Positions 1 through 64,000 of a DNA stretch of 64,000 bases are shown here, piece by piece (positions within the stretch are counted from its first letter, which is position 1; every line of letters begins with the position of its first letter). Source of the DNA: Spirochaetales bacterium. GTDB lineage: Bacteria > Spirochaetota > Spirochaetia > SZUA-6 > RPPD01. Where the stretch lies: NCBI GenBank assembly GCA_016929065.1, contig JAFGJO010000055.1:401-64400 (forward strand), written 5' to 3'. The position numbers and the translations under genes were made by a program. The notes beneath the pieces were generated by a model. The model searched no databases. It worked only from the letters and a program-made list of their open reading frames with translations, and was not told the origin of the DNA.

Positions 1-1
1 A

Positions 2-286
2 GTGCAAAGAGAACCCACTACACCGGGAGAAATACTATTAGAAGAGTTTTTAACCCCACTAGGAATAACGCAAAAACAATTAGCAGTGCATATTGGCTGC
101 GATGTAAAGGTAATTAATCGCATCATCAACGGCAGAACCTCTGTAACAGCCGAGATGGCTTTAAAGTTAGCCAACACTTTTAGTACTACACCTCAATTTT
201 GGCTAAATGCTCAACAGGCAGTAGATATTTATAAAGCATCCCGAAAGATAGAACATCTACCAGAGCCATTTATAAAAGCTAGCTAA
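2..286 (+). CDS. higA: HigA-family XRE helix-turn-helix antitoxin (5' end probably truncated by window edge)
   Basis: Resembles the HigA at 18015-18314 (shared motifs IYPGEIL-EEF, SPDFWLG/TPQFWLN). No partner toxin inside the window. Confidence 0.7.
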   Translation: MQREPTTPGEILLEEFLTPLGITQKQLAVHIGCDVKVINRIINGRTSVTAEMALKLANTFSTTPQFWLNAQQAVDIYKASRKIEHLPEPFIKAS

Positions 287-641
287 ATAGAACAAAACTT
301 TACATATTTACTTATTATCATAAAATGATATAAGGAGAAATTATAAGCAATGAGTTATTGTCAAATGTTGTGGATTGGAATTAGGGGCTGTTTTCTGAAT
401 GTATAAACGATGAATATATTAAGAAAGAATACTTCACTTTGAACAGTTTCTTTTGTAATAAATTTATTATCATCACGATGTTATTTGTGTTTTCTTGTGA
501 TTTTTTATCGGAAAACAGCAATCATTCACGGGTTACTATTCGGCTTGAAAATGGAACAAACGCCAGAGCTGTGGTCGCAAATCCTGACGGTACCGGGGTA
601 ACCGGATTTGAGCAGTACGTTGAGTCCGCGAACTGTTTCGG

Positions 642-761
642 CTGCTTCGGTCAGGATTGACTGTCCAACTTTTCACACTCTCGACTGCTTCGGGTGATTG
701 AATTATCGTCCTGTTATTGATATACTAAATTTTTCCAATTCAGGAAATATTTTCTCCCGGA
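642..761 (+). repeat. Copy 1 of a 120-bp direct repeat (5 mismatches versus copy 2 at 3311-3430)
   Basis: Direct base-by-base comparison of the two stretches. Contains an internal 'ctgcttcgg' direct repeat. Confidence 0.9.
698..726 (+). promoter_or_regulatory. Sigma70-like promoter inside repeat copy 1
   Basis: -35 TTGAAT (698-703), 17-nt spacer, extended -10 TGaTATACT (718-726). Would read into the 1257 gene through a ~500-nt leader. Confidence 0.4.
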
Positions 762-833
762 CCATCCCGCACCCTGCACCCTCCGGACACACACGCTCGA
801 ACCGGTGCTGACACAAGCGGCTGCACGCCTTGA

Positions 834-1133
834 TCATATTCCTGTATAGGTATACTCCCCGGAATAACGAAAACTGCAGTCAACGCCGTTAACAATGAAC
901 TCGCCTTCGATCCCAACTGATTCTCCGGGGACAGAAGAAATAGTGACACTGAGTGTGGCGCTGTCTTGAGGCACAATTGCGTCTTGACCAAGCGGAAAAT
1001 TCCACAATATTCTGAAAAATCCTGAATCGGCGACAGCTGTCCATGTACCCACGGGTACTTGATTAAAAGTTTGTGTTGGATCCCCCTGGCTGTCGAACAT
1101 GAGTTCAACGTAATATCCAGTACCTGTTTCCAT
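834..1133 (-). CDS. Hypothetical 99-aa protein
   Basis: ORF only. No convincing RBS. Lies between repeat copy 1 and the start of the 1257 gene. Confidence 0.2.
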   Translation of the reverse strand: METGTGYYVELMFDSQGDPTQTFNQVPVGTWTAVADSGFFRILWNFPLGQDAIVPQDSATLSVTISSVPGESVGIEGEFIVNGVDCSFRYSGEYTYTGI

Positions 1134-1256
1134 GGGTAACGGTCATAATCAAATATCAATTTTCTGATTGCATAATGGACGGTTTTCAACATAATTGACG
1201 GTGCGGAACATGTTTTTAACATTCTGTCAGTTCCGGTAAGCAAAAAGGAGGAAAAT

Positions 1257-3173
1257 ATGATAAAAGTTCGTTTGCAGGGAGGAGCTCTCTTTGGTTTGTT
1301 TTTCACAATACTCATGATTGTCCCCGGCGTACTGGCATCAGGTCAGCTCAGTGTGGTGACCAGTGACAGAACTCAGGTAAAAGACAAGGACACGATCACC
1401 CCGATTGGTTTTCAGGGGATCCTGCTTATTTCCAGTCCTGAGTACCGTGTCATCACAGTGAAGAACGAGGGCACAGCGGTTGTAATCAATAAAATATCCA
1501 TTGAAGGCGATCCAGATTTTACTGTCAACACCGCGGATTCGGGGCTTAATCTCTGGGAGAAAAAACCGCTTGCGGCAGATAACGTTCTGCTGGACACCGG
1601 CAAGTCATTCGACTTTCATCTGGATTTTTGTCCGGTTTCGGGCGGCGACAGATCGGCCGTCATTACTATCGCGTATGATTCGGGAAAAACCTTTATGTTC
1701 ACCGTCAAGGGCAGGGGCCGGCCGGAATCAATCAAGGGGTTCACGCACGGCTCTGAAATCATGGACAAGATATGGGGCGGATACAATAAAAACCAGGACG
1801 AGCGGCCGGCTGGCATGGTCGCGGATAGCTCGGGAAACATATATTTTTCCGGGAATGGAAAATACATTTCCTCGGACACCTTTTATTACGACATTTTCGT
1901 CGGAAAAATCAACGCGGATCAGACACTGGGCTGGCAGATGGTCTATCATTCCAAATTTAATGACCGGTTTCCTGATCCAAGCCAGAATGACGAGTCCGGC
2001 GGAAGTGCGAACACGATCTGTATGGATGAAAAGGGTTTTCTCTATATTGCGGCAAGTGTGGGAAACAATTCCAACAATTCGTATCTGGCTATGGTGATGA
2101 AGATCAATCCGAAGGACGGGAAAGAGGTATGGAGAAAATACTGGGTTTCCAATACCACACGTCTGAAGTACACGGATTCATCGGAAGTGTATGCTCTTGC
2201 GGTGTCTGACAACATGGTTTTCATTACCGGGGAAGGATTTGATTATGATACGTCAACCCAGGGTATCTTTGTCACTGCCCTTTCTGCCGAGGACGGCAGT
2301 CAGAAATGGAGCCGTATTATCAATCCCAACAGCAATAAGTACAAAGACAAAGGGTATGCGATCAAGGCGGACGGGAAGGGAAATCTCTTTGTCGCCGGCT
2401 GGCAGGGGGAAAGCACCGGTTCGCCATTTCTGTGCAAGCTTGCCGACATTACCTCAAAGCCGAACCTGAGTTGGGCGGTCAATTTCAGTATGGGCACTGG
2501 CTGTAATTTCAATGCCATCGATATCGACGAGTCGGGCAATGTGTATCTCTCCGCGGACAGGCGCGGCGCTGCGACCTTTTTCTCGATTATAAAAGTCAGC
2601 GCTGATGGAAAACAGATAACGGGCAAGACATTTCCCGGAACTTCCGGTGGGAACAACAACGCAAAAATAGTCCGGGTAGCCGGCGATTCGGTATATGTAG
2701 GCGGCAGGATCGGTTTTTCAGGGCTCGACACGGGCCGTGGCGACGGCATGCTCCTGAAACTGAAGAACAGTGATTTGAGTCTCCAGTGGGCAGCGCTGTA
2801 TTTTACCGGGACAGGGCCGAAAGAGGTATGTTCTCATCATTTGAAGGGGATTGAGGTCGTAAACAATGAACTCTATCTCTACGGTGAAGTGTATACGGGA
2901 AACAGCAATAATTTCCGGTATTATGGTTACTGGTTTGATCTCCCCGGAGCACTGGAAGATTACGCACCGCAGAATACGGACGTCACCTCCAAAACTGTTT
3001 TTGCTCCGCTTGCAAAGTCAGGACTGGTAGACGGCACCACCAATGGAGGGATATACGAGCCGATCAGTTTGTCTGCCAACATTGAATTTCAGGATGCGAA
3101 TGCCAAAAACGAAAAAACCCACGGCAGTCAGGTGGATGGAGATGTCTTTTTTATGAAACTGAAGCTGAAATAA
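1257..3173 (+). CDS. Secreted beta-propeller repeat protein (SBBP-like repeats)
   Basis: RBS aaaaGGAGGaaaat before the ATG. N-terminal signal peptide. Recurring blade motifs GNIYFSG, GFLYIAASVG, MVFITGEG, GNLFVAGW, GNVYLSAD, SVYVGGRIGF, NELYLYGEV. Confidence 0.7.
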   Translation: MIKVRLQGGALFGLFFTILMIVPGVLASGQLSVVTSDRTQVKDKDTITPIGFQGILLISSPEYRVITVKNEGTAVVINKISIEGDPDFTVNTADSGLNLWEKKPLAADNVLLDTGKSFDFHLDFCPVSGGDRSAVITIAYDSGKTFMFTVKGRGRPESIKGFTHGSEIMDKIWGGYNKNQDERPAGMVADSSGNIYFSGNGKYISSDTFYYDIFVGKINADQTLGWQMVYHSKFNDRFPDPSQNDESGGSANTICMDEKGFLYIAASVGNNSNNSYLAMVMKINPKDGKEVWRKYWVSNTTRLKYTDSSEVYALAVSDNMVFITGEGFDYDTSTQGIFVTALSAEDGSQKWSRIINPNSNKYKDKGYAIKADGKGNLFVAGWQGESTGSPFLCKLADITSKPNLSWAVNFSMGTGCNFNAIDIDESGNVYLSADRRGAATFFSIIKVSADGKQITGKTFPGTSGGNNNAKIVRVAGDSVYVGGRIGFSGLDTGRGDGMLLKLKNSDLSLQWAALYFTGTGPKEVCSHHLKGIEVVNNELYLYGEVYTGNSNNFRYYGYWFDLPGALEDYAPQNTDVTSKTVFAPLAKSGLVDGTTNGGIYEPISLSANIEFQDANAKNEKTHGSQVDGDVFFMKLKLK

Positions 3174-3193
3174 TTTGTATGGCACTGCCAATT

Positions 3194-3226
3194 AAACCGC
3201 CTTTGACATCAAGGGCGGTTTTTTAT
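3194..3226 (+). terminator. Rho-independent terminator after the beta-propeller gene
   Basis: accgccttt-gacatc-aagggcggt stem-loop followed by a T-run. Confidence 0.6.
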
Positions 3227-3310
3227 ATGTATTGCAGATTCAGGTTTACAGGACATTCACCAAATGACTGTATTATGTCAGGTTGCGCGTGCATGATAGC
3301 GAGGTCGCGG

Positions 3311-3430
3311 CTGCATCGGTCAGGATTGACTGTCCAACTTTTTACACTCTCGACTGCTTCGGGCGATTGAATTATCGTCCAGTTATTGATATACTAACTT
3401 TTTCCAATTCAGGAAATATTTTCTCCCGGA
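3311..3430 (+). repeat. Copy 2 of the 120-bp direct repeat, ending 6 nt before the start of the 3437 gene
   Basis: About 96% identical to 642-761. Followed directly by GGAGG and ATG. Confidence 0.9.
3367..3395 (+). promoter_or_regulatory. Sigma70-like promoter inside repeat copy 2, driving the 3437 gene
   Basis: -35 TTGAAT, 17-nt spacer, TGaTATACT. Predicted leader about 35 nt. Confidence 0.45.
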
Positions 3431-3436
3431 GGAACA

Positions 3437-3940
3437 ATGAGTCTGCTCGATAATAATACGATTGAAATAAAGGATTATTCCCACAGGGAAGGCTGGCTGG
3501 TGGTGTTGATCTTCTTTCTTGTCGTGCTGCATCCGTTTGCACATCTGTATGTAATATGGGGCCGCTTTGAAAGCCTTCCCCGGGTTTTTTCACAATTCAG
3601 TACAGAACCTCTTAATATTTTATTGTATATAGGAATCCTTGTTATTGTGGCGGGTACCATTATCCTCTCGGTTGTTTCCGGGATCTTGTTATGGAAAAAA
3701 AAGCGGCTGGGTGTGTTGCTGACAAAAATCTTTCTTGTCATCAGTGTTGCAGTGGGGTTGACGAATGTTCCCGATTTTCTGGCAAATGCTCAGTCAATCG
3801 AGTTTATGACCGCAGTGCAGTATCTGATCCGGCTGGGAGTGAATGCAGTGGTCGTTCCCGTGGCATGGTTTTTATATCTTTTGTTTTCGAAACGGGTAAA
3901 GACCATCTATTTCAATAACAGCGAATCAAACTCAAAATAA
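3437..3940 (+). CDS. Hypothetical integral membrane protein (about 4 TM)
   Basis: Strong RBS. Hydrophobic helices. Confidence 0.6.
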   Translation: MSLLDNNTIEIKDYSHREGWLVVLIFFLVVLHPFAHLYVIWGRFESLPRVFSQFSTEPLNILLYIGILVIVAGTIILSVVSGILLWKKKRLGVLLTKIFLVISVAVGLTNVPDFLANAQSIEFMTAVQYLIRLGVNAVVVPVAWFLYLLFSKRVKTIYFNNSESNSK

Positions 3941-3950
3941 GGAATTTTTT

Positions 3951-4712
3951 ATGCGGGAATTTGAAAAGCCATACAGTTTTCTCCGCTCAATCGGAATTTA
4001 TTTTATCATTGTCTTCCGGCAGCTGCCGGTATTTTTACTGAGTTTTTTCATGTTTGTTATTATTCCATCCGGATTGCTGTATGCGGCATTTTATTTTTTC
4101 CCCGAACTGTTTCGGGACCGATATCTGGTGCTTGCCGGAGTCCAGGCACTGCTGGTATTTTTCTTTTTTGAATTCAGCGGCATGTGCAGGGAGAGCATTG
4201 ATGGCAAATCGTACAGGATTTTTTCCGGATTCGGAAAAAATATTTTTTCGGTATTGTCTGCCGCGGTCATTACCTTCGCGTTCAGCGTGACGATTCAGGC
4301 CCTGAGTGAAATTCTTGCTGCATTGATGCCGAATTTTGAATTCTCGGACATGATCATTATCATCATCACCAAACTGTTTTTTCTTGTGCTGCCGGCCGCA
4401 GTGTATGCAATTTCCCGGAAGAATGATTTAAAGAGTTCTTTCGGGATTGCGGTGAAATTCCTGCGTGAGAATCTGGGAAAAGTAATGCTTCTTGGAGTGG
4501 TAATTCTTATTTTGTCGGTTTTTGGGGCGGGTGTTATTGTCGGTGTGCTGCGCCTTCAATTGCCGGATATCGGCGACAACACCAGACTGATTCTTATATT
4601 TTTAATCGGCCACTTTTTCACTGCTTTTTTGCATCCGGTGATGGCTGTCACGTTTGTAAAAGTATCCCAATATGAAGATATTGAATTAAAAGACCCGCTG
4701 ATAAAAGAATAA
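3951..4712 (+). CDS. Hypothetical polytopic membrane protein
   Basis: Several hydrophobic segments. Starts 10 bp after the previous gene. Confidence 0.6.
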   Translation: MREFEKPYSFLRSIGIYFIIVFRQLPVFLLSFFMFVIIPSGLLYAAFYFFPELFRDRYLVLAGVQALLVFFFFEFSGMCRESIDGKSYRIFSGFGKNIFSVLSAAVITFAFSVTIQALSEILAALMPNFEFSDMIIIIITKLFFLVLPAAVYAISRKNDLKSSFGIAVKFLRENLGKVMLLGVVILILSVFGAGVIVGVLRLQLPDIGDNTRLILIFLIGHFFTAFLHPVMAVTFVKVSQYEDIELKDPLIKE

Positions 4713-4897
4713 CATCAATAGATCAACCCGCCGATGTTCGGGGCTGCGAATGTGTATCATATATCATACATGCCATTTTATGAGTTACAGCATTGAAACA
4801 GCTTCCGGGAGTCAATATTTATATCCGGTTTGCGATTGAAATTCTATGAAAAGACCGGTACATTAATTACCTGAAGATTATTGAACAGGAGTTTGTC

Positions 4898-5479
4898 ATG
4901 AAAAAAATGGTATTTTCGATATTGTTGCTTTTTATTTTTGCTGGCACATGTTCTTTCGTGTTTGCAGAAGAAGTTAATCCCAGGGTATTTCTGGATATCG
5001 CCATTAATGGAAAGGCGGCCGGCCGGATTGTTATCGAACTGCGTGCCGATGTTGTCCCTAAAACAGCGGAAAACTTCCGGGCATTATGTACCGGGGAAAA
5101 AGGGTATGGCTACAAGGGGAGTGTTCTTCACCGTATAATTCCGGGTTTTATGGCGCAGGGCGGTGATTTTACAGCCGGGAACGGCACGGGCGGAAAGTCC
5201 ATTTACGGGCCGACTTTTAATGACGAGAACTTCCAGCTTGAGCATTCCAGGAGAGGTGTATTGTCAATGGCAAACCGGGGCCGCAATACAAACGGTTCCC
5301 AGTTTTTTATTACCTTTGCGCCGACAAAATGGCTGAATTTCAAACATGTTGTTTTTGGTTATGTTGTAGAAGGTTTTGATGTGCTCGACAAACTCGAAGC
5401 CCTGGGAACGAATTCCGGAACCCCGACTGCGAAGGCAGTGATTACCAACTGCGGTGAGCTGAAACCGGTGAAAAAATAA
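4898..5479 (+). CDS. Secreted cyclophilin-type peptidyl-prolyl cis-trans isomerase
   Basis: Signal peptide. Motifs [15 protein letters not shown] and [17 protein letters not shown]. Confidence 0.9.
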
Positions 5480-5521
5480 CAGTTAAATAAAATGAATGCC
5501 TGATACCTCAAAAAAGGGATT

Positions 5522-5950
5522 ATGGCTGTAAAACAACAGGAAGAACAGTCTATGAAAATAAAGTTTGATTTAATCGGTATTTTTGTAGGTGACATTCATA
5601 AAATGGTTTCTTTTTACAGGGATATCATCGGTATTGCCACTGACTGGAAGGATGACCCTCCCTATGCTGAGTTTCAACATGACGGAATCCGGTTTGCGAT
5701 GTATGAGCGCAGGGAGCTGCCGAAATTGCTGGGGCAGATGCCGGAATATCCTGAAAAACTGAACGGGACGTTTGAGCTCGCCATAAATGTGGGTGAACCC
5801 GAAAACGTAGATGTGTATTTCAATAAATATGTTGATGCAGGAGCCGTGCCGGTGTACGAGCCGCGAAACGAGCCATGGAAAATGCGGTCTGCCATGATCG
5901 CAGATCCCGAAGGGAATTTAATCGAAATTGGATCGGACTTTTGGGAGTAG
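5522..5950 (+). CDS. VOC/glyoxalase-bleomycin-resistance family protein
   Basis: Size and pattern typical of small VOC proteins. Confidence 0.65.
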   Translation: MAVKQQEEQSMKIKFDLIGIFVGDIHKMVSFYRDIIGIATDWKDDPPYAEFQHDGIRFAMYERRELPKLLGQMPEYPEKLNGTFELAINVGEPENVDVYFNKYVDAGAVPVYEPRNEPWKMRSAMIADPEGNLIEIGSDFWE

Positions 5951-5986
5951 TACCAGTGAAAGTTTTCCCTGATGGCAGGTAATCTG

Positions 5987-8428
5987 TTATCCTGACGGCA
6001 GGGTAACAATCAGTTTTGTTCCTTTATTTAACTCACTTTCGATTGTTATTGATCCATTGTGGTGCTCTACGATTCGTTTACAGATTGCAAGCCCGATCCC
6101 CGAACCTTCATACTGTGTACGGGTATGCAGCCGTTGAAACACTCCAAAAATACGGTCATGGTATTGTGCATCAATTCCAATGCCATTGTCTTCAAATATA
6201 ATAGCATGTGAATTCTTCGTCCGCGGCCCCAATGATATCGTTATTTGTGGTTGAATGTTTTCCTGGTGAAATTTCAAGGAATTGGAAAGAATATTCTGAA
6301 AAAGCTGGAACATCTGGATTGGTTCTGCCTTGATGACGGGCAGTTTTTCAACGGTGATTTTCGCGTTTGATTCCTTGATAACAAGATCCAGTACCGAGAG
6401 CACCTCCCTGACAATTAATGAAAGATCGACAGTTTTAAGGTCCTCCGCAGTAACTTTAACCCGCGAATAGGCAAGAAGGTCGCGGATCATTTCACGCATT
6501 AAATCGGTCGCGTTGATGATTTTTGAATAATATCCCTTTGAGATATCCGTCTGTTCCCGCGCGATAAGCTCGCTGAATACGGAAATCTTTCGAAGCGGTT
6601 CCTGCAGATCATGCGCAACGATATAGGCAAATTGTTCAAGTTCCCTGTTCGACCGGGCGAGTTCCTGTTTTTGAAGTTCAAGAGTCCTTTCAGATTGAAT
6701 TTGTTTTTCTAGAATCATGGTTCCCCAGATAATACTGCTTAGCTGCATTCTCAATAGCACATACACTGATGTCTCTTTCGGGCCTGCTTCAAATACAGCG
6801 TAGCCTATCTGGTTTTCCTTGTAGTAGAGCGGTTCTGTGACAAGTGTCATGGGTGCGCCGGCTGGCAAGTATTCCTTCGGAATCAGATGTTCGGCGGAAA
6901 AAAAGATTTCCTGATCACCCGAAAAAACAAATTTTCGTTCCCCCCGGGTGTACGCAAGAATGAGCCGTGCTTCATTATATACCGGGGCATTTTTCTGATT
7001 GTACAGACAAAGATAGAAGGATGGAATATCAAATGATGGTAATTCACGGGCAAGGATATCCGCCAGTTCCTCTATATTGAAAATGGTTGTCCAGGAATGG
7101 CCTGTGTGAATCAGCGTTTCGGTATATTTGTGCAGTTCCAGCCACTTTTTTGTTTCCTCTTTTGCTTCAAATTCCTTGATAAGAACAAGTGCATGCTGCA
7201 GAATATGCAGGCAACGGGTGATTTGCGAGGCACTTAAATTCCACTCGGGCCGTGGCCTGCATATTCTCACAATTTCATCCAATCTGAGTGCGCTGATTCC
7301 TGTTTTTCCCGTTTTTTCCAAAAAAGAACCAAGTGTTACATGAAATTGGCCGTGGCTGGCTTCTGAAAAATCAGCAATAAAACTGGTCGCCAGAACGCGG
7401 TCCCATTGTTCTGTGTCGTTTACAATTCCTTTTGGCAACAGTCTGGAAATCCCGTTTATCAGCTCCTGGGCGAGTGCAGGGTAATCCGGAATTATCGTGG
7501 TATGCGCATCCGGAGATTCCGGAGTTGGGGAGATGGACAGGTTTTCCAAAACATTTTTACAGCCGCATGACTGCCGGTATATCGGTTTACAGGGTATGGT
7601 TGTTATTTCCGGAATGATTTTTCCCGATAATTTGTCAAGCAGTAGCTTTGCTGCAATTTGCCCGCGTTCATACAGCATGATCGGGGCGGTGGTGAGTGAC
7701 GGTGTGTTTGCCCTGCATTCGGGGCGTTCATCGAACGCAATGACACTTACATCCCCGGGGATGTTGATTCTACGTTTTTCCAGCTCCAAAAGGGCTCCAA
7801 TAATAAATTTAAGGCTGGCTCCCGCAACCGCATCAAACGCGATTCGGTGTTCATCACAAATCTTCCTGATTGTTTCGACACCATGTTCCGGGGCCCAGTC
7901 GCGGTTTTCCGAGACAAGCAGGGGGTCATAGGGTATCCTGTTTTTGTCCAACGCGTCCTTATACGCCCGGAACCGTTCCGAACTGTCGAAATGGTTCCGG
8001 GGGCCCTGTATGAAAACTATTTTCTTTCGGCCATGCACATTAATCAGATGGTCAATCATTTCATACATGCCGCTATAGCTGTCCGCGAGCACGCTTGGAA
8101 TATTCGCTATCGGAGTCCCAATCGAAACAACGGGCATGACAGCGGAATATTTTTCGCAAAATGACTGTAATTCATCGGGTGTGACAAAACAGCCGATTAC
8201 CGAGGCCCAGATTATCAGTGCATCGATATTCGATTTTCCGATAAAATTGTACAGAATGTTGCCCTGTATGTTATATTCGTTTTGATCCCTGAGGCGACCA
8301 CCGTTAAAATGGATTAAATTGAAATTCTGTTCCACAGAATAGTCGGTGAGCCCATGAAACAGGTCATGATCGTTTGAATCGGTCAAATCATATGCAAGAA
8401 GGCCAATGGTGTATCGGGTTTTTTTCAC
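5987..8428 (-). CDS. Sensor histidine kinase with N-terminal periplasmic-binding-protein (LacI/sugar-binding-like) domain
   Basis: N-terminal PBP-like fold motifs. C-terminal HisKA (AHDLQEPLRKI) and HATPase_c (GSGIGLAICKRIVEHHNG). Confidence 0.8.
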   Translation of the reverse strand: MKKTRYTIGLLAYDLTDSNDHDLFHGLTDYSVEQNFNLIHFNGGRLRDQNEYNIQGNILYNFIGKSNIDALIIWASVIGCFVTPDELQSFCEKYSAVMPVVSIGTPIANIPSVLADSYSGMYEMIDHLINVHGRKKIVFIQGPRNHFDSSERFRAYKDALDKNRIPYDPLLVSENRDWAPEHGVETIRKICDEHRIAFDAVAGASLKFIIGALLELEKRRINIPGDVSVIAFDERPECRANTPSLTTAPIMLYERGQIAAKLLLDKLSGKIIPEITTIPCKPIYRQSCGCKNVLENLSISPTPESPDAHTTIIPDYPALAQELINGISRLLPKGIVNDTEQWDRVLATSFIADFSEASHGQFHVTLGSFLEKTGKTGISALRLDEIVRICRPRPEWNLSASQITRCLHILQHALVLIKEFEAKEETKKWLELHKYTETLIHTGHSWTTIFNIEELADILARELPSFDIPSFYLCLYNQKNAPVYNEARLILAYTRGERKFVFSGDQEIFFSAEHLIPKEYLPAGAPMTLVTEPLYYKENQIGYAVFEAGPKETSVYVLLRMQLSSIIWGTMILEKQIQSERTLELQKQELARSNRELEQFAYIVAHDLQEPLRKISVFSELIAREQTDISKGYYSKIINATDLMREMIRDLLAYSRVKVTAEDLKTVDLSLIVREVLSVLDLVIKESNAKITVEKLPVIKAEPIQMFQLFQNILSNSLKFHQENIQPQITISLGPRTKNSHAIIFEDNGIGIDAQYHDRIFGVFQRLHTRTQYEGSGIGLAICKRIVEHHNGSITIESELNKGTKLIVTLPSG

Positions 8429-8511
8429 GTTATTCCTCTTTCCATAGTATAGAAGAGAGATTGTGCGGATTCAAACGAAAAACAGGATATGTTTAAAATA
8501 AACAGGGTAAT

Positions 8512-8540
8512 AAAAAACCCGGCTGTTGCCGGGCTTTTTA
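8512..8540. terminator. Bidirectional hairpin terminator
   Basis: aaaaaacccggc-tgtt-gccgggcttttt, perfect 6-bp GC stem flanked by A-run and T-run. Confidence 0.6.
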
Positions 8541-8589
8541 AAGAATTATCAATCAGCCTTAAAAAGAAGTTTCTTCAAGGGTATGTCAA

Positions 8590-9882
8590 TCAGGTTTCAT
8601 CCCATCCAGCAAGCCGTGCCCAGAGCCACCAGGCAGCATATGCTTTCATGTTTGCGTTGACCGAAACAGAATGTGCTGCCCCGCAATCATACCAGTCTGT
8701 GCCCTCTGTATGAGCATCCTGCCAGTCATACGCCCAGTTGGCATCGTTGTCAAGCGGGGTTGTTTCATCAGTGTATTCGGGTGTCCCGTCACCGTCGGCG
8801 TCATAGATACAACCGTCAGTGGGGTAGTGGTCGCCGTAGAAGGTGCCGTCGGGGTCATATGTCTCGATATCGGCAAAATCGAAGAGCCATTTATTGTTGT
8901 CGGTGCAGTACTGCCGGATCTGCTCATTGCGCAGATGCAAATTGCCTTCAGTTCCGGTCCCGTTAAGGTGCCCGGTCATATAAATAAAGGTGACATCCGG
9001 ATAATCCTCTTCCAGCTGCTCCATCAGGGAGAGGTAATTACTGATCATGGTTTCCTCTGACTGAGAGGATACCTGACCGCACCAGGACCACATAATCACA
9101 TTTATTTCGGCATTGGCGGGATTGTCCAGATATTCCCGTGTTTCCAGGTACCAGTTCTGCTGATGCCCGTTTGTTTCCCAGTCCGAAGCCAGATAGCCTG
9201 CATCGTGGTCCAGATCTCCGTCACCGTAACCGTCGCCTTCACGAAGATCGAGCGCTTCTCCACCACCGCCGCGATTCCAGTTGAATAATCCGGGAGTTCC
9301 TGTATATTGACTTTCACACCCGGTACCGTCGGCAAACCCGACAAGACCGGTCATGCCGTCCGTGAGCTGACTGCCGTGGGAAGTATGTCCATACCCGATA
9401 TGAAGCGCTGCTTTCGCAGCGAGGATTGCAGGGATCTCAAGATTTCCCTGACGTACCCAGTTAATCACTGAATGATCGGCAACCAGAGTGCCGGTTGCAG
9501 CAGCGGGCTCTGAGAGCGTGGTCACATTGCCGCCTGTTGATTCAGCTGAATCGCCTGCCGAATTGACCGCCCGGACCCGGTAATAATATGTGGAATTTTC
9601 TGACAATGTTCCGCGGTCGATAAATGAGGTTGTATTCGCAGCAGTGGTTATTTCAATAACGCTGGTGTACAGAGCATCTTCGCTCCGCGAAATGATAAAT
9701 GATTCCTCATCTGCTGAATTGTCCTGCCAGCTGACAAGTACACTGCACCATGAAATTGCGTCAAGGGCGACACTGCCCGGGGCCTGAGGTGGAGTTGCCG
9801 GCTGTTGCGCAGCCAGTCCGCAGGATACGGCCAGGATTAGTGAAACAACAATACAGATCATGTTTGCATTTTTCATAATCAT
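8590..9882 (-). CDS. Secreted lipoprotein with fibronectin type III domain and Asp/Gly-rich C-terminal domain
   Basis: Signal peptide with lipobox-like AVSCG. FN3 signature (W..Y.YRVRAVNSAGDS). Confidence 0.6.
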   Translation of the reverse strand: MIMKNANMICIVVSLILAVSCGLAAQQPATPPQAPGSVALDAISWCSVLVSWQDNSADEESFIISRSEDALYTSVIEITTAANTTSFIDRGTLSENSTYYYRVRAVNSAGDSAESTGGNVTTLSEPAAATGTLVADHSVINWVRQGNLEIPAILAAKAALHIGYGHTSHGSQLTDGMTGLVGFADGTGCESQYTGTPGLFNWNRGGGGEALDLREGDGYGDGDLDHDAGYLASDWETNGHQQNWYLETREYLDNPANAEINVIMWSWCGQVSSQSEETMISNYLSLMEQLEEDYPDVTFIYMTGHLNGTGTEGNLHLRNEQIRQYCTDNNKWLFDFADIETYDPDGTFYGDHYPTDGCIYDADGDGTPEYTDETTPLDNDANWAYDWQDAHTEGTDWYDCGAAHSVSVNANMKAYAAWWLWARLAGWDET

Positions 9883-9953
9883 TCCTTTTTTATCATTTTC
9901 TATTCTATATTAGCTATTTCCGCTTTGTACGACATATACCTTTTGGCATGTTT

Positions 9954-10982
9954 TTAAAAGCGTAATACAAAGGCCATGGTAAAAAGATCGATCGATATGG
10001 ATTGTGTTTTTCCGGTATCGGGTGATTCCGGATGAAACGCAAAGAGCAGCCGGCCGATGGTAAAGTCCATGGCCATGAAATTCTCAAAATACAGGATCGC
10101 ATGCAGATTGAAACCGGTTCTGAAAAAGATTGTTACGCCGGATGCAGAGGCAAACGAACCCGGATCAGAGATGTATGCAGGTGCAAAGCCTGTCCAGATA
10201 TCCATGGCTGCGATAATCCGGTTCCCGGCACGTATGGACAGGGGGATGATAATGATTTCATCAGACGGCGAAAAAATACGTTCCCAATAGCCGGATCCCG
10301 TATCCCCGACTGTCCGCGCATACCCGATGCCGGAGCATAAGAAACTGTTATAATGCCAAAACAGAATTGTCTCAAGGGTAAATGACGACAACTGGGCCGC
10401 GCCATCGGGAGCCAGCAGCAGGCGGCCGCCGGCACCGGCAGAAATGGTAAAGATTTTTTTGTTCATCTCTCGGGTGAATTTCAGGTCAAGAAGTGTATTC
10501 TCGCCGATCAGCACCGCAATTTCTGCATCCTCCATAATATCCTGCGGTAATGCGGGAAGATTTGCAGAAAGTTCATTTATCATCGGCCGGAATTCCGAGG
10601 ACGGGATCAGGGATTCAGCGAGTAAAAGGGAATAGCGATGTCTGTTTTTAATGTCATGGAAAACCAGGTAATATTGTGATTTTATTTTGGTAACAAGTAC
10701 TGTTGAGTGGCAGTATTTTTTATAGGCGAGTTCAGAGAAAAAACCGATTTCCGGTTTTTCAAGGTTGTAAGCTGCCTGGGAATACATGAGTACAATATTT
10801 TTTCTGGAGGCAAGCTCCCGGGTAATTGCATAGGATAGTTCCTTGAGTTTGGCAAGTTCCGGTGTGTTTTCGCCTGTGTGAACAATAAAAAGCATCTGTT
10901 CCCGGAATGTGTCTGTATTATTCGATTGAGAGAAAAGAGCGGCGGATGCAAGCAAAAAGTAGATTAAAAAATATTTTATCAT
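9954..10982 (-). CDS. Hypothetical secreted protein
   Basis: Signal peptide LLASAALFSQS. Start/stop abuts the upstream gene (10982/10984). Confidence 0.55.
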   Translation of the reverse strand: MIKYFLIYFLLASAALFSQSNNTDTFREQMLFIVHTGENTPELAKLKELSYAITRELASRKNIVLMYSQAAYNLEKPEIGFFSELAYKKYCHSTVLVTKIKSQYYLVFHDIKNRHRYSLLLAESLIPSSEFRPMINELSANLPALPQDIMEDAEIAVLIGENTLLDLKFTREMNKKIFTISAGAGGRLLLAPDGAAQLSSFTLETILFWHYNSFLCSGIGYARTVGDTGSGYWERIFSPSDEIIIIPLSIRAGNRIIAAMDIWTGFAPAYISDPGSFASASGVTIFFRTGFNLHAILYFENFMAMDFTIGRLLFAFHPESPDTGKTQSISIDLFTMAFVLRF

Positions 10983-10983
10983 G

Positions 10984-12108
10984 CTATAAAACCAATCCGA
11001 AATACATGGAATATGATCCGATTACTGTATAAATGACAGTATTGGAACTGCTGAAACCGGCAAAAAGTGTTGAATTGAATCCGTAGAATTTAAAACGAAA
11101 ATCAATGAAAAAAGCTGAAGTGAAATAATGGGCAAAACCGAATTGCAGGGGAACCGAGACCGAATAATTGATATCACCGGTTCCTGAATATCCCGAATAT
11201 GAATTGTAATCGATAATAACCGCTATGCCGGTATCAATGTGAAATGATGTCCGGTAGGGAAAGTGAAGGCCGATAAGTGCTTCTAATGTCATTTCGGCAA
11301 GCGGATGGTCTGGTTCAAATATATTGAACGGTAAATACGTTGCGCCGATCCTGAAATGTGCTATCTGGTTGAAAATATATGTATATTCCATATTAATTGC
11401 CGGTGCAGCAGATACTGAATCCTGTAATGAATAAATCGTCCGGCCGAACTCAAGTCCCGTGCCAGGAGAGAATGCGATCTCATGATGGGGAACAAATACC
11501 GCTCTTGCGAACCTGTCTTCTTTCAGAAAATGTTCCTTCAGCTCTTTATCCTCGAGCGATTCATAGACCTGTTCGTGCGGCAGCTGTCTGGGCTTTTCAT
11601 TGACGGTTTTGACAATATCATCAGCCATGCGCTGGATATCCTGTAACAGATTGCCGGTGATTGGCAGAATTTCTATGAAGGCATTTTTTATCTGTGATGA
11701 CAAAATATCATAGACAAGAATATTGATATGAAGATCAGAGTCGTTTACAAAATATTCTCCAAATATGCAGGCTTCGGCCTTGTTTTCTGATTCAAGTTTC
11801 GCCATCAGGCGTTCAAACTGAAGTCCATTGATATATACAGCGGTATCTGCTTTGTCCGGAAAAACCGGCTCGATAGAATCAGCCAGGGAGAGATTGGAGC
11901 GCAGTTTGTCGTAAATAAAATCAGAGAGGCGGGAATATTCTTCGTTGCTCACCGTCTGGCGGATGGGAAGCAGTGCGACAGTTTTTTTTCCTGGATATGT
12001 CTGCTGGGCGAAGAGCGGCAGATTGAGGAAAAAGAACAATAAAACTCCGGCCAGGATTACTTTTATCATAATACAGAGTACTATACATAAAATCAGTAAC
12101 CGTCGCAA
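10984..12108 (-). CDS. Hypothetical membrane-anchored or secreted protein (true start possibly 12069)
   Basis: Hydrophobic N-terminus ...LPLFAQQ. Operonic with 9954-10982. Confidence 0.55.
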   Translation of the reverse strand: MRRLLILCIVLCIMIKVILAGVLLFFFLNLPLFAQQTYPGKKTVALLPIRQTVSNEEYSRLSDFIYDKLRSNLSLADSIEPVFPDKADTAVYINGLQFERLMAKLESENKAEACIFGEYFVNDSDLHINILVYDILSSQIKNAFIEILPITGNLLQDIQRMADDIVKTVNEKPRQLPHEQVYESLEDKELKEHFLKEDRFARAVFVPHHEIAFSPGTGLEFGRTIYSLQDSVSAAPAINMEYTYIFNQIAHFRIGATYLPFNIFEPDHPLAEMTLEALIGLHFPYRTSFHIDTGIAVIIDYNSYSGYSGTGDINYSVSVPLQFGFAHYFTSAFFIDFRFKFYGFNSTLFAGFSSSNTVIYTVIGSYSMYFGLVL

Positions 12109-12329
12109 TGTCCGGTGTGCGGATTTATCATTTTCATTTGTTTCATGATAATCATCCGCGACTTGTGATGTTGCATTTTAATGTGAATCTGTATAATGAT
12201 GGAGGAAACAATCACAAGGAAACAAGGCAGGAAATTTGCAGGGTGCTGACAAACTGGTTGTCTGTCAATACCCTGTTAGATAAAGAAAGACAGCCTTGCC
12301 CGGTTGAAAGACGGAGGATGATTTATAAC

Positions 12330-12785
12330 ATGAGAAAAATGGTTTTGTATGTTATCGCAGTTGTTGTTACAGGGGCACTGTTGTCTGGTTGCCCCGCTGG
12401 ATCGAACCGGGTAACCAGCCGGGAATTCAAGACATCCGTCGAACGAGTCCATGCATTGAAAAAGTATTATCATCCAAAAACCGGGATTATAGATACAGAG
12501 TTCGACATTTTTGATGTGAACATGAATGCAGAGCGAAGCATCCCGGGGGCCAGCTCAAGAGATTTTAAATTGATCCTTTATGTTGCGCCCGGGGACATTG
12601 ACGCCTGGATCGATACCACGGAAATTACCTCGTTTCCGGTTGATTACAATTGGGTATTTGATGTTTCCTCCCGGCTTACGCTGCAGGATCTGCAAGGAGC
12701 GGTCTTGACAATGAAAAGTGAATTTCGAAGTATATTGGTTCTTGCGGAAAAAGGCATTGTCATTATCAGAATTCAGGAGTTTTGA
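12330..12785 (+). CDS. Hypothetical lipoprotein
   Basis: Internal ATG with the lipoprotein signal MRKMVLYVIAVVVTGALLSGC. The upstream part of the listed ORF lacks protein-like features. Confidence 0.5.
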   Translation: MRKMVLYVIAVVVTGALLSGCPAGSNRVTSREFKTSVERVHALKKYYHPKTGIIDTEFDIFDVNMNAERSIPGASSRDFKLILYVAPGDIDAWIDTTEITSFPVDYNWVFDVSSRLTLQDLQGAVLTMKSEFRSILVLAEKGIVIIRIQEF

Positions 12786-12795
12786 GGGAAAGACA

Positions 12796-13281
12796 TTGGA
12801 TATTTGTATAAAGTCAGCGTGTGCACAAGATGCCCCCCGCCTTACCGAGATCGCATTTGCGGCGAAACGCCACTGGCTGTATCCCGAAGAATGGATGGAT
12901 GTCTGGAAAGACGAACTTACCATAACACCTGAATATATCAACCGGCACATGGTTTTTACTGCATCATATAATGACCGGATTGTCGGGTTTTATTCGGTTG
13001 TAAAAAATACAGAAAGACACCATATCGGGTTGATTCTGATCGATAAGGGGTATTGGCTGGAGCATATTTTTATCGACCCTGCGTTTATCGGCAGGGGGAT
13101 CGGTACCCGCCTGATTGGGCATTTACGGACAGAGTGCCGATTCCGCAATATCGACAAAGTCCTCGCGTTCGTTGATCCGAATGCTGAGGGATTTTATAAA
13201 AAAATCGGGGCACGATTCAAACGCATGTCCATGTCCAGTATTCCGGGCAGGAATGTTCCGGTGTATGTACTCGAACTGTAG
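12796..13281 (+). CDS. GNAT-family N-acetyltransferase (probable TTG start)
   Basis: Acetyl-CoA-binding motif IDPAFIGRGIGTRLI. RBS gagggaaag 5 nt before the TTG. Confidence 0.6.
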   Translation: MDICIKSACAQDAPRLTEIAFAAKRHWLYPEEWMDVWKDELTITPEYINRHMVFTASYNDRIVGFYSVVKNTERHHIGLILIDKGYWLEHIFIDPAFIGRGIGTRLIGHLRTECRFRNIDKVLAFVDPNAEGFYKKIGARFKRMSMSSIPGRNVPVYVLEL

Positions 13282-13313
13282 ACTGAAATCCGGGAATGTG
13301 ATATCGTTTTTAC

Positions 13314-14468
13314 ATGCGTATATACACCATTATCATCACGATTTTAATTCTCCTGCTCTGTGGCTGTGAAACAGTCAGTATCTATGATGCAGGCCCTTTG
13401 GCAAAGGAATACAGGGCGATTCCGATGTCGGTTTTTCAGGATTCCATCCTGCATGCCCGGTATGAGTTCAAGGATTATCAGCCGCCATATCCGGTGTATA
13501 CCGCCAAACAGATTGCAGGCGTTGCAGAAAACATGCTGCTTTTGCAGCGTGAGGACGGTGGATGGCCGAAAAACGTGGACTGGATGCAGATCCTCGATGA
13601 GAAATCACTGGTATCGGTCCGCAGCGCCGCAAGCGGGGAGAAAAGCACTCTGGATAACCGGTCAACATACAGCCACATCGATTATCTGGCCCAGGTGTAT
13701 GCCCAGATACCAAATGAGAATTACAAAAAATCCATTGAGAAAGGCATTGCCTGGATGTTATCTGTTCAAAACAGGGATTCCGGGGGATTTTCCGGCGCAG
13801 ATGTCGATGCAGTTACCTATAACGATGATGTCATGACCGGGGTACTGACAACACTGCGGGGGATCGGCAGAAATGACAAGCTGTACGGTTTTCTGGATCA
13901 GGAGATTCGCCAAAAAGCAATGGATTCCTATTTTCGGGGACTCAAATGCGTTCTTGACACACAGATCAAAATAAAGGGAAAGCTCACAGCCTGGTGTCAG
14001 CAGCATGATCACAAGACCCTTCAGCCTATCTGGGCAAGAAATTACGAGCCGCCTTCCATTACCGCTTCCGAAAGTGTCGGTATTCTGATCATGCTCATGG
14101 AAATCGATGATCCGTCCGAATCGGTAAAAAAGGCCATCATCGCGGGCTGTGAATGGCTGGAATCGGCAACAATATTCGGCAAAAAACTGGTACGTATCCC
14201 CGCCCCGCCTGCAACATTAAATGGAAGATATTCAGACTACGAACGGGTGATGGAGGATGACGCTTCGGCCACGCCGATCTGGTGCCGGTTTTATGATCTT
14301 GAAACCCAAAAGCCGCTGTTGTATGACCGGAATTTCAAAAAGGTCAATCATTATAATGAAATCAGCCGCGAGCGGCGTGTCGGGTACAGTTATTTCGGTA
14401 CCTGGCCGGAACCCTTGCTGAACAGTGTATATCCGGCCTGGCGGAAAAAAATGGGACTGGATAAATAA
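13314..14468 (+). CDS. Lipoprotein with QW-like (Q..DGGW) alpha/alpha-toroid repeats; possible PL10-type pectate lyase
   Basis: Lipobox LLLCGC. Motifs QREDGGWPKN and QNRDSGGFSG. Family assignment is from memory of PL10 and toroid folds and is not verified. Confidence 0.5.
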   Translation: MRIYTIIITILILLLCGCETVSIYDAGPLAKEYRAIPMSVFQDSILHARYEFKDYQPPYPVYTAKQIAGVAENMLLLQREDGGWPKNVDWMQILDEKSLVSVRSAASGEKSTLDNRSTYSHIDYLAQVYAQIPNENYKKSIEKGIAWMLSVQNRDSGGFSGADVDAVTYNDDVMTGVLTTLRGIGRNDKLYGFLDQEIRQKAMDSYFRGLKCVLDTQIKIKGKLTAWCQQHDHKTLQPIWARNYEPPSITASESVGILIMLMEIDDPSESVKKAIIAGCEWLESATIFGKKLVRIPAPPATLNGRYSDYERVMEDDASATPIWCRFYDLETQKPLLYDRNFKKVNHYNEISRERRVGYSYFGTWPEPLLNSVYPAWRKKMGLDK

Positions 14469-14474
14469 TTAAAT

Positions 14475-15038
14475 CTATTCTCTGATTTCCAGCGTTTTGA
14501 TTATATTACCGGTATCCTCTTTTTCTTCACCGATAATAAAAAGGCCGATCAAAAGCACTTCCTGCGAGGCGTCAATATTTTCTACGTAATTATATATGCG
14601 CATCATTATGTCTTCATTATTCTGATTTTCATTTTTATAAAGGTTGTACTTGATGCATATACCTTTTCTTCCCCACATTTCACCATCCTGGCCTGAGCCA
14701 TTGACTATGCAATTTTCAAAGCCTGGGAACGAAAGCGCTTTTTGTACCATTATGCGTCCGCCCATTGTAAGGGCATCTGAGAGGCTTATGTCACTGCGGG
14801 CTTTTGTCAGTGTTATTTGAATTGTACGCAAATTGTCATCGCTAAACAGCTGTAATTGATCTGTTCCAGTACGGGCTCGCGGATTGACCGAATAATTCCA
14901 TCCAACCGGAATGACAATTGAAATACGATTAAAATTAATTCTTTCCCCGGTTCCCTTTTTAATGTCACCCAGTTCTTGTGAAAATATGGAAGCACAAATA
15001 CCATTGAGAAACAAGAATAAAAGAACGTATCTTTTCAT
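14475..15038 (-). CDS. Hypothetical secreted protein
   Basis: Signal peptide MKRYVLLFLFLNGICASIFSQE from an internal ATG. Confidence 0.5.
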   Translation of the reverse strand: MKRYVLLFLFLNGICASIFSQELGDIKKGTGERINFNRISIVIPVGWNYSVNPRARTGTDQLQLFSDDNLRTIQITLTKARSDISLSDALTMGGRIMVQKALSFPGFENCIVNGSGQDGEMWGRKGICIKYNLYKNENQNNEDIMMRIYNYVENIDASQEVLLIGLFIIGEEKEDTGNIIKTLEIRE

Positions 15039-15059
15039 ATAATACTCCAATTCCATAAA

Positions 15060-15313
15060 ATTGATTAACTATAGCATATTTCGATGAGATGTCCATATAT
15101 GACATTCAAGATTTTAGCCTGAGCTGGGGATGCCGAGCTACTGCCGTCCGGGGTGACCATCATGGCAATCTCGACACACTGGGTGCCGAGTCCGGTGATG
15201 CGCCCGGACCATTCTCCTTCGACCATGGCACGTCCTTCAAGCTTCAGACCCAGTTCGGTGAAAAAAAGAAGGCTGTATCAAGAGATTCTACCACGATGCC
15301 AATGTGGTCCATT
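15060..15313 (-). pseudogene. Frameshifted and truncated VOC/glyoxalase gene remnant
   Basis: MDHIGIVVESLD start is in frame with the upstream SRPBCC ORF. After an A7/T7 homopolymer (15263-15269) the -1 frame reads FTELGLKLEGRAMVEGEWSGRITGLGTQCVEIAMMVTPDG, typical of glyoxalase-family proteins. It then ends early. Confidence 0.45.
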
Positions 15314-15753
15314 CGCAGCAATTTACTTTTTGTCAAAGTTTTTACACGTTCCAAAGCCTTGGGAACTATGCCCTGAAAGGTTTCTGTTTGTCCGGGGGGG
15401 ACATCGATAGCGATAGTCAGAACAGTGACATCATCCTTTTCCGCCAGCGAATAACTCTCGGCTCCTCCAGCCCATTCTTTTTCCCGTTCCTGCGTTCCGC
15501 TCTCCTGTGTATCAGCCATATGCCTGAACAATACGAACTCGTTTGGAACAAGTTTTTCCACCAGGCTTGTCACGCCATAGCCATTAACCGATGAAATCCA
15601 CTGGACTTCGTTTCCTTCCCGTATTTCTCCAGCCAGATAGAGTCCCTCGTCAATATTTTTTGCCCAGTCACGAAACGTAGTATCATCCCAAAGCGTATGC
15701 CAGACTTTATCTTTTTGGGCTCTTATTTTGATTGTAAATTGCATTTTTACCAT
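15244..15753 (-). CDS. SRPBCC (AHSA1/polyketide-cyclase-like) family protein running into the VOC remnant without a stop
   Basis: About 145-aa SRPBCC-like body. The last about 22 codons are the VOC N-terminus. Confidence 0.6.
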   Translation of the reverse strand: MVKMQFTIKIRAQKDKVWHTLWDDTTFRDWAKNIDEGLYLAGEIREGNEVQWISSVNGYGVTSLVEKLVPNEFVLFRHMADTQESGTQEREKEWAGGAESYSLAEKDDVTVLTIAIDVPPGQTETFQGIVPKALERVKTLTKSKLLRMDHIGIVVESLDTAFFFSPNWV

Positions 15754-16130
15754 ATTTTTATCTTTGTTTATAAATTAATATGAAATCATTATCGTTGACA
15801 ACTTTTAACGGGAAAAACAGGATTTAATTTCCTGACCGTGGCTGCGTTTTTTCACAAATATACTGTGTCACACTGAGGTATTCGTCCCTCGACCAGCACG
15901 AAACAGTATGCCGGTATTTTAATAAAAGGGGGAAAATATGAAAAAGGCGCCTATTTTTATTTCCTGCTCCTTATGTTCAGTTTGATGCAGCAAACTGGAG
16001 TTCTTTTTTGATACGGTGACGGATGGCCTCAGGCTCGCTGCCAGTCGAAAATCATTGACACACCGTGGCGGAGTGACTCCCTTGTAGGGTCGCGGAGAGA
16101 AAAAGGCTGTTGGGTGCAGTAGTGCTCCTC

Positions 16131-16159
16131 TTGACATATCACTAAATTATCATTATTTT
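16131..16159 (+). promoter_or_regulatory. Putative sigma70 promoter of the phd-relE module
   Basis: TTGACA, 17 nt, TATTTT. RBS gagagg follows. Confidence 0.3.
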
Positions 16160-16181
16160 GATATTGAATGAGAGGTTGTTA

Positions 16182-16448
16182 ATGCCCAAAATAAGGCCGA
16201 TTTCAGATTTACGGAACAATTTTACACAGTTATCAAAAAGTCTCCACGAAGAGAATGAGCCGATTTTCCTCACAAGAAATGGTGTCGGTGACATAGTTGT
16301 TATGAGTATTTCATACTATGAGAAATTATTAGCCAAATACGAGGTTTATCAAAAATTAGATGCTGCAGAAACTGAAATTAAAGATGGGGCACTTGGAAAA
16401 GATTATAAAAGCGTAATTAGAAAAGCCAAAGCAAAAATTAATGCCTAA
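16182..16448 (+). CDS. Phd/YefM-family antitoxin
   Basis: MPKIRPISDLRNNFTQL... resembles YefM. Overlaps the downstream toxin by 8 nt. Confidence 0.8.
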   Translation: MPKIRPISDLRNNFTQLSKSLHEENEPIFLTRNGVGDIVVMSISYYEKLLAKYEVYQKLDAAETEIKDGALGKDYKSVIRKAKAKINA

Positions 16449-16749
16449 GAAAAAATATTCAGTTTTGATTTATCCACTTGCAGAGCAAGATATGGATGAG
16501 ATCATATTGTTTCTAAAAGAACTTTCATTGAAAGGGGCCAATGCTTTTTTAGATAAACTATCATCAAAACTGAACAAGCTTGAAGAATATCCAGAAATGT
16601 TTCCCCTCGTTAAGGATGAAAGACTTTCTGAAAAAGGATATAGAATAATTCCAGTTGATAATTACATCGTGTTCTACGTAGTAATGAAAAAAAATGTACA
16701 AGTCAGAAGGATGATTTATGGAAAAAGAAATTATTTCGATTTCCTGTAA
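16441..16749 (+). CDS. RelE/ParE-family toxin
   Basis: About 100 aa with a typical ParE/RelE C-terminal pattern. Coupled to the Phd gene. Confidence 0.8.
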   Translation: MPKKKYSVLIYPLAEQDMDEIILFLKELSLKGANAFLDKLSSKLNKLEEYPEMFPLVKDERLSEKGYRIIPVDNYIVFYVVMKKNVQVRRMIYGKRNYFDFL

Positions 16750-16830
16750 ATCTGCTGAGCACTATTGCGCCAAACGGGAAGCGCCAGGCTCTCGAAGCAT
16801 AACGCTGCTTGATGTTTAATAACCAATAAA

Positions 16831-16873
16831 AAAAACCGTCTGTGTACTTGAAAGCACAGGCGGCTTTTTATTG
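16831..16873. terminator. Bidirectional terminator between convergent toxin-antitoxin modules
   Basis: aaaaaaaaccgtctgtg-tacttgaaag-cacaggcggcttttt. Confidence 0.55.
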
Positions 16874-16919
16874 TCAGCGCAGCGTCAAGGCTTCTATTCG
16901 TTGGGTGAAGTGCGCTGAT

Positions 16920-17312
16920 TCAAAGGAATTTCAATCCATGCTTTTTGTAAAGGTCCAAATTTTCATCCAGACTGAGTAATGTGAAATCATTTTGAATTGC
17001 TTGCCAAATAATTGCCCTATCAAATGGATCTTTGTGTTCTATGGGAAGCTTGTAAAATGAAATAAGCTCTTGATTCTCATTTTTTTTGCAAACAAAAAAA
17101 CTATTTTCAACTTCATTGAAAAGTTGTTCTGGATTGATACCTTTAATATGAAGTTTCCCTATGCCGTATTTTATTGATATTTCCCATAAGCTAAATTGAC
17201 TATAATAAATTGTATGATCATTGTTTAAGAGAATCTTTTGGAATTTAGGTTTCAGCTTCTCAGGATTGGTAAAGGACCAAATCAAAATATGAGTATCGAC
17301 AATAAAATTCAT
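16920..17312 (-). CDS. vapC: PIN-domain VapC toxin
   Basis: N-terminal FIVDTHILIW PIN motif. About 130 aa. 4-nt overlap with the upstream antitoxin. Confidence 0.8.
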   Translation of the reverse strand: MNFIVDTHILIWSFTNPEKLKPKFQKILLNNDHTIYYSQFSLWEISIKYGIGKLHIKGINPEQLFNEVENSFFVCKKNENQELISFYKLPIEHKDPFDRAIIWQAIQNDFTLLSLDENLDLYKKHGLKFL

Positions 17313-17548
17313 GAAGTCAATAACTCGTCATCGGTAATAATGAAATCTTTGGAAAAGCTTACTTTTACCTTTCCCTTGAGGGATCCAAGTTTCCTGTTCT
17401 GGTTTTTCTTATATTCACTATAAGGAATAATGACGGCTATTGTTTCTTTTTTACGACCGAATGAAATAGCGATTTTATGTCCAGATTCAACTTCTTTTAA
17501 AAGAGAAGAAAGATGAGATTTTACTTCAGCAACCGGAATAGTTTTCAT
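17309..17548 (-). CDS. Phd/YefM-type antitoxin partner of VapC
   Basis: 79 aa. MKTIPVAEVKSHLSSLLKEV... Operonic. Confidence 0.75.
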   Translation of the reverse strand: MKTIPVAEVKSHLSSLLKEVESGHKIAISFGRKKETIAVIIPYSEYKKNQNRKLGSLKGKVKVSFSKDFIITDDELLTS

Positions 17549-17688
17549 ATGATAAAGTTAGCATAAGTGACCAACATAGTCAAGTATTATTTTCGGCCCC
17601 AGGAATTGCATACAACGTTCAGTGTTGGCGCCCGATCAGGGCGTGGAGGTTTACACAGTATTGAAGCTGCGGCGGGTAATAATAACGT

Positions 17689-17722
17689 TTGACAATACTA
17701 ACGTTAAGCAGTATTATACATT
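17689..17722 (+). promoter_or_regulatory. Promoter with overlapping palindromic operator for higBA (probably leaderless)
   Basis: TTGACA (17689-94), 17 nt, TATTAT (17712-17). Inverted repeat aatact..agtatt around the palindrome aacgtt. ATG at 17723. Confidence 0.45.
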
Positions 17723-18025
17723 ATGCTACAGTCTTTTCAAGATAAAGAAACGGAAAAGGTATGGAATCAAGAATACTCAAAAAAGTTACCAAGGGATATT
17801 CAAAGGGTTGGGTTAAGAAAACTGTTTATGCTGAACAGGGCAATAGATTTGGATGATTTGAAAATACCACCATCAAATTGCCTGGAAAAGTTGAAAGGCA
17901 ACAGGAAGGGGCAATTTAGTATCAGAATTAACCAGCAATGGCGAATATGTTTTAATTGGAAGGACGGGGAAGCATACAAAGTTGAGATTGTAGACTATCA
18001 TCAGGAGGATTGTAATGAAAGATAA
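17723..18025 (+). CDS. higB: HigB toxin (RelE/ParE superfamily)
   Basis: KGNRKGQFSIRINQQWRICFNW motif. Confidence 0.8.
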   Translation: MLQSFQDKETEKVWNQEYSKKLPRDIQRVGLRKLFMLNRAIDLDDLKIPPSNCLEKLKGNRKGQFSIRINQQWRICFNWKDGEAYKVEIVDYHQEDCNER

Positions 18026-18314
18026 AATACCAAATATATATCCAGGAGAAATCCTCGAAGAAGAGTTTATAAAGCCGATGAATATATCAGCCTACAGGCT
18101 TGCTAAAGAAACACATTTACCCGCAACAAGAATATCAGAAATATTGCACAATAAGCGGAAGATTACAGCAGACACGGCTTTAAGATTTTCAAAATATTTT
18201 GGTAATAGTCCGGATTTCTGGCTAGGAATACAAATCGAGTATGATTTACGCGAAGAGATGGCAAAGAATAAAAAAGAAATTAATCAGATAAAGAAAATCG
18301 AAATAGCTGTTTAG
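18015..18314 (+). CDS. higA: HigA antitoxin (XRE helix-turn-helix)
   Basis: Overlaps higB by 11 nt. Helix-turn-helix. Confidence 0.85.
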   Translation: MKDKIPNIYPGEILEEEFIKPMNISAYRLAKETHLPATRISEILHNKRKITADTALRFSKYFGNSPDFWLGIQIEYDLREEMAKNKKEINQIKKIEIAV

Positions 18315-18382
18315 GAATTAATTCCGGCTATAATTTCAGATTACTCCTGGTATACCCACAACTCTTCAATTAAAAAACGAAT

Positions 18383-18622
18383 ATGGAGGTAAACTATGAG
18401 AAAAAACATTATGATTTTTCAAATGCAATAAAAAACCCTTATATAAATAAACTCAAGAAGCAAATATCTATTCGATTGGATAATGATATCTTGGAATATT
18501 TTAAAGAATTATCAGAGGAGATTGGTATCCCTTATCAAAAGTTAATAAACTTTTATCTTGCCGAATGTGCTAGTAAACGTATCAAACCAAAGCTTGTCTG
18601 GAATAATAATGCAAAGGCATGA
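18383..18622 (+). CDS. BrnA-like antitoxin, N-terminally short, with no BrnT partner
   Basis: KNPYINKLKKQISIRLDNDILEYFKELSEEIGIPYQKLINFYL matches the BrnA C-terminal region as I remember it. The GGAGG sits better for an 11-codon out-of-frame ATG at 18397. Confidence 0.55.
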   Translation: MEVNYEKKHYDFSNAIKNPYINKLKKQISIRLDNDILEYFKELSEEIGIPYQKLINFYLAECASKRIKPKLVWNNNAKA

Positions 18623-18639
18623 CATCTAACGGTTGAGAG

Positions 18640-18795
18640 TGAATCTAAAGCTACAGGATATCGATTCAAAAAACAAGACCATTACTGTCAGGCAGGGGAA
18701 AAGATATAAAGACAGGCAGATTGTTTTTTCCGATACGCTGTATGGTATTCTGAAAGAGTACTACCGTATAGCCTCATTGAATCGGCAAAATTAAA
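18640..18795 (+). pseudogene. Tyrosine-recombinase (XerC/D, integrase) C-terminal fragment
   Basis: Translates to ...ITVRQGKRYKDRQIVFSDTLYGILKEYYR, a degraded copy of the recombinase GKGxKxRxVPL motif. 51 codons with no start. Confidence 0.4.
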
Positions 18796-19181
18796 CAACT
18801 GAATCCGTTTGAATATTTATATTACATGTATTCGAAAATACCGTACGCCAAAACACAGGAAGATTTTATTTCATTGTTATCGTTCAATCTTGATCCTGAA
18901 AAGATCAAGGGAGGGTAAGATTTAGCGCTTACAAACCTTTGATCGCAGTGTCTTTTTGATACTGCTGGGTAATTGTTTGATGCATAACATCCTCCTTGAA
19001 TTTGTTTCAAGGAGAATTCCAATCGATTTTAAATTTATTCATAAAAATGTCGCAAGATAAGCCGCCGCCGGCAGGCGGTTTTGTTCAACGGCAAGCGCCA
19101 GGTTGGAGCCGAAGGCGGAACGCAGGACGCGCAGTTAGGCGATGTATTTGATTTTTAAAACACAATATTATTTAACACTAA

Positions 19182-19976
19182 TCAAAAAGGTATACCATCA
19201 GGCTCTTTAGTTTTTGACTCATTATGAAATGACAGGAGATTCTTGTTGTTTTGAATCCATTGTATACCGTTTTTAGTAACTACATATGCTTTGTATTCTT
19301 CATTATTATATTCAGTATCAGTCAATATCTTAGTTGCTAAAAAACCTTTTTCTTCCAATGCTGTCACACCAAGAGCTACAGCAATATCATTAAAATTTAA
19401 ACTGAGCATTTTTTGTTTGAGCTGATATTGAGATATACCTCCATCCATTGTTGTCCAATATGCAAATGCGGTAGATAGAATTGCAACCTCATAATCTTTG
19501 AGATCAGATTGTTGTTCAGTTTCCGGTTTTAAAGTTTGAACACTAGACATTCTTGAGTAATCTTTTAACTCATTTTTAGTCCATTTTATGATATTTTTTT
19601 CTAATTCATCATATCCGCTTCTGGAATCAGTACGGTAATATATTACTGGTCTATGTTGAATATCAAAAGGCAGACGACTTCTTTTTGCTTTATCGCATAA
19701 AATAACAGTGGGTCTAAAAAGAGCCAATGCATATCCTAATTCTAACCATACATTTGGATTGTCTTCACTAACTTCGGCGATACAAATTGCTGCAGAACGA
19801 ATATTTGATTCGATTTTTTCAATTATAGGATTTAAACCTAAAATATCGTCTGCTCTTTGAGGATCAACATTTGCCTTTAATAATGCAGGTTTAATAGTTT
19901 CTATATATCTTCTATCATAAGGCCCATTATCAAAGTGTTGGATAACAAAACAAAGTGGTTTGGTATTTTCACTCAT
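19182..19976 (-). CDS. Nucleoside 2-deoxyribosyltransferase-like domain fused to a C-terminal winged-helix-like domain
   Basis: ATG at 19976 with aaaGGAG 5 nt upstream (the track's longer start is TTG). NDT-like beta1 CFVIQHFDNG and catalytic-region pattern NVWLELGYALALFRPTVIL. AT-rich context. Confidence 0.65.
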   Translation of the reverse strand: MSENTKPLCFVIQHFDNGPYDRRYIETIKPALLKANVDPQRADDILGLNPIIEKIESNIRSAAICIAEVSEDNPNVWLELGYALALFRPTVILCDKAKRSRLPFDIQHRPVIYYRTDSRSGYDELEKNIIKWTKNELKDYSRMSSVQTLKPETEQQSDLKDYEVAILSTAFAYWTTMDGGISQYQLKQKMLSLNFNDIAVALGVTALEEKGFLATKILTDTEYNNEEYKAYVVTKNGIQWIQNNKNLLSFHNESKTKEPDGIPF

Positions 19977-20364
19977 ATCATGCTCCTTTAACAATAATTA
20001 TTATTGCTTTAAAATAACATCAAACATATCACCCATCTCCCGGTATCTGCACAAATCTTTACCTGAAAATCATACTCAGATTAACTATCCCCTGCAAGCA
20101 AAAAAAAAGTGGTTATAAATTGGTATTTACGTGGATGATTGAAAGTGTTCCCTAACAAATTATGGAACACTTTCAAACCAATAGGAGTGACCTCAAGGCC
20201 ATTTAAACCGAGCTCTTGAATTTACAGCCAGCTTGACCGCATGGTATTGTATGGATATCAGTTATCCCGTCTCGAACCAGTTTCGAGGCTATTCGCGAAA
20301 ACGCGCGCGATTGAACGCGTGCGTGGGTATTCGTAGTACACTCATCCTGTCTCTTTGTTGCTGT

Positions 20365-20859
20365 TTAGACATCAAACCAGAATCGAAGCCCCAGGGCGAT
20401 TTGTGCCTGGAATTTTTCATAATCCATTTCACTGGCATAAAGCGGAACCCATGCAGGAGCCACCTCCAGAAACATTTCCACTGTTTCGTTGTTGGCCGGC
20501 CAAATCTGAAGCCCAATCGGCAGTCGAAGACCGGCCGAGTACCACAGGGCATCCAGAGTCATTGCTCCGTAAAGGCCAAGGCCAAGATAAAAATTGATGG
20601 CTCCGCTTGTGTGAAAAAGCCAGTAGTCGATGGTCGCGGTGAGCTCGGTTTCACCGCTGAGCTCATTGTAAAAGTTCGCGCCAAAGGCCAAAAACAGCGG
20701 TATTCCCGGCAGGTGAAAAGTAGCCATCGCGCCGAAGGTTTCCGGGCTGGTGTAGATGCCTTCAACGCCGAATGCAAGATCCCGTGTGTTTTTAAGGGAG
20801 AAACCCTGCACAGCAAAAGCCAAAAGGCCGATCAGTACAAGTACAGTCAATTTGTTCAT
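20365..20859 (-). CDS. Small outer-membrane beta-barrel-like protein
   Basis: Signal peptide. Alternating amphipathic beta strands. C-terminal aromatic RFWFDV. Confidence 0.55.
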   Translation of the reverse strand: MNKLTVLVLIGLLAFAVQGFSLKNTRDLAFGVEGIYTSPETFGAMATFHLPGIPLFLAFGANFYNELSGETELTATIDYWLFHTSGAINFYLGLGLYGAMTLDALWYSAGLRLPIGLQIWPANNETVEMFLEVAPAWVPLYASEMDYEKFQAQIALGLRFWFDV

Positions 20860-21110
20860 ATTGCCACCTCTTGAAGATATATTGTATTACTTTTCCGCAG
20901 GGTATCCCATTGAACAACCGCGGTCAATGTCATTGAGGAAAATCATGCCAAAAGGCATATCAGTATAGTTAGAAAAGATGTTCTTCCGCCCTCTTGTTCG
21001 GTTTGATCTATAAATCAGTTTATACTATTGGACAAAACAAAAAAATCGTATAAAATATTTCCGACTGGGAACATTGCATCCTCAACATACTCTTTTAGAG
21101 GTTTTTTTAC

Positions 21111-22901
21111 ATGGCCAAGAAACACAATTACGACGAAAGCAAGGTCAAAACCCTTAGTTCTCTCGAACATATCCGTCTTCGCTCCGGAATGTATATCGGG
21201 CGGCTGGGTGACGGCTCCAATATTGATGACGGTGTTTATATTCTTTTAAAGGAAGTCATCGACAATTCGGTGGACGAATTTATCATGGGGCATGGAACAA
21301 AAATACACATTTCCATCGATGGCAAGCTGGTCAAAGTGCGGGATTACGGACGCGGCATTCCCCTCGGCAAGGTAATTGACTGTGTATCAATTATTAATAC
21401 CGGTGCAAAATACAATGACGACGTGTTTCAGTTCAGCGTCGGATTAAACGGGGTGGGAACCAAGGCGGTCAATGCGCTTTCAAAACACTTTCGGGTGGTT
21501 TCTGTCCGTGACGGGAAATATTTCGAAGCCGTTTTTTCAAAAGGAAAATTGAAAAACAAGGCTGAGGGAACAGCATCAAAAGATAAAGCCGGCACCTATG
21601 TCGAGTTTGAGCCGGATCCGGAAATATTTGGGGAATTCACATTCAACATGGAATACATTGACCAGCGGATGTGGAATTACGCGTACCTTAATTCCGGATT
21701 GACCATGGTCTTCAACAAACAGGAGTACCAGTCCCAGCGGGGCCTGTACGACCTGCTTGAGTCCGAGGTCGGCGATGAACCCGTATACGATATTTCCTAT
21801 TATAAGGGCGACCATATTGAGTTTGCCTTTACTCACACCCAGGCATACGGGGAGACGTACTTTTCGTTTGTAAACGGCCAGTTTACCTCGGACGGCGGGA
21901 CGCATTTAAGCGCGTTCCGCGAGGGGCTCCTGAAGGGTGTCAACGAGTTTTATCAAAAGTCGTATTCCGGAATCGATGTGCGTGAGGGCATCGCCGGTGT
22001 TATATCGGTAAAACTGAAAAGTCCTGTTTTTGAAAGCCAGACAAAAAACAAGCTCGGCAATACCGAAATCCGATCATGGATTATCAATGACACCAAAGCA
22101 GCAGTGGTCGATTTTCTGCATAAAAACAACCTTGCCGCCAAAAAACTCGAAGAGAAGATCGCCAACAATGAGAAACTCCGCAAGGAACTGAATGTTGTCC
22201 GCAAGGAAGCAAAGGACGCGGCCAAAAAAATAGCGCTTAAAATCCCCAACCTCAAGGACTGCAAGGATCACCTTGGAGACAAAAACGGCGAGTACTCCAT
22301 GATTTTCATTACTGAAGGCCAGTCCGCTTCGGGGTCGATGGTTTCATGCCGCGATGTGTACACCCAGGCAATTTTTTCGCTCAAGGGCAAACCGCAGAAC
22401 ATGTTTGACCGCAGGCAGGCGGAGATCTATAAAAATGCCGAGCTGTACAACATGATGATGGCGCTCGGGATCGAAAACGATATCGAAGGCCTGCGGTATG
22501 CCAAAATTGTCATCGCGACCGATGCGGACAACGACGGCTTTCATATCAGAAATTTGCTGATGACCTTTTTCCTGAACTTTTTCGAGGAACTGGTGGTTGC
22601 ACAGCGGGTCTATATTCTTGAAACCCCGCTGTTCCGTGTCCGCAATAAAAAAGAAACCGTGTACTGTTACAGCGAGAAAGAACGCGATGAAGCAACCCAA
22701 CGGCTCGCAAACCCGGAAGTAACCCGGTTCAAGGGACTGGGAGAGATCAGCCCGAACGAGTTTGGACAATTTATCGGCGATAATATACGGCTGGTGAATG
22801 TGAATATCAAAACGATGAAGGAAGTTCCGGGTATCCTGGAATTCTATATGGGAAAAAACACTCCTGAGCGCAGGGAATATATAATGGAGAATTTGATCTG
22901 A
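21111..22901 (+). CDS. parE: Type IIA topoisomerase subunit B (short ParE/GyrB-like, 596 aa)
   Basis: GHKL ATPase and TOPRIM motifs (GLNGVGTKAVNALS, ATDADNDGFHI). Confidence 0.9.
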   Translation: MAKKHNYDESKVKTLSSLEHIRLRSGMYIGRLGDGSNIDDGVYILLKEVIDNSVDEFIMGHGTKIHISIDGKLVKVRDYGRGIPLGKVIDCVSIINTGAKYNDDVFQFSVGLNGVGTKAVNALSKHFRVVSVRDGKYFEAVFSKGKLKNKAEGTASKDKAGTYVEFEPDPEIFGEFTFNMEYIDQRMWNYAYLNSGLTMVFNKQEYQSQRGLYDLLESEVGDEPVYDISYYKGDHIEFAFTHTQAYGETYFSFVNGQFTSDGGTHLSAFREGLLKGVNEFYQKSYSGIDVREGIAGVISVKLKSPVFESQTKNKLGNTEIRSWIINDTKAAVVDFLHKNNLAAKKLEEKIANNEKLRKELNVVRKEAKDAAKKIALKIPNLKDCKDHLGDKNGEYSMIFITEGQSASGSMVSCRDVYTQAIFSLKGKPQNMFDRRQAEIYKNAELYNMMMALGIENDIEGLRYAKIVIATDADNDGFHIRNLLMTFFLNFFEELVVAQRVYILETPLFRVRNKKETVYCYSEKERDEATQRLANPEVTRFKGLGEISPNEFGQFIGDNIRLVNVNIKTMKEVPGILEFYMGKNTPERREYIMENLI

Positions 22902-22902
22902 T

Positions 22903-25014
22903 ATGGCATATGTAAAAACTCTTTTTGATACCAATTTTCTGGAATACGCTTCTTATGTTATCAAGGACCGGGCTATCCCCCATTTGAATGATGGGCTCAA
23001 ACCCGTGCAGCGGCGTATCCTGCATTCCCTGCTGGAAATGGATGACGGAAAATTCCATAAAGTGGCGAATGTTGTCGGACACTGTATGAAATATCACCCG
23101 CACGGCGATGCATCCATTTATTCGGCGCTCGTTGTGTTGGCAAACAAGGAACTGTTTATCGACCGGCAGGGAAACTTTGGAAATATTTTTACCGGTGATG
23201 AGGCATCCGCTGCCAGGTATATTGAATGCCGAATCCTTCCCCTTGCAAAAAAGATACTGTATAACCCGGAGATTACACGGTATGAGGATTCTTATGACGG
23301 CAGGAACAAAGAGCCGGTCACCTTCCCGGCCAAGGTTCCGCTGGTTTTGGTCATGGGAGCAGAAGGCATCGCAGTCGGGATGTCCACTAAAATACTTCCT
23401 CATAACTTTGTGGAGGTGCTCGAAGCGGTAAAAGGCGGCCTGCGGGGGAAAAAAACCTTGCTTTATCCCGATTTCCTCACAGGGGGCGAAGTGGATGTGT
23501 CGGACTATCAGGACGGAATGGGTAAAGTTCTTGTCCGCGCAAAACTGGATGTTTCTGATCCGAAGCGCATCCTTATTACCGAACTCCCGTTCGGGTCCAC
23601 GACAGAATCGCTGATAACCTCGATAGAAAATGCCGCGAAAAAGAACAAGATCAAGATTGCCGGGATAAATGATTTTACTACTGACAAGGTGGAAATCGAG
23701 ATCAAACTCCAGCGGGGCACCTATACCACAGAGGTCGTTGATGCACTCTATGCGTTTACCGACTGCGAGATGTCGATATCAGTGAACTCACTTATTATAG
23801 TAGAAAAAAACCCGCGGCTCATGACGGTGAGTGAAATTATTGCCCATCACAGCCAGCGGCTTTTGAAGATTCTTTCAGCAGAACTCAAAATCGAAGAGGG
23901 AAAACTGAAAGACAGGCATCATGCGCGGACGCTTGAGCAGATATTCATCCAGGAACGCATTTATAAAAAGATTGAGGACAAAAAGACACAGGCGGGTGTG
24001 GTGAAAGCGGTATTGGACGGATTAAAACCGTTTGCGAATGTTATAAAACGCGAGGTGATCGAGGAAGATGTCGAGCGCCTGTTAAAGATACCGATCCGAA
24101 GAATTTCTTTATATGATATCAACAGGGCGCGGACCGAACTCGAAGAAATCGAAGCCAGACTGAAGGAAGTGCGCAGGCACCTGAAAAATATTATTGAGTA
24201 TGCAGAAGGATTTCTGGACGAGGTGATCCGCGATTATGGAGCACAATTCCAGCGGAAGACCGTGATCACCAGTTTTGAAAAAATCGATGCCCGCGAAGCC
24301 GCTGCAGCACAGCGGAATCTGGATCTGCGGTATGACGAGGAAACCGGGTATATCGGAACCGGTGTCAATACGGGGCGGCTGTTGTTCAAGGTTTCCTCCT
24401 ATGACAGAATTCTGGTGATACGCAGGACCGGTGCGTACTCGGTGATTGATGTACCGGACAGGCTGTTTGTCGACAAGGGAATGTATCACTGCGTGATGGC
24501 CGACAAGGACGAGATGGCCAGAACAGTGATCTCTGCGGTATATAAAAACAAAACCACCGGGCATCCGTATATAAAACGCTGTATCATCGACAAGTTTATC
24601 ATCGGCAAAGGGTACACTCTTGTCGGCGACGAGTTTCAGATGCTCTGTCTGACTGCACAGAAAGACGGGTTTGTTCGTGTACAATATCTTCCGAAACCGC
24701 GGGTAAAAATGACCGAGCAATATTTTAAAATATCCAGCTATCTGGTGAAGGGGATCAAGGCCGGCGGCGTGCGGCTGTCGACCCGCGAGGCAAAGGATGC
24801 AGGTATTGTCGACAGGGAAAAAAAGACTGAAAACACAACCGCTCCCGCGGGAAAAACAGCAGTAAAAAATGTTTCCTTAAAAAAGAAACCGGTTAAAAAA
24901 AAGAAGTTTGTGAAAAAGTCAGCCGGAAATAAAAAGGCTGCTGTGTCAAAAAAGCAGCCGGCAAAAAAATCAGGGCTGCTGCAGAAGATGACAAAAAAAA
25001 GAAAGAAACAATAA
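22903..25014 (+). CDS. parC: Type IIA topoisomerase subunit A (ParC/GyrA-like) with Lys-rich C-terminal tail
   Basis: GLKPVQRRILHSL and HPHGDASIY motifs. Starts 1 nt after the B-subunit stop. Last about 100 aa are K-rich. Confidence 0.9.
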   Translation: MAYVKTLFDTNFLEYASYVIKDRAIPHLNDGLKPVQRRILHSLLEMDDGKFHKVANVVGHCMKYHPHGDASIYSALVVLANKELFIDRQGNFGNIFTGDEASAARYIECRILPLAKKILYNPEITRYEDSYDGRNKEPVTFPAKVPLVLVMGAEGIAVGMSTKILPHNFVEVLEAVKGGLRGKKTLLYPDFLTGGEVDVSDYQDGMGKVLVRAKLDVSDPKRILITELPFGSTTESLITSIENAAKKNKIKIAGINDFTTDKVEIEIKLQRGTYTTEVVDALYAFTDCEMSISVNSLIIVEKNPRLMTVSEIIAHHSQRLLKILSAELKIEEGKLKDRHHARTLEQIFIQERIYKKIEDKKTQAGVVKAVLDGLKPFANVIKREVIEEDVERLLKIPIRRISLYDINRARTELEEIEARLKEVRRHLKNIIEYAEGFLDEVIRDYGAQFQRKTVITSFEKIDAREAAAAQRNLDLRYDEETGYIGTGVNTGRLLFKVSSYDRILVIRRTGAYSVIDVPDRLFVDKGMYHCVMADKDEMARTVISAVYKNKTTGHPYIKRCIIDKFIIGKGYTLVGDEFQMLCLTAQKDGFVRVQYLPKPRVKMTEQYFKISSYLVKGIKAGGVRLSTREAKDAGIVDREKKTENTTAPAGKTAVKNVSLKKKPVKKKKFVKKSAGNKKAAVSKKQPAKKSGLLQKMTKKRKKQ

Positions 25015-25059
25015 ACAGCATCACCAGCTTGAGAATCTCAAAAATTTCGCAGTTATAGG

Positions 25060-25161
25060 TCAACACAGAAAAGTGTGGTTAAGAAAAAAGCCTTTACAAA
25101 TCCGGGAAAGAAAATAAAAGCTGTGTCTGCGAAGATATTTAAGAAGTGTTTCCCTCTTCAT
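25060..25161 (-). pseudogene. Truncated HicA-like toxin ORF (33 codons), coupled to HicB
   Basis: MKRETLLKYLRRHSFYFLSRICKGFF resembles the HicA/YcfA N-terminus (MKxxELIxxLExxG..). TGATG stop/start overlap with HicB. Ends early at TGA. Confidence 0.3.
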
Positions 25162-25373
25162 CAGAGCGTAACTATTTCCTTGATCGCATTTCCCGGAATT
25201 CCACGCATGGCATCTTCCCGCCTGTCTTCCAGTATAAGGGATATCGCTTCTTTAAGATTTTGAATACATTCAGCTGTTGTTTTCCCCTGACCATTCGCAC
25301 CGGGAATTTCCGGACAATATCCAATATACCATTCTCCATCTTTTTCCAGAATTGCGGTAAACTCGTTATGCAT
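25161..25373 (-). CDS. hicB: HicB-family antitoxin (UPF0150)
   Basis: FTAILEKDGEWYIGYCPEIPGANGQGKTTAECIQNLKEAI. RBS GGGGGA before the internal ATG. Confidence 0.65.
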   Translation of the reverse strand: MHNEFTAILEKDGEWYIGYCPEIPGANGQGKTTAECIQNLKEAISLILEDRREDAMRGIPGNAIKEIVTL

Positions 25374-25932
25374 ATTTTCCCCCGTTAACTGATTATACTG
25401 TTTTATTTTTGGTTTTTCAATTCCGGTTATCATGCATTCAAACGACGACAGTACCTGTGTGTCGGAATATCTTTCGATTATCCGTGTCGGCTATATCTGT
25501 GGCAACGTTGAAACCGTCGCCAATTTTGACACTGTTTTGAGTATGATATCCTGTAGTTCATACAGTTCACGATAATTTATTTGCGTATCCATGATGGTTA
25601 AGCCTTCCATGTTTGACGAAATAACACTGCGTAAGAAAGATCACGGCGTTTTTCAAGCCGGCCTGAAACCGTAAGTGCCGGCAGCGAGTGCCGAAGCTTC
25701 TCAAAATCAGGATCATTGTGCAGTAATTTTTCTTATGCTGTTTCAACATCGATGGTATAGTCGCCCCAAAAGCATTAATCGAGAACTTTACGCAATACGT
25801 TTTGCCTTGCTGAATCCATATCAAAAAAATTATACCAGATTAAACAAGAGAAGGGAATGCTGTGCTCATGCCACAGAATGTTTCCGCTGAATTTCCATTC
25901 TGTAAAGCACATATTCATGCTACACTGTACCC

Positions 25933-27102
25933 ATGTCCACCGAATGGTTCGGCAATGCCGTTATCTACCATATTCTGATTGACCGCTTTGCCGGTTTTAC
26001 CGTTCAAGAAAATAAATCTTCCCCAAAACAACCCGGGTTTATGGGGGGAACGCTCTCCGGTATTACCGAAAAGCTCGATTACATACAGAATCTCGGCATG
26101 AATACAATCTGGCTTTCCCCGTTCTATAAAACAACCGCGTATCACGGGTATCATATTACCGATTTTTATTCTGTTGAACCGCGGTTTGGAACGCTTGGTG
26201 ATTTGAAAGTGCTGATAAAAGCTGCTCATGACCGGGGCCTTCGGACTATAGCGGATTTCGTGCCGAATCATTGCAGTTATCAGCATCCCTTTTTCAAAGA
26301 TGCAAAGAGCAATCCGGAAAGCCCCTACCGAAACTGGTTTTTCTTTTCAAAATGGCCGAATAAATACCGGGCGTTTTTTGACTTTTTTGAACTGCCGAAA
26401 CTCAATGTGAATAATCCGGAAACTGCGCAACATCTTTTAGAGGCTGCAGAGTACTGGACAAGGATGGGAATAGACGGATTTCGAATCGACCATGCGGTTG
26501 GAGTCCCGAAAATATTCCTGAAGGATTTGTCCAGGGCAATTAAAAAGGAGAACCCGAATGCTATACTGATTGGCGAGGCCTGGATGGCCAATCCGGGGTG
26601 GAAATATTTACAGGACATTGATTTGCCCAACAAATACCTGCGAAGGCTGTTCGGCTGCATCACCCAGGAGTTTGTCCAGCGTGAATACGTCGGCATCCTG
26701 GATGGCGTTCTGGATTTTTTTGTTCGTGATTTAATGCTCGAGTTTATTGCGCATAAAGACTAGCCAGAATTTCATTCCGGTGTGTTGTGGAAAAAATTGC
26801 AGAAACATTACTCGCAGTATCCAAAAGATTTTTACCTGCCTGTTTTTTTGGACAATCATGATACAAACAGATTTTTGTTTGAATGCGGGGGAAATAGTGA
26901 AAAACTGAAAAGAGGGATGGCGGCCCTCAGGCAGACAGGACAGCCGGTCGTAATCTATTATGGTACAGAAATACAAATGTCTCATGATACTTCGGTTGAT
27001 CAGGGAACGGCTTATTCCGAAGAAGCGGCCCGCGGCAGGATGGTGTGGAATCATGATGACGCAAAATTACGGGAATACATCCGGCACTTGTTTTTGGAAT
27101 AA
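25933..27102 (+). pseudogene. GH13 alpha-amylase-family gene interrupted by one in-frame TAG at 26761-26763
   Basis: GH13 regions DFVPNH, GFRIDHA and FLDNHDTNRF. The two listed ORFs are in the same frame, separated only by the TAG. Confidence 0.6.
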
Positions 27103-27334
27103 TGTCTGCTATGTATTATGAGAAATGATCCAAAAATCTAAAATATATAAAATATGACTAACACCAATCCCTTATATAAAATATGCTCAACAACAAAAAA
27201 TTGATCAGATATACTATTCCCTTGTTTATGCGTTTTCCTTCATCATGGACAGGAATGTATTGCTTCACATTATTACTTATTAAGTAACAATCAAAAAACG
27301 GAGTTACATTTAAATTTTTTTAGGGGGAATATGT

Positions 27335-29350
27335 ATGAAGAGGAGTATTCTTACAGTTCTGGCGGCAGCGCTGTTCGCTGTTGCATTTATCGCGGCCTGT
27401 ACCGCTCCGGTCGGCGACGGCGGCGGTGGCGGAAGCACTACATGGATCGGTACCGGTATCAAGGTTGCGTATGTAACCGACTCGACAAACGCAGGACTTA
27501 CCTATCCGAATGACACGGTCATATATCCAGCACTTGTGGCGGATGCGGCCTTCGATGTGCTGGCGGTTGATGCCGGCAGCGCAGATCTTGCAACGATCTG
27601 CGGCGAAGCGGATGTAGTATATTGTTCTGAAATTCCCAAATCCGATAATACTGGCTGGGCGACGCTTGAGGGTTTTAACAAGCCGATGCTCTTCAACAAA
27701 GTGTATGCGTATAAAGAAACCGTATGGAACTGGGCAACGACCGGATATGGTGATAATGGTACAGCGACAAATATTGTTCTTGATGATCCCGGACATGCGA
27801 TTTTTACCGGTTTATCCGGAACGACTGTTCCTGTTCTCAGCGCGGTTGGCGGTGCTACTCCCAAGGGAATCAGTTATATGAATCCTGCAAGTTTTACCGG
27901 TGGACCGACGGTTTCTACGCTTGCGCATGTTGATGGAGCGGCATCTCAGGTCTCTATCCTTGAAATTGACGCTGATGTAAACATGAACGGCACCGTACTG
28001 CCTCAGAAGTTTCTCCAGTTTGCTATTAATGGAGAATCATACGCGAATGTCACTGCTGATGGTGTTACCATTATTAAAAACTCTATCTACTACCTGGCGA
28101 CCGGTACCGTACCCGGATTTGTCGAAACCCTGGACGGAACCATCACGGTGAGTCTCAGCGGTGCGGGTGCGAACGATACGCAGAATCTGCTGGCCATGTC
28201 AGTGTCTCCGGAAGCTACGGGTTTAGCTACTATTACCGGCGGCGTGGCATCCTTTGCCCTCTCTACCGACGGCGGAGCAACCGACTATGTCTACTCAGGC
28301 GGTGCAAATATCACCATCAGGGCTTTTATTGATGTTGACGACAGCGGCGGAACAGAGCCGAATGCAGGCGATCTGGTATACGTTTCACCCACTCCGGTGG
28401 TTGTTGACGGCAATATGACCGTTAACCTGACCCTGTCGGATTTCACAACCTATGTCCTGTCTACTGACGCGACCCTGTCAAACCTGACACTCTCAACAAG
28501 TACACTTGTTTCGACAGGAACGTATACCTATACAGGGACGGCCGGATCATTTGATGCTTCTGCGACCGTGACTCCGACCGCAAATGATGCGAATGCAACG
28601 ATTCAGGTGCAGGTTAACAGCGGCGGATACTCATCGGTTACTTCAGGAGCAGCCTCGGGAAGCCTTGATTTAAATGAAGGCGCGAACACTATTGAGGTGC
28701 TGGTAACAGCTGAGGATCCTGCATCTACCCTCACCTATACAATCACGGTGACGAGAACCATCAATTACGGCGACATGACAACCGGTCTAACCAATTACCA
28801 GGCAGCAGTAGTAACTGCAGCAGGAACCGGTTGGAGCTATGATACCGGAACCATGACTATTACCGGAGCAGGAGATACCGGTTCTACCGCTGAAGCCATG
28901 AATACTTATTGGGCAACAAAAGCGGTGACCGGTGATTTTGTGTTCACTGTACGTCTGGTTACCCAGGGAGGAGCTGGTTCATCCAATCATGCACGGAGCG
29001 GTCTGGTAGCGGCATCAGCTGCGACAGCTGCAGATGTGTCTGGTACTAATTATTACTCGGTAATACGGTATTCAGATGGCACAGGTATCCGTGACTGCAG
29101 ATATATCGACGGTTCCGGAAGCAATAGTTCAAATATTGGATCTGATTTTACTATTCCGAAATATTTGAGATTGAGGAGAGTGGGAAACACTTTTTATGGA
29201 GAAACATCTGCCGACGGGAGTACATGGGCTACCCGGAACAGGACTGAGGTATTTCCTGCTACAGTGTATATAGGTTTTTTTGTCAGTTCCGGTGTTAATG
29301 ACGGAACTGCGGTTGCTACTTTTGACAATATTTCTCTTATTATGCCTTAA
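27335..29350 (+). CDS. Secreted Thr/Gly/Ser-rich surface lipoprotein; its C-terminal beta-sandwich-like domain is shared with the pectate lyase
   Basis: Lipobox IAACT followed by a G-rich linker. C-terminal 170 aa aligns with the last 170 aa of the 29618 gene. Confidence 0.7.
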   Translation: MKRSILTVLAAALFAVAFIAACTAPVGDGGGGGSTTWIGTGIKVAYVTDSTNAGLTYPNDTVIYPALVADAAFDVLAVDAGSADLATICGEADVVYCSEIPKSDNTGWATLEGFNKPMLFNKVYAYKETVWNWATTGYGDNGTATNIVLDDPGHAIFTGLSGTTVPVLSAVGGATPKGISYMNPASFTGGPTVSTLAHVDGAASQVSILEIDADVNMNGTVLPQKFLQFAINGESYANVTADGVTIIKNSIYYLATGTVPGFVETLDGTITVSLSGAGANDTQNLLAMSVSPEATGLATITGGVASFALSTDGGATDYVYSGGANITIRAFIDVDDSGGTEPNAGDLVYVSPTPVVVDGNMTVNLTLSDFTTYVLSTDATLSNLTLSTSTLVSTGTYTYTGTAGSFDASATVTPTANDANATIQVQVNSGGYSSVTSGAASGSLDLNEGANTIEVLVTAEDPASTLTYTITVTRTINYGDMTTGLTNYQAAVVTAAGTGWSYDTGTMTITGAGDTGSTAEAMNTYWATKAVTGDFVFTVRLVTQGGAGSSNHARSGLVAASAATAADVSGTNYYSVIRYSDGTGIRDCRYIDGSGSNSSNIGSDFTIPKYLRLRRVGNTFYGETSADGSTWATRNRTEVFPATVYIGFFVSSGVNDGTAVATFDNISLIMP

Positions 29351-29376
29351 AAGAGATCCTGATTCTGGTTTTAACA

Positions 29377-29412
29377 AGCCGTTCGCCGAAAGGTGGACGG
29401 CTTTTTTTTTCG
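29377..29412 (+). terminator. Rho-independent terminator
   Basis: agccgttc-gccgaaaggt-ggacggct followed by T9. Confidence 0.5.
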
Positions 29413-29617
29413 GGGGAAAAATTATCAAAATAAAACAATTTATACTGATAAATAAGAACATGATAATGAAATACTGCCAGGTAAAGACAGTCCCTTTTTT
29501 TATATAAATTGACCAGATATTGTATGTAAAAAACAATAGTGCAGGTATACATTGTTTTTATCAACTAATCTTTTTTTAAAAAATCGGAACATATATATAG
29601 CATAAGGAGTTTACTGA

Positions 29618-32065
29618 ATGAAAAAGACCGTATTTTTAACAGCGGGAATTACTGTTTTTTTATTAATTTCGTTTATCACCTGTTCCCCTCCGGGCGGCGG
29701 GAATACAACACCCGGCGGCGGGGGAATCCCGGTTGGACCTTTGGCCGGATATGTCGGTTTTGCGACGCTCAACGGCGGGACAACCGGCGGTGCGGGCGGT
29801 GATGAGGTAACTGTCTCTACCGGAACAGAGCTTCAGAATGCTATTAATGTCTATAAATCTGAGAATCCGACTGGCCGGGCGGCAATGGACAGCCCCCGAA
29901 TAATCTATATTTCCGGTTCAATAACCACTGACAATTCACCTGAAGATGTTATTTATCTGAAAGGCAGTTCAGATACAAAGCTTTTTGAGAATATTTCAAT
30001 TATTGGTGTCGGAACTTCGGGTGAGTTTAATGGTATTGGTTTGAAAATTGAACGTGCGCACAACATTATTATCCAGAATATTGCCTTTCACCATGTTCGC
30101 GCCGGTGTAGGAGACGGAGACGGGATGGGCGTGAACGGACCGGCGACCAACATCTGGGTTGACCACTGTGAATTCTACAATGAAGTCGGTGATCTTGACG
30201 GGGACGGCACTATTGGGGACGGTGGCGATAAAGACTATTACGATGCCCTTCTGGATACAAAGTATGAAGGAATCGGATACATCACATACTCCTATAATAC
30301 CTTCCATGACAGCTATAAAACAAGTCTTATTGGATATACAACAGATGATGCCCGTGACTGGAATATCACCATTTACAGGAACTATTACTATAATTGTAAT
30401 TCGCGACTTCCATTAATTCGGGGAGGTAATGTTCATATATTGAATAATTACTATTATAATAATATGGGTTCGGGAATTAATTTGCGCTGTGGCGGTACAG
30501 TATTAATAGAAGGGAATTACTTCAAGGATTCAAAGGATGTCATCGGCCATTTTTATAATGACCCCACAGGATACTGGGACCTTGGCCCGGGATCGTCTGA
30601 TTCCAACATCTATGACAATGTGACATGGAGTACAATCGCCGATGATATTTATGCGACAGCACAAAGTGAGGGATTTGCAGATACCGGAACCTGGACACCG
30701 CCCTATTCATATACCGCTCTGGCTGCTTCTGAGGTTCCCGCTGCAGTAGAACACAGTACTGGCGTCGGGAATATTGATGACGGTATCGAACAAACCGATG
30801 CCCAAAAAGTAGCCGCGGCAAAAGCGCTGTTATCGGGGGAACTTTTAGGTGTTTATTATATTGACAAGGCCACAACCGAGGCAGCTGTTGCAGCCGTAAT
30901 TGCGGCAGTCGAAGGCGATTTTGCGGACACGGTTGAAGTGACCATTCTCACCGATGAACCGGGCGAAACCACAACGATTACCATTACCAGCGGACTGGAA
31001 AGCGATACAATTGTCATTCAGCCGCAGACTGCCGATGACAAAATATCCGATGCATATGACCTGGTGGATACTGCGGTTTCGGGAATTTCATATACCACGG
31101 CCGCTTTAACACTCACCGCAGCCGAAGACGCAATTGATTCGGTTTCTGCGGGCTTTGCCACTGGAGTAAGTGCTGTTGCGGCAATTGACGCCGGGAACAA
31201 CGACAATATTGTCATCACCATATCATGCGCGGGCGGGACAGATCAGACAATTACCATCTTGGCTCCGACGAGCGCCGAACGCGTTGCGTATGCAAAATCG
31301 GTCCTTTTGGGAAATTCTGCAATCAGATGGGATACTGATGTTGCCACCACCTACGCAAATGTCTCCGCGGCAGTGGCGATTACGAACGGCGATGGATCGC
31401 TGTGGGAAGCGACTGCGTCCGCAGCCATTGACGGCGATACGGTCGTCATTACCATTACTCACGGGATCGAGAGTGACACAATCGTTCTTTCGGCGACGGT
31501 CGACTGGGTGAACGCTGATATCGGTTCAGCCGCGGGAGTGACATCCGAATCAGCCGGCACGTATACCATTACAGGAACCGGAAAGTTCGAGAGTTCACAG
31601 CAGACATTCCGGTATATGTATACAGAAATTACCGGCGACTTTACAATGACCGCCCGGGTAGAGAGTTTTACCGCAACAAGCAATCAGGGGTGGGCGGGAA
31701 TACTGATGACTCCCAACAATGCAGCTTCATTTTCCACCGGTACAGATATGCTGTTCAGTGCGAGCATCAAGCGCGGAGACGGAACCTGGTACTATGGTCA
31801 CCGTCTTGCAGCAGGCGCTACTCTTACCAAGAATGCCATGACGGCGCCGTCCGGCAGCGGGAATACCTATGTAAAACTCGTACGGACCGGCGACAGCTAC
31901 AGCGCGTCGTACTCACTTGACGGTGGAAGCACCTGGGGAGCAGCGACAACCAATTCATTTGCAGCAGCACTTCCTGCCACGCTGTATGTCGGACTTTGCG
32001 TAAACTCCGGCAGCAGTTCTGCATCTGCGACCGCGGTGTTCAGCGATGTAATGATTACGCAATAA
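29618..32065 (+). CDS. PL1-family pectate lyase with long C-terminal extension (linker plus shared beta-sandwich domain)
   Basis: Lipoprotein signal. Motifs NIWVDHCEF and NCNSRLPLIRGG (the pectate-lyase R-P-R region). Confidence 0.85.
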   Translation: MKKTVFLTAGITVFLLISFITCSPPGGGNTTPGGGGIPVGPLAGYVGFATLNGGTTGGAGGDEVTVSTGTELQNAINVYKSENPTGRAAMDSPRIIYISGSITTDNSPEDVIYLKGSSDTKLFENISIIGVGTSGEFNGIGLKIERAHNIIIQNIAFHHVRAGVGDGDGMGVNGPATNIWVDHCEFYNEVGDLDGDGTIGDGGDKDYYDALLDTKYEGIGYITYSYNTFHDSYKTSLIGYTTDDARDWNITIYRNYYYNCNSRLPLIRGGNVHILNNYYYNNMGSGINLRCGGTVLIEGNYFKDSKDVIGHFYNDPTGYWDLGPGSSDSNIYDNVTWSTIADDIYATAQSEGFADTGTWTPPYSYTALAASEVPAAVEHSTGVGNIDDGIEQTDAQKVAAAKALLSGELLGVYYIDKATTEAAVAAVIAAVEGDFADTVEVTILTDEPGETTTITITSGLESDTIVIQPQTADDKISDAYDLVDTAVSGISYTTAALTLTAAEDAIDSVSAGFATGVSAVAAIDAGNNDNIVITISCAGGTDQTITILAPTSAERVAYAKSVLLGNSAIRWDTDVATTYANVSAAVAITNGDGSLWEATASAAIDGDTVVITITHGIESDTIVLSATVDWVNADIGSAAGVTSESAGTYTITGTGKFESSQQTFRYMYTEITGDFTMTARVESFTATSNQGWAGILMTPNNAASFSTGTDMLFSASIKRGDGTWYYGHRLAAGATLTKNAMTAPSGSGNTYVKLVRTGDSYSASYSLDGGSTWGAATTNSFAAALPATLYVGLCVNSGSSSASATAVFSDVMITQ

Positions 32066-32080
32066 CTGTTTTTTGATGTA

Positions 32081-32112
32081 TTTTTAAGGGCTGCCGTTGA
32101 CTGGACAGCCCT
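32081..32112 (+). terminator. Rho-independent terminator
   Basis: gggctg-ccgttgactgga-cagccc followed by T7. Confidence 0.6.
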
Positions 32113-32199
32113 TTTTTTCATTCCTCCCCTTGATACCAATTGGATTATTTACTAATTTAAACTGAAATCCCGAAAGCAAAAATACCTAATGGAGAGTGC

Positions 32200-33915
32200 A
32201 TGGTCCGCAGATTTTTAAAATATTATAAACCGCACCTTTTTTTGTTCATCCTTGACCTTGCTGCTGCGGTTGGCAGTTCATTTCTTGCGATTTTAATTCC
32301 ATACCTTACCCGTGATCTGCTGCGTACCTATATCCCGCAGCAGAACTTTGACATGATACTTATTGTCCTGGGCATTATTCTGGGGATTTATTGTGTAAAA
32401 ACATATTTGACGTATGTGCGGGTGAAATGGGGGCATATATTGGGCCTTCGGATGGAATACGATATGCGGGATGATTTGTTTCAGCATATCCAGAAACTCT
32501 CGTTTTCCTATTTTGATAATGTAAAAACCGGCCATATCATGTCGAGGATCTCAAGCGACCTCAACATGATTGCGGAGATTGCCCATCATGCCCCCGAAGA
32601 CCTTCTCATCTCCGCTCTGGTGCTGATCGGCAGCTTTATTTTTATGTTTACTTTTAATGTTTATCTCAGTCTGATCGCGCTTATTCCGCTGCCGTTCATG
32701 CTGGTGTGGGGCTGGGTGTACGGCCTTAAAATGCGGCACAATTTTCGGCAGGTGCGCAAAACCATCGCGGATATTAACAGTACTGTTGAAAATTCTGTTC
32801 AGGGGATACGGGAGGTAAAATCGTACGCAAATGAAAAACTGGAGATGTCGAAATTCTCCCAATCAAATACCAACTTCAAAAATGCGCTTCAGGCAGCTTA
32901 TTCCCGGATGGCGGTTTTTTTCAGCGGCATGAATTTTCTGCGGGATTTTTATTATCTGGTGATCATCACTGGAGGGATTATTCTTATCTACTATACACTC
33001 CTTGATGTGACAGAGCTTGTCACTTTTATTTTGTTTGTCAGCATCATTCTTCCTCCGATTGACCGGCTGATTAACTTTATCGAACAGTACCAGCAGGGGG
33101 TGGCATCTTTTGAACGGTTTCTGGAAATCATGGACATTGAACCGGATATTACCGATGCAAAACATGCGGGAAAATTGTCCGGCGTAAAGGGTGAAATCAA
33201 ATTCGATCATGTGTCTTTCCGGTATAAAACGTCTCCGGGGGTTATCCTTGACGATGTAAGTTTTACCATAAAGCCGGGTGAGAAAATCGCGATTGTCGGG
33301 GAATCGGGTGCGGGGAAAAGCACGATCGTCTCGCTTCTGCCGCGGTTTTATGAACCGCAGCAGGGTGTCATTACCATCGATGGAAAAAATGTTCTGGATA
33401 TCAAACAGCATTCACTCAGGCAGGCCATCGGCCTGGTCCAGCAGAATGTGTTTTTGTTTGATTCCACGGTTCAGGAAAATATTATGTACGGGAATCCCTC
33501 CGCGACTTTTGAGGAAATGGTGGAAGCGGCAAAAATGTCGCATATTTTCGACTACATCGACAGCCTGCCGGATAAATTCGACACGCTTGTGGGAGAGCGC
33601 GGGATAAAACTGTCGGGAGGGCAGAAACAGCGGATTTCGATTGCGAGAGTGTTTCTGAAAAATCCTCCGATACTGATTTTTGACGAGGCGACCTCGTCGC
33701 TTGATTCAGAGTCTGAAAGTTATGTGCAGGATGCGATGGCCAAACTCAGTCAAAACAGAACAACAATTATCATCGCGCACCGGCTTTCCACGGTAAAATC
33801 TGTTGACAGAATTTATGTGCTGCGGGAAGGTAAAATAATAGAAGAGGGAACGCATGAAAAATTGATCGGGTTAGAAGGTTACTATCATACGCTCTATGAG
33901 AAGAATTTGTTATGA
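32200..33915 (+). CDS. ABC exporter, fused permease and ATPase (MsbA-like)
   Basis: 6-TM N-terminal half. Walker A GESGAGKST and signature LSGGQKQRISIAR. Confidence 0.9.
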   Translation: MVRRFLKYYKPHLFLFILDLAAAVGSSFLAILIPYLTRDLLRTYIPQQNFDMILIVLGIILGIYCVKTYLTYVRVKWGHILGLRMEYDMRDDLFQHIQKLSFSYFDNVKTGHIMSRISSDLNMIAEIAHHAPEDLLISALVLIGSFIFMFTFNVYLSLIALIPLPFMLVWGWVYGLKMRHNFRQVRKTIADINSTVENSVQGIREVKSYANEKLEMSKFSQSNTNFKNALQAAYSRMAVFFSGMNFLRDFYYLVIITGGIILIYYTLLDVTELVTFILFVSIILPPIDRLINFIEQYQQGVASFERFLEIMDIEPDITDAKHAGKLSGVKGEIKFDHVSFRYKTSPGVILDDVSFTIKPGEKIAIVGESGAGKSTIVSLLPRFYEPQQGVITIDGKNVLDIKQHSLRQAIGLVQQNVFLFDSTVQENIMYGNPSATFEEMVEAAKMSHIFDYIDSLPDKFDTLVGERGIKLSGGQKQRISIARVFLKNPPILIFDEATSSLDSESESYVQDAMAKLSQNRTTIIIAHRLSTVKSVDRIYVLREGKIIEEGTHEKLIGLEGYYHTLYEKNLL

Positions 33916-33946
33916 ATTATCCCTGTAATTTCTCGATGCAGTCATA

Positions 33947-34030
33947 AAAGCGAAATATTTTTTTCGTCCCCCGAACGGTTCATACCTGCAGTAGTGAGGG
34001 GGCAAAAAATATTTCGCTTTCCTTTTTTTT
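33947..34030. terminator. Long imperfect hairpin (about 22-bp stem, 25-nt loop) plus T8, nested inside an 11-bp outer inverted repeat (33922-34046)
   Basis: aaagcgaaatattttttt-cgtccccc / gggggc-aaaaaatatttcgcttt. Outer repeat cctgtaatttc / gaaattacagg. Confidence 0.6.
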
Positions 34031-34125
34031 AAGAAGAAATTACAGGAGCAGGATTTGTTTTTATCATAAATAGAGAAGGTGTCCGATTATCTGTCGGACA
34101 CCTTCGTGCTGTTGCTGATTTGTTT

Positions 34126-35544
34126 TTAATATCTGTAATGCTCAGGCTTGTACGGCCCTTCTACAGGAATGTTCAGGTAGTCAGCCTGCTGTTTTGTAAG
34201 AGTGGTAAGTTTTGCCTGTAATTGACTCAAATGCAGTCTGGCAACTTCCTCATCCAGTTTTTTGGAAAGGGTATACACTCCGATCTCTCTTTTTTGTGTT
34301 GCAAGGTCAATTTGCGCGAGCACTTGATTGGTAAAGCTGTTTGACATGACAAAACTTGGATGGCCGGTCGCGCACCCAAGGTTTACCAGGCGGCCTTCGG
34401 CAAGGACAATAATGGAGCGGCCGGATTCGAGCGTCCATTTGTCGACCTGCGGTTTTACAGTCTCTTTTTTGCATTTCGGGTTTTCTTCAAGATACGACAT
34501 CTGTATTTCTGAATCAAAGTGGCCGATGTTGCATACGATAGATTCATCTTTCATTTTTTCCATATGCTCACCGCGGATGACATCGCAGCATCCTGTCGTG
34601 GTAACAAAAATATCACCGATGGTTGCTGCGTCTTCCATGGTGGTAACCTGGTAACCTTCCATGGTTGCCTGCAACGCGCAGATGGGGTCAATCTCGGTGA
34701 CAATGACCCGCGCACCGAATCCGCGCATGGACTGGCAGCATCCCTTGCCGACATCGCCGTATCCCGCAATCACCACAACTTTTCCCGCGACCATGACATC
34801 GGTCGCGCGCTTGATGCCGTCGGCCAAAGATTCGCGGCATCCGTACAAATTATCGAACTTTGATTTGGTAACGGAATCATTCACATTGATAGCCGGAAAC
34901 AAAAGCTCGTTGCTGCTCATCATCTGGTAAAGCCGGTGAACGCCCGTGGTTGTCTCTTCGGATACACCCTTTATTTTTTCGGCAACACGAGTCCAGCGGG
35001 ACGGGTCTTTTTTATAGCCGTGCGCAAGCCGGTCGATGATGATCTGGAATTCTTTGTTGTCATATTTTTTTTCCAGAAGCGATGGATCCTTCTCGATTTT
35101 CACGCCTTGGTGGATCATCAGGGTCGCATCACCTCCGTCATCGACGATGAGGTCCGGGCCAAAGCCGTCGGGCCAGGTCAGTGCCTGTTCGGTGCACCAC
35201 CAGTATTCCTCAAGCGTTTCACCCTTCCAGGCAAAAACTGCTGTTCTGCCTTCTTTGGCAATGGCCGCGGCAGCATGATCCTGAGTCGAAAAAATATTAC
35301 AGGATGCCCAGCGGACATCGGCACCGAGCGCCTCAAGCGTTTCAATCAGCATCGCTGTCTGAATAGTCATGTGCAGTGAGCCCATGATTTTAAGACCCTT
35401 TAGCGGTTTTTCTGCACCGTATTTTTTACGGCAGGACATGAGTCCGGGCATTTCTTTTTCTGCCAGCTGCATTTCCCTGCGGCCCCATTCGGCGAGAGAG
35501 ATATCGGCAATTTTATGCTTAAGTGTTTTGTCAAGTTCAAGCAT
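34126..35544 (-). CDS. ahcY: Adenosylhomocysteinase
   Basis: Full-length SAH hydrolase with NAD-binding [12 protein letters not shown]. Confidence 0.95.
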
Positions 35545-35564
35545 GGTATTCCTCCATAGAGTAT

Positions 35565-36479
35565 TTATTGTTTTCCTGCGCTCAATACAAGCACAGTTAA
35601 TTCCTTTGTTATGGCAATTTCCTTTTTATCCACAATCGCAAAACCGGCCCGAACCAGCCAGTCCTGGAGTTCTTTTATCTGGAATCCAAGCCATCGGTCA
35701 CCGTATCTGCTGCGCATCATTTCCGAGGTGTGGCCGGAAAAATCCGCTATGATAAGTTGTCCTTTTGGTTTTAATATTCTGTTTATCTCAACAAGGCCGG
35801 CCAGTGGTTCGGGGAGATGGTGCAGCACCATATTGCATATAGCCGTATCCGCTTCCCCTTCCCGCAGGGGCAGATGTTCCAGCTCGCCCATCCGCACCTC
35901 GACTTTTCCGGATTCCGCGGCAAACCTTTTCCGGGTATGGGCGATCATCTGCGGGGATGAATCAACGCCGATCACCGTTTTTGCTTTTTGAATGAGCCCT
36001 TCGATCAGGTCTCCGGTGCCGCATCCCAGATCAGCGCAAACGACGCTATTGAAAATGCCGGAAAGGATAATTTCATTAATATCAGTTTTTCCAAAGAGTG
36101 ATATTTTCATTTGTTCCCAATGCGGTGCCAGGGAATCAAAGAGCTGTATCGATTTTTCTGTCCGCTGTTTCAATACCTTCTTTGCAGTTTTATTGTCAGC
36201 AGTAATCTGTATTTCGTTTTCCAGTAAAGAGGGCAATATGTCGATAAGCGTTTTTTTGGTATTGCCTTTTTCCGCTGAAAAGAAACTCCACAAACCGTCT
36301 TTTCTTTTTTTTAACAGTTCACTGTCAGTCAGTATTTTCAGATGACGGGAAATTCCAGACTGTCCGATATCAAGAATTTCCACAATTTCATTGACATTCA
36401 GTTCATGATTCAGTAAAAGATTCATGATCCGCAATCGGGTGGGGTCTGATAATGCTTTAAAAACAGGTAATACTTTCAT
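35565..36479 (-). CDS. sahR: ArsR-family helix-turn-helix fused to SAM-dependent methyltransferase-like domain (SahR-type regulator)
   Basis: ArsR helix-turn-helix ([33 protein letters not shown]) plus methyltransferase motif I ([12 protein letters not shown]). Directly upstream of ahcY. Confidence 0.75.
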
Positions 36480-36483
36480 ATCG

Positions 36484-36499
36484 ATATATCATGATATAT
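36484..36499. promoter_or_regulatory. Perfect 16-bp palindrome ATATATCATGATATAT 5 bp upstream of the sahR start; candidate operator
   Basis: Read directly from the sequence. Adjacent palindrome ATATCGATAT overlaps the start codon. Confidence 0.35.
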
Positions 36500-36545
36500 T
36501 GATATATTACTGATGGAAAGGAAATGAGTCAAGTGGAAAGTATAA

Positions 36546-36580
36546 AAAAACCCCATCACTTTATGTGACGGGGTTTATTG
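36546..36580 (-). terminator. Terminator for glnN
   Basis: ccccgtcac-ataaag-tgatgggg followed by T7, minus-strand orientation. Confidence 0.55.
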
Positions 36581-36596
36581 GTTGGAAAAGTTTACT

Positions 36597-38723
36597 TTAC
36601 AGTCTGAAGAGCATATCCTCATAGGTCGGGTACGGCCAGTATTCCTGGGAGACAAGGCATTCAAGCTTGTCTGCGGGTGTACGGACTGCACTCATCGCGG
36701 GAAATACTTTTTCACGGAATGCTTTCGCCTGTGCATGCACATCCTCAACAGCCTGCGCGGCAACAAGAACCTTCTCAAGTTCCAGTGTTTTTGCCCGGAG
36801 TGTGTCAATTCCGCCACAGATATCTTCGAGCAGTTTCTCGAGGGTACCGGTCGGTGCTTTGGATAAAATAGCCTTGACCCCGCCGATTGTCCCTGCAAGA
36901 GAACTCATGTATTCGGTTGCTGCGGGCAAAATATCCCGCGTAGCCATGGATATCATAAGCTGGGCCTCGATATTGATCTGTTTGGCATAGCGTTCAAGCG
37001 AGATGTGAAAACGGGATTCCAGTTCCTTGTGTGTATAGACCTTGTGTTTTTCAAAAAGTGCAACAGATTCTTTTTTCGTAAGTTCAGAAAGGGCTTCAAC
37101 CGTTGATTTCATGTTCGGCAGGCCGCGTTTTTCTGCTTCTGCAAGCCATTCATCAGAGTATCCATTTCCGTTGAAAATAATTTTATTGTGCGCTTTGTAT
37201 GTATCGGTGACAATGTCCTGAATCGCCTTGTTTTTATCCGATGCTTTTTCCAGTTTGTCTGCAATTTCCGAAAGAATATCCGCTACAGTTGTGTTGAGAA
37301 CCACGTTCGGTTCTGCAATTGATTCTGATGAGGGAACCATCCGGAATTCAAACTTGTTCCCGGTAAAGGCAAACGGAGAGGTTCTGTTTCTGTCGGTCAA
37401 ATCTTTTGGAAGATCCGGCAACGTGCTCACGCCAAGCAGCATTTTCTGACCCTTTGAGTTGGTCACTGGTTTGCCCTCCGAAAGATTTTTCAGAATCTCC
37501 TGCAGCTGGTCACCGAGGAATACCGAAATAATGGCCGGAGGCGCTTCATTGGCACCAAGGCGGTGGTCATTTCCTGGGTTTGCTGCAGAGACGCGGAGGA
37601 GACCTGCATACTTATCAACCGACTTTAACACAGCCGAAAGAAAAACAAGAAACTGTGCATTTTCATGCGGATCATCGCCTGGTTCAAGGAGATTTAATCC
37701 GTCATCAGTTCCCATTGACCAGTTGTTGTGTTTGCCTGATCCATTGACCCCTGCAAAGGGTTTTTCGTGCAGCAATGCAACGAGGCCATGCCGTCCTGCG
37801 ATTTTTTGCATCGTTTCCATAACCAACTGGTTTCGGTCTGCGGCGACGTTCGAAACATCATAAATAGGTGCAAGTTCAAACTGGTTTGGCGCAACTTCGT
37901 TATGCTGGGTTTTCGCAGAAATTCCCAGTTTCCAGAGTTCAAAGTTGAGTTCCCGCATGAAGGCGGCGACCCGTTCCTTGATTGATCCGAAATAATGGTC
38001 CTCAAGCTCCTGGCCTTTTGATGGCATTGAGCCAAAGAGGGTGCGGCCTGCCAGCATCAAATCCATCCGCTGTTCCCAGTATTCTTTATCGATGAGGAAA
38101 TATTCCTGCTCGGGTCCGACAGTCGTTATCACTCTTGAGGAGGTTGTGTTTCCCAGTGCCTTGAGCACACGCATTGCCTGCTTTGACAGAGCTTCCATGG
38201 AACGGAGCAGAGGTACTTTTTTATCAAGTGCTTCACCAGTATACGAAATAAATGCCGTCGGGATGTACAGGGTGACACCGGTGTTGTCTTCTTTCAGAAA
38301 TGCCGGCGAGGTGGTGTCCCATGCAGTATACCCGCGTGCTTCGAACGTTGAGCGCAATCCGCCGCTGGGAAAGGACGATGCATCCGGTTCACCCTTGATA
38401 AGTTCTTTTCCAGAGAACTCCATCATGACTTTTCCGTCTGGTGTGGGAGAAATGAACGAATCATGTTTTTCGGCGGTGAGCCCGGTGAGCGGCTGAAACC
38501 AATGCGTGAAATGGGTGGCGCCTTTCTCAATTGCCCAGTCTTTCATTGCCATGGCGACGATGTCTGCGACTTCGAGGGTGAGGTCAGCGTTTCCTTCCTG
38601 AACTTTCTTGAGGGCACGGTAAATGTTTTTGGGAAGGCGTTCCTTCATGACTGCGTCATTAAAGCAGTGCATGCCGTAAATTTCTGTTACGGGATGTTTG
38701 GTGAAATCAATGGTTTTTTCCAT
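36597..38723 (-). CDS. glnN: Glutamine synthetase type III
   Basis: 708 aa with the GSIII-specific N-terminal domain and catalytic core. Confidence 0.9.
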   Translation of the reverse strand: MEKTIDFTKHPVTEIYGMHCFNDAVMKERLPKNIYRALKKVQEGNADLTLEVADIVAMAMKDWAIEKGATHFTHWFQPLTGLTAEKHDSFISPTPDGKVMMEFSGKELIKGEPDASSFPSGGLRSTFEARGYTAWDTTSPAFLKEDNTGVTLYIPTAFISYTGEALDKKVPLLRSMEALSKQAMRVLKALGNTTSSRVITTVGPEQEYFLIDKEYWEQRMDLMLAGRTLFGSMPSKGQELEDHYFGSIKERVAAFMRELNFELWKLGISAKTQHNEVAPNQFELAPIYDVSNVAADRNQLVMETMQKIAGRHGLVALLHEKPFAGVNGSGKHNNWSMGTDDGLNLLEPGDDPHENAQFLVFLSAVLKSVDKYAGLLRVSAANPGNDHRLGANEAPPAIISVFLGDQLQEILKNLSEGKPVTNSKGQKMLLGVSTLPDLPKDLTDRNRTSPFAFTGNKFEFRMVPSSESIAEPNVVLNTTVADILSEIADKLEKASDKNKAIQDIVTDTYKAHNKIIFNGNGYSDEWLAEAEKRGLPNMKSTVEALSELTKKESVALFEKHKVYTHKELESRFHISLERYAKQINIEAQLMISMATRDILPAATEYMSSLAGTIGGVKAILSKAPTGTLEKLLEDICGGIDTLRAKTLELEKVLVAAQAVEDVHAQAKAFREKVFPAMSAVRTPADKLECLVSQEYWPYPTYEDMLFRL

Positions 38724-39019
38724 CTAAGACTCCTGTGGTTTGTGGTATTTTTTTATTCTTTCCTCATGCTGCTCCAGCTTGCCAGAGTAAGAACAAAAAT
38801 CCCCAATTCATGAGGATAATTCTTTTGATACTGTGAAAATTAATTACCACTCCGCAGAAAATATACAAAAGTATATCTTTGTTCACCACAGATATTCCAA
38901 TTGCCAGGCGGGTGCGTTAGCAATACTCCAAGGAATAACGATAATTTACCTTATGAAAAAACAAAGGTCAAGAGAAAAAAGCTTTTTTTTTGGAGCAAGC
39001 CGGATTAGAATACTATAGA

Positions 39020-39048
39020 GTGTCGTTGACAGGGCGCTGTGTTTTGAA
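39020..39048 (+). promoter_or_regulatory. Putative sigma70 promoter for the cyclase gene
   Basis: TTGACA, 17 nt, TACGAT. Confidence 0.3.
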
Positions 39049-39090
39049 TACGATTAAAAACATCTGAAATGTCAATTTGAGCAGGAATTA

Positions 39091-42000
39091 ATGAGTCTGA
39101 ATAAAGAAGCGAAAATAACCGTTCTCTCTCTACTGAAGTTTTTTTATGATGAAGAAGTGTTCACTCAATTAATTCGAGAATTTTACAATTCGGACCTTGA
39201 TATAAGCCTTGCCGCAATCCGGTCATCCGGTTCAATCGGAAACGAAATAGCCATCCCTCACCTTTATAAAATCCTTGATAAAGGAAAAATCGAGCAGAAA
39301 ATTGAGGTAATCCGGACTCATGCCAGAATCAGGGCCCCGTCTGTAGTGGTCATGCTGTTGAAGTACTTTACGCTGTTTCAGGAAAAGGAACTCCGGCTCG
39401 AAATTCTGCATGCATTGACCAGCATCAACCCGGATGATATCCAGGTTAAGGATTTATGCCGGACGATCATTCAGGACGGCAGTAATGACATCGAGCTGCG
39501 CGTCGCGGCAAGCGATGCCATTATTGAAACAAAGGATATTGCCTATATCATCAAATCCCTGAAAACCGCGCCCGAAGAAATATTAAAAAACATTTTCAAA
39601 AAGGCGATTTTTTTTGATCAGGAAAAAGCAGCAGAGGTCTTTCAGGAATTTGTTGATGTCTCGAAGAGTTTTTCTCCGGAAACCCTGGGATATTTTCTGG
39701 CCGGGTATCTGGTTCATGTAAAAAACGCTGATTATAAGTACCTGATCAACAAACTCACCAGCCGTTCAAAAAGAACGATCCAGATATTTTTGGAAATACT
39801 GTTTGAATGCAAATGTGATTATATTGCCCCGCTTCGGGTTTTTAAAACACTCCTGATCCTGCCGTATGTGAACCGGGAAAGTGAGTCGTTGACCGGAAAA
39901 AATCTCGAAAAGATTGTCGAGCTCATGCGGAAAGAATCTCCATTTGTTTTAAATGAACTTTCGACAATTACTGTTGCGCATCTTGATACGCTGTTTTCGA
40001 AAATCCGGCGTCAGTTTCTTTCAATGGACGGTGTTTCCCAGCGGGAGGTGCTGTTGTCAATACTGTTTGGTCGGCTTGTGGAGCGGTATGCAACCCCTGC
40101 GTTGCTTGAGGATCTCCTGCGGTATTTCAAGGGGAACAGGGTTGTTCCAGCACAAAAACTGATTGAAATGCTGAAACTTGCTCTGCATCCTGCCTCTGAA
40201 GAAGAAAAAAACCGGCTCAAAGCGTGCATTCAGCTTTTTGATCCGCACAACAAAGCCGCGCAGCTGAAAACCCAATCAGTATTAAGCCAGGTGGATCTGG
40301 AACGTCCTTCCCTTATGCGGCGGCTGAACCGGTTTATCCGTCTCGCCGGGCTTCTTGGCATTAAAACAGTAATCAAAAATATCCAACGGATTCTTGAATT
40401 TGCACGGACCGAACGTATTACCTATCTTGAGGAGACATCGGTGGTGAGTTTGTGCCAGCTGTATGACAAGACAACCCTCGATAAATCGGATGAATATTTT
40501 ATGCGCTGGCGCGAGAAACTGCCCGCATTGAAAGGATATATCCGGGGAATGAGATTCTGCAATCCGCCGATTCTCATGAAGGATATCGCAGAACTGCTGG
40601 TCAAGCCGGAGCTGGACAGTGAAATCCGGCGGCTCTGTCTGGATACGGTTGATAAAACCGATTTCAAGGGAGCAAAAAATATTCTTCCATTTTTCATACA
40701 GCTGCTGTTTGTTGAGGGTACTGAGGACGAAATGAAAGAAGCAGCGGGAAAAATTCTTGCACGCTGGGCCGATATAAGCGTGTTTCAGCAGATGCTTGAC
40801 CTGCTTCAGCACGAGGAAGCCTGTATCCGGGTTGTCGGGCTCCATGTGCTCCGTTTTCTGGCAGAACGCGATCCATCGGTACCGCGTGAAGTTTTGGTAA
40901 ACCGGTGTTATGTCCTGCTTGAGGATACTTCCAGCAAAGTGGTTCGTGAAGCACTGGTGACCCTGATCAGCCTGAATGACGATTATGCAATCCAGGTGCT
41001 GGGTGATTTTTTTCTCCCTGAAAAGCTGGAGGATGTCCCCGCAATTATAGAGCATCTGCCGCGTCCGCTTTCCCGGGACGTTATCTCATTGCTCCTGGGG
41101 AAATTGACCATCAATAATGAAAAGATACAGCTTATGTTTCGTGAAGTTCTGGAAGAGGTCGCTGCGAGTGAATCGTCCGAGGAATTGCGGAATGCATTAC
41201 TGGAAGCGCTGCAGACCGGCTCGAAACAGTCGCATAAGCAGGAACTGGAAGGTGCTCTTGACAAGCATACAAATCTGCTTGAAGAAGCAAAGCTGGAATT
41301 CAAATTCAAACGGGAAAATTCACAGATTCTCACTGTATTTTTTTGCGATATCGTCAGTTACACAGAGAAAAGCTCAATCGTCAATACATCTACACTCATG
41401 AAACTGATCCGTTCATTTGAAGGGATCGTCGGGCCGGTCATCAAAGGATACCGCGGTACAATAGTAAAAACCCTTGGCGACGGAATTCTTGCGGTCTTCA
41501 AGCATCCCCTAAATGCGGTGCTGGGGGCAATCAAGATCCAAAAAGAAATCCAGAAGTATAATCAGTACAAGATTGATGAGGAGAAATTTCAGGTCAGGAT
41601 CGGGCTCAACACCGGGCTGGTGATCCGCAAACAGCATGATATATTCGGGGATGTGGTGAATGTGGCTTCCCGTATGCAGACAGCTGCAAACCCCGGGGAT
41701 ATTCTGCTCACGAATTCGACATATCAGGAAATCAAAAACTTTATAAATTGCACCGAATTGGGGAGAATCAAGGTGAAAGGCAAGGAAGAGGCGATCATTG
41801 CCTATGCGGCCCAGGATGCTAAAGAGAATCTTGCCAATATTTTGAAAACTGCCGGGAAGAAAAAAGAAGTTGCGGTGCCAAAAAAGAAAGAGCAGAACGG
41901 TTCATCGCTGGCCGGGCTTCAGGCAAGCATGTTTGCTCCTTCATTTGATATTCCTGAAAACCTTCAGACAGGAAAATCATTGCTCCAGGAATTGGGCAAT

Positions 42001-42186
42001 CTTTTTCAGGATTTGACGGGAGCGGTTGAAGAAATCGCCAAGGATTATCATGAGGAATACGAGTTTAAAAAATATCTGCAGAGTAAATGGGATGCGTTGA
42101 TAAAAAACTGGGGAAAATATACACGAAAACAAGTGGCTGTGGTCAACGAGATGCTGTTCAAGCAGCGTCAAAGTGTCGGGACATGA
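39091..42186 (+). CDS. HEAT/ARM-repeat regulatory domain fused to a C-terminal class III adenylate/guanylate cyclase
   Basis: C-terminal FCDIVSYT...KTLGDGILAVF...GDVVNVASRM cyclase motifs. About 700-aa helical-repeat N-terminus. Confidence 0.8.
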   Translation: MSLNKEAKITVLSLLKFFYDEEVFTQLIREFYNSDLDISLAAIRSSGSIGNEIAIPHLYKILDKGKIEQKIEVIRTHARIRAPSVVVMLLKYFTLFQEKELRLEILHALTSINPDDIQVKDLCRTIIQDGSNDIELRVAASDAIIETKDIAYIIKSLKTAPEEILKNIFKKAIFFDQEKAAEVFQEFVDVSKSFSPETLGYFLAGYLVHVKNADYKYLINKLTSRSKRTIQIFLEILFECKCDYIAPLRVFKTLLILPYVNRESESLTGKNLEKIVELMRKESPFVLNELSTITVAHLDTLFSKIRRQFLSMDGVSQREVLLSILFGRLVERYATPALLEDLLRYFKGNRVVPAQKLIEMLKLALHPASEEEKNRLKACIQLFDPHNKAAQLKTQSVLSQVDLERPSLMRRLNRFIRLAGLLGIKTVIKNIQRILEFARTERITYLEETSVVSLCQLYDKTTLDKSDEYFMRWREKLPALKGYIRGMRFCNPPILMKDIAELLVKPELDSEIRRLCLDTVDKTDFKGAKNILPFFIQLLFVEGTEDEMKEAAGKILARWADISVFQQMLDLLQHEEACIRVVGLHVLRFLAERDPSVPREVLVNRCYVLLEDTSSKVVREALVTLISLNDDYAIQVLGDFFLPEKLEDVPAIIEHLPRPLSRDVISLLLGKLTINNEKIQLMFREVLEEVAASESSEELRNALLEALQTGSKQSHKQELEGALDKHTNLLEEAKLEFKFKRENSQILTVFFCDIVSYTEKSSIVNTSTLMKLIRSFEGIVGPVIKGYRGTIVKTLGDGILAVFKHPLNAVLGAIKIQKEIQKYNQYKIDEEKFQVRIGLNTGLVIRKQHDIFGDVVNVASRMQTAANPGDILLTNSTYQEIKNFINCTELGRIKVKGKEEAIIAYAAQDAKENLANILKTAGKKKEVAVPKKKEQNGSSLAGLQASMFAPSFDIPENLQTGKSLLQELGNLFQDLTGAVEEIAKDYHEEYEFKKYLQSKWDALIKNWGKYTRKQVAVVNEMLFKQRQSVGT

Positions 42187-42276
42187 CGCCAGCAGATCCG
42201 AAAATCAGGGAATTTGAACCTTTTATTTCACTACAATTTTCTTTATAATAAGGAAAAACAGACAAGGGAGGAATTC

Positions 42277-42975
42277 ATGAAAAAAATAATTGTCATGCTG
42301 CTTTTGCCGATGGTATTTCTGTCATGCATATCAGTAAGCGGATTACAGATCCCCACAACCCGGACAAAACCCGGGCTGGATGAAAGAACGATTATTGCCG
42401 GATTAAAGGAAGCTCTGAATATCGGGACAAAAAATGCAGTAAAGTATGTTTCCCGGACAGACGGGTATTTCAAAAATGTCAGAATTAAAATACCCATGCC
42501 GAAAGAACTGTCTGACGTTGACAAAGTTCTGCGGAGGTTCGGACTTGGAAAGAAGGTTGATGAGTTTGTCGAAACCATGAACCGCGGTGCGGAAAAAGCC
42601 GCACCCGAAGCAGTCGATATTTTTGTGGATGCCATCAGCCAGATGACCGTGAGCGACGGCATCGGAATTTTACGCGGAGCAGATAATGCGGCGACCCGCT
42701 ATTTTGAAAACAAGACCAGAAGCAGACTCTATAATGTTTTTCTGCCCATTGTAAAAAAAGTACTCGACAAGGTGGGTGTCACCAGTTTGTACAAATTTAT
42801 TGTGGAAGCGTATAACAAATTCTCTGGCGGAAAAAGGATATCATTTGATATCGATGCATATGTGACAAACAAGGCGCTTGACGGTCTGTTTATCATGGTC
42901 GGTGATGAGGAAAAAAAGATCAGGAAGGATCCTGCTGCCCGTGTTACAGATTTACTCAGAAAAGTGTTCGGCTAA
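42277..42975 (+). CDS. Hypothetical lipoprotein
   Basis: Internal ATG with MKKIIVMLLLPMVFLSC lipobox. Confidence 0.55.
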   Translation: MKKIIVMLLLPMVFLSCISVSGLQIPTTRTKPGLDERTIIAGLKEALNIGTKNAVKYVSRTDGYFKNVRIKIPMPKELSDVDKVLRRFGLGKKVDEFVETMNRGAEKAAPEAVDIFVDAISQMTVSDGIGILRGADNAATRYFENKTRSRLYNVFLPIVKKVLDKVGVTSLYKFIVEAYNKFSGGKRISFDIDAYVTNKALDGLFIMVGDEEKKIRKDPAARVTDLLRKVFG

Positions 42976-42993
42976 AATATTTTTTTAATAAAT

Positions 42994-43030
42994 CCAGGGG
43001 TTGTCCAGCAAGCAGGCCAGCCCCTTTTTT
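42994..43030 (+). terminator. Probable terminator
   Basis: ggggttg...cagcccc stem followed by T8. Confidence 0.4.
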
Positions 43031-43684
43031 TTATACTGTTTTATCAGGATACCTGCATAGCTGTTTGATTTCGCAGCCGGGACAGTCGGGTTTTCTGGAT
43101 TTGCAGCGGAATCTGCCGTGCCAGTTGACAACATCCGAGAGGATGGTCTGATGCTGTTCCGGTAAAAACGAACGGATATCGGCTTCGAGTTTGTCAGGGT
43201 TGTTTTCCGTTGTAAGCCCAATGCGGAAACTGACCCGTTTGAAGTGGGTGTCCACAATGACCGCCGGCTTTGCAAAGCAGTGGCCGATAATGACATTTGC
43301 TGTTTTTCTCCCAATTCCCGGAAGTGTCACGAGTTTTTCTATTGTGTCGGGAACCTCGCCTTCATGATTTTTTATCAATGCATCGCAGAGTGCGAGAATG
43401 TTTTTCGCCTTGTTTCTGAAAAAACCGGTGGAATGAATGAGTCGTTCAAGTTCTGCCTGAGGGACGGAGGTCATCATTTTGGGTGACGAGGCTCGTAAAA
43501 ACAGGGCAGGGGTTACTGTATTTACCCGCTGGTCGGTACACTGGGCTGCAAGAATTGTCGCAATAAGCAGTTCAAAGCAGTTTTTATACCGCAGAAGGGG
43601 TTTTGCATCCGGATACACATTTTTTAAAATATCAATTACCTGAATAGCCAGCTTTTTTCTTTCGCTGTCTGAAATACTCATCAA
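43031..43684 (-). CDS. nth: Endonuclease III (start possibly downstream; overlaps the polX stop)
   Basis: HhH-GPD plus 4Fe-4S cluster loop C-x6-C-x2-C-x5-C. Confidence 0.85.
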   Translation of the reverse strand: MMSISDSERKKLAIQVIDILKNVYPDAKPLLRYKNCFELLIATILAAQCTDQRVNTVTPALFLRASSPKMMTSVPQAELERLIHSTGFFRNKAKNILALCDALIKNHEGEVPDTIEKLVTLPGIGRKTANVIIGHCFAKPAVIVDTHFKRVSFRIGLTTENNPDKLEADIRSFLPEQHQTILSDVVNWHGRFRCKSRKPDCPGCEIKQLCRYPDKTV

Positions 43685-45398
43685 TTTCCTCTTTCGTTTT
43701 GCAGTTTAAAATATGCCGCGGTTCGCACCATGCCTTGCGCGCCATTGTTATTCCCAACCTGATGTGATCAAGGCCTGATGATTCGTGCAGATCCGGATTA
43801 ATGGAAGTGAGGACGCCAGCTTTGATGGCTTTTTTCATCATCTGCCAGGGAATATCCATGCGGTGCGGATTTGCATTGTGTTCAATAACCACTCCGTACT
43901 GGACGGCAGCCCGAATCACTGCATCCTCATCGTAGCTGTATCCGTCCCGGCGAAGCAATAGCCGGCCTGATGGATGGGCGAGGATAGTCGTGAAAGGATT
44001 CGAAATAGCTGTGATCAATCTTTTCGTGGCTTCATCTTTGGTCATCGTGAATTTTGAATGTACTGCACCGATGACAAAATCGAGCTTTGCCAGGATGCCT
44101 GCGGGGTAATCCAGTGTGCCGTCGGGATGGATATCAGATTCAATCCCCTTGAAAATATGAAACGGGGCGAGTTTTCTGTTGAGCATCTCTATCTCGTCAA
44201 TCTGCAAAAGAAGCCGGTCAACCGATAACCCTCCTGCGTAGGGAGCGCTTTGGGAATGGTCGCTGACGCACATATATGAAAGACCGTTTTTTATACACAA
44301 TTCTGCAAGCTGCAGAAGGGTGAGCTCACCGTCAGAGGCAGTGGTGTGGCAATGGATAAGGCCTTTTATATCCTGATCTGTGACAAGCCGGGGGAACGCC
44401 CCCGATTTTGCATGCTCAATTTCCTCCCCGGCTTCCCGAAGTTCCGGCGGAATAGAGCTGAGCCCGAGATACTGGTAAAACTCCTCTTCAGATTTCGGGT
44501 AGAGCGGGCCGGAAGAATCAAGAATTTCATATTCATTGACCTTTTTTCCCTGTTCCTTCGCAATTCCCCGAATCATTGTATTGTGCTCCTTTGAACCGGT
44601 AAAATACTGAAAGGCACAGGCAAATGACTTTTCTTCAATAACACGAAAATCAATCTGGAGGCCAAGAAACCGCAGTGATGTCTTTGTTTTTCCGCTTCCG
44701 GTGATAACGGGATTGCCGTTTTTGTCTTTGTCGGCAAATGTGACAAGCATATCCTGGATTGTATCAATTGTACTGCCGGCTTTTGAAACAAGCAGAATAT
44801 CCGCGTCCTTCACAATTTCTTTGCCGCGACGAAGGCTGCCGGCTATTTCTATCCGGGAAAAAAGGTGTGAAGCTTCAAGCTGTTTTTTTATCTGCTCTGC
44901 AATGAATAATGCTTGGAAAGAGAGAAACAGTCCTTCGGATTCTTTGTGAAACTGAATTGCTTTCAGGATTTTTTCTTCGGTTTTTGCCCCGAACCCGGCG
45001 AGATCCTGCAGGAGGTGGTTTTGCGCAGCCGCTTCAAGCTGTTCGATGGTGGTGATTTCTTTTTCCTGCCAGACGGAACGGATTTTTTTGGGACCCATCC
45101 CCTGGAGGGAAAGCATCGCAATGAGTCCTTCGGGAATCTGTTTTTTCAGGTTTTGTTCCTCGGTGCAGGTGCCGGTTGCAATCAGTTCGGTGATTGTGTC
45201 GGCAAGTGCTTCTCCAATGCCTCTGAGTTTGGTCAGCCTGCCTTCTGCAGCCAAATCAGAAACTGTTTCAGGCAGGTTTTCTAACATACGCCCGGCATTT
45301 TCAAAAGCGCGAATCTTAAAGGTGTTTTCACCCGCAAGTTGTTTTAAGACAGCGATTTCAGCGAGCTTGTCTGCAATTTCCCTGTTGTCCATGTACAT
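43632..45398 (-). CDS. polX: DNA polymerase X with C-terminal PHP phosphoesterase domain
   Basis: PolX HhH and palm motifs. PHP HCHTTASDG. Confidence 0.85.
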   Translation of the reverse strand: MYMDNREIADKLAEIAVLKQLAGENTFKIRAFENAGRMLENLPETVSDLAAEGRLTKLRGIGEALADTITELIATGTCTEEQNLKKQIPEGLIAMLSLQGMGPKKIRSVWQEKEITTIEQLEAAAQNHLLQDLAGFGAKTEEKILKAIQFHKESEGLFLSFQALFIAEQIKKQLEASHLFSRIEIAGSLRRGKEIVKDADILLVSKAGSTIDTIQDMLVTFADKDKNGNPVITGSGKTKTSLRFLGLQIDFRVIEEKSFACAFQYFTGSKEHNTMIRGIAKEQGKKVNEYEILDSSGPLYPKSEEEFYQYLGLSSIPPELREAGEEIEHAKSGAFPRLVTDQDIKGLIHCHTTASDGELTLLQLAELCIKNGLSYMCVSDHSQSAPYAGGLSVDRLLLQIDEIEMLNRKLAPFHIFKGIESDIHPDGTLDYPAGILAKLDFVIGAVHSKFTMTKDEATKRLITAISNPFTTILAHPSGRLLLRRDGYSYDEDAVIRAAVQYGVVIEHNANPHRMDIPWQMMKKAIKAGVLTSINPDLHESSGLDHIRLGITMARKAWCEPRHILNCKTKEEIDEYFRQRKKKAGYSGN

Positions 45399-45491
45399 TA
45401 ATGCATAAAACTGAAATACAAAAAAGTCAATGGGATAATATACTTTTGATTTTTCACCTGAATCATGGTAGACTGAGAACAGGAGAACATC

Positions 45492-46007
45492 ATGAGGAAG
45501 TTTAATTGTTTACTGATTTCAGTTTTTTTACTTTCAGCTGTGTATTGCTTCGCCGATGAAACTAAAGACCGTCTTGGAATCAAGGGCGAAAAAATATTGT
45601 ACAGTTTCAGGATTTATCATTCAGAGAAAATTATATCGATTGTGGAAACTGCCCGGAAAACTCTCGAATACAGATTTGGCAAACCAGGCGCTGTAGAACT
45701 TGTTTACCCCGCGGTGTATAAAAAAGATGAAACAGTCTTTACGCTTCGCTGGTATATGCGGCCCGGCCTGGGCGGAACAAATATGGGAATGACCCGGCTC
45801 CGGTTTGAGTTTTTCAACAATGGATACAAATACAGAGTATATTTTGATGACTATGACGAGGATAACAGTCAGCAGAGCGGCATAGAAATTTACAATCCCC
45901 AGGGGAAGCAGGTTGCGGATTTAAAGGGTTATGACGTGATCGGGTCGCTGCTGGTTTTAATGGACGATCACCGGGTTAACACGGTTTTAATGCCGGGCGG
46001 CGAGTAG
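45492..46007 (+). CDS. Hypothetical secreted protein
   Basis: Signal peptide. Confidence 0.5.
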   Translation: MRKFNCLLISVFLLSAVYCFADETKDRLGIKGEKILYSFRIYHSEKIISIVETARKTLEYRFGKPGAVELVYPAVYKKDETVFTLRWYMRPGLGGTNMGMTRLRFEFFNNGYKYRVYFDDYDEDNSQQSGIEIYNPQGKQVADLKGYDVIGSLLVLMDDHRVNTVLMPGGE

Positions 46008-46080
46008 GCCAAACGTTTTCATTCGGCTTTCTTGACCAATAGAACCGGGTCTTTGTATACTTGCCCAAGCAGGGGGCTTT

Positions 46081-47331
46081 ATGGATTCCCGGTTCGGCAG
46101 GGCAGGTTTTTTATTTTTCGCGTTTATTTTTCTCTTTACAATAGTCCCCCGCGATATTCCGCACGCTCAGGAAGTTATTCCGGAGACAGGCGCGGAAGAA
46201 TCTGCAGCATCGACGGGCGGGGATATTATTTCACAACTGTTTTCTGTTTTTAATCATCCCCTGTTTACCGACTTTAAAGTACTGCATCTTTTCATCGTCA
46301 TCGTCGCGCTGCTGGCAGCAATGCTGTTCGGAAAAATGGTCTCTGCTTTGTTTAAAGGGTATATCACCCATCTGACGCAGCAGGGCGGCCGCAAAAAGGT
46401 GGTCGGATCGGTGCTGAATGCGTTCCGCCGTCCGGTTGTGGTCCTGTTGTGGGCGGGAATGATTCGTGTGGCCGGAGTTTTTCTGGAACCGCAATATTTG
46501 TCCGCGGTACTGTGGCTGACCGATGTCGGAATAAATTTTGCCGTCCTGTTGGTTATCTATGATTTTGCAGAAGTGCTTGAACAAATCCTCCTGGAACGGG
46601 CAAAACTGCCGGAATCCAGCATTAATGAAAAAATAGTTCCTTTCCTGAAAAAATTCATCCGTGTTGTCGCGGTATTAATCGTGGCGATTCAGGTGTTTCA
46701 GATTGTCTCTGGCCAGAGTGTCACCACCATTATCGCAGGATTCGGGATCGCGGGAATGGCGGTAGCCCTGGGCGCGCAGGACACCATAAAAAATTTATTC
46801 GGGTTTTTGATGATCATGATGGACAAGCCGTTTCAGATCGGGGACGAAATCACCTTTGAAGGCCATGAGGGGAAAGTGGAATCAATTGGCCTGCGCTCCA
46901 TGAAAATGAGGCGGTATGACGGGCATGTGGTAACGATTCCCAACATGCAGGCGGTTGACCGGCCGATTCACAATATCAGCAACCGTCCGAATATCAGAAG
47001 AAAAATAAAAATTGCATTACCTTATAATACAAAACCGGAAAAGATTCAGAAAGCGTTAACAATTTTAAAGGAACTCTTTAATAACCATGAAGGATGCAGG
47101 CCAAAGTTTCCGCCGCGGATCCATTTTACCGAATTGAATGCGGATAATCTCGAGGTTCGGGTACTGTACTGGTATCATCCGGCCAATTACTGGGCGTTCT
47201 GCGAGCATGCTGAAAAAATAAATCTTGCGATACTCACCCGTTTTAACAAAGCCGGTATAGAGTTTGCATTTCCAACACAGACCGTGGTCATCACACCGTC
47301 TGCGACAAAAAAAACGCATAAGAATACATGA
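46081..47331 (+). CDS. Mechanosensitive channel, MscS family
   Basis: Pore-helix pattern GFGIAGMAVALGAQDTIKN plus the beta domain. Confidence 0.8.
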   Translation: MDSRFGRAGFLFFAFIFLFTIVPRDIPHAQEVIPETGAEESAASTGGDIISQLFSVFNHPLFTDFKVLHLFIVIVALLAAMLFGKMVSALFKGYITHLTQQGGRKKVVGSVLNAFRRPVVVLLWAGMIRVAGVFLEPQYLSAVLWLTDVGINFAVLLVIYDFAEVLEQILLERAKLPESSINEKIVPFLKKFIRVVAVLIVAIQVFQIVSGQSVTTIIAGFGIAGMAVALGAQDTIKNLFGFLMIMMDKPFQIGDEITFEGHEGKVESIGLRSMKMRRYDGHVVTIPNMQAVDRPIHNISNRPNIRRKIKIALPYNTKPEKIQKALTILKELFNNHEGCRPKFPPRIHFTELNADNLEVRVLYWYHPANYWAFCEHAEKINLAILTRFNKAGIEFAFPTQTVVITPSATKKTHKNT

Positions 47332-47346
47332 AAATATCAGTATCTG

Positions 47347-48753
47347 TCAGGCTGTCGCCATGTCTCCCCGCGCCGGAACGCTGACATTGCCGAACCCTTT
47401 ATTCTCAAGTTCTTTTTTAAAGCTGAATGCAGCTGTTTCTTCTCCGTGGACAACAAACGCATGCTCGGGGATTTTTTTCCAGTCGGCCATCCAGGAAAGC
47501 ATTTCGTTTTTGTCGGCATGTGCGCTGAAACCGTCAATTTTTTCCACTTTTGCACGGACATGATACTCTTCGCCGAAAATCTTGATGTCTTTTTCTCCTG
47601 TTGAAATGCGCCTGCCAAGTGTGTTTTCTGCCTGGTATCCGACAAAAAGAATGGTATTGTGCTCATTTTCACAGTTGTTCTTTAAATGGTGAAGAATTCT
47701 GCCGGTTTCCGCCATGCCGCTCGCACTGATAATGACCGCTGGTTCTTTCAGGTCATTCAGGCGTTTTGATTCGGCTGCGGTGCGGGTATACTGCATCCGT
47801 TCGAATCCGAACGGGTCATGGGAAGGGCTCTCGTTCATGAGTTGCTGGGTCTCGGTGTCCCATACCTCCGGGTGCAGACGGAATATGCCGGTTGCGTCGC
47901 AGGCCAGCGGGCTGTCGACATAGACCGGTAGTTTTGCCGGCAGCTGTTGGGTATTGATCAGCTGATGGATGCTGTAGACCAGTTCCTGTGTCCTGCCGAC
48001 GGCAAATGACGGGACAATGACTTTGCCGCCCTGGTTGATGGTCTTTAAAATAATGTCTTTGAGCCGGCCTTCCGAGGCGCTGCTTTCCTCGTGCACCCGG
48101 TCGCCATAGGTGCTTTCTATTATAAGAATGTTTGCTCCGTCAATTTTTTCGGGGTCACGGATGATTGGCTTGTTTACCCTGCCCAGATCGCCGGAGAAAA
48201 CGAGCCGTTTCTGTTTTCCTTCATCCTCATCGACAAAATCAAGAACAACAAATGCCGAGCCAAGGATATGGCCGGCATCAAAGAACGTGAGGCTGATGCC
48301 CGGTGCAATTTCTCTTGTCCGGTTATATCCCATTCCCAGAAAGTATTTCAGGCTTTCCACCGCATCATCCATTATATATAAGGGTTTGAATGGAGGGAGG
48401 TTTTTTTCTGCCCTTTTTTTATTGGCATAGATGATATCCTGTTCCTGGATATGCGCGCTGTCGCGAAGCATGATTGAGCACAAATCGCGGGTCGCATAGG
48501 TGCAGATGATATCGCCCCTGAAACCGTTTTTTACCAGACGCGGGATATTGCCGCTGTGGTCGATATGCGCGTGAGAAAGCACGAGGATATCAACCGAAGA
48601 TGCATCGAACGGCGTTTTTTTATTGATTTCATAACTTTCCTCGCGTTTGCCCTGAAACAGCCCGCAGTCAAGCAATATTTTTTTACCGTTGATTACCAGC
48701 AGATGTTGTGTTCCGGTCACTGTCTGCGCTGCGCCATGGAAAAATAGTTTCAT
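47347..48753 (-). CDS. MBL-fold beta-CASP ribonuclease
   Basis: HAHIDHSG motif. beta-CASP and RNA-specificity regions. Confidence 0.8.
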   Translation of the reverse strand: MKLFFHGAAQTVTGTQHLLVINGKKILLDCGLFQGKREESYEINKKTPFDASSVDILVLSHAHIDHSGNIPRLVKNGFRGDIICTYATRDLCSIMLRDSAHIQEQDIIYANKKRAEKNLPPFKPLYIMDDAVESLKYFLGMGYNRTREIAPGISLTFFDAGHILGSAFVVLDFVDEDEGKQKRLVFSGDLGRVNKPIIRDPEKIDGANILIIESTYGDRVHEESSASEGRLKDIILKTINQGGKVIVPSFAVGRTQELVYSIHQLINTQQLPAKLPVYVDSPLACDATGIFRLHPEVWDTETQQLMNESPSHDPFGFERMQYTRTAAESKRLNDLKEPAVIISASGMAETGRILHHLKNNCENEHNTILFVGYQAENTLGRRISTGEKDIKIFGEEYHVRAKVEKIDGFSAHADKNEMLSWMADWKKIPEHAFVVHGEETAAFSFKKELENKGFGNVSVPARGDMATA

Positions 48754-48949
48754 GAAAGGCTCCTTGTTGTAATATTTACCCGGGTATAATTTCCGATTGT
48801 CAATCATGGTACCCTGTACTTTATTATAATGATAATATTATAATTTTCTATCAATTATTATCTTTTTTTCCCATTGTTATTGCATAATTATACGTAAATA
48901 ATGTATATTTATACAGTTAAAATACAGCAGCTGGATAAAGGACAGTGAT

Positions 48950-49903
48950 ATGAAATATACGGTATTTGTTGACGGGCATGAGGGAACAACGGGCCTTGAA
49001 ATTCTGGACAGGCTCAACACGCATCCGTCGGTTGAACTGTTGATGATTGACGCAGAAAAACGAAAAGATCCCAATGAGCGGAAAAAATATTTAAATGAAG
49101 CGCATTTGTCATTTTTATGCCTTCCGGACGATGCTGCACGGGAATCAGTGAGCCTGGTAATCAATCCGGAAAGCAAAATAATTGACGCAAGTACCGCTCA
49201 CCGGATTCATCCTGACTGGGTTTACGGCATGCCCGAGCTTTCACTATTGCAGCGGAGCAGACTGCAAAGTTCAAAGCGCACCTCTGTCCCCGGCTGTCAT
49301 TCCAGTGCGTTTCTGCTTCCGCTCGCTCCCTTGGTCGCCGCGAATATTGTGCCAGCCGATTACCCGATTACCGCACAATCCCTTACCGGGTATTCCGGCG
49401 GCGGGAAAAAGCTGATTGCCGAATATGAACAGACCGGAAACGGGACAGAGTACCTGAAAAGCCCCCGGCCGTATGCCCTTTCCCTGAATCACAAACATCT
49501 TCCCGAGATGCAGCACCATGCAGGGCTTTCCGGTCCGCCGCTGTTTATGCCGGTACTGGGAAATTATTATAAAGGACTGGCTGTCGCGATACCGCTGTTT
49601 TGCGGTCTTCTTCCCAATAGGACATCTGCAATGGACATCCATGGTTTTTTAAGTGATTTTTACCATGATGCCGTGTTTGTCGATGTTATGCCGTTTGCAG
49701 GCGAAGGGCATTTGATCAACAATGGTTTTCATGTGACCGGCTGTATCAACACAAACAAAGCCGAAATATTTGTATTTGGCAATGACGCACAGGTACTGAT
49801 CCTCACCCGGATTGACAATCTGGGCAAGGGTGCCTCCGGTGCAGCGGTACAATGCATGAATATCATGTTTGGGATTGATGAAACAACCGGCCTGATTGTC
49901 TGA
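48950..49903 (+). CDS. argC: N-acetyl-gamma-glutamyl-phosphate reductase, short type 2
   Basis: GTTGLEIL N-terminus. Active-site PGCHSSA. Confidence 0.85.
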   Translation: MKYTVFVDGHEGTTGLEILDRLNTHPSVELLMIDAEKRKDPNERKKYLNEAHLSFLCLPDDAARESVSLVINPESKIIDASTAHRIHPDWVYGMPELSLLQRSRLQSSKRTSVPGCHSSAFLLPLAPLVAANIVPADYPITAQSLTGYSGGGKKLIAEYEQTGNGTEYLKSPRPYALSLNHKHLPEMQHHAGLSGPPLFMPVLGNYYKGLAVAIPLFCGLLPNRTSAMDIHGFLSDFYHDAVFVDVMPFAGEGHLINNGFHVTGCINTNKAEIFVFGNDAQVLILTRIDNLGKGASGAAVQCMNIMFGIDETTGLIV

Positions 49904-49922
49904 TGTGCCCGGCACGGAGGAA

Positions 49923-50093
49923 ATGATGTTCAATAACATCCGATGCCCGTTTTGCTCCGCCCCCGTTGAACAGTTTCTTCCAAAAAAAACAGGATCATTT
50001 AAAATCCAGTGTGAAACCTGTCACAGAACCTTCCTGTTGATCGTTGGAAAGATTTGGGGTTTTTTTTCTGTTAAAAAAACGAAAATACTGTAA
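49923..50093 (+). CDS. Small zinc-ribbon protein (CxxC...CxxC)
   Basis: GGAGG RBS. CPFC and CETCH pairs. Confidence 0.4.
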   Translation: MMFNNIRCPFCSAPVEQFLPKKTGSFKIQCETCHRTFLLIVGKIWGFFSVKKTKIL

Positions 50094-50322
50094 ATATTTT
50101 GAGGGATTTTCTTTATTTTCACGATGTACAATATGGAAAGGAAAATAAAGCCGAATTATTCTATTTATATCATATATTGGGTAGAAATTAACAGGAAAAA
50201 CTGCTATATTCTGGCAGATTTATTTTTTATTTGTGATATATTTTTCTATTATGTAGAAAACAGTAGAATAATTTTTATCTACCTTCTAAACAAAATCAAT
50301 TTTTTCAAAAAAGGAGCAATAC

Positions 50323-53307
50323 ATGCGGAAAATCCTGATTCTTCTCATGGGAACAGCACTTATTCTGTTTGCAGCATTTGCCTGTGATCCAAAGACATCC
50401 GGTAAAGATGATATTACGGTTTCAACTGAGTCCTTGGCAAATGGATTTAAAGGCACTGTCTATACACCAGTGCAGCTTGAGGCAGCCGGCGGAGACGATA
50501 CTGCATATTCATGGCAGGTCACCTCCGGGACAATGCCTGCGGGTTTGACGCTTTCAGCAGCCGGAGAGATTTCCGGAACACCAACCGAGGACGGAGAATT
50601 TATCTTCACGGTTCAGGTGAGTGATGCCATAAATAATCCGGGGACACAGGAGCTTTCAATTCAGGTTGACGCCATTGCAATCAGCCCCGCAACACTCACA
50701 GCAGCGCAAAAAGACGAAATATATTCGGCGACGATCAGTGCATCCGGCGGACAGGCTCCCTATACCTTTACACTTGATGCCGGCAACGTTCCCTCCGGTT
50801 TGGGCCTTGCTGTTGACGGTTCAATCACCGGTACGCCGGATACCTTTGAAGTGTGTGATTTTACCGTGCTCGTGACTGACAATAATGGCGCATACAATGA
50901 GCATGATTATACTCTTTCGGTCATTTCCGGTGTTCCCGTCGAGATCGATACCACATCCTGTGCGAACGGGTTTATCAACGGTACGTACTCAGAAACAGTT
51001 TCTGCTTCGGGTGGACAGGGGACCTATACCTGGACAATTTCTGCCGGCACTCTGCCTGCAGGGCTTTCAATAAATCCATCAACCGGTGAAATATCGGGAA
51101 CTCCTTCCAGTGCGGGTTCATCAACCTTTACGGTCCGGGCGACCGATGATGTTGAAACAGCGAACTATGGCGAACAGGAATTCACCATCGTCATCCGCTC
51201 CGCAGTGAGTGTCACCACTACTGTCTGTGATAACGGGTTTGAAGGCGGCTCCTATTCCGAATCCGTCGCGGCAACCGGCGGTTCGGGGACCTATACCTGG
51301 AGCATTGCTTCCGGCGCCCTGCCGACAGGATTGAGCATTAATCCTTCAACCGGTGAAATATCCGGTACCTCATCTGCAGCGGGAACATTCAATTTTACGG
51401 TCAAAGCAGAGGATAGCGAAAACCCGGCGAATTCCGACAATCAGGCATTGTCAATTGTGATTGGTACGGCAGTTTCGATTACCACCGCCACGCTCCCCTC
51501 GGTCGGCGGCAATATCGTGTATTCCGAGACATTGGGTAAAACAGGAGGAAGCGGAAGCTATACATGGTCGATCGATTCAGGATCGCTGCCGCAGGATGTG
51601 ACCCTTGGTTCTTCGAATGGTATTATTTCCGGGTATCCGGGAAAACCGGGGACCTATACATTTACCATTCGCTGTGCAGACAGTGCGAACTCGAATAATT
51701 ATGACACCCAGTCATTATCGATCGAAGTAACCAATTTTGAATGGACCTTGATGATTTACCTTGACGGTGATAATAATCTGGAACCGTTTGCATTCGCAGA
51801 TATCAATGAAATAGAAGCCGCAGACCTCCAGGGATATGGAATTAAAGTGATTGTCGTCATGGATGGAAATGGCGGTTATTACAGCGAGACAAGTGCATTC
51901 AGCGGCACGCGGCTGTATGAAATAACCTATGATTCTGCCGGTGATGCCACAACGACAGGTATACAGTCCACACGGCTCGCATCAACAGCGCTTGGATTGT
52001 CTGCTACCGGCACGCAGGAGCTCAACATGGCAGATCCCGCAACAGCAACAAATTTTATTACGTTTGTAAAATCAAATTATGCAGCCGATGATTATTCTCT
52101 GATTTTCTGGAACCATGGCGACGGGTGGAGGAGTAAATCTGAAGATGAAAAGAAGGATGTCTGGAAAGCTGTCTGTTCTGACGATACATCATCAGATATT
52201 TTATCCACAAAAGAAATCGGTCAGATTGTCTCCGGGCAGGGACTGTCGCTTATCGGGTTTGATGCATGTCTGCTCGGCATGATGGAAGTAGCATACGAAC
52301 TCAAGGCAGATGCCGAAGTCATGGTTGGCTCCGAGGAGAATGAACCGGGTGACGGCTGGGAATATGATACCCTGCTCAATAATTTCAAGGCAAAAGGAAC
52401 AAAAGAGGCAGAAGACCTGGGTGAATCAATTGTCACTGCGTATCAGACACGATACGCGGCGACTGCAGGGACGACTCTTTCTGCTATCAGACTGTCAGAA
52501 ATGGATAATCTGGTTTCAGCCTTGGAAACATTTATAACAGGATGTAACTCGGCAGGGTTTGAAACAGTGTATGCAGCGATAAATTCAGCCGGTTCGGTAC
52601 AGAGATTCGGCGGAGATGGTGAATTTATGTCGCATCTCGATATATGGGACCTTGCAGATACACTTTCTTCTGTTGCGGGAGCAAGTGCATTAAAGACCGC
52701 GGTCGAAGATGCAGTCATACAAAATTTCCATTATGGAACAGCGGTCGCCAATGCGCATGGAATCGCCTTGTATTTTCCGATGAACAATGATGTACTCGGT
52801 GTGCCGTTCCAGGCATACAGCACAGCGTACCTGGATTTTGCAGGAGACGGAAACTGGGATGAGTTTATTCATACAATCTGGCGGGGAAATGACGCGTACG
52901 AACCGAATGACAATTTCCTGATTGCCGCGACAACCATATCTGATGGTATTAACTACAACGCATATATCCAGTTTCCCGGTGATGAAACAACCGAAGTCTG
53001 GGCAGACCAGGATATTTATAAGTTTTATGTTACCGCAAACGGTACATTTACATTCAATCTTTCTGCGAACGGGAACTCGGATATTGACGCAGTCATTCTT
53101 CTTATTCATGAATCGGATACAGGAACTGTTCTCACCGGTGCAGACAGCACCTATATGTACGGCGATGAATCATTTTCGTACAACACAACGACAGGAGCAG
53201 GAACAGGCTGGTATTATGTAATTGTGATGTCCTATGGACTGGATGAATACGACAGAACCGATCCCTATACAATCAATGTGGTGCAGGGAACTGCGACGAT
53301 TCAGTAA
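50323..53307 (+). CDS. Secreted multidomain protease: 5-6 putative-Ig (He_PIG-like) repeats, C11 clostripain-like peptidase, C-terminal PPC domain
   Basis: Repeated ..SASGG.G.YT..L..G.LP.GLS.. units. C11 motifs LMIYLDGDNNLE, His FWNHGDGW and Cys GFDACLLG. PPC-like tail. Confidence 0.8.
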   Translation: MRKILILLMGTALILFAAFACDPKTSGKDDITVSTESLANGFKGTVYTPVQLEAAGGDDTAYSWQVTSGTMPAGLTLSAAGEISGTPTEDGEFIFTVQVSDAINNPGTQELSIQVDAIAISPATLTAAQKDEIYSATISASGGQAPYTFTLDAGNVPSGLGLAVDGSITGTPDTFEVCDFTVLVTDNNGAYNEHDYTLSVISGVPVEIDTTSCANGFINGTYSETVSASGGQGTYTWTISAGTLPAGLSINPSTGEISGTPSSAGSSTFTVRATDDVETANYGEQEFTIVIRSAVSVTTTVCDNGFEGGSYSESVAATGGSGTYTWSIASGALPTGLSINPSTGEISGTSSAAGTFNFTVKAEDSENPANSDNQALSIVIGTAVSITTATLPSVGGNIVYSETLGKTGGSGSYTWSIDSGSLPQDVTLGSSNGIISGYPGKPGTYTFTIRCADSANSNNYDTQSLSIEVTNFEWTLMIYLDGDNNLEPFAFADINEIEAADLQGYGIKVIVVMDGNGGYYSETSAFSGTRLYEITYDSAGDATTTGIQSTRLASTALGLSATGTQELNMADPATATNFITFVKSNYAADDYSLIFWNHGDGWRSKSEDEKKDVWKAVCSDDTSSDILSTKEIGQIVSGQGLSLIGFDACLLGMMEVAYELKADAEVMVGSEENEPGDGWEYDTLLNNFKAKGTKEAEDLGESIVTAYQTRYAATAGTTLSAIRLSEMDNLVSALETFITGCNSAGFETVYAAINSAGSVQRFGGDGEFMSHLDIWDLADTLSSVAGASALKTAVEDAVIQNFHYGTAVANAHGIALYFPMNNDVLGVPFQAYSTAYLDFAGDGNWDEFIHTIWRGNDAYEPNDNFLIAATTISDGINYNAYIQFPGDETTEVWADQDIYKFYVTANGTFTFNLSANGNSDIDAVILLIHESDTGTVLTGADSTYMYGDESFSYNTTTGAGTGWYYVIVMSYGLDEYDRTDPYTINVVQGTATIQ

Positions 53308-53328
53308 AACAAATATTTCTGTTATTAT

Positions 53329-53365
53329 GGGATTAGCCGGAAAATATACCGGCTAATCCTTTTTA
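53329..53365 (+). terminator. Rho-independent terminator
   Basis: ggattagccgg-aaaatata-ccggctaatcc followed by a T-run. Confidence 0.65.
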
Positions 53366-53387
53366 TTTTTTACCGGAGGAACAAACC

Positions 53388-53906
53388 ATGAGAATTCAAA
53401 AACCGCAAAATATTATTTTATTTATTCTTCTGGTTTTTTCCTGCACCAGTGTTGAATCATCGCCCAACGGCCAAAATCATGTGTGGCGCTACGAAATCGA
53501 AATCATCGCTCCCGGCACCCGCAGTGAAGGGCAGATTGGGCATTTGTATCTCAACGATAAAGAAATTCCTGCTGTATTTGATTCTATCATTATCGGAGAA
53601 ACTGAATATATTTTTATCATGCGGGAATACCTGTGGGGATTCGGCGGATATAAAATTGTTGATGAAAACAGGAAAATGGTATCCATCAGTTCGCATTCTG
53701 TGGCGGCTGATGAATTGCAAAAAGGTTATTACCCGGCTCCTTTTTTAATGAAAAAGAAAGACACACCCCTGGAATGGGTCTGGGTGAAACGCGATACCCT
53801 GGAAGCATTTGTGAACCCGGTAATTCTACCGGAATTTATCCAGGAGTTTGGGCTTACACAATTATCCCCTTTCCGGGATGCATTGCGAAAAGATTTTGAA
53901 AAATAA
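53388..53906 (+). CDS. Hypothetical lipoprotein
   Basis: Signal and lipobox LVFSC. Confidence 0.5.
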   Translation: MRIQKPQNIILFILLVFSCTSVESSPNGQNHVWRYEIEIIAPGTRSEGQIGHLYLNDKEIPAVFDSIIIGETEYIFIMREYLWGFGGYKIVDENRKMVSISSHSVAADELQKGYYPAPFLMKKKDTPLEWVWVKRDTLEAFVNPVILPEFIQEFGLTQLSPFRDALRKDFEK

Positions 53907-53921
53907 CCATTCCGGATACCT

Positions 53922-54626
53922 GTGCAGAAACAAATGATAACCAATATTATTTTTGATTTTTTTGGCACTCTGGTTGACTATTCAGCAGAGAGAAATCTGG
54001 CGGTTGTCAGTACGTCTCACGATTATCTGCGTGAACTGGGTTTTTCCATTGACAAAGACCGGTATATAGAGGAATTTGACCGCTGTTTTATTGAACTTGA
54101 ACAGAAAGCAATCAACAGTAAAACCGAATTCCATATGGAAGAGCTGGGCAAATATTTTTTTAAAAGCTGTTTTGATTATGATGTTGCAGAGGAACAAAAT
54201 AAAAAATTTGTTGAAGAATATATTCAAAACTGGAATATACAAACCATCTTCCTGGAAAACATCAAGTCGTTTATCAAAGCGTGTGCTGCAAAATACAGAC
54301 TGAGTATTTTGTCAAACACTCATTATCCCCCGTTAATTCATGAAAATCTGAAAGCGATGAAAATAGCTCAAAATTTTTTCCGTGTATATACGTCTGTTGA
54401 AATTGGAATTCGCAAGCCGAACAGGGAAATATTTTTACAGACTTTGGATGATTTGAAAATCAAGCCAGCCCAGGCTGTTTTTATCGGTGACAATTACCAT
54501 GATGACTATCTTGGAGCATTGTCGGTTGAGTTGAAATGTTTCCTGATCGACAAAGACAAAAAGTACAACGGCCTTGTACAAAACCGTCTTGACCATCTGT
54601 TTGATTTTTTAACAGTATCTCTCTAA
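53922..54626 (+). CDS. HAD-IA family hydrolase
   Basis: Motif I DFFGTLVD. Motif IV GDNYHDD. Confidence 0.7.
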   Translation: MQKQMITNIIFDFFGTLVDYSAERNLAVVSTSHDYLRELGFSIDKDRYIEEFDRCFIELEQKAINSKTEFHMEELGKYFFKSCFDYDVAEEQNKKFVEEYIQNWNIQTIFLENIKSFIKACAAKYRLSILSNTHYPPLIHENLKAMKIAQNFFRVYTSVEIGIRKPNREIFLQTLDDLKIKPAQAVFIGDNYHDDYLGALSVELKCFLIDKDKKYNGLVQNRLDHLFDFLTVSL

Positions 54627-54650
54627 AAACCGGCTATTGTGAATGAAATC

Positions 54651-55328
54651 TCATGCATGAAGTATTGTTTTTTCCATAAGCTGCCACAGCACATCCTTTG
54701 GAGGTGCGGCAGTAATTTTGACAATGGTTCCGGTAGAGGGGTGGCAAAACTCGAGAAGCCGTGCATGCAGATGAATGCTCCGGTCATGATTCTTGCGGCG
54801 GGCGCCGTATTTTATGTCTCCCTTGATCATTGCCCCAATTGCAGCAAGCTGTGTCCGAATCTGGTGATGGCGGCCGGTGACAAGCCGGATTTCAAGAAAT
54901 GTATACCGGTCGCTTTTCCCGATCACAGTATAATTCAACTCCGCCTTTTTCCCGGTGCTTTCCGCCACATACGATTTGTTTTTTGACTTGTTTGTGTCAA
55001 TGAAATGGATAAGGGTATCAGTCTGTTTCGGCGGGGAATCCACAGTAATTGCCCAGTAGATTTTTTTTATTTTTCGTTCCCGAAAAAGCAGGCCGAACTG
55101 CTCGGCAGCCGCAGGAGTTTTTGCAAATAATACAATGCCGCTTGCAGGCCGGTCCAGCCGGTGAACAGGTTCCAGAAATGGTGCAGGCGATATCCCGGCA
55201 GCCAGCCTCCCGGTAAGCAGGTCCTTTAATGACGGATCACCGGTTTTGTCCGGGAGCACATTCATACACGGGGGTTTGTTGAGTATACAAATATATTCGT
55301 CCTCATACAGAAACGTCTCATTAATCAT
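54651..55328 (-). CDS. RluA-family pseudouridine synthase
   Basis: HRLDRPASGIVLFAK catalytic motif. Confidence 0.85.
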   Translation of the reverse strand: MINETFLYEDEYICILNKPPCMNVLPDKTGDPSLKDLLTGRLAAGISPAPFLEPVHRLDRPASGIVLFAKTPAAAEQFGLLFRERKIKKIYWAITVDSPPKQTDTLIHFIDTNKSKNKSYVAESTGKKAELNYTVIGKSDRYTFLEIRLVTGRHHQIRTQLAAIGAMIKGDIKYGARRKNHDRSIHLHARLLEFCHPSTGTIVKITAAPPKDVLWQLMEKTILHA

Positions 55329-55406
55329 TATTGCATTCTACAGTAACGGAAAAAATGATTGCATTACAACCGGTTTTGAAAATAATTTGATATACAGAGG
55401 AATGTT

Positions 55407-56732
55407 ATGAAAAAAAACAAGCATCATGAGAAAGCCTGGGTGGTGAGTGTCCGGATGGGCCTTGGGCATCAGCGGGCAGCCTTTGCACTTGCCCATCTGG
55501 CAGGTGACGGCGTGCTCAATGTCGGAGAACCAGTTACCTGTGAACCCGACGAACTCAAATTGTGGCATAATATTACCAATGGATATGAGACCATTTCCCG
55601 GATGAAAAATGTGCCGATTATCGGGAACGGGTTATTTAATCTGATGAATGCCCTTCTGTATATTCCGCCGTTTTACCCGATCCGGGATCTTTCAAAACCG
55701 AACATGCAGGCGAAGTTTATCCGGGGATATCTCGAAAAGGGAATGGGGAAAAAACTGATGGAAATTGTGGAAACAAGACCGCTTCCCATGATTTCCACCT
55801 ATTTTGTTCCATCTTTGATTGCCGATTTTTACAATTACAGCCGGAACTATTGCGTGGTCACCGATGCGGAAATAAACCGCGCATGGGTTCCGGTTGATCC
55901 GACGGCCAGTAAAACAATCTATCTTGCCCCGTGCAGCAGAGCCATGAACCGCCTCAAGGAATACGGGGTGCGTGATGACAAAATATTTCTCACCGGATTT
56001 CCCATTCCCCGCGAGCTTTTGGGCAGTGAAAAACTTGAAATACTGCTTCCGGACCTGGGCCAAAGGCTTCGTCAGCTTGATCCCGAAAACAGGTTCTGGC
56101 CTTTGCACGGCAGCAGTGTGGAACATTTTATCGGCCATCGCAATGTCCGTCAAAAAATGAAACGGCCGCTGACCATATTGTATGCAGTGGGCGGGGCGGG
56201 CGCCTTGTGGGAAACAGGGCTTGCCGCGGTAAAAAGCCTGAAAAAACAGATTATGAGAAAAGAGCTCCGGTTTGCATTGGCACCCGGTGTGCGGCCGGAA
56301 ATCTACAACAAATATGTCGAGGGGCTCCATGAATTGCGCATTCCACGCGAGCTGGTCCCGATCATTTACTCCCCGGATACAGTTAATTATTTCGAACTGT
56401 TCACCCGTTTTATCCGCGAAACCGATATTCTGTGGACAAAACCCAGTGAACTGGTTTTCTACAGCGCATTGGGACTGCCGATTATCATGACCGAACCGGT
56501 TGGTGCACAGGAAGAGTATAATAAAAAATGGCTTCTTGAGATACAGGCCGGCATGTCACAGGAAGATCCTGCGTATGCGAACGAGTGGCTGCTGGATTTG
56601 CTTCATTTTGGGAGATTTGCCGAAAGCGCCTGGGACGGTTTTTTGAAAGCCAGAAAATTCGGTATTTATAAAATAGAAGAAATCCTGCGGACGGGTACCA
56701 TGATTCGGGAGTCGTCTCCGCTTCGTCGATAA
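55407..56732 (+). CDS. Hypothetical GT-B-fold glycosyltransferase-like protein
   Basis: N-terminal GLGHQRAAFALAHL resembles the GT1/GT28 G-loop. Weak. Confidence 0.45.
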   Translation: MKKNKHHEKAWVVSVRMGLGHQRAAFALAHLAGDGVLNVGEPVTCEPDELKLWHNITNGYETISRMKNVPIIGNGLFNLMNALLYIPPFYPIRDLSKPNMQAKFIRGYLEKGMGKKLMEIVETRPLPMISTYFVPSLIADFYNYSRNYCVVTDAEINRAWVPVDPTASKTIYLAPCSRAMNRLKEYGVRDDKIFLTGFPIPRELLGSEKLEILLPDLGQRLRQLDPENRFWPLHGSSVEHFIGHRNVRQKMKRPLTILYAVGGAGALWETGLAAVKSLKKQIMRKELRFALAPGVRPEIYNKYVEGLHELRIPRELVPIIYSPDTVNYFELFTRFIRETDILWTKPSELVFYSALGLPIIMTEPVGAQEEYNKKWLLEIQAGMSQEDPAYANEWLLDLLHFGRFAESAWDGFLKARKFGIYKIEEILRTGTMIRESSPLRR

Positions 56733-56792
56733 AGAAATTATTTGGTGAGAGCCTGTTATTTATGAAAAAACCTGTTATAATTGAAGGTATAT

Positions 56793-58769
56793 ATGAATAA
56801 AATACCCAATAATCCATACATCGTTGGAAATCCGATCAAAACAAAGGAGATGTTTTTCGGACGCGAAGACGATTTCATGTTTGTCACCCGAAAAGTGGGT
56901 GTTGAAAAGGCGAACCAGGTTATTATTTTCTGCGGTGAGCGTCGATCGGGAAAAACGTCAATTCTGTTTCAAATTCTTTCCGGACAGCTGGGTGAGTTTT
57001 TTTTGCCGATTCTTGTTGATATGCAGATCCTTGCCGGGCTGAAAAGCGATTTGGAGTTTTTTCGGGCAGTGCTTGAGGTGGGATGTGAGAGCCTGAAGAT
57101 ACCGGGACTCACGCTTGAAGCTGTGGAAAAGGAAGCGCGCGAAAAAACCGTGGAAAGAATTTTTGAGGCATTTCTGGCTTTTGTTGCCAAATCCTGTCCC
57201 GGAAAGGTTGTTTTGTTTTTGCTTGATGAATATGAGCTTATCGAGGCGAAAATAAAGGAAGGGAGCTTGAGTGAATCGGTCATTCATTACCTTTCGGGAG
57301 TGCTTGAGAGCAAATACAGGATTTCATTTATTTTTACCGGCTCAACCAACCTGGAAAACAGAAAAGTCGATTACTGGAAATCATTGCTCGGAAAATCCAT
57401 TTATCGGAAAATATCATATTTATCAGAACATGACACCCGGAGGCTGATCACCGAGCCTCTGAAAAACCATATTGATTACCCGGATGAAGTAATTGACCGG
57501 ATTTACCGGCTCACCGGCGGACAGCCCTTTTATACACAGGTAATGTGCCAGAATCTTGTTGACATTCTCATGGAAGAAGGCCGGAATGATCCGGAAAAAA
57601 AAGATCTCGAATCGGTTGTGAAGGATATTATCGAGAATCCGCTGCCGCAGATGATCTATTCATGGAACAGCCTTGGGGACTGGATAAAATTTACCATGTC
57701 CTCTCTTGCCGGAGCGTGTCACACCTCAAAAGACTGGGCGGATGCACAGTCGGTGTATCAGTATCTTTCCAAAAGTAAAATCGCCCTGACGTTTAAACGG
57801 GAACGGCTGAATGTGTTTCTGGAGGAAGCGTATCAAAAAGAATTTCTGCAGAAAAACGATCAGAGCGAATACTGTTTTAAAATGGATTTGTACCGCCGGT
57901 GGATCCGCAAGGAACATTCGATATGGAAAGTGATCAAGGAAGTCAAACTGGAGATAAAAAAATCGGCGGGAATTAAAAAGATCGTCGCGATCGCGGCGGC
58001 GGCGGGGATCCTTGTCGGGATCGGCATCGTGATTACATTCATTATTATTAATGGCGGCTCACAGCATGCGGTCACTGTAGAAGACGGTCAAATTCGCGGT
58101 TTGAAGGTCATTTCAAACCAGGCGCCGTTCCAGGTGATGATTGATGATGCCCTTACGGTTACCAGCCAGGGGCTGGAAAACGAAAAGGAACTCGTTCTGC
58201 CCCCGCTTTTGCCGGGAAAGCATGTTTTTGTGTATCAGAATCCACGGACCAAAGAGCGCAGAGTGGATACTGTTGAAATCAAGGCAGGTATGAATGATCT
58301 CTCTATCCGGTTTCTGCAGGAAGATCCCGGTTCGAATATGTCAGCAGATGCAGGGTCATTGTTTGTGTCCTCCTCTCCGGACGGAGCAAAAATATATATC
58401 GATGGGAAATATCATGCTACATCTCCCAAAGTGATCAGCAATATCACGGCAGGCCGGCACAAAGTAACCGTTGAGCGCGAAGGGTACAGAACGGAAGAGT
58501 TCTGGGTTGATGTAACTGTTCAGGGAATCACCGAACGTAAAATACAACTATCCCCTGTTTATGGTTATGTGTCTTTTAAGATACTCCCCACGGCAAAAAT
58601 ATATCTTGACGGTGCATTTTTGGTTGAAGTACCCATTGTCGAGCCGAGCCGGATACAAACCGGAAAACATACTCTGACAATTGTCAATGAAAGTATGGGA
58701 TACCGGGAGGATATTCCCATTGTTGTCAAAGAGGGAGAGACAGTTCCCATCGAAAGGAAATTGCGATGA
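56793..58769 (+). CDS. Membrane-spanning P-loop NTPase: cytoplasmic archaeal-ATPase (PF01637)-like module, one TM, two periplasmic PEGA domains
   Basis: FFGREDDF followed by Walker A GERRSGKTSIL and Walker B LLDEYE. TM segment IVAIAAAAGILVGIGIVITFIII. PEGA patterns (..PDGAKIYIDGK...G.HKVTVEREGY). Confidence 0.75.
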   Translation: MNKIPNNPYIVGNPIKTKEMFFGREDDFMFVTRKVGVEKANQVIIFCGERRSGKTSILFQILSGQLGEFFLPILVDMQILAGLKSDLEFFRAVLEVGCESLKIPGLTLEAVEKEAREKTVERIFEAFLAFVAKSCPGKVVLFLLDEYELIEAKIKEGSLSESVIHYLSGVLESKYRISFIFTGSTNLENRKVDYWKSLLGKSIYRKISYLSEHDTRRLITEPLKNHIDYPDEVIDRIYRLTGGQPFYTQVMCQNLVDILMEEGRNDPEKKDLESVVKDIIENPLPQMIYSWNSLGDWIKFTMSSLAGACHTSKDWADAQSVYQYLSKSKIALTFKRERLNVFLEEAYQKEFLQKNDQSEYCFKMDLYRRWIRKEHSIWKVIKEVKLEIKKSAGIKKIVAIAAAAGILVGIGIVITFIIINGGSQHAVTVEDGQIRGLKVISNQAPFQVMIDDALTVTSQGLENEKELVLPPLLPGKHVFVYQNPRTKERRVDTVEIKAGMNDLSIRFLQEDPGSNMSADAGSLFVSSSPDGAKIYIDGKYHATSPKVISNITAGRHKVTVEREGYRTEEFWVDVTVQGITERKIQLSPVYGYVSFKILPTAKIYLDGAFLVEVPIVEPSRIQTGKHTLTIVNESMGYREDIPIVVKEGETVPIERKLR

Positions 58770-59683
58770 ATGAGATGTTGAATAAAAAAATATTTTTTTT
58801 TCTTGTTGTATTTTTTATTTCAGTTTTATCAATATCTGCTCAGGAACCCGTTTCTGCAATAACCGGAACAGCGGAGCGGGTTAATCAAATTCAGCAGTTG
58901 TATCGAAGTGCAGAGTATGCACAATGTCTTCAGCTTATTGATACTGCGATCAAACAGCATGAGGACGGCAGTGTGGGACTCCCCTTTTTTCAGCTGGCGC
59001 GGGTCTATATATTCAAAGCGCTTGTTGTCTATGCATACCGTGAAGAGGGGTTTCAGGAAACCGTAAAGGAATTACTCCTGAAAGCGGTTTCTACTGATAT
59101 CAATTTTGAATTTGATGATTATGCAATTATCCCGACGTACATTGTCGATATGTTTGTAAAAATAAAACGCGAGTATCTGGAGCAGTTTTCAAAAACCACA
59201 CGCCGGCACACGCTTGGTGTGTACGGTTCGTTGACCGCACTGCCGACACTTCTTGATAATCCGGAATATTTAAAGCCGGGGATTCATTATTCATTCAATT
59301 TTTCAGAGTCCTTTATGCTGCTCGCCGATGTTGAATTCCCCGCATCCGGAAATATCTTCAACACTATTATGGGGCGTGCAGGGGTTATCTGGTTCCCCTC
59401 ATTTAAAATCGAAACAGTATCGATGGGGCTCGGAATGATGTATGCAATGAGAGTTGAGCGCAATGCGAATACACTTCATGTTTTTTCTGTAGAAGGATAC
59501 GGGGAACTGATTTTACGGTTTGGGTTGGGGTTGGCTGCCAGCATCGAGCTGGTCCGCTTTGACCTGAGTGTTGGAGATTACCCGAGCAATTTTAGCAGCG
59601 GTGGTGCAGTCAGTTTTTTTCAGAGTGACTCTGCTCAGCTCTCGTTTGCCAATTTGCGCATATACATATTTTTTACATTTTAA
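58766..59683 (+). CDS. Secreted protein with C-terminal outer-membrane beta-barrel-like region
   Basis: ATGA overlap with the upstream gene. Signal peptide. C-terminal amphipathic strands ending ...IFFTF. Confidence 0.55.
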   Translation: MNEMLNKKIFFFLVVFFISVLSISAQEPVSAITGTAERVNQIQQLYRSAEYAQCLQLIDTAIKQHEDGSVGLPFFQLARVYIFKALVVYAYREEGFQETVKELLLKAVSTDINFEFDDYAIIPTYIVDMFVKIKREYLEQFSKTTRRHTLGVYGSLTALPTLLDNPEYLKPGIHYSFNFSESFMLLADVEFPASGNIFNTIMGRAGVIWFPSFKIETVSMGLGMMYAMRVERNANTLHVFSVEGYGELILRFGLGLAASIELVRFDLSVGDYPSNFSSGGAVSFFQSDSAQLSFANLRIYIFFTF

Positions 59684-59692
59684 GGAGCAGCC

Positions 59693-60694
59693 ATGGTAAA
59701 TCCGGAACTGCCGGTTGTCGATCCGAATCAGTTTATCGGCCAGCGGAGTACTGTCAGAAGAATCTTTTCCCGAATCGGCGCCGAGCGTCCCCAGTCGGTG
59801 GCTGTCATTGGCGGGCGAAAGATTGGAAAAAGTTCCCTGCTGAATTATTTGAATACTGCACAGGCCCAGCAAGAAAATTTAACTGATTTGGAAAATTATA
59901 TTTTTCTTCACTTTTCTCCCCAAAATGACCCTGAGTTGAGTGTCGATGTTCTCCTGCACCGGATCCTTCTCGATCTGGGTGCGACAAACGGGGGGAATGA
60001 AAGTCTTTATACAACGCTGCAAAGGACTGTTGAACAGCTGCATCATTCGGGAAAGAAAATTGTTTTCATGTTTGATGATTTTCATAATACAACGACCAAT
60101 GAAAATTTTCCCCTTGAGTTTTTTTCGTTTCTGCGGTCGCTGGCAAATAATTATAACCTTGCGTATGTTACCAGTTCCTATCTTGAACTGCAGAAGCTGT
60201 GTGTGGCAAAAGATATAGAAGAATCTCCGTTTTTCAATATTTTTACAAACGTACCTGTCGGACTCTTAAAACACGACGAGGCTGCAAGCCTTTTTTCCCG
60301 ACTTACCGGGCTGGATGAGCAGGAAGTTGAACGTGTCGTTACATGGTGCGGTCCGTCCCCGTATGTAGTGAAACTGATCGCTTCCCGGATTAATGATGCG
60401 GTGTTAAACCTGAATAATCTGGAAAAAGAATTTTTACCGCTTCTTTCAGACTATTTTACCATGATTGTATCTGTTGTTCCCCGGGCTGCATTCAAGCCGT
60501 TAAAAGAACTCGTAAAAGGAAAACAGCCCGGGCAGCACGAATCGTATCTTCTCCAGCCGCTTGTCCGGCACCGGTTTCTTGAGGAAGATGAAGACCAGAT
60601 CATGTTTTTCTCGGAGGCATTCAAGCTTTTTATCATGAAAAAGCTGACACCGGAAATGCTTGTCGGCCACGAGAATAAAACCAGACAGGAGTAA
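59693..60694 (+). CDS. Stand-alone paralogous archaeal-ATPase-like P-loop NTPase
   Basis: FIGQRSTV...GGRKIGKSSLLNYL, FMFDDFH, SPFFNIFT, C-terminal winged-helix-like tail. aaGGAG RBS. Confidence 0.7.
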   Translation: MVNPELPVVDPNQFIGQRSTVRRIFSRIGAERPQSVAVIGGRKIGKSSLLNYLNTAQAQQENLTDLENYIFLHFSPQNDPELSVDVLLHRILLDLGATNGGNESLYTTLQRTVEQLHHSGKKIVFMFDDFHNTTTNENFPLEFFSFLRSLANNYNLAYVTSSYLELQKLCVAKDIEESPFFNIFTNVPVGLLKHDEAASLFSRLTGLDEQEVERVVTWCGPSPYVVKLIASRINDAVLNLNNLEKEFLPLLSDYFTMIVSVVPRAAFKPLKELVKGKQPGQHESYLLQPLVRHRFLEEDEDQIMFFSEAFKLFIMKKLTPEMLVGHENKTRQE

Positions 60695-60700
60695 CAGGCA

Positions 60701-62464
60701 ATGCCGAATATTGATGATCTTCTTCGAAAAAGAAAAGAACTTATGGAAGAAATCGACCAGGAGATCAGATCCCGGTATACCAAAGCAGTAACCCTTCTTT
60801 TTACCGATATTGTGGGGTCGACCCGGTTTTTTGAGGAAATGGGCGATATCGCAGGTCGGCAGATGATTCAGACGCATAATGACCTGCTGTTTCCTGTGAT
60901 TGACAAATTCGGGGGACGGGTGATCAAGACAATCGGTGATTCCATCATGGCCAGCTTTGACGACTCAAAGCAGGCTGTAAGCGGCGCAGTGACGATGCAG
61001 AAGGCATTGGAAAAATACAACAAGGCGACCGATGACAGGCATAAAATACGCGTCCGGATGGGACTGCATTTTGGTGAAGCGGTGGTCGATGAAAAAGACC
61101 TCTTTGGCGATATGGTCAATACTTCCGCCCGGGTGGAAGCGCGGGCGAATGCAGATGAAATCATTATTTCCCATGCATTAAAGGAACAGATTGAGGGACA
61201 TGATTTTCCCATGGTGTTTCTGGGAACCGATGTGGTTAAAGGCAAGAAAGAGAAAATTGATTTTTTTCTGGTAAACTGGAATTCCCGGGATGAAAAGGAA
61301 ATTGTCGAGTCGTGGAAAACACGCATCACCATCACAATTACGCATGAAAAAAGCGCAGCAAAGGCGCCCGGTGTGGTAGTCAAAAAAAATATTGCCATAT
61401 CCCCGGATATTCCCCCGCTCACGCGGAAGGGAAATCCGTATCTGAACCGTGTCATGCTTCCGCATCCTTCTCTGTTTTTCGGAAGAAAAGCGCTGGTAAA
61501 ACGGATCTTTTCAAGGATAGAGTCGGATCGGCCTCAGTCAATTTCTGTTGTCGGCGAGCGCAGGATTGGAAAATCGTCTCTGCTGAATTTTCTGAATTTT
61601 CCAAGCACCCGGGCAGCGCTGATGTCTGCACCCGAAAAATATATTTTTACATTTGTCGATTTTCAGCAGGTCCGGGCCCAGGCGGCAAGTGAAATTGTCG
61701 GAATCATTTTCCGGGAAATGGAGCGGACTCTCTGTGACGGCATTTCAATTAATGTTGAACCGGATTTTGACGGAATGAAGACACTGGTTGAAGCAGTCAC
61801 TTCTGCGGGGTTCCGCCTGATTTTGTTTTTTGACGAGTTTGAATCGGTGACGAAAAATGAGCATATAAAGCCGGATTTTTACAGTTTTTTCCGCTCCCTG
61901 GCCAATAATTACCCGCTCGCATTTGTGACTGCAAGCGGACGAAATCTCAAGGATATGTGTGTTACCCACGAAATTTCCGATTCCCCTTTTTTCAATATCT
62001 TTACTGTTCAGAATGTCGGGCTGTTCAGCGAAAAGGAGGCAGCTGAATTAATCGCCGGACCGTCTGTAGAATCCAGGGTGCCGCTTGCCCCGCTGACAGA
62101 GTCAATTATTGCTGAAGCAGGCTGTTATCCGTTTTTTTTGCAGATGATGTGCGGTGCGTGGTTTGAATATCTGGATGCAGAAGGGGCAATGGCGGAAGAA
62201 TTCACCTCGAAACCGGCACCCAAAGAGGTGATTGCCCTTTTTAAAGAAGAAGCAGAACCTCATTTCGAATATATTGCAGAGACTTTTTCAAAAGAAGAAG
62301 AAAAGCTGTGCAGACAAATTGCAGATCAGAAGCCGGTCGCAACAGATTCACCGGTTGCAGAACAGTTGTTGCGGCGGGGGTATTGTATCGAGGATGAGCA
62401 GCGGGGACTGCGCCTGTTCGGCAGTCAGTTTGAATTGTTTTTGAAAAAATATTATTCACGGTGA
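60701..62464 (+). CDS. Class III nucleotidyl cyclase fused to a paralogous P-loop NTPase
   Basis: N-terminal LLFTDIVGST...KTIGDSIMASF...GDMVNTSARVE. Then FFGRKALV...GERRIGKSSLLNFL, FFDEFE, SPFFNIFT. Confidence 0.75.
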   Translation: MPNIDDLLRKRKELMEEIDQEIRSRYTKAVTLLFTDIVGSTRFFEEMGDIAGRQMIQTHNDLLFPVIDKFGGRVIKTIGDSIMASFDDSKQAVSGAVTMQKALEKYNKATDDRHKIRVRMGLHFGEAVVDEKDLFGDMVNTSARVEARANADEIIISHALKEQIEGHDFPMVFLGTDVVKGKKEKIDFFLVNWNSRDEKEIVESWKTRITITITHEKSAAKAPGVVVKKNIAISPDIPPLTRKGNPYLNRVMLPHPSLFFGRKALVKRIFSRIESDRPQSISVVGERRIGKSSLLNFLNFPSTRAALMSAPEKYIFTFVDFQQVRAQAASEIVGIIFREMERTLCDGISINVEPDFDGMKTLVEAVTSAGFRLILFFDEFESVTKNEHIKPDFYSFFRSLANNYPLAFVTASGRNLKDMCVTHEISDSPFFNIFTVQNVGLFSEKEAAELIAGPSVESRVPLAPLTESIIAEAGCYPFFLQMMCGAWFEYLDAEGAMAEEFTSKPAPKEVIALFKEEAEPHFEYIAETFSKEEEKLCRQIADQKPVATDSPVAEQLLRRGYCIEDEQRGLRLFGSQFELFLKKYYSR

Positions 62465-62505
62465 ACCGGGTTGCCGGGAAAGTCAAAACGAGTTAAAATA
62501 TTTTC

Positions 62506-62703
62506 ATGAATTGTCAAAACAAACCACAAAATAAAACACAATGCAATTGCACCTATCCGGGATGCAGCAGGCACGGCGTCTGCTGTGAATGCATCCAGTA
62601 CCACCGCCGAAGCAATGAACTCCCTGCCTGTTTTTTCACTGCACAGGAAGAGCGTACATACAATCGCAGTATTTCTTTTTTTGTAAAAAACCGTTCACGG
62701 TAA
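62506..62703 (+). CDS. Small Cys-rich protein (C-x-C...C-x3-G-x-C-C-x-C)
   Basis: 65-aa ORF with 8 Cys in an ordered pattern. Confidence 0.4.
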
Positions 62704-62805
62704 TTTGTTGGTGACAGTATTCAGGAAAGGATATCGCTCCCTGTCTGATTCATCTTGTAAAATATATCACCTGCGATTATTATTAATACAGGGAGCACCG
62801 TTCGT

Positions 62806-64000
62806 ATGGCAGGCAGCACAGGGACCTTTGTTTTTGATACCTTCGAAGAAATAGACCTCTATGATCTCGCGCAGACCGCACAAAATGAAGATTATAAAAA
62901 ACTGTCCGGGTGGCTCTGTAAATACAAGGAAAGCAAACTCATTGAAAATAACCTGCTGTGGGAGCAGGAAAAACGGAAAGAATATCAGCATGAATACCAG
63001 TTTTTGCTGAAATTGATTGACTCCTACATCGCCATTACGTCAAAAGACCATAAAACAGGAAAAACCAATTTTTATGAAAAATTGAAAATGCGGAGACGAA
63101 TTCGCCAGCTTACCGGTGAAATATTCAGCAGCCTGAACCTGCCGGACAAAACTGCGGTTGTCCTTGATAATTACCTGCGGAAAAAAAACTTTGACAATTC
63201 TTTTCGTGATTTTGTTGAAGAACACTTCCGCGGAAACACGGCCCGGGATGATGTGGCCGGCGAATTGAAAATGTCCAACAGGGAGAAAAAAGAGCTCCAT
63301 GAGTTTATCAACAAGAAAATGACCGCTCTGGAGAAATATGAATACGGCCGGGAGTTTGTTGATATTGATGTTTATCTTGCCGAATATGAGAAAAAGCTGG
63401 GAAATCATATTTTCCTTCTCGATGAGCTGGTGGATATTTTAAGTACGGAATATGACCGGCGGATACTTTCCACGCGGCACCGTTTTGAGGAATACCTTCA
63501 GCCGCTGAAGCGGGTTCTTGAAAGAATAGACGATGAGATCCGCGAGATAGACAAAGACATCGGTTTTCTTGCCAAAGACACCTCAATTGATAAAGCTGAT
63601 AAAAAAAAGCTTGAGACAGCATTCAAGCAAAAGCGGAACGAACTTCTGTCGCTGAAAAAACAGGAGTTTGAAAAGCTCAACTCGATAAAACTGGTTTCAG
63701 AAAACATCAAGGAAGGAGTCAAACAGTTTCATCTGCTTATAGACCGGTTGAGCGACAAACTCAGATATTTTAAAAACCGTCAGTTTTACATTGAAAAACT
63801 CGCCCGATACGGTGCCGACATTCCAAAACTCAAGAATATCCTCAATGATCTGTATTCGACGTTTAACAGGCATATCAAGACGCTGCAGAAAAGTTTTCTT
63901 CTATTCGACTTGTCCTTTCAAAAAACAGTACTCAGTGCAATCGAAGACCAGAGCGTCATTAACCGCATTGTATTGTCCCCTCACGGGATTGTGGACGCGG
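62806..64000 (+). CDS. Large charged, coiled-coil-rich hypothetical protein (3' end beyond window)
   Basis: ORF open from the ATG at 62806 to the window end (absent from the ORF track for lack of a stop). RBS gggag. All overlapping minus-strand ORFs look like shadows. Confidence 0.55.
   Translation, partial: MAGSTGTFVFDTFEEIDLYDLAQTAQNEDYKKLSGWLCKYKESKLIENNLLWEQEKRKEYQHEYQFLLKLIDSYIAITSKDHKTGKTNFYEKLKMRRRIRQLTGEIFSSLNLPDKTAVVLDNYLRKKNFDNSFRDFVEEHFRGNTARDDVAGELKMSNREKKELHEFINKKMTALEKYEYGREFVDIDVYLAEYEKKLGNHIFLLDELVDILSTEYDRRILSTRHRFEEYLQPLKRVLERIDDEIREIDKDIGFLAKDTSIDKADKKKLETAFKQKRNELLSLKKQEFEKLNSIKLVSENIKEGVKQFHLLIDRLSDKLRYFKNRQFYIEKLARYGADIPKLKNILNDLYSTFNRHIKTLQKSFLLFDLSFQKTVLSAIEDQSVINRIVLSPHGIVDA

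Follow-up and report, generated by a model that had tools for sequence, protein, structure and literature searches.

A 123-nucleotide direct repeat with a predicted promoter on either side of a beta-propeller gene: a candidate footprint of local rearrangement in a spirochaete genome

Background

What is to be made of a promoter-bearing sequence that stands twice in a short stretch of chromosome, in the same orientation and in front of two different genes? According to PMC3575422, near-identical pairs of upstream sequences before unrelated genes are common in prokaryote genomes. The question arises here for a Spirochaetales bacterium, of which a stretch of 64,000 nucleotides (hereafter the window) was analyzed, and where a direct repeat brackets the gene of a secreted beta-propeller protein and reaches up to a membrane-protein gene. 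The original prediction, made from the sequence alone, had proposed either a duplicated regulatory cassette placing both genes under one regulator, or the footprint of an insertion or recombination that had captured the beta-propeller gene. We describe here the repeat, its two surroundings and the bracketed gene, and weigh the explanations of its origin.

Results

Extent and identity of the repeat

The two copies are:

639 to 761, + strand: repeat copy 1 (-35 TTGAAT at 698-703, TG at 718-719, -10 TATACT at 721-726)
3308 to 3430, + strand: repeat copy 2 (-35 at 3367-3372, TG at 3387-3388, -10 at 3390-3395)

They form a direct repeat of 123 nt, aligned without gaps and identical at 118 of the 123 bases (96 %; BLASTN, E = 1e-53), in agreement with the predicted repeat of about 120 bp and about 96 % identity, except that the left end lies 3 nt further out (639/3308). 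The five predicted differences were all recovered, as substitutions at 646, 674, 695, 712 and 729 (T/A, C/T, T/C, T/A and A/C, copy 1 versus copy 2), and the longest exact run common to both copies is 32 nt. At this shared 32-mer the Logan unitigs of SRR13394437 break exactly, which shows every junction k-mer to be present in the raw reads. Shuffled windows did not reproduce a single sub-block match, and the pair is the sole repeat of at least 35 nt within the 64-kb window. Its ends are sharp: homology ceases abruptly at both flanks, where gapped alignments score no higher than shuffled sequence. The bracketed segment, announced as 2.5 kb, measures 2546 nt (762-3307). Terminal inverted repeats were found neither at the repeat nor at the ends of this segment, and no target-site duplication was seen at the repeat. 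The concern that the repeat might be part of a coding sequence was not substantiated, the only coding portion being the 22-nt tail of an unannotated ORF.

A predicted promoter in each copy

Both copies carry the announced TTGAAT, 17-nt spacer and TG-n-TATACT (698-726 and 3367-3395), that is, a predicted sigma-70-type promoter with 9 of 12 hexamer matches and a TG at -15/-14. Matches of this quality are common (16 found versus 9.5 expected in 5 kb), and the site is hence to be read as a consensus match only. The internal ctgcttcgg repeat is also present, as CTGCWTCGG twice per copy, and belongs to a tandem duplication inside the repeat (unit of about 44 nt; 642-684 versus 685-729), the score of which is reached by 1 to 8 of 2000 shuffles. 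None of the five substitutions falls in the -35, TG, -10 or 5' UTR, a pattern that hints at constraint on copy 1 without reaching significance (chance probabilities of about 0.55 and 0.22). Elsewhere in the window, TTGAAT and TATACT recur as a pair directly upstream of a histidine-kinase gene (8446-8474).

Copy 2 is continuous with a membrane-protein operon

The features downstream of copy 2 are:

3437 to 4712, + strand: two-gene membrane-protein operon, genes 10 nt apart (NCBI names)
3437 to 3940, + strand: DUF2569 gene (Pfam DUF2569, E = 9e-7; coding score 0.16)
3951 to 4712, + strand: gene of a 253-aa protein, no Pfam match, hydrophobic and membrane-like by eye (coding score 0.13)

At this copy the predicted promoter stands at a workable distance from its gene, the -10 ending 41 nt before the ATG at 3437. 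Copy 2 indeed abuts the ribosome-binding site of the membrane-protein gene, as had been noticed: its last three bases start the GGAGG (3428-3432), so that GGAGG-N4-ATG is continuous with the repeat. Because of this continuity with the ribosome-binding site of its gene, copy 2 is the native copy, which supplies the two-gene DUF2569 operon with its predicted promoter and 5' UTR. Besides itself, the DUF2569 protein had no relative in a set of 5.8 billion proteins, and the histidine kinase matched only unrelated kinase domains; neither protein led to a syntenic relative of the DUF2569 locus.

Copy 1 lies among gene fragments

The surroundings of copy 1 are of another kind:

2 to 286, + strand: HigA-like HTH antitoxin gene (Pfam HTH_3, E = 6.6e-11; coding score -0.22, atypical for the genome)
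439 to 660, + strand: orf73, 73 codons with a lipoprotein-type signal (…MLFVFSC), from the ORF list, uncalled by NCBI
762 to 826, no strand: C-rich spacer (GC skew -0.16 to -0.18)
827 to 1133, - strand: 5'-truncated lipoprotein gene remnant (NCBI JW904_12775, 834-1133, 99 aa)

Copy 1 ends 6 nt short of the position where copy 2 meets the start codon, and is followed by unrelated C-rich sequence without a ribosome-binding site or a directly following gene; the next + strand gene begins 530 nt past its -10, beyond a workable distance. To its left, the GC content is low (31-38 % in windows over about 1-600), and the final 22 nt and stop codon of orf73 lie inside the repeat. The coding score of orf73 is -0.01, versus 0.25 +/- 0.09 for real in-frame gene chunks, and it is probably a truncated gene fragment. 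It gave no significant match to the lipoprotein family, either with the family HMM or by BLASTP, which returned signal-peptide similarity only.

To the right, the spacer (762-826) has no homology to any of the related loci compared, and gives way to the remnant of a lipoprotein gene. The parent gene encodes about 160 aa, of which only the C-terminal two-thirds are kept; the signal peptide is absent and in-frame stops stand upstream. By phmmer the remnant is 75 % identical to a complete relative (P0039, 160 aa), residues 4-99 of the query aligning on 65-160, and it covers positions 69-167 of 168 of the family HMM (E = 2e-37). Its DNA is 81-82 % identical to the intact genes of three related loci, L007, L008 and L009 (window 827/831 to 1114/1116), and the gapped local alignment with L009 spans 820-1121. 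Its coding score is 0.00, and that of genome genes 0.23. Judged from this context, copy 1 is an ectopic copy set amid what appear to be broken gene fragments.

A link between these fragments, with orf73 and the remnant as the 5' and 3' halves of a single lipoprotein gene split by an inversion (a switch), was rejected: the HMM misses orf73, the BLASTP likeness is confined to the signal peptide, and the only candidate inverted match, shared by the tail of orf73 and the beginning of the remnant, is an 8-mer that 34 of 500 shuffles reach.

The propeller gene and its own signals

The remainder of the bracketed segment consists of:

1134 to 1256, + strand: propeller upstream region, with a promoter-like TTGACG-16-TAACAT at 1195-1222 and a Shine-Dalgarno sequence AAGGAGG at 1245-1251
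1257 to 3173, + strand: secreted beta-propeller protein, 638 aa (JW904_12780), orthologues at 59-76 % identity
3194 to 3231, + strand: intrinsic terminator of the propeller gene (12-bp stem at 3194-3221 with 6 GC pairs, then a T-run)

The protein itself has weak Pfam matches, to PQQ_2 and Reg_prop, and PF06739 (SBBP) is found in some of its more distant homologues. The clean terminator said to end the gene is there, with its 12-bp stem and T-run. The original prediction of a 500-nt leader from copy 1 into the propeller gene was right on distance (about 495 nt to the start codon) and needs one correction, as the interval is not empty: most of it is the lipoprotein remnant (JW904_12775), lying antisense, and the rest is the propeller's own upstream region. 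Within the latter, 1207-1235 is weakly conserved with the region upstream of the orthologue in locus L005 (8 of 500 shuffles).

In five related genomes the propeller orthologues stand in a different neighbourhood in each, behind short upstream regions of their own, and none of the five has flanking repeats. The codon usage of the propeller gene is native (0.22 bits per codon, the genome mean being 0.23). The proposal that the propeller gene was captured is only partly right, given this native codon usage and orthologues devoid of such repeats.

Searches for further copies and tests of element classes

A 21-mer, a 24-mer, a 25-mer and a 31-mer of the repeat (the last with one N), searched as exact patterns, had no match in public genome, metagenome and viral collections; such sub-string searches miss diverged copies, and the collections apparently lack the source genome. 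Two further CTGCTTCGG sites occur in the window outside the repeat, both within coding regions and in the number expected by chance, so that no CTGCWTCGG regulon emerges there. At E up to 1 the repeat matched no Rfam family, nor did the window contain a hit reaching the gathering score; folding z-scores of the repeat were +0.7 to -1.3 as RNA and -0.3 to -1.1 as DNA (both strands of both copies). A riboswitch, small RNA or structured cis-regulatory RNA was rejected in view of the missing Rfam match and stable fold.

The other classes tried fared no better. A diversity-generating TR/VR pair (DGR) does not agree with mismatches that are not adenine-specific in a non-coding repeat, and an invertible promoter or intragenic inverton does not agree with copies that are direct and not inverted. 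AttL/attR of an integrative element would call for an integrase or other mobility gene in the bracketed segment, which holds only a gene remnant and the propeller gene. An integron attC was considered in view of the nearby toxin-antitoxin genes and the spirochaete host, and rejected for lack of a hairpin and of an array: a GTCCAAC is present in the repeat, and the matching GTTRRRY partner was not found on reading the sequence; the sole recombinase signal among the ORFs scanned (to about 21 kb) is a 53-aa fragment at 18633-18794. A MITE or Correia-like element would be expected to have terminal inverted repeats, target-site duplication and many copies, and none of these is seen, the window having two copies only. 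In sum, the repeat is not a mobile element, a structured RNA, a recombination site or, as far as visible, a member of a repeat family.

Discussion

A local rearrangement as the proposed origin

The reading we prefer, and to which we give roughly even credence, is that a one-off, non-site-specific local illegitimate rearrangement left copy 1 as an ectopic duplicate of the native copy-2 promoter. Of the two initial proposals, the recombination footprint fits better than the shared-regulator cassette, given the sharp ends of the repeat and the truncation of both neighbours of copy 1, an ORF on one side and a gene on the other. The event would have struck a stretch of DNA in decay, next to a toxin-antitoxin gene, leaving copy 1 at 2.7 kb upstream of copy 2. 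By the best-documented route, its first step would be a tandem duplication of the unit made of lipoprotein remnant, propeller gene and promoter, joining 761 to 762; in a second step the redundant upstream copy would be deleted, the cut falling in the unrelated lipoprotein-type ORF at 638/639. The geometry of the 761|762 junction is that of a promoter end joined to the segment start. The second segment copy is absent, and a later deletion must therefore be assumed.

Cases in which illegitimate recombination captured a promoter through tandem duplication are on record (PMC11111574, citing Anderson & Roth 1978 and Blount 2012). The present locus resembles them in that the promoter of the downstream gene is also found before the segment, in the direct order promoter, segment, promoter, with a non-homologous join. 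It departs from a plain tandem duplication, which leaves two segment copies, by its single propeller segment, and the activation of the propeller gene is here putative.

Since all its promoter elements are intact, copy 1 probably still fires. Its predicted transcript would run antisense to the lipoprotein remnant, C-rich and without translation, and would reach the propeller gene only if it escaped Rho. Co-regulation of the propeller gene and the DUF2569 operon is possible as a side effect and is not a demonstrated design. The rearrangement scar appears real but ordinary, and may at most have lent a second gene a promoter.

Alternative explanations

The copy-1 promoter may instead have been kept because it drives the propeller gene through a 524-nt leader, under a regulator shared with the DUF2569 operon that perhaps binds the CTGCWTCGG pair. 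We regard this as unlikely. Duplication is known to capture promoters (PMC11111574), the -35, TG, -10 and 5' UTR of copy 1 are intact and substitution-free, no intrinsic terminator was found on the + strand between 762 and 1256 that would stop read-through, and the hexamer pair before the histidine-kinase gene suggests that this promoter type may be in use here. On the other hand, the absence of substitutions is statistically not meaningful, the CTGCWTCGG sites outside the repeat follow chance, and the long leader has no translation, runs antisense to a gene remnant and is C-rich and G-poor (see the skew above). Untranslated RNA of such composition is a likely Rho substrate. The initial proposal of one regulator for two genes accordingly finds no support in a locus where a gap of about 495 nt, occupied by a C-rich antisense remnant, separates copy 1 from a gene equipped with a Shine-Dalgarno sequence and a proximal promoter-like site of its own.

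An insertion would start from an ancestral order orf73-R-DUF2569 (R being the repeat), which a 2669-bp circle made of R, remnant and propeller gene would have entered through one homologous crossover of the Campbell type. Such an integration leaves direct repeats as long as the shared homology, a circular form would be consistent with the k=31 unitig graph, and the changing neighbourhood of the propeller orthologue in every relative examined is compatible with a moving gene. We nevertheless judge it decidedly improbable: the circle must already carry R joined to both ends of the segment, and the model presupposes the very arrangement to be explained. Moreover, the segment is without recombinase, replication or other mobile-element gene, and the native codon usage of the propeller gene and the repeat-free flanks of its orthologues weigh against an insertion as well.

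We consider it very improbable that the pair belongs to a dispersed family of small promoter-bearing repeats (MITE-like, Correia-like or a portable promoter module) with more copies elsewhere in the genome. Its 123-nt size and outward-reading promoter do resemble small dispersed elements as presented in PMC3575422, and the genome was inspected for copies over 64 kb only. Like Correia, ERIC and REPIN-type repeats, it is short and non-coding with a promoter-like site, but unlike them it lacks terminal inverted repeats, target duplication, secondary structure or hairpin and a multi-copy distribution, with two copies only in 64 kb and exact sub-strings unmatched in public collections. To a more specific form of this idea we attach hardly any weight: the 123-mer would be a lineage-specific portable promoter module with further genomic copies, and the 2669-bp promoter-plus-gene unit could also circularise and re-insert at other copies. 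Such a module could move without terminal inverted repeats, giving genes of the flexible genome a ready-made, regulator-responsive promoter.

Mis-phasing of the assembly, by which a chromosome of order orf73-R-DUF2569 and a separate circular or tandem 2669-bp element would have been threaded together via the shared 32-mer, is scarcely credible: the integrated and separate resolutions do use identical k-mers at k of 32 or less, and the Logan unitigs of SRR13394437 break exactly at this 32-mer (unitig L001, window 732-3428, starts and ends within it and L002 starts there too), but the five mismatches are tied to their unique flanks by every assembly step with k of at least 33 and by every 150-nt read, MAG assemblers presumably finish at larger k, and the NCBI contig of 131,845 bp shows the integrated order.

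Likeness to known systems

The pair recalls the putative mobile promoters of Matus-Garcia, Nijveen & van Passel (2012; via PMC3575422), defined as stretches of more than 50 nt with identity above 80 %, placed between -150 and -50 relative to each start codon; as summarized in that source, they mostly form pairs with a mean identity of 92 %. As in these, the copies are non-coding, adjoin unrelated genes and belong to no known mobile element or Rfam family; with 96 % over 123 nt and unrelated flanks, their identity exceeds the required 80 % over at least 50 nt. The position differs, being suitable for one of the two genes: copy 2 fits the rule (-129 to -7 of the DUF2569 start), whereas copy 1 spans -618 to -496 relative to the propeller start codon, with no annotated gene directly downstream. 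Closer in taxonomy, the ospE/ospF/elp (erp) genes of Borrelia have an upstream homology box (Marconi et al. 1996, listed among the references of PMC10016077), likewise a highly conserved promoter region of a spirochaete, common to different genes through recombination. That box, in its described form, is multi-copy and stands directly before many lipoprotein genes on cp32 prophage plasmids, unlike the two copies found here, only one of which directly precedes a gene.

With integron cassettes and their attC sites the locus shares repeats of similar size around a gene-sized segment, a spirochaete host and nearby toxin-antitoxin genes. A chromosomal integron is carried by Treponema denticola. Unlike attC, the repeat lacks an R'/R'' core pair and an imperfect palindrome able to form a hairpin, exists in two copies and carries a promoter instead, and unlike integron arrays, the scanned part of the window has no intact integrase.

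If copy 1 does drive the propeller gene, the locus would show a promoter captured through local duplication and naturally fixed in an uncultured spirochaete, and would link a secreted beta-propeller protein with a functionally uncharacterised membrane operon. Such captures are well documented in laboratory evolution and rarely pinned down in wild genomes. The analysis also has a corrective value: the supposed leader is a pseudogene remnant, annotated by NCBI as a 99-aa protein, and the repeat would be a one-off scar and not a regulatory family. Finally, with direct repeats at its ends the 2669-bp unit is open to RecA-dependent deletion or amplification, and the repeats make the region break in k=31 assemblies.

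Structure and copy number of the repeat

The direct repeat described in the original prediction is real and extends over 123 nt, ungapped, with five substitutions (positions 646, 674, 695, 712 and 729) between its two copies (BLASTN E = 1e-53). The region is organized as follows:

439-660, + strand: orf73, an unannotated ORF of 73 codons with a lipoprotein-type signal
639-761: copy 1 of the repeat
834-1133, - strand: lipoprotein remnant, an intact 99-aa hypothetical protein according to NCBI (JW904_12775, MBN1525354.1)
1257-3173, + strand: propeller gene, secreted beta-propeller protein of 638 aa (JW904_12780)
3308-3430: copy 2 of the repeat
3437-3940, + strand: DUF2569 gene

The repeat ends are abrupt: no homology was detected beyond them on either side, and the flanks, in gapped local alignment, score no higher than shuffled sequence. 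Both copies contain the announced promoter elements, TTGAAT, a 17-nt spacer and TATACT preceded by TG. The ctgcttcgg pair was also retrieved and belongs to a tandem duplication of about 44 nt inside the repeat, with an alignment score that 1 to 8 of 2000 shuffles attain; the unit at 642-684 resembles a degenerate form of the promoter unit at 685-729.

Neither strand of the repeat is predicted to form a stable fold as DNA or RNA (z-scores from +0.7 to -1.3), no Rfam match and no terminal inverted repeats were found for it, the mismatches between copies are not adenine-specific and the coding score indicates a non-coding sequence in all six frames. Integron attC sites, MITE- or Correia-type elements, riboswitch-like leaders and DGR repeats were thus excluded as its identity.

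Concerning a possible dispersion in the genome, the search for further copies could be answered at the scale of the 64-kb window, where only the two known ones occur: no other repeat of at least 35 nt is present, and three sub-blocks of the repeat, with up to three mismatches allowed, matched copy 1 and copy 2 only. Exact scans of three public collections, apparently devoid of the source genome, gave zero matches.

Copy 2 as the native promoter of the DUF2569 operon

The -10 element of copy 2 ends 41 nt 5' of the DUF2569 ATG (position 3437), and the GGAGG motif at 3428-3432 has its first three bases at the end of copy 2, in agreement with the claim that this copy adjoins the ribosome-binding site of a membrane-protein gene. 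A 253-aa gene, membrane-protein-like in appearance, begins 10 nt after the DUF2569 gene and the two therefore form an operon. Copy 1 ends at the same base as copy 2, then gives way to an unrelated C-rich sequence without ribosome-binding site or ORF. As copy 2 is continuous with its gene while copy 1 runs into unrelated DNA, the former is the native promoter and 5' UTR, and the latter a duplicate cut off 6 nt short of the start codon. Searches of the protein set and of the genome representatives found no relative syntenic with the DUF2569 locus.

Gene debris around copy 1

The 500 nt following copy 1, described as a leader in the original prediction, are not empty, as they contain the minus-strand lipoprotein remnant. 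Scanned in full with phmmer, 1.84 billion representatives yielded a 160-aa homologue (P0039, 75 % identity), positions 65-160 of which align with residues 4-99 of the remnant, and three further lipoproteins of 165-172 aa align in the same way. In a small family HMM, the remnant covers positions 69-167 of 168 (E = 2e-37). In nucleotide comparisons, window 827-1116 shares 81-82 % identity with the 3' two-thirds of intact genes at three loci, L007 and L008 from a Spirochaetaceae MAG and L009 from the same sample as the window (SRR13394437). Since only the C-terminal two-thirds align, in-frame stops lie 5' of the homologous part and the signal peptide is missing, JW904_12775 is most likely a pseudogene, the 5'-truncated remnant of a lipoprotein gene of about 160 aa.

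On the other side, the last 22 nt of orf73, stop codon included, overlap copy 1; an exact look-up in the protein collection did not retrieve this ORF. The coding scores of orf73 and of the remnant are -0.01 and 0.00 bits per codon, for a mean of 0.23 among the genes of the genome, and no in-frame 222-nt chunk of real genes scores below 0. A split of one gene into orf73 and the remnant by inversion was rejected, the two showing no demonstrable relatedness and the putative inverted repeat being an insignificant 8-mer.

In relatives, the small lipoprotein family forms same-strand clusters beside a cellulase gene (L007 8737-9699, L008 701-2108, L009 2010-3047), with two diverged paralogues in tandem at least in L009, where the cellulase gene adjoins the intact homologue P0039 (75 % amino-acid and 82 % nucleotide identity with the remnant).

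Origin of the two copies

Within the 64-kb window, copy 1 is the sole ectopic duplicate of the native promoter region and lies amid gene debris. The sharp junctions, the native right-hand copy and the truncated genes at copy 1 point to an illegitimate local rearrangement rather than to site-specific or transpositional movement, and the recombination footprint put forward as an alternative in the original prediction is retained in this form. No recombinase was found in the segment bracketed by the copies. By the best-documented route, a tandem duplication of the remnant, propeller gene and promoter would have created the 761/762 join, setting the promoter in front of the second segment; the redundant first one would then have been lost through a deletion cutting into orf73 at 638/639. 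The significance of the repeat is modest. Prokaryote genomes commonly carry near-identical upstream regions before unrelated genes, and these form more than 4000 families, most of them pairs (PMC3575422).

Alternatively, a circle carrying the repeat may have integrated by a Campbell-type event, a scenario that presupposes the very junctions that need explanation. The longest exact stretch common to the copies is 32 nt (730-761), and the k=31 unitigs of the Logan assembly of run SRR13394437 break exactly there: L001 corresponds to window 732-3428 with zero mismatches and L002 starts at 3401. Such a graph fits the integrated order and the combination of an empty site with a 2669-bp circle equally well; k of at least 33 or ordinary reads would phase the copies. 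The NCBI contig carries the integrated order. Exact look-ups placed six of seven window proteins, all except orf73, on one 131,845-bp NCBI MAG contig labelled "Spirochaetales bacterium" (MBN1525354-57, i.e. JW904_12775 to JW904_12790, MBN1525358 and MBN1525360).

The capture of the propeller gene was only partly substantiated. Its codon usage is native (coding score 0.22), and among its orthologues, found in several spirochaete MAGs (59-76 % identity), the five examined (65-76 %) have a different neighbourhood each time (e.g. dxs, an FHA-domain gene, an amidohydrolase); neither the lipoprotein remnant nor DUF2569 occurs at these loci, and no direct repeats flank the gene there. The repeat is therefore not something that the propeller gene carries with it as a cassette.

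In L003, L005, L006, L043 and L044, the propeller gene (636-638 aa) stands alone; a frameshift splits it into ORFs of 96 and 537 aa in L006, and a toxin-antitoxin pair follows it in L043.

Potential transcription of the propeller gene from copy 1

Promoter capture, with copy 1 driving the propeller gene, is a tentative possibility. The promoter elements of copy 1 are all intact, the + strand has no predicted intrinsic terminator between 762 and 1256, and the TTGAAT/TATACT pair also lies directly 5' of a histidine-kinase gene. Against this, the transcript would hold about 524 nt of untranslated RNA, antisense to the gene remnant, C-rich and G-poor (GC skew of -0.16 to -0.18 over 600-1050), and untranslated RNA of such composition is a likely target of Rho-dependent termination. 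Moreover, the propeller gene has upstream signals of its own: a strong Shine-Dalgarno (AAGGAGG, 1245-1251) and a proximal promoter-like site (TTGACG-16-TAACAT, 1195-1222), part of which is weakly conserved 5' of the L005 orthologue (8 of 500 shuffles). The five substitutions all lie outside the hexamers and the 5' UTR, but with chance probabilities of about 0.55 and 0.22 this is uninformative on selection.

Other features of the window

A type II toxin-antitoxin island (16158-18794) comprises Phd/YefM with ParE, Phd with a VapC-like PIN protein, HigB with a HigA-like protein and an orphan BrnA/CopG-like antitoxin, and ends with a 53-aa tyrosine recombinase fragment (PF00589 positions 42-87 of 172).

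The GC content of window 1-600 is 31-38 %, compared with about 45 % in the neighbouring region, and the HigA-like gene located there has an atypical codon usage (coding score -0.22); both traits are compatible with DNA acquisition at the left border of the rearranged region. Over the first 5 kb, the sigma-70-like site closest to consensus (TTTACA-16-TAAAAT, 299-326, 10/12) is followed by AAGGAG and an 18-codon ORF (350-406, MSYCQMLWIGIRGCFLNV), just downstream of the HigA-like antitoxin gene.

Promoter-like sites shaped as in the repeat (TTGAAT/TTGATT, 17 nt, TATACT/TAGACT) are located at 8446-8474 (- strand) and 45446-45474 (+ strand). The listed start codons of the corresponding genes, the histidine-kinase gene and the one at 45492, lie only about 17 nt beyond the site ends, a distance suggesting very short leaders or mis-set start codons.

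What the first reader, a model, noticed from the sequence alone, without database searches (positions are those of the whole stretch)
19182..19976. Nucleoside 2-deoxyribosyltransferase-like domain fused to a winged-helix domain in the island; candidate single-gene defence or nucleotide-signalling protein
The N-terminal 140 aa have the NDT/SLOG-type Rossmann layout. They start with the beta strand CFVIQHF and a Gly loop, and end with NVWLELGYALALFRPTVIL. That last stretch is the catalytic E-x-G-x-A region of NDT-family enzymes. The C-terminal 120 aa look like a winged helix. The gene lies in an AT-rich toxin-antitoxin and recombinase-remnant context with its own SD. NDT-like and SLOG domains are recurrent effectors or sensors in anti-phage systems.
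Basis: partly seen in the sequence, partly recalled or inferred. Interest (0 to 1): 0.6.

Follow-up and report, generated by a model that had tools for sequence, protein, structure and literature searches.

The report
Nucleotide-cleaving enzyme with SSB-like tail
This gene encodes an uncharacterised, horizontally mobile protein that joins a nucleotide-cleaving (NDT/DNPH1/TIR-like) domain to a winged-helix domain and ends in a copy of the short tail that bacterial SSB uses to recruit DNA-repair and replication proteins, which suggests a phage-conflict enzyme wired into that protein network.

Summary
Window 19182-19976 (minus strand) is an intact 264-aa gene with an AGGAG ribosome-binding site.

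- **N-terminal half:** it is an NDT-superfamily fold. A high-confidence model best matches DNPH1, MilB and BcmB. The catalytic Glu (E79) is invariant.
- **C-terminal half:** it is a PadR-like winged helix.
after a variable disordered linker, most of the family ends in (L/F)-D-D-D-I-P-F, the SSB C-terminal tip. About 77% of full-length 50%-identity representatives have it. The window copy ends in a weaker EPDGIPF.
- **Family and context:** the family is large, at least 343 clusters at E<=1e-30. It spreads across phyla at 55-68% identity and has no conserved neighbour gene. It sits in variable islets such as the TA/integrase-remnant island here. Full-length members also sit in accessory-gene hotspots of Mu-like and P2-like phage contigs.

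Best reading: a single-gene phage-conflict module, more likely defence than anti-defence. Its N-glycosidase would be targeted or gated through proteins that bind the SSB tip. Substrate, trigger and phenotype are untested.

The closest known architecture is the retron type II NDT+winged-helix effector. This family has no reverse transcriptase partner and almost no detectable sequence similarity to it (1 of 74 members, E 0.0025). I rate it a new variant of a known kind, interest about 0.7.

The parts
19182..19976 (-). Complete gene: 264-aa protein plus stop codon. It is identical to MAG Spirochaetales hypothetical protein JW904_12890.
   Evidence: P0001 100% identity
19983..19987 (-). Shine-Dalgarno AGGAG, 6 nt upstream of the ATG
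   Evidence: read directly
19623..19976 (-). N-terminal NDT-superfamily (DNPH1/MilB-like, TIR-like) alpha/beta domain, aa 1-118
19734..19769 (-). Catalytic loop S-E-D-N-P-N-V-W-L-E-L-G (aa 70-81). N73, P74, N75, W77, E79 and G81 are invariant. E79 aligns to the Rcl/DNPH1 catalytic Glu.
19650..19673 (-). Second conserved motif L-P-F-D-I-Q-H-R (aa 102-109). P103, F104 and D105 are invariant. Q107, H108 and R109 are nearly invariant.
19542..19622 (-). Long connecting helix, aa 119-145
   Evidence: H119-144, pLDDT mostly above 85
19227..19541 (-). PadR-like winged-helix domain, aa 146-250. Net charge is -4 here and the family median is -6.
19185..19226 (-). Low-confidence linker and C-terminal tip, aa 251-264 (…NESKTKEPDGIPF). 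The family consensus for the last seven residues is (L/F)-D-D-D-I-P-F, the same as the SSB C-terminal tip.
   Evidence: PMC5872125
19062..19079 (.). GC-rich hairpin, terminator-like on both strands, about 100 nt downstream of the stop codon

Best explanation
**What it is.** The gene encodes a member of a large, uncharacterised, horizontally mobile protein family with three parts:
1. An NDT-superfamily domain, closest in fold to the nucleotide N-glycosidases DNPH1, MilB and BcmB, and more distantly TIR-like. The catalytic glutamate and surrounding loop are fully conserved.
2. A PadR-like winged-helix domain that is net acidic.
3. A variable disordered linker ending in a copy of the SSB C-terminal tip, D-D-D-I-P-F. 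That tip is the peptide through which SSB recruits its partner proteins.

**How it most likely works.** I take it to act alone as a phage/MGE-conflict module, more likely defence or superinfection exclusion than anti-defence. The N-domain would cleave an N-glycosidic bond in a nucleotide, either NAD+ or a (d)NMP, depleting or altering a nucleotide pool. Retron type II NDT-like effectors and TIR-like effectors do this. The winged helix and the SSB-like tip would form the targeting or gating part. The tip would dock into the SSB-tip pocket of a host or phage DNA-processing protein. This either places the enzyme at replication or recombination complexes or releases an autoinhibited state.

**Shown here.** The architecture, the conservation, the mobility, the absence of a partner gene, and residence in phage accessory-gene hotspots.

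**Inferred.** Catalysis, the substrate, tip-partner binding, and any defence phenotype.
For: **Fold and active site**
- The second model has pLDDT 90.9.
- Foldseek against PDB gives DNPH1, MilB, BcmB and NDT as top hits, with SARM1 TIR at rank 50.
- Foldseek against BFVD gives 'CMP/hydroxymethyl CMP hydrolase' at 2e-9 and a CAP12/Pycsar TIR at 1.5e-7.
- Three HMMER alignments place E79 on the Rcl catalytic Glu and E56 on Rcl D69.
- N73, P74, N75, W77, E79 and G81 are invariant in 74 sequences that go down to 28% identity.
- All 74 hit the PADLOC 'Effector TIR' model, best E 3.5e-12.

**Winged helix:**

**Tail**
- 110 of 120 close homologues end in [IVLFM]PF, as do 109 of 142 full-length 50%-identity representatives. 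Of the latter, 103 have at least two acidic residues just before it.
- Among 118 representatives ending in PF, the position counts are: -6 D 58, -5 D 78, -4 D 74 or E 28, -3 I 76 or L 17 or V 11, -2 P 118, -1 F 118.
- The tail is kept in subfamilies at 30-37% identity, while the linker varies in length and sequence.
- None of 515 other ORFs in the related loci, and no other long ORF in the window, ends this way.
- DDDIPF is the SSB-Ct hexapeptide (PMC5872125).

**Mobility and autonomy**
- Identity is 55-68% across Spirochaetales, Gamma-, Beta- and Delta-proteobacteria and Ignavibacteria.
- No neighbour gene is conserved.

**Conflict context**
- In the window the gene lies in a low-GC island of TA modules with an integrase remnant.
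- Full-length tail-bearing members occur on 8 IMG/VR contigs.
- One of these sites is the Mu G-to-protease slot (PMC3993853).
- One lies within P2-like tail genes, and one lies 2.5 kb from portal and terminase (PMC9122126; PMC13586616).
- N-domain cousins are opposite-strand morons in Staphylococcus and Streptococcus temperate phages.

**Precedents**
- Retron type II effectors are NDT-like plus a C-terminal winged helix (PMC7736814).
- The Ec86 effector depletes adenine nucleoside derivatives (bioRxiv 10.1101/2023.08.16.553469).
- A phage SSB-like protein with an FDDDIPF tip is the proposed trigger of the DRT10 defence system. Its authors suggest the tip links it to the host exonuclease ExoI (bioRxiv 10.64898/2026.04.29.721553).
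Against: - No experiment or curated model links this family to defence. PADLOC and NCBIfam have no family-level match.
- Only a minority of the 130 flanking genes are RM, TA, integrase or TIR. Many are ordinary metabolic genes.
- The Mu-like slot is best known for anti-CRISPR genes, so the phage copies could serve the phage against host immunity.
- The window protein's own tip is degenerate. EPDGIPF has one Asp and one Glu in the last seven residues.
- The window protein is below Pfam's NDT gathering score.
- The DNPH1 phosphate-binding GSIRGG loop is absent, so the substrate cannot be inferred from DNPH1.
- About a quarter of long family members lack the tip or carry variants such as PK(E/Q)PRF or DPFADE.
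- Host proteins that bind the SSB tip would be expected to bind this tip all the time, which complicates a simple bait model.
Confidence: 0.5

Rival explanations
1. Phage-serving counter-defence or host-takeover factor. The enzyme would destroy an immune signalling nucleotide, or rebalance nucleotide pools in the phage's favour. The SSB-like tip would titrate or hijack host SSB-partner proteins such as exonucleases and helicases. Chromosomal copies would then be remnants in decayed mobile elements.
For: - In four related IMG/VR contigs the gene occupies the slot between Mu G and the head protease.
- In Pseudomonas Mu-like phages that slot is the anti-CRISPR locus (PMC3993853).
- The best viral fold match is a phage 'CMP/hydroxymethyl CMP hydrolase'.
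- Phage SSB-like proteins keep the FDDDIPF tip, which the DRT10 authors propose lets them interface with host factors.
Against: - Most members found are on bacterial contigs with no phage genes within 8 kb.
- The P2-like hotspots mostly carry antiviral systems (PMC9122126, PMC13586616).
- In Streptococcus phage Javan37 the N-domain cousin lies in the lysogeny region, on the same strand as the repressor. This placement is typical of lysogen-expressed exclusion genes.
Confidence: 0.2
2. Accessory genome-maintenance enzyme. This would be a nucleotide-pool sanitiser or base-excising enzyme, working like DNPH1 on aberrant (d)NMPs. Its SSB-like tip would couple it to repair or replication proteins. 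It would have no role in conflict with phages.
For: - The closest folds, DNPH1, MilB and BcmB, are (d)NMP N-glycosidases.
- In Stenotrophomonas the gene lies 26 bp after a PF06189 5'-nucleotidase gene and near nfi and mfd.
- In an Ignavibacteria MAG, tag and ada lie within 7 kb.
- The tip motif is the currency of the replication and repair interactome.
Against: - Distribution is patchy and looks like horizontal transfer.
- There is no conserved operon partner.
- Members are present in phage hotspots and in a TA island.
- The DNPH1 phosphate-binding loop is not conserved.
- The repair-gene neighbours are seen in single lineages only.
Confidence: 0.15
3. The C-terminal [DE][DE][IVL]PF is not an SSB-tip mimic. 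It would instead be a self-interaction or autoinhibition peptide, or a degradation tag. It would contact the protein's own conserved basic patch (R22, R23, R41, R88, K98, R101, H108, R109) and resemble SSB only by convergence.
For: - The protein is acidic overall but has an invariant basic cluster in the N-domain.
- Acidic tails that fold back on basic sites are common. This point rests on my own knowledge of T7 gp2.5, T4 gp32 and SSB itself.
- The tail reaches pLDDT about 60 in the better model, against under 50 in the first.
Against: - The match to SSB-Ct covers seven positions, including the -7 hydrophobic residue. It shows the same I/L/V and D/E alternatives.
- Self-binding and partner-binding do not exclude each other. 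SSB's own tip does both, which again is my own knowledge.
- The QHR motif does not track tail presence.
Confidence: 0.1
4. Ligand-sensing transcription factor. The NDT-like domain would be a nucleotide sensor, as in enzyme-derived regulators, and the winged helix would bind an operator.
For: The C-domain is PadR/MarR-like, and those families are mostly transcription factors.
Against: - The winged helix is net acidic (query -4, family median -6), with only three conserved basic positions.
- There is no conserved neighbouring target gene.
- The full catalytic loop is invariant, which argues for an enzyme.
- The SSB-like tip has no role in this model.
Confidence: 0.05

Closest known systems
Retron type II (II-A1/II-A3) effectors, such as the Retron-Eco1/Ec86 and Retron-Sen2 effector proteins
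   Same: [quoted passage not shown]
- The NDT-like domain is the toxic N-glycosidase-type effector of an anti-phage system (bioRxiv 10.1101/2023.08.16.553469).
   Different: - No reverse transcriptase or msr-msd lies next to any of the 36 loci or in the window.
- Sequence similarity is marginal. Only 1 of 74 members hits PADLOC NDT_II-A, at E 0.0025.
- No retron effector appeared among the listed top 50 Foldseek PDB hits or in the profile-PDB hits.
- The retron effector binds msDNA through basic surfaces, whereas this family is acidic.
- An SSB-like tip is not reported for retron effectors.
DNPH1/Rcl, MilB, BcmB and BlsM: (deoxy)nucleoside 5'-monophosphate N-glycosidases of the NDT superfamily
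   Same: - They are the best fold matches, at E about 6e-5 to 3e-4 and TM 0.6-0.78.
- They are the only PDB sequence-profile hits for the N-domain.
- The catalytic Glu and the upstream acidic residue align.
- The 'AEV(S/T)' strand before the catalytic loop is shared.
   Different: - The GSIRGG phosphate-binding loop is absent. The equivalent stretch here reads Q-x-F-D-x-G-x-Y-D-x-R-Y.
- The position of the DNPH1 Tyr appears to hold an invariant Cys. I aligned this by eye and did not superpose the structures.
- Those enzymes are stand-alone domains with no winged helix or tail.
- Pfam NDT scores for the window protein are below the gathering threshold.
Bacterial TIR-like effector domains (CBASS Cap12 / Pycsar PycTIR type)
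   Same: - They belong to the same fold superclass, with a catalytic Glu at the equivalent position.
- The PADLOC 'Effector TIR' model PDLC00733 is hit by all 74 members tested, best E 3.5e-12.
- A CAP12/Pycsar TIR viral protein is the second-best BFVD match.
   Different: - Pfam TIR_2 and CAP12-PCTIR_TIR matches are far below threshold, at E 0.064 and 0.2.
- No cyclase or other signal-generating partner gene is nearby.
- NDT-type enzymes rank above TIR in the fold search.
Bacterial and phage SSB proteins (C-terminal tip, SSB-Ct)
   Same: - The layout is a disordered linker followed by an acidic tip ending in I/L/V-P-F.
- The family consensus (L/F)DDDIPF equals E. coli SSB's ...DFDDDIPF (PMC5872125).
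- A phage SSB-like protein keeps the same FDDDIPF tip.
   Different: - There is no OB fold and no sign of ssDNA binding.
- The body of the protein is an enzyme domain plus a winged helix.
- The window copy's tip (EPDGIPF) is less acidic than the consensus.

Membership tests
NDT superfamily (nucleoside 2-deoxyribosyltransferase / DNPH1-like; Pfam PF05014 and relatives) | Flavodoxin-like three-layer alpha/beta fold superposable on NDT or DNPH1 | tested here: met
   The model has pLDDT 90.9. Foldseek hits DNPH1, MilB, BcmB and NDT at probability 1.0, E 6e-5 to 8e-4, target TM 0.5-0.78.
NDT superfamily (nucleoside 2-deoxyribosyltransferase / DNPH1-like; Pfam PF05014 and relatives) | Catalytic Glu nucleophile in an aromatic-E-x-G motif, with a substrate-binding residue six positions upstream | tested here: met
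   E79 aligns to the Rcl catalytic Glu in three independent HMMER alignments. W77, E79, G81 and N73 are invariant in A3.
NDT superfamily (nucleoside 2-deoxyribosyltransferase / DNPH1-like; Pfam PF05014 and relatives) | Score at or above the Pfam gathering threshold for PF05014 | tested here: not met
   The window protein scores 22.1 bits against a cut-off of 28.8. Many more distant relatives do carry precomputed PF05014 hits.
NDT superfamily (nucleoside 2-deoxyribosyltransferase / DNPH1-like; Pfam PF05014 and relatives) | N-glycosidic bond cleavage or transfer activity | not testable with these tools
   This needs enzyme assays.
DNPH1/Rcl subfamily (dNMP N-hydrolase) | 5'-phosphate-binding G-S-I-R-G-G loop after strand 1, and a catalytic Tyr at the start of strand 1 | tested here: not met
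   The query reads P-L-C-F-V-I-Q-H-F-D-N-G-P-Y-D-R-R-Y. The family consensus is CFVIQxFDxGxYDxRY. There is no Gly-rich loop, and an invariant Cys sits where the Tyr would lie. This comparison is by sequence only.
TIR domain NADases | Significant match to TIR profiles | tested here: inconclusive
   Pfam TIR_2 gives E 0.064 and CAP12-PCTIR_TIR gives 0.2, both below their cut-offs. PADLOC 'Effector TIR' gives E 1.7e-7, and all 74 relatives hit it. SARM1 TIR appears only at rank 50 in Foldseek.
SLOG (Smf/DprA-LOG) superfamily | Sequence or fold match to LOG or DprA | tested here: not met
   No LOG, DprA or SLOG family appears in the Pfam, PDB-profile or top-50 Foldseek results.
PadR/MarR-type winged-helix DNA-binding domains | Winged helix-turn-helix fold | tested here: met
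   Foldseek gives PadR, LmrR, MarR and DnaD-N hits at probability about 1.0. The profile hits PadR-like TA0346 at E 0.003 and SarX at 0.028. pLDDT is 88-98 over residues 151-250.
PadR/MarR-type winged-helix DNA-binding domains | Basic DNA-contacting surface | tested here: inconclusive
   The domain's net charge is -4, the family median is -6, and only three positions are conserved as K/R. This argues against classical DNA binding, but no surface map or assay was possible.
SSB (single-stranded DNA-binding protein) | OB-fold ssDNA-binding core | tested here: not met
   No OB fold is present in the model or in any search.
SSB (single-stranded DNA-binding protein) | Disordered linker ending in the acidic tip D-D-D-[ILV]-P-F | tested here: met
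   This holds for the family consensus, as shown by the counts. The window copy keeps I-P-F, with D at -5 and E at -7. Binding to partner proteins cannot be tested with these tools.
Retron type II system | [quoted passage not shown] | tested here: met
   definition from PMC7736814
Retron type II system | Adjacent reverse transcriptase and msr-msd ncRNA | tested here: not met
   No shared neighbour was found in 36 loci. No RT family is among the recurrent neighbour families. The window neighbours are TA genes, an integrase fragment and a small unassigned 164-aa ORF with no Pfam match. Rfam found nothing significant in 15-21.5 kb.
Type II toxin-antitoxin pair | Conserved adjacent small partner gene | tested here: not met
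   No conserved neighbour was found. The surrounding TA modules in the window are complete pairs of their own.

The most novel reading that the evidence does not exclude
The family is a 'baited' immune enzyme. Its SSB-like tip, and perhaps the acidic winged helix, would act as a decoy for phage proteins that must grab the host SSB tip. Such proteins include RecT/Red-beta/Erf-type recombinases and phage helicase, primase or exonuclease modules. Capture of the tip would release or assemble the NDT-like N-glycosidase, which would then destroys NAD+ or (d)NMPs and abort the infection. That would be a new sensing principle: mimicry of a host interaction hub peptide fused directly to an effector.
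Probability: 0.15. Interest if true: 0.9.

Novelty: new variant of a known kind. Interest (0 to 1): 0.7.

Why it matters
**A new use of the SSB tip.** The SSB C-terminal tip is the docking peptide for at least 17 replication, repair and recombination proteins. Until now it has been treated as a property of SSBs, both host and phage. Full-text searches for the motif and for mimicry of it found no report of the tip on anything but SSB-like proteins. Finding it as the conserved ending of a large non-SSB enzyme family suggests that conflict systems plug directly into the SSB interactome. That family also sits in phage accessory-gene hotspots.

**A retron-independent relative.** The family is a retron-independent counterpart of the NDT-plus-winged-helix effector architecture. 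It may help explain how such effectors are controlled.

**Directly testable.** A single small gene can be tested with tail-deletion and E79 mutants. Phage panels and peptide-binding assays against known SSB-tip binders would complete the test.

Tried and rejected
1. **Conserved partner genes.** All-against-all clustering of ORFs from 36 loci gave none. The largest shared neighbour family covers 3 loci.
2. **Integron cassette idea.** The GC-rich element downstream of the gene contains RYYYAAC and GTTRRRY-like heptamers. However, the two are not complementary, and the DNA folds no better than shuffles (z 0.2-0.65). There is also no family of repeated attC-like sites. I rejected the idea.
3. **tRNA-linked island.** No tRNA gene lies in 12-24 kb.
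4. **Rfam scan of 15-21.5 kb.** It gave only chance-level hits.
5. **SLOG assignment.** I found no support for it.
6. **Does the Q-H-R motif track the tail?** It does not. Seventy-six long tail-less or variant-tail sequences keep QHR. The test was uninformative and is confounded by phylogeny.
7. **First structure model.** It was built from a shallow alignment and gave a poor N-domain (pLDDT about 60). It was replaced by a model from a 74-sequence alignment.
9. **Model coordinates.** These are not exposed, so no residue-level superposition or tail-docking inspection was possible.
10. **Literature searches.** Searches for the family, for PF28206/Vpar_1526 and for non-SSB proteins with the tip found nothing relevant.
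Full report
**The gene.** Window 19182-19976 on the minus strand is an intact ORF of 264 codons starting at ATG 19976. An AGGAG lies at 19983-19987, six nucleotides upstream. The alternative TTG at 19994 sits upstream of that site. A bidirectional terminator-like hairpin lies at 19062-19079, about 100 nt past the stop. The protein is identical to an unnamed 'hypothetical protein' of a Spirochaetales MAG (P0001).

**N-terminal domain.** Direct sequence searches are weak but consistent.
- Pfam Nuc_deoxyrib_tr gives E 1.8e-4 at 22.1 bits, below the 28.8 cut-off. TIR_2 gives 0.064 and CAP12-PCTIR_TIR gives 0.2.
- A PADLOC 'Effector TIR' model gives E 1.7e-7.
- NCBIfam gives nothing.
- PDB sequences give only Rcl/DNPH1, at E about 0.4.

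Profiles do better. An alignment of 41 close homologues hits Rcl at E 0.017. A 74-sequence alignment reaching 28% identity hits Rcl at E 0.0018, with human DNPH1 at 0.07-0.13 and BlsM at 0.42.

An AlphaFold model from the shallow alignment was poor in this half. The model from the 74-sequence alignment has pLDDT 90.9 and pTM 0.82. Foldseek of that model against the PDB returns human DNPH1, MilB, BcmB and a cyanobacterial NDT as top hits. These have E 6e-5 to 8e-4 and target-normalised TM up to 0.78. SARM1 TIR appears at rank 50. Against viral models the best hits are a 'CMP/hydroxymethyl CMP hydrolase' at 2e-9, a CAP12/Pycsar TIR protein at 1.5e-7, and NDTs.

All three HMMER alignments place query E79 on the Rcl catalytic Glu. 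They place E56 on Rcl D69, which is human D80.

In the 74-sequence alignment the invariant residues are C9, F10, Q13, R23, P30, R41, I55, C65, N73, P74, N75, W77, E79, G81, P103, F104, D105 and Y114. The two hallmark motifs are AE(V/I)S(E/T)DNPNVW(L/Y/F)ELG(Y/F)A and (F/L)PFD(I/V)QHR.

So the domain is an NDT-superfamily member with an intact catalytic centre, sitting between NDT/DNPH1 enzymes and TIR-like effectors. It lacks the DNPH1 GSIRGG phosphate loop, so I do not infer the substrate. No SLOG-specific signal was found.

**C-terminal domain.** Residues about 146-250 are a winged helix. The fold is H-H-H followed by a two-stranded wing, with pLDDT 88-98. Foldseek hits PadR, LmrR, MarR and DnaD-N. 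The profile hits PadR-like TA0346 at E 0.003 and SarX at 0.028.

The domain is unusually acidic for a DNA-binding winged helix. Net charge is -4 here, and the family median is -6. Only three positions are conserved as K/R. I therefore treat DNA binding as doubtful and a protein-interaction role as at least as likely.

After the winged helix comes a linker that varies in length and sequence. There are 8-45 residues after the conserved GxxW motif, rich in S, P, K, D and E. The protein then ends in an acidic tip with a C-terminal Phe.

Tail counts are as follows:
- 110 of the 120 closest homologues end in [IVLFM]PF.
- 109 of 142 full-length representatives at 50% identity do so.
- 103 of those 109 have at least two acidic residues immediately upstream.

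Position counts over 118 representatives ending in PF are as follows:

| Position | Residue counts |
|---|---|
| -7 | L 21, F 8 |
| -6 | D 58 |
| -5 | D 78 |
| -4 | D 74, E 28 |
| -3 | I 76, L 17, V 11 |
| -2 | P 118 |
| -1 | F 118 |

The tip persists in subfamilies only 30-37% identical to the window protein. These come from Acidobacteriota, Burkholderiales, Myxococcota and Beijerinckiaceae, with endings such as IIDDDIPF, FDDEIPF and SDDDIPF. None of 515 unrelated ORFs in the same loci ends in this pattern, and no other long ORF in the window does.

(L/F)DDDIPF is the SSB C-terminal tip. The hexapeptide DDDIPF is described as the conserved SSB-Ct that mediates SSB's essential protein interactions (PMC5872125; see also PMC10018359).

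The window copy ends in EPDGIPF. It keeps I-P-F but is less acidic. About a quarter of long members lack the tip or carry variants such as PK(E/Q)PRF or DPFADE. Relatives that share only the N-domain have other C-termini and no tip.

**Family size and spread.** A full HMMER scan of 1.84 billion 50%-identity representatives gave 16,535 hits at E<=1e-3, 3,763 at <=1e-10 and 343 at <=1e-30. Most of the top 150 are full-length proteins of 250-275 aa.

Close homologues at 55-68% identity come from Gamma-, Beta- and Delta-proteobacteria and Ignavibacteria, as well as this spirochaete. That pattern points to horizontal transfer.

**Context.** In the window the gene lies at the edge of a low-GC stretch. 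GC is 0.34-0.37 over 16-20 kb, against about 0.44-0.48 in most flanking bins. The stretch contains the following:
- Phd/ParE at 16158-16749.
- PIN/Phd at 16920-17548, minus strand.
- HigB/HigA at 17723-18314.
- An orphan BrnA/CopG antitoxin at 18383-18622.
- A 53-aa integrase fragment at 18633-18794.

Across 36 related genomic loci no neighbour family is shared by more than three loci. The 130 immediate neighbours fall into 116 Pfam families. A minority are conflict or MGE genes: DNA methylases x3, ResIII x3, integrases x2, TIR x2, ParE x2 and a YhcG nuclease. Many are ordinary metabolic genes. Annotated contigs show the same picture.

The gene is therefore an autonomous single-gene unit that lands in variable spots.

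**Phage context.** This is the most informative part of the context. Eight IMG/VR viral contigs carry full-length, tip-bearing members.
- In L053 the gene sits between a Mu G-like gene and the head protease. Portal and F lie upstream, and major head and sheath lie downstream. I infer the same for L049, L052 and L054 from their similar ORF layout or near-identical protein sequence. This is the slot that holds the anti-CRISPR region in Mu-like Pseudomonas phages (PMC3993853).
- In L050, a P2-like contig, the gene lies on the opposite strand between tail-fibre genes and baseplate/sheath genes. An accessory and defence hotspot within P2 tail genes has been described (PMC13586616).
- In L048 the gene lies 2.5 kb from portal and large terminase. 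This arrangement is consistent with the cos-proximal gpA-gpQ hotspot of antiviral systems (PMC9122126). The contig ends at the gene, so this assignment is tentative.

N-domain-only cousins occur in Staphylococcus and Streptococcus temperate phages. They are opposite-strand genes in the early or lysogeny regions. On plasmids, N-domain relatives are fused to 'TRAFs-binding domain' proteins.

**Interpretation.** Several things are shown:
- A three-part architecture with a fully conserved catalytic loop.
- A tip identical in consensus to SSB-Ct.
- Autonomy from neighbouring genes.
- Horizontal mobility.
- Recurrent residence in phage accessory-gene hotspots and chromosomal islets.

From this I infer a phage/MGE-conflict module. 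Its N-glycosidase acts on a nucleotide, either NAD+ or a (d)NMP. Its winged helix and tip connect it to proteins that recognise the SSB tip.

Two precedents make this reasonable. Retron type II effectors have the same NDT-like plus winged-helix layout (PMC7736814), and the Ec86 effector depletes adenine nucleoside derivatives. A phage SSB-like protein with an FDDDIPF tip is the proposed trigger of DRT10. Its authors suggest the tip interferes with host ExoI.

I favour defence over anti-defence. The P2-type hotspots are mostly antiviral, most copies are chromosomal, and the lysogeny-module placement of cousins fits exclusion genes. The Mu G-protease slot is a real argument for the anti-defence rival. 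I cannot tell whether the tip acts as bait, as a recruiter or as an autoinhibitor.

**Comparison with known families.**
- It works like a retron type II effector or a TIR-like effector, but it is not a member of either system. It has no RT or ncRNA partner. Similarity to the retron NDT model is negligible, with 1 of 74 members hitting at E 0.0025.
- It belongs to the NDT superfamily by fold and catalytic motif, but the window protein fails Pfam's curated threshold.
- It is not a DNPH1 orthologue, because the phosphate loop is absent.
- It is not an SSB, because it has no OB fold.

In full-text searches I found no description of this family, or of an SSB tip on a non-SSB enzyme. The library is incomplete, so prior description elsewhere cannot be excluded.

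**Verdict.** This is a new variant of a known kind, namely NDT/TIR-like single-protein conflict effectors. Its distinctive feature, apparently not yet described, is the SSB-tip mimic. Interest is about 0.7. Confidence in the architecture is high. Confidence in a conflict role is moderate, and confidence in any specific mechanism is low.

Noticed in passing
window 16772-16788 and 19086-19102 (+ strand): A 17-nt GC-rich direct repeat, (C/A)AACGG(C/G)AAGCGCCAGG, occurs exactly twice in the 64-kb window, with 0 expected in shuffles. The two copies bracket the block holding PIN/Phd, HigBA, the orphan BrnA antitoxin and the integrase fragment. This looks like att-type repeats of a decayed integrative element nested between Phd/ParE and the target gene. 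The target gene lies just outside the right copy.
   Followed up: partly
window 16158-18794: Three complete type II TA pairs (Phd/ParE, PIN/Phd, HigB/HigA), an orphan CopG/BrnA-type antitoxin and a 53-aa tyrosine-recombinase fragment are packed into 2.6 kb of low-GC DNA.
   Followed up: partly
window 21111-22901 and 22903-25014 (+ strand): Adjacent GyrB/ParE-like (596 aa) and GyrA/ParC-like (703 aa) genes. The second ends in a long lysine-rich tail (…KKKPVKKKKFVKKSAGNKKAAVSKKQPAKK…), which is unusual for a topoisomerase subunit. The identification is by reading the translation only.
   Followed up: no
window 20139-20176: A near-perfect 17-nt inverted repeat with a 4-nt loop (TTGAAAGTGTTCCCTAA / TTATGGAACACTTTCAA) lies in the 390-nt gap upstream of the target gene. 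It could be the terminator of the upstream 164-aa gene or an operator.
   Followed up: no
L037-L040 (Stenotrophomonas maltophilia contigs), gene at 8001-8840 of L037: In S. maltophilia the family member lies 26 bp downstream of a PF06189 5'-nucleotidase gene on the same strand, with His_Phos_1, endonuclease V (nfi) and mfd nearby. This may be a lineage-specific two-gene nucleotide-degrading unit. The product carries a 'faint' precomputed hit to Pfam PF28206 (Vpar_1526), a family I could not examine.
   Followed up: partly
L050 6816-7610 (+), directly downstream of the family member in a P2-like viral contig: A 264-aa ORF with no PHROG match is co-oriented with the family member inside the opposite-strand insertion between tail genes. 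It could be a second cargo gene or a lineage-specific partner.
   Followed up: no
proteins P0126, P0131, P0155, P0156, P0163 and P0258, P0331, P0385: Subgroups of the family replace the acidic IPF tip. One uses a basic, proline-rich ending, RPPK(E/Q)PRF. Another uses …DPFADE. These are natural variants that could show what the tip is for.
   Followed up: no
plasmid hits H23-H39 (Rhizobium, Vibrio, Pseudomonas, Agrobacterium plasmids): The N-domain alone, at about 30% identity, is found at the N-terminus of plasmid proteins annotated 'TRAFs-binding domain-containing protein'. The same catalytic module is thus reused with a different C-terminal sensor-like region.
   Followed up: no
proteins P0334, P0339, P0275, P0361: Some family members carry 90-170 extra N-terminal residues with no Pfam match, ahead of the NDT-like domain. 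These may be true fusions or mis-called starts.
   Followed up: partly

Follow-up and report, generated by a model that had tools for sequence, protein, structure and literature searches.

Known STAND ATPases such as MalT, Apaf-1, the NLRs and Avs work as soluble switches in the cytoplasm. The nSTAND2 domain was introduced as a predicted counter-invader module, a two-gene operon whose neighboring genes specify two MNS-like STAND paralogues; by prediction the two assemble into a hetero-oligomer, and one of them carries a variable effector (Kaur, Iyer, Burroughs & Aravind, eLife 2021; PMC8195603). The locus described here lies in a 64,000-nucleotide stretch of contig JAFGJO010000055.1 from a Spirochaetales bacterium (the window) and comprises four genes, g1 to g4. 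It resembles the nSTAND2 operon in that g3 and g4 are adjacent paralogous STAND genes, scoring well above the threshold of Pfam PF20702, and g1 is a further, more remote paralogue. Mobility, a cytoplasmic location and a predicted role in defense characterize the described operon, and its partner with eroded motifs bears a C-terminal wHTH-TPR-HEPN or GT4 effector, whereas the spirochaete locus is chromosomal and syntenic, has an N-terminal cyclase in the effector role (a kinase in other phyla), and encodes three ATPases with intact motifs, one of them membrane-anchored with a periplasmic domain, plus an outer-membrane protein.

Similar domain combinations occur in the mycobacterial STAND-type adenylate cyclases Rv0386, Rv1358 and Rv2488c, the STAND kinase PknK and the TOMM kinase/cyclase fusion TIGR03903. 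In these too, a STAND-type ATPase is preceded by a class III cyclase, a Ser/Thr kinase or both, and the logic is presumably common to both, nucleotide-dependent oligomerization controlling an output that requires dimerization; the kinase-cyclase-ATPase order of that group matches the Calditrichota homologues of our locus. Those proteins, however, belong to the MalT/AAA_16 clade, and the same soluble polypeptide includes a TPR sensor and, in many cases, a LuxR HTH, whereas the ATPase here is an nSTAND2 that lacks a sensor in cis and probably relies on a separate, membrane-anchored paralogue for sensing. The score of g4 against TIGR03903 is 22 bits (cut-off 705.75). The archaeal ATPase_2/MNS-clade STAND ATPases (PF01637; PDB 2qen PABY2304, 2fna SSO1545) are soluble and single-module, without a TM helix, PEGA domain or cyclase/kinase fusion.

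Two further systems share parts of the layout. ExeA/GspA-ExeB of type II secretion likewise includes a protein of the inner membrane that combines a cytoplasmic P-loop ATPase at its N-terminus with a single TM helix and a periplasmic domain, and that is functionally tied to an outer-membrane protein; ExeA binds peptidoglycan and aids secretin assembly, but has neither STAND paralogue partners nor a cyclase/kinase output, and the only sequence link of g1 to ExeA/GspA is a weak AAA_22 match (E 0.0015). Pycsar (PycC with a cNMP-activated effector) also places a class III-fold cyclase in a multi-gene bacterial cassette, and PADLOC returns weak PycC matches; unlike Pycsar, the present locus has no effector gene, and its cyclase has the adenine-type K/D pair, is fused to a STAND ATPase and is linked to envelope proteins. 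An earlier note on this DNA did not recognize the combination as a described system. This is nearly right, except that the nSTAND2 domain and the two-gene operon were already known (PMC8195603) and that the supplement to Kaur et al. 2021 has a single, uncommented row for the Calditrichaeota version, the sole prior trace that we found.

Layout and conservation of the cassette

The ORF positions, the ATGA overlap and the gaps of 9 bp between g2 and g3 and 6 bp between g3 and g4 given in the earlier note are all borne out by the sequence (Table 1), as is its architecture of an inner-membrane ATPase with periplasmic PEGA, an outer-membrane barrel, a bare ATPase and a cyclase-ATPase. AGGAG can be read upstream of g3 and again upstream of g4. 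The same note took the spacing to imply co-translation and a stoichiometric complex, for which short gaps alone are insufficient; both are suggested for g1 and g2 only, whose 4-bp overlap can be seen in the coordinates of 15 of the 17 orthologous spirochaete loci.

Table 1. Features of the cassette, in positions of the window and residues of each protein
Feature	Position	Strand	Residues	Remarks
Cassette	56793-62464	+		four-gene, operon-like; tightly packed ORFs
g1	56793..58769	+	658 aa	inner-membrane-anchored MNS/ATPase_2-like STAND ATPase with periplasmic beta-sandwich region (predicted)
g1 ATPase module	56793..57947	+	1-385	cytoplasmic (predicted); family-wide conservation
g1 TM helix	57981..58049	+	I397-I419	single; hydropathy peak 2.73; Lys-rich cytoplasmic stretch before helix
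g1 PEGA domain 1	58353..58550	+	521-586	PF08308
g1 PEGA-like domain 2	58557..58766	+	589-658	PF08308, sub-threshold here
g1/g2 overlap	58766..58769	+		ATGA stop/start, read in sequence
g2	58766..59683	+	305 aa	secreted outer-membrane protein (predicted), TPR-like domain and barrel
g2 signal peptide		+	~1-25	cleavage SISA/Q (slash marks the site)
g2 TPR-like domain		+	~31-139	helical, periplasmic (predicted)
g2 beta-barrel		+	~148-305	8-stranded type; C-terminus ...RIYIFFTF
g3	59693..60694	+	333 aa	stand-alone nSTAND2 ATPase
g4	60701..62464	+	587 aa	adenylate cyclase-nSTAND2 fusion
g4 cyclase domain	60776..61273	+	26-191	class III, catalytic; preceded by conserved N-terminal helix (residues 4-26)
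g4 nSTAND2 module	61526..62461	+	~276-587	Pfam nSTAND2, with helical and winged-helix domains

All sequences compared came from MAGs. The cassette was found at each of the 16 assessable Spirochaetota loci, as were g1 orthologues (16/16), and the order g1-g2-g3-g4 holds in 14 of the 16, at g4 identities of 49–71%. One genome is without g2 (locus L005) and another without g3 (L022), so a four-part complex is not obligatory; at a third locus (L021) the g2 ORF was called over-extended. The Spirochaetota cassette occupies a chromosomal site with housekeeping neighbors and a local synteny common to the members of a subclade, and the sporadic, mobile distribution of conflict systems was not seen within the phylum. 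Searches found no mobile-element genes at the locus and no cassette copies on viral contigs, and neither a cAMP receptor nor a phosphodiesterase accompanies the cassette with any consistency. Judged by this gene order and synteny, the four genes are inherited as a unit.

Three STAND ATPases and an outer-membrane barrel

The g1 module contains NPYIVGNP...FFGRE, Walker A at G48-T55 (GERRSGKT, with K54 as the P-loop lysine), Walker B at D145-E146, the GxP motif in GGQPFYTQ and a winged-helix tail. A Pfam search gave ATPase_2 at 32.0 bits, just below the GA of 33.2, weak AAA_14 and AAA_22 matches, and no nSTAND2 match at E ≤ 1; a match to the PEP-CTERM-associated ATPase TIGR03015 is also weak (0.0013). 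Precomputed Pfam marks for ATPase_2 vary among g1 orthologues (unmarked in L001, weak in L007, faint in L003, absent in L005), and the g1-type module is represented by 808 cluster representatives at E ≤ 1e-30. The TM helix is conserved, by hydropathy, in all eight orthologues examined, and a TM-like segment adjoins the module in 126 of 134 g1-family representatives. Beyond the helix, the beta-sandwich region consists of one further domain and two PEGA domains, for which we know of no defined ligand. PEGA 1 reaches 63 bits when full-length g1 is searched and 58.9 bits for the segment alone (GA 20.8); for PEGA 2 the window gives 15.4 bits, which is under the GA, and orthologues L001, L003 and L013 give 20.9–23.2 bits. 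By predicted topology, g1 is an inner-membrane protein with a cytoplasmic STAND-type ATPase module and a periplasmic beta-sandwich region. The product of g2 has the hallmarks of small outer-membrane beta-barrels of the OmpA/OmpW/OprF-N type, namely a signal peptide, an antiparallel barrel (OmpA/OprF-like, 8-stranded) and a C-terminal beta-signal with an aromatic end; these features mark it as an outer-membrane barrel of the 8-stranded type that also has a TPR-like domain in the periplasm.

Both g3 and g4 match Pfam nSTAND2 (PF20702; GA 24), at 1.5e-29 and 103.6 bits and at 3.6e-44 and 151.6 bits, respectively. In g3, Walker A (G40-S47, with K46) and Walker B (D128-D129) are followed by ESPFFNIFT and a helical and winged-helix tail, and 25 family members retain both the P-loop GK and the Walker B Asp; the Pfam search found no sensor or effector domain in g3, which stops at the winged helix. 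In g4, the corresponding motifs are G285-S293 (K291), D378-E379 and DSPFFNIF (427-434), and G285, G290, K291, D378 and E379 are invariant in 64 homologues. This polypeptide also stops at the winged helix, with no C-terminal repeat sensor, and the Pfam search gave no match to a TPR, HEPN or GT4 domain. Its N-terminal domain matches Guanylate_cyc (7e-21, 75 bits; GA 21.9), and its closest solved relative is an adenylyl cyclase. Six catalytic residues are likewise invariant in the 64 homologues, and the established roles within the cyclase family assign D36 and D80 to metal, K76 and D133 to adenine, and N140 and R144 to the transition state. From this residue pattern, the catalytic set of the g4 cyclase is complete and of adenine type.

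The claim that the three genes carry the same NTPase module is supported by pairwise comparison of g3 with g4 (31% identity, E 8e-45) and of g1 with g4 (23% identity over 271 aa, E 2e-6), and by HHalign profile-profile comparison of the g1 and g4 (nSTAND2) families, which aligned 306 columns at 99.75% probability and E 2.9e-27. Each module follows the STAND plan, in which a P-loop NOD containing both Walker motifs leads into a helical (GxP) domain and then a winged helix, and neither Walker motif is eroded in g1, g3 or g4. The C-terminal repeat sensor typical of STAND proteins is absent from g3 and g4, and in g1 its place is taken by the TM helix and the periplasmic PEGA domains. These alignments show homology along the entire length of all three modules, g1 being the more distant paralogue. 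Some details of the earlier note need amending: SPFFNIF is present in g3 and g4 but absent from g1; FxGR and DE do not extend to g3, which has FIGQR and a DD Walker B; and its PF01637 label gives way, for g3 and g4, to PF20702 nSTAND2 in the MNS/PF01637-like STAND clade. Its Walker, PEGA and cyclase assignments pass in Pfam, but in g1 ATPase_2 (32.0 against 33.2) and the second PEGA (15.4 against 20.8) do not.

Recurrence across phyla and readings of the locus

The co-occurrence of the NTPase genes in other genomes extends beyond the spirochaetes: of 69 loci that could be assessed, 62 have a g1-type ATPase adjoining an nSTAND2 gene, and the pairing recurs in at least seven phyla. The earlier note had named two outcomes that would overturn it, no co-occurrence elsewhere and failure at the HMM thresholds, and the results here do not overturn it. 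The extracytoplasmic domain of the g1-type protein varies among lineages, being PEGA, CarboxypepD_reg with a Reg_prop propeller, or TPR, while every nSTAND2 partner carries a cyclase, a Ser/Thr kinase, or both. In Calditrichota an unrelated outer-membrane barrel (Phenol_MetA_deg-like, with C-terminal GLEFSF) takes the operon position of g2 in all nine loci where it was found, which suggests that an outer-membrane component is functionally required; many lineages, namely in Acidobacteriota, Glassbacteria and Gemmatimonadales, keep a g1-type/nSTAND2-kinase pair without an outer-membrane barrel gene.

We consider that the cassette may encode a trans-envelope sensor, in which ATP-dependent co-assembly of STAND modules would turn an extracytoplasmic cue into cAMP synthesis, and we give this reading a probability of about 0.5. 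Detection of a ligand, or of a change in the state of the envelope or outer membrane, would fall to the periplasmic region of g1, probably acting with that of g2, and would lead to nucleotide exchange and oligomerization of the cytoplasmic g1 module. The homologous modules of g3 and g4 could then join it in a hetero-oligomer, whose assembly would dimerize the g4 cyclase domains and so yield cAMP; class III cyclases require a dimer for activity. In this scheme g3 would act as an effector-less adaptor or regulator of stoichiometry, dispensable in some lineages. The earlier note had already favored a sensor wired to cyclic-nucleotide synthesis, and this is also the best explanation here, strengthened by comparative data that the note did not have: the variety of extracytoplasmic domains, and outputs that are kinases or cyclases in every case.

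The cassette could instead be an anti-phage or conflict system, either a cyclase-bearing variant of the nSTAND2 counter-invader operon or Pycsar-like, in which infection would activate the STAND proteins and raise a cyclic nucleotide alarm. The earlier note had offered a defense module as its alternative, and g3 and g4 do belong to the Pfam domain defined in the predicted two-STAND operon (PMC8195603), STAND NTPases are frequent immune sensors, and PADLOC gives weak matches to PycC cyclases (best 2.3e-9) and PDC-S27 (0.005). The PycC matches (≤34.9 bits), however, span the generic cyclase fold only, with an adenine-type K/D pair as specificity residues, and PADLOC-DB v2 gave no convincing match in the cassette and none at all for g1 and g2. 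No toxin, effector or cNMP-binding effector gene lies in or beside the cassette, and the sensor-like domain is predicted to be extracytoplasmic, not placed to meet cytoplasmic phage proteins. Invariant motifs here go with an effector at the N-terminus, whereas the described nSTAND2 partner combines eroded NTP motifs with C-terminal TPR and HEPN/GT4. With synteny within subclades, housekeeping neighbors in place of a defense island and no viral-contig copies found, this reading is weakened and we regard it as unlikely.

That g1 is instead part of an ATP-driven envelope machine, assembling, gating or remodeling g2 or the cell wall in the manner of ExeA/GspA while g3 and g4 report on or regulate the process, would fit its ExeA/GspA-like layout, in which a single TM helix separates an N-terminal ATPase from a periplasmic domain, the weak AAA_22 and TIGR03015 matches, the conserved g1/g2 overlap and the barrel at the same operon position in Calditrichota. 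Against such a machine, g2 is missing from L005 and many lineages keep the pair without a barrel gene; the g1 module has the GxP and winged helix of STAND proteins, not the features of a translocating AAA+ ring; and signaling is indicated by the constant partner, a STAND protein with a kinase or cyclase. We hold such a machine to be rather improbable. Promoter and terminator scans were uninformative, so that the transcription unit is only predicted, and g2 or g3 is sometimes missing; the four genes might then be mere neighbors without common function, incidentally packed, with g4 an autonomous soluble cyclase. Order and tight spacing nevertheless hold down to 49% g4 identity despite different flanking genes, and the cross-phylum pairing leaves this idea with very little credence.

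We also propose, tentatively and with rather less than even confidence, that recruitment and activation of a sensor-less kinase and/or cyclase nSTAND2 paralogue by a membrane-anchored STAND receptor whose extracytoplasmic sensor varies, through ATP-dependent hetero-oligomerization, may be a widespread, undescribed signaling mode of which the window has one instance, which a dedicated outer-membrane partner would extend to the surface in some diderms. If so, a membrane-anchored, periplasm-facing STAND family, notably with sensor-less kinase/cyclase paralogues, would be a new bacterial way of reading the outside, distinct in architecture from two-component systems, receptor kinases and ECF sigma/anti-sigma pairs. 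The diderm outer-membrane partner points to surface-to-cytoplasm signaling without TonB or an anti-sigma factor, and gives the locus relevance to spirochaete envelope stress and cAMP biology. The locus also cautions that not every STAND or nSTAND2 operon is a defense system. The distribution of the pair across phyla is patchy, and the pair may have been transferred between them in ancient times.

Cassette layout and neighbourhood

The four-gene arrangement described in the earlier note is confirmed by ORF calls (see the table), as are its gap claims: the g1 stop and g2 start share ATGA, and gaps of 9 bp and 6 bp separate g2 from g3 and g3 from g4, respectively. AGGAG lies shortly 5' of both g3 and g4, composition is uniform with no GC shift across the cassette region, and promoter and terminator scans gave results no better than on shuffled sequence.

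Coordinates of the cassette and of other features in the window and in homologous loci (L numbers, from the genome scan)
Feature	Locus	Position	Strand	Size
Cassette, g1-g4	window	56793-62464	+	
g1, STAND-like ATPase, TM, PEGA	window	56793-58769	+	658 aa ORF
g2, secreted barrel protein	window	58766-59683	+	305 aa ORF
g3, bare nSTAND2 ATPase	window	59693-60694	+	333 aa ORF
g4, class III adenylate cyclase-nSTAND2	window	60701-62464	+	587 aa ORF
Module-end motif of g1 (residues 363-381)	window	57879-57935		
DUF6485 gene	window	62506-62703	+	65 aa
Ig-like/Peptidase_C11 protein	window	50323-53307	+	994 aa
Low-GC stretch	window	16000-20000		
PIN-like (VapC-type) ORF	window	16920-17312	-	
Family-less ORF	window	19182-19994	-	270 aa
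HD/HD_5 protein	L001	11102-12265		
Split barrel gene	L027 (Calditrichia MAG)	5712-7009		198 + 220 aa
Two small ORFs	L041 (Blastocatellia MAG)	8384-8960		94 + 103 aa
ThuA-like gene	L042	6885-7616		
ThuA-like gene	L059	6562-7287		

The window neighbours of the cassette encode a C11 peptidase lipoprotein, a HAD hydrolase, RluA, and DUF6938 and DUF6485 proteins. The gene for the Cys-rich DUF6485 protein starts 41 bp downstream of g4 and is probably unrelated to the cassette, since the 17 other spirochaete loci have no downstream flanking gene in common with the window (ORFs of at least 100 aa compared). Upstream, the 994-aa protein combines a lipoprotein-like N terminus with five He_PIG Ig-like repeats, Y_Y_Y and a clostripain-type Peptidase_C11 domain. 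Further away lies a stretch with a GC content of 0.34-0.36, against 0.43-0.50 in the rest of the window; it contains the PIN-like and family-less ORFs and possibly represents a toxin-antitoxin region or some small island of acquired DNA.

Three ATPase modules and their fusion partners

The label "PF01637-like" previously applied to all three NTPases is close. The g1 protein scores 32.0 bits against ATPase_2 (PF01637), slightly below the cut-off of 33.2, in addition to 63 bits for PEGA; the specific family of g3 (1.5e-29) and g4 (residues 276-546, 3.6e-44, full model covered) is nSTAND2 (PF20702). The modules of g3 and g4 are readily aligned (E 8e-45, 31% identity), and that of g1 matches g4 with an E of 2e-6 and 23% identity across 271 residues. 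Profiles built from 66 g1-type modules (homologues of the g1 ATPase module, including those of other phyla) and from 85 g4-type modules match with 99.75% probability (E 2.9e-27) along 306 columns, which take in the N-terminal NPY...FFGR motif, Walker A, Walker B and a GxP helical motif. As judged from these sequences, the ATPase modules of g1, g3 and g4 are homologous. Some motif details of the earlier note did not hold: SPFFNIF is restricted to g3 and g4, and Walker B is not DE throughout, g3 carrying DD instead. None of the three ATPases looks degenerate, each family having kept GK in the P-loop and the acidic residues of Walker B. No solved nSTAND2 relative is detectable by sequence, the g4 profile matching only cyclases in the PDB and the g1 sequence matching nothing there. 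The g1-type module ends in a very strongly conserved motif, DLxRxWIxxxHSIWxV, which adjoins the membrane where the ATPase is N-terminal and forms the extreme C terminus where, in other phyla, the ATPase is C-terminal; since its position tracks the module in both orders, it belongs to the module and not to a TM linker.

In g1, a single strongly hydrophobic helix (I397-I419), kept in all orthologues examined, follows a Lys-rich stretch. As the ATPase requires ATP, we place residues 1-396 in the cytoplasm, which puts residues 420-658 in the periplasm. The periplasmic part begins with a beta-rich segment (about residues 430-512), which has no Pfam assignment in g1 or its orthologues, followed by a strong PEGA domain (residues 517-588, 58.9 bits as a segment) and a second PEGA-like domain (residues 589-658) that scores 15.4 bits in the window and 20.9-23.2 bits in three orthologues.

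The g2 protein has no match in Pfam, NCBIfam or PADLOC. Across 21 aligned orthologues, there is a signal peptide of the SPase I type; the N-terminal half of the protein is helical, and its C-terminal half closes with FANxxxYxFYTF, an OMP-type beta-signal. In the AF2 model (pLDDT 77.9), residues 31-139 form five helices and residues 148-304 a beta-barrel; the underlying alignment is shallow, with 10 sequences, as word-indexed homologue searches yielded just 5 proteins and then 10. Taken together, the signal peptide, beta-signal and modelled fold therefore predict that g2 is anchored in the outer membrane (OM) and displays a TPR-like domain to the periplasm.

The cyclase domain of g4 (Guanylate_cyc, residues 26-191, 7e-21) retains residues Asp-36, Asp-80, Lys-76, Asp-133, Asn-140 and Arg-144 invariantly across 64 homologues; from general knowledge of class III cyclases, we take Asp-36/Asp-80 to bind metal, Lys-76/Asp-133 to be the adenine-specifying pair and Asn-140/Arg-144 to act on the transition state. 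Among solved structures, the nearest in sequence are two adenylyl cyclases, Ma1120 (5.5e-37) and Rv1900c. In the AF2 model (pLDDT 87.6) a conserved N-terminal helix (residues 4-26) runs straight into the cyclase, and a low-confidence linker leads to a P-loop nucleotide-binding module (260-440), a helical domain (444-527) and a winged helix (531-586), with no repeat sensor in the model. Membership of g4 in the TOMM kinase/cyclase family (22 bits, cut-off 705.75) and in the peptide-modification cyclase family (39 bits, cut-off 400) was rejected.

Conservation within and beyond Spirochaetota

Cassettes of this kind, with other flanking genes, also surround g4 homologues that are 62%, 52%, 45% and 38% identical. 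The genome scan, run on species representatives, recovered 79 loci, in which ORFs were called and then classified by iterated profiles from the window proteins. All 16 assessable Spirochaetota loci contain g1, and 14 have the complete g1-g2-g3-g4 order (in L021 the g2 ORF was called over-extended); L022 is g1-g2-g4 and L005 is g1-g3-g4. The g1 and g2 genes overlap by the same 4 bp in 15 of 17 loci. Flanking genes are common within subclades (an upstream pseudouridine synthase and DUF6938 gene in the window, L010 and L025; six downstream genes in L001, L009 and L026; three flanking genes in L003, L020 and L021), which indicates vertical inheritance at a chromosomal site and not a mobile island. 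An HD/HD_5 (HD-GYP-like) protein of flank cluster C1 is encoded close to the cassette in L001, L009 and L026 and upstream in L015, and the gene at the position of a weak PilZ match in L001 is also common to L001, L009 and L026; the arrangement may connect cAMP to c-di-GMP signalling, or the synteny may be coincidental.

Across the wider family, a g1-type gene adjoins an nSTAND2 gene in 62 of 69 assessable loci, and every nSTAND2 partner bears a kinase and/or a cyclase. Searches with the g1 module returned 808 representatives of 50%-identity clusters at E<=1e-30 and 3610 at E<=1e-10; the module invariably occupies one terminus of a larger protein, and 126 of the 134 top representatives having an extension carry a TM-like segment within 90 residues of the module boundary. 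This recurrent pairing, with the TM-like segments and kinase/cyclase partners, therefore defines an invariant core: a STAND-like ATPase that is anchored in the membrane and has a variable extracytoplasmic domain, and a sensor-less nSTAND2 protein bearing the signalling output.

In Calditrichota, the g1-type protein (ATPase-TM-periplasmic domain, ~770 aa) is followed by an OM barrel unrelated to g2 (9 loci; 433-462 aa where intact; signal peptide, Phenol_MetA_deg at 27.3 bits, C-terminal GLEFSF), and the partners are a g3-like protein (ORF-called in 4/11 loci) and then a kinase-cyclase-nSTAND2 protein. The barrel gene is in two ORFs in L032 and in L027; intact orthologues of 433-462 aa exist in six other loci, and the split in L027 reflects either a frameshifted pseudogene or faulty assembly. 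Glassbacteria and Gemmatimonadales combine a periplasmic TPR-TM-ATPase protein with a kinase-nSTAND2 partner, and in 5/5 loci (L042, L059, L051, L069 and L084) a secreted ThuA-like protein (Pfam, 62 bits) is encoded between the two, a third kind of extracytoplasmic accessory at this operon position. No intervening gene was noted in Cloacimonadota, where the order differs (cyclase-nSTAND2, g3, then a g1-type gene of ~1480 aa), or in Blastocatellia and other Acidobacteriota, where a g1-type protein of ~1400 aa (signal/TM, CarboxypepD_reg, Reg_prop propeller, TM, C-terminal ATPase) is paired with an nSTAND2-Ser/Thr kinase. Two small ORFs lie between these genes in L041, the first presumably resembling BrnT/DUF497 toxins.

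Proposed mechanism and alternative readings

The nSTAND2 family was defined in a mobile two-gene operon with a predicted anti-invader role, in which a C-terminal HEPN or GT4 effector is carried by a partner with eroded NTP motifs (Kaur et al. 2021, PMC8195603). Literature searches on PF20702 and on STAND NTPases with adenylate cyclase and PEGA or periplasmic parts found no description of the present system, and comparison of g1-g4 with PADLOC, NCBIfam and PHROGs gave nothing above noise beyond generic cyclase and ATPase similarity. Actinobacterial cyclase- or kinase-STAND fusions (Rv0386-type cyclases, PknK) and TIGR03903 belong to the MalT/AAA_16 clade and have a TPR sensor in the same polypeptide; g4 is far under the TIGR03903 model cut-off. 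From comparison with that operon and these fusions, the cassette is therefore a variant of STAND signalling, itself known; what is new is that its three paralogous modules are divided over the membrane and the cytoplasm and accompanied by an OM accessory protein.

STAND proteins undergo ligand-triggered nucleotide exchange and oligomerization, and class III cyclases have their active site at a dimer interface. By analogy with this established behaviour, we infer that the g1 PEGA region and the g2 TPR-like domain would sense a periplasmic or OM cue and switch the cytoplasmic module of g1, which would nucleate co-assembly with g3 and g4; the g4 cyclase domains would thereby pair as active dimers and produce cAMP. 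We put the probability of this whole scheme at about 0.5, taking as its established ground the topology and domains, intact catalytic motifs, module homology, tight conserved linkage, variable outside domains and signalling outputs, and analogous OM partners in two diderm phyla. The envelope-spanning sensor coupled to cyclic-nucleotide synthesis favoured in the earlier note is plausible and strengthened by the comparative data, although its stoichiometric complex, like some motif details, exceeds the evidence.

That the cassette is instead a defence system is suggested by the provenance of nSTAND2 and by weak PycC matches. We consider this unlikely, as the cassette lacks an effector, its cyclase residues are of the adenine type, its sensor is extracytoplasmic, the partner that bears the effector has kept its NTP motifs intact, and the locus is syntenic; moreover, a viral-contig scan found no nSTAND2, its sole match being one giant-virus cyclase domain. 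The shape of g1 and its coupling to g2 would also fit an ExeA-like envelope machine, but lineages without an OM gene and the universal kinase/cyclase partner are then left unexplained, making this quite unlikely. Chance adjacency of the four genes is highly improbable, being contradicted by their conservation.
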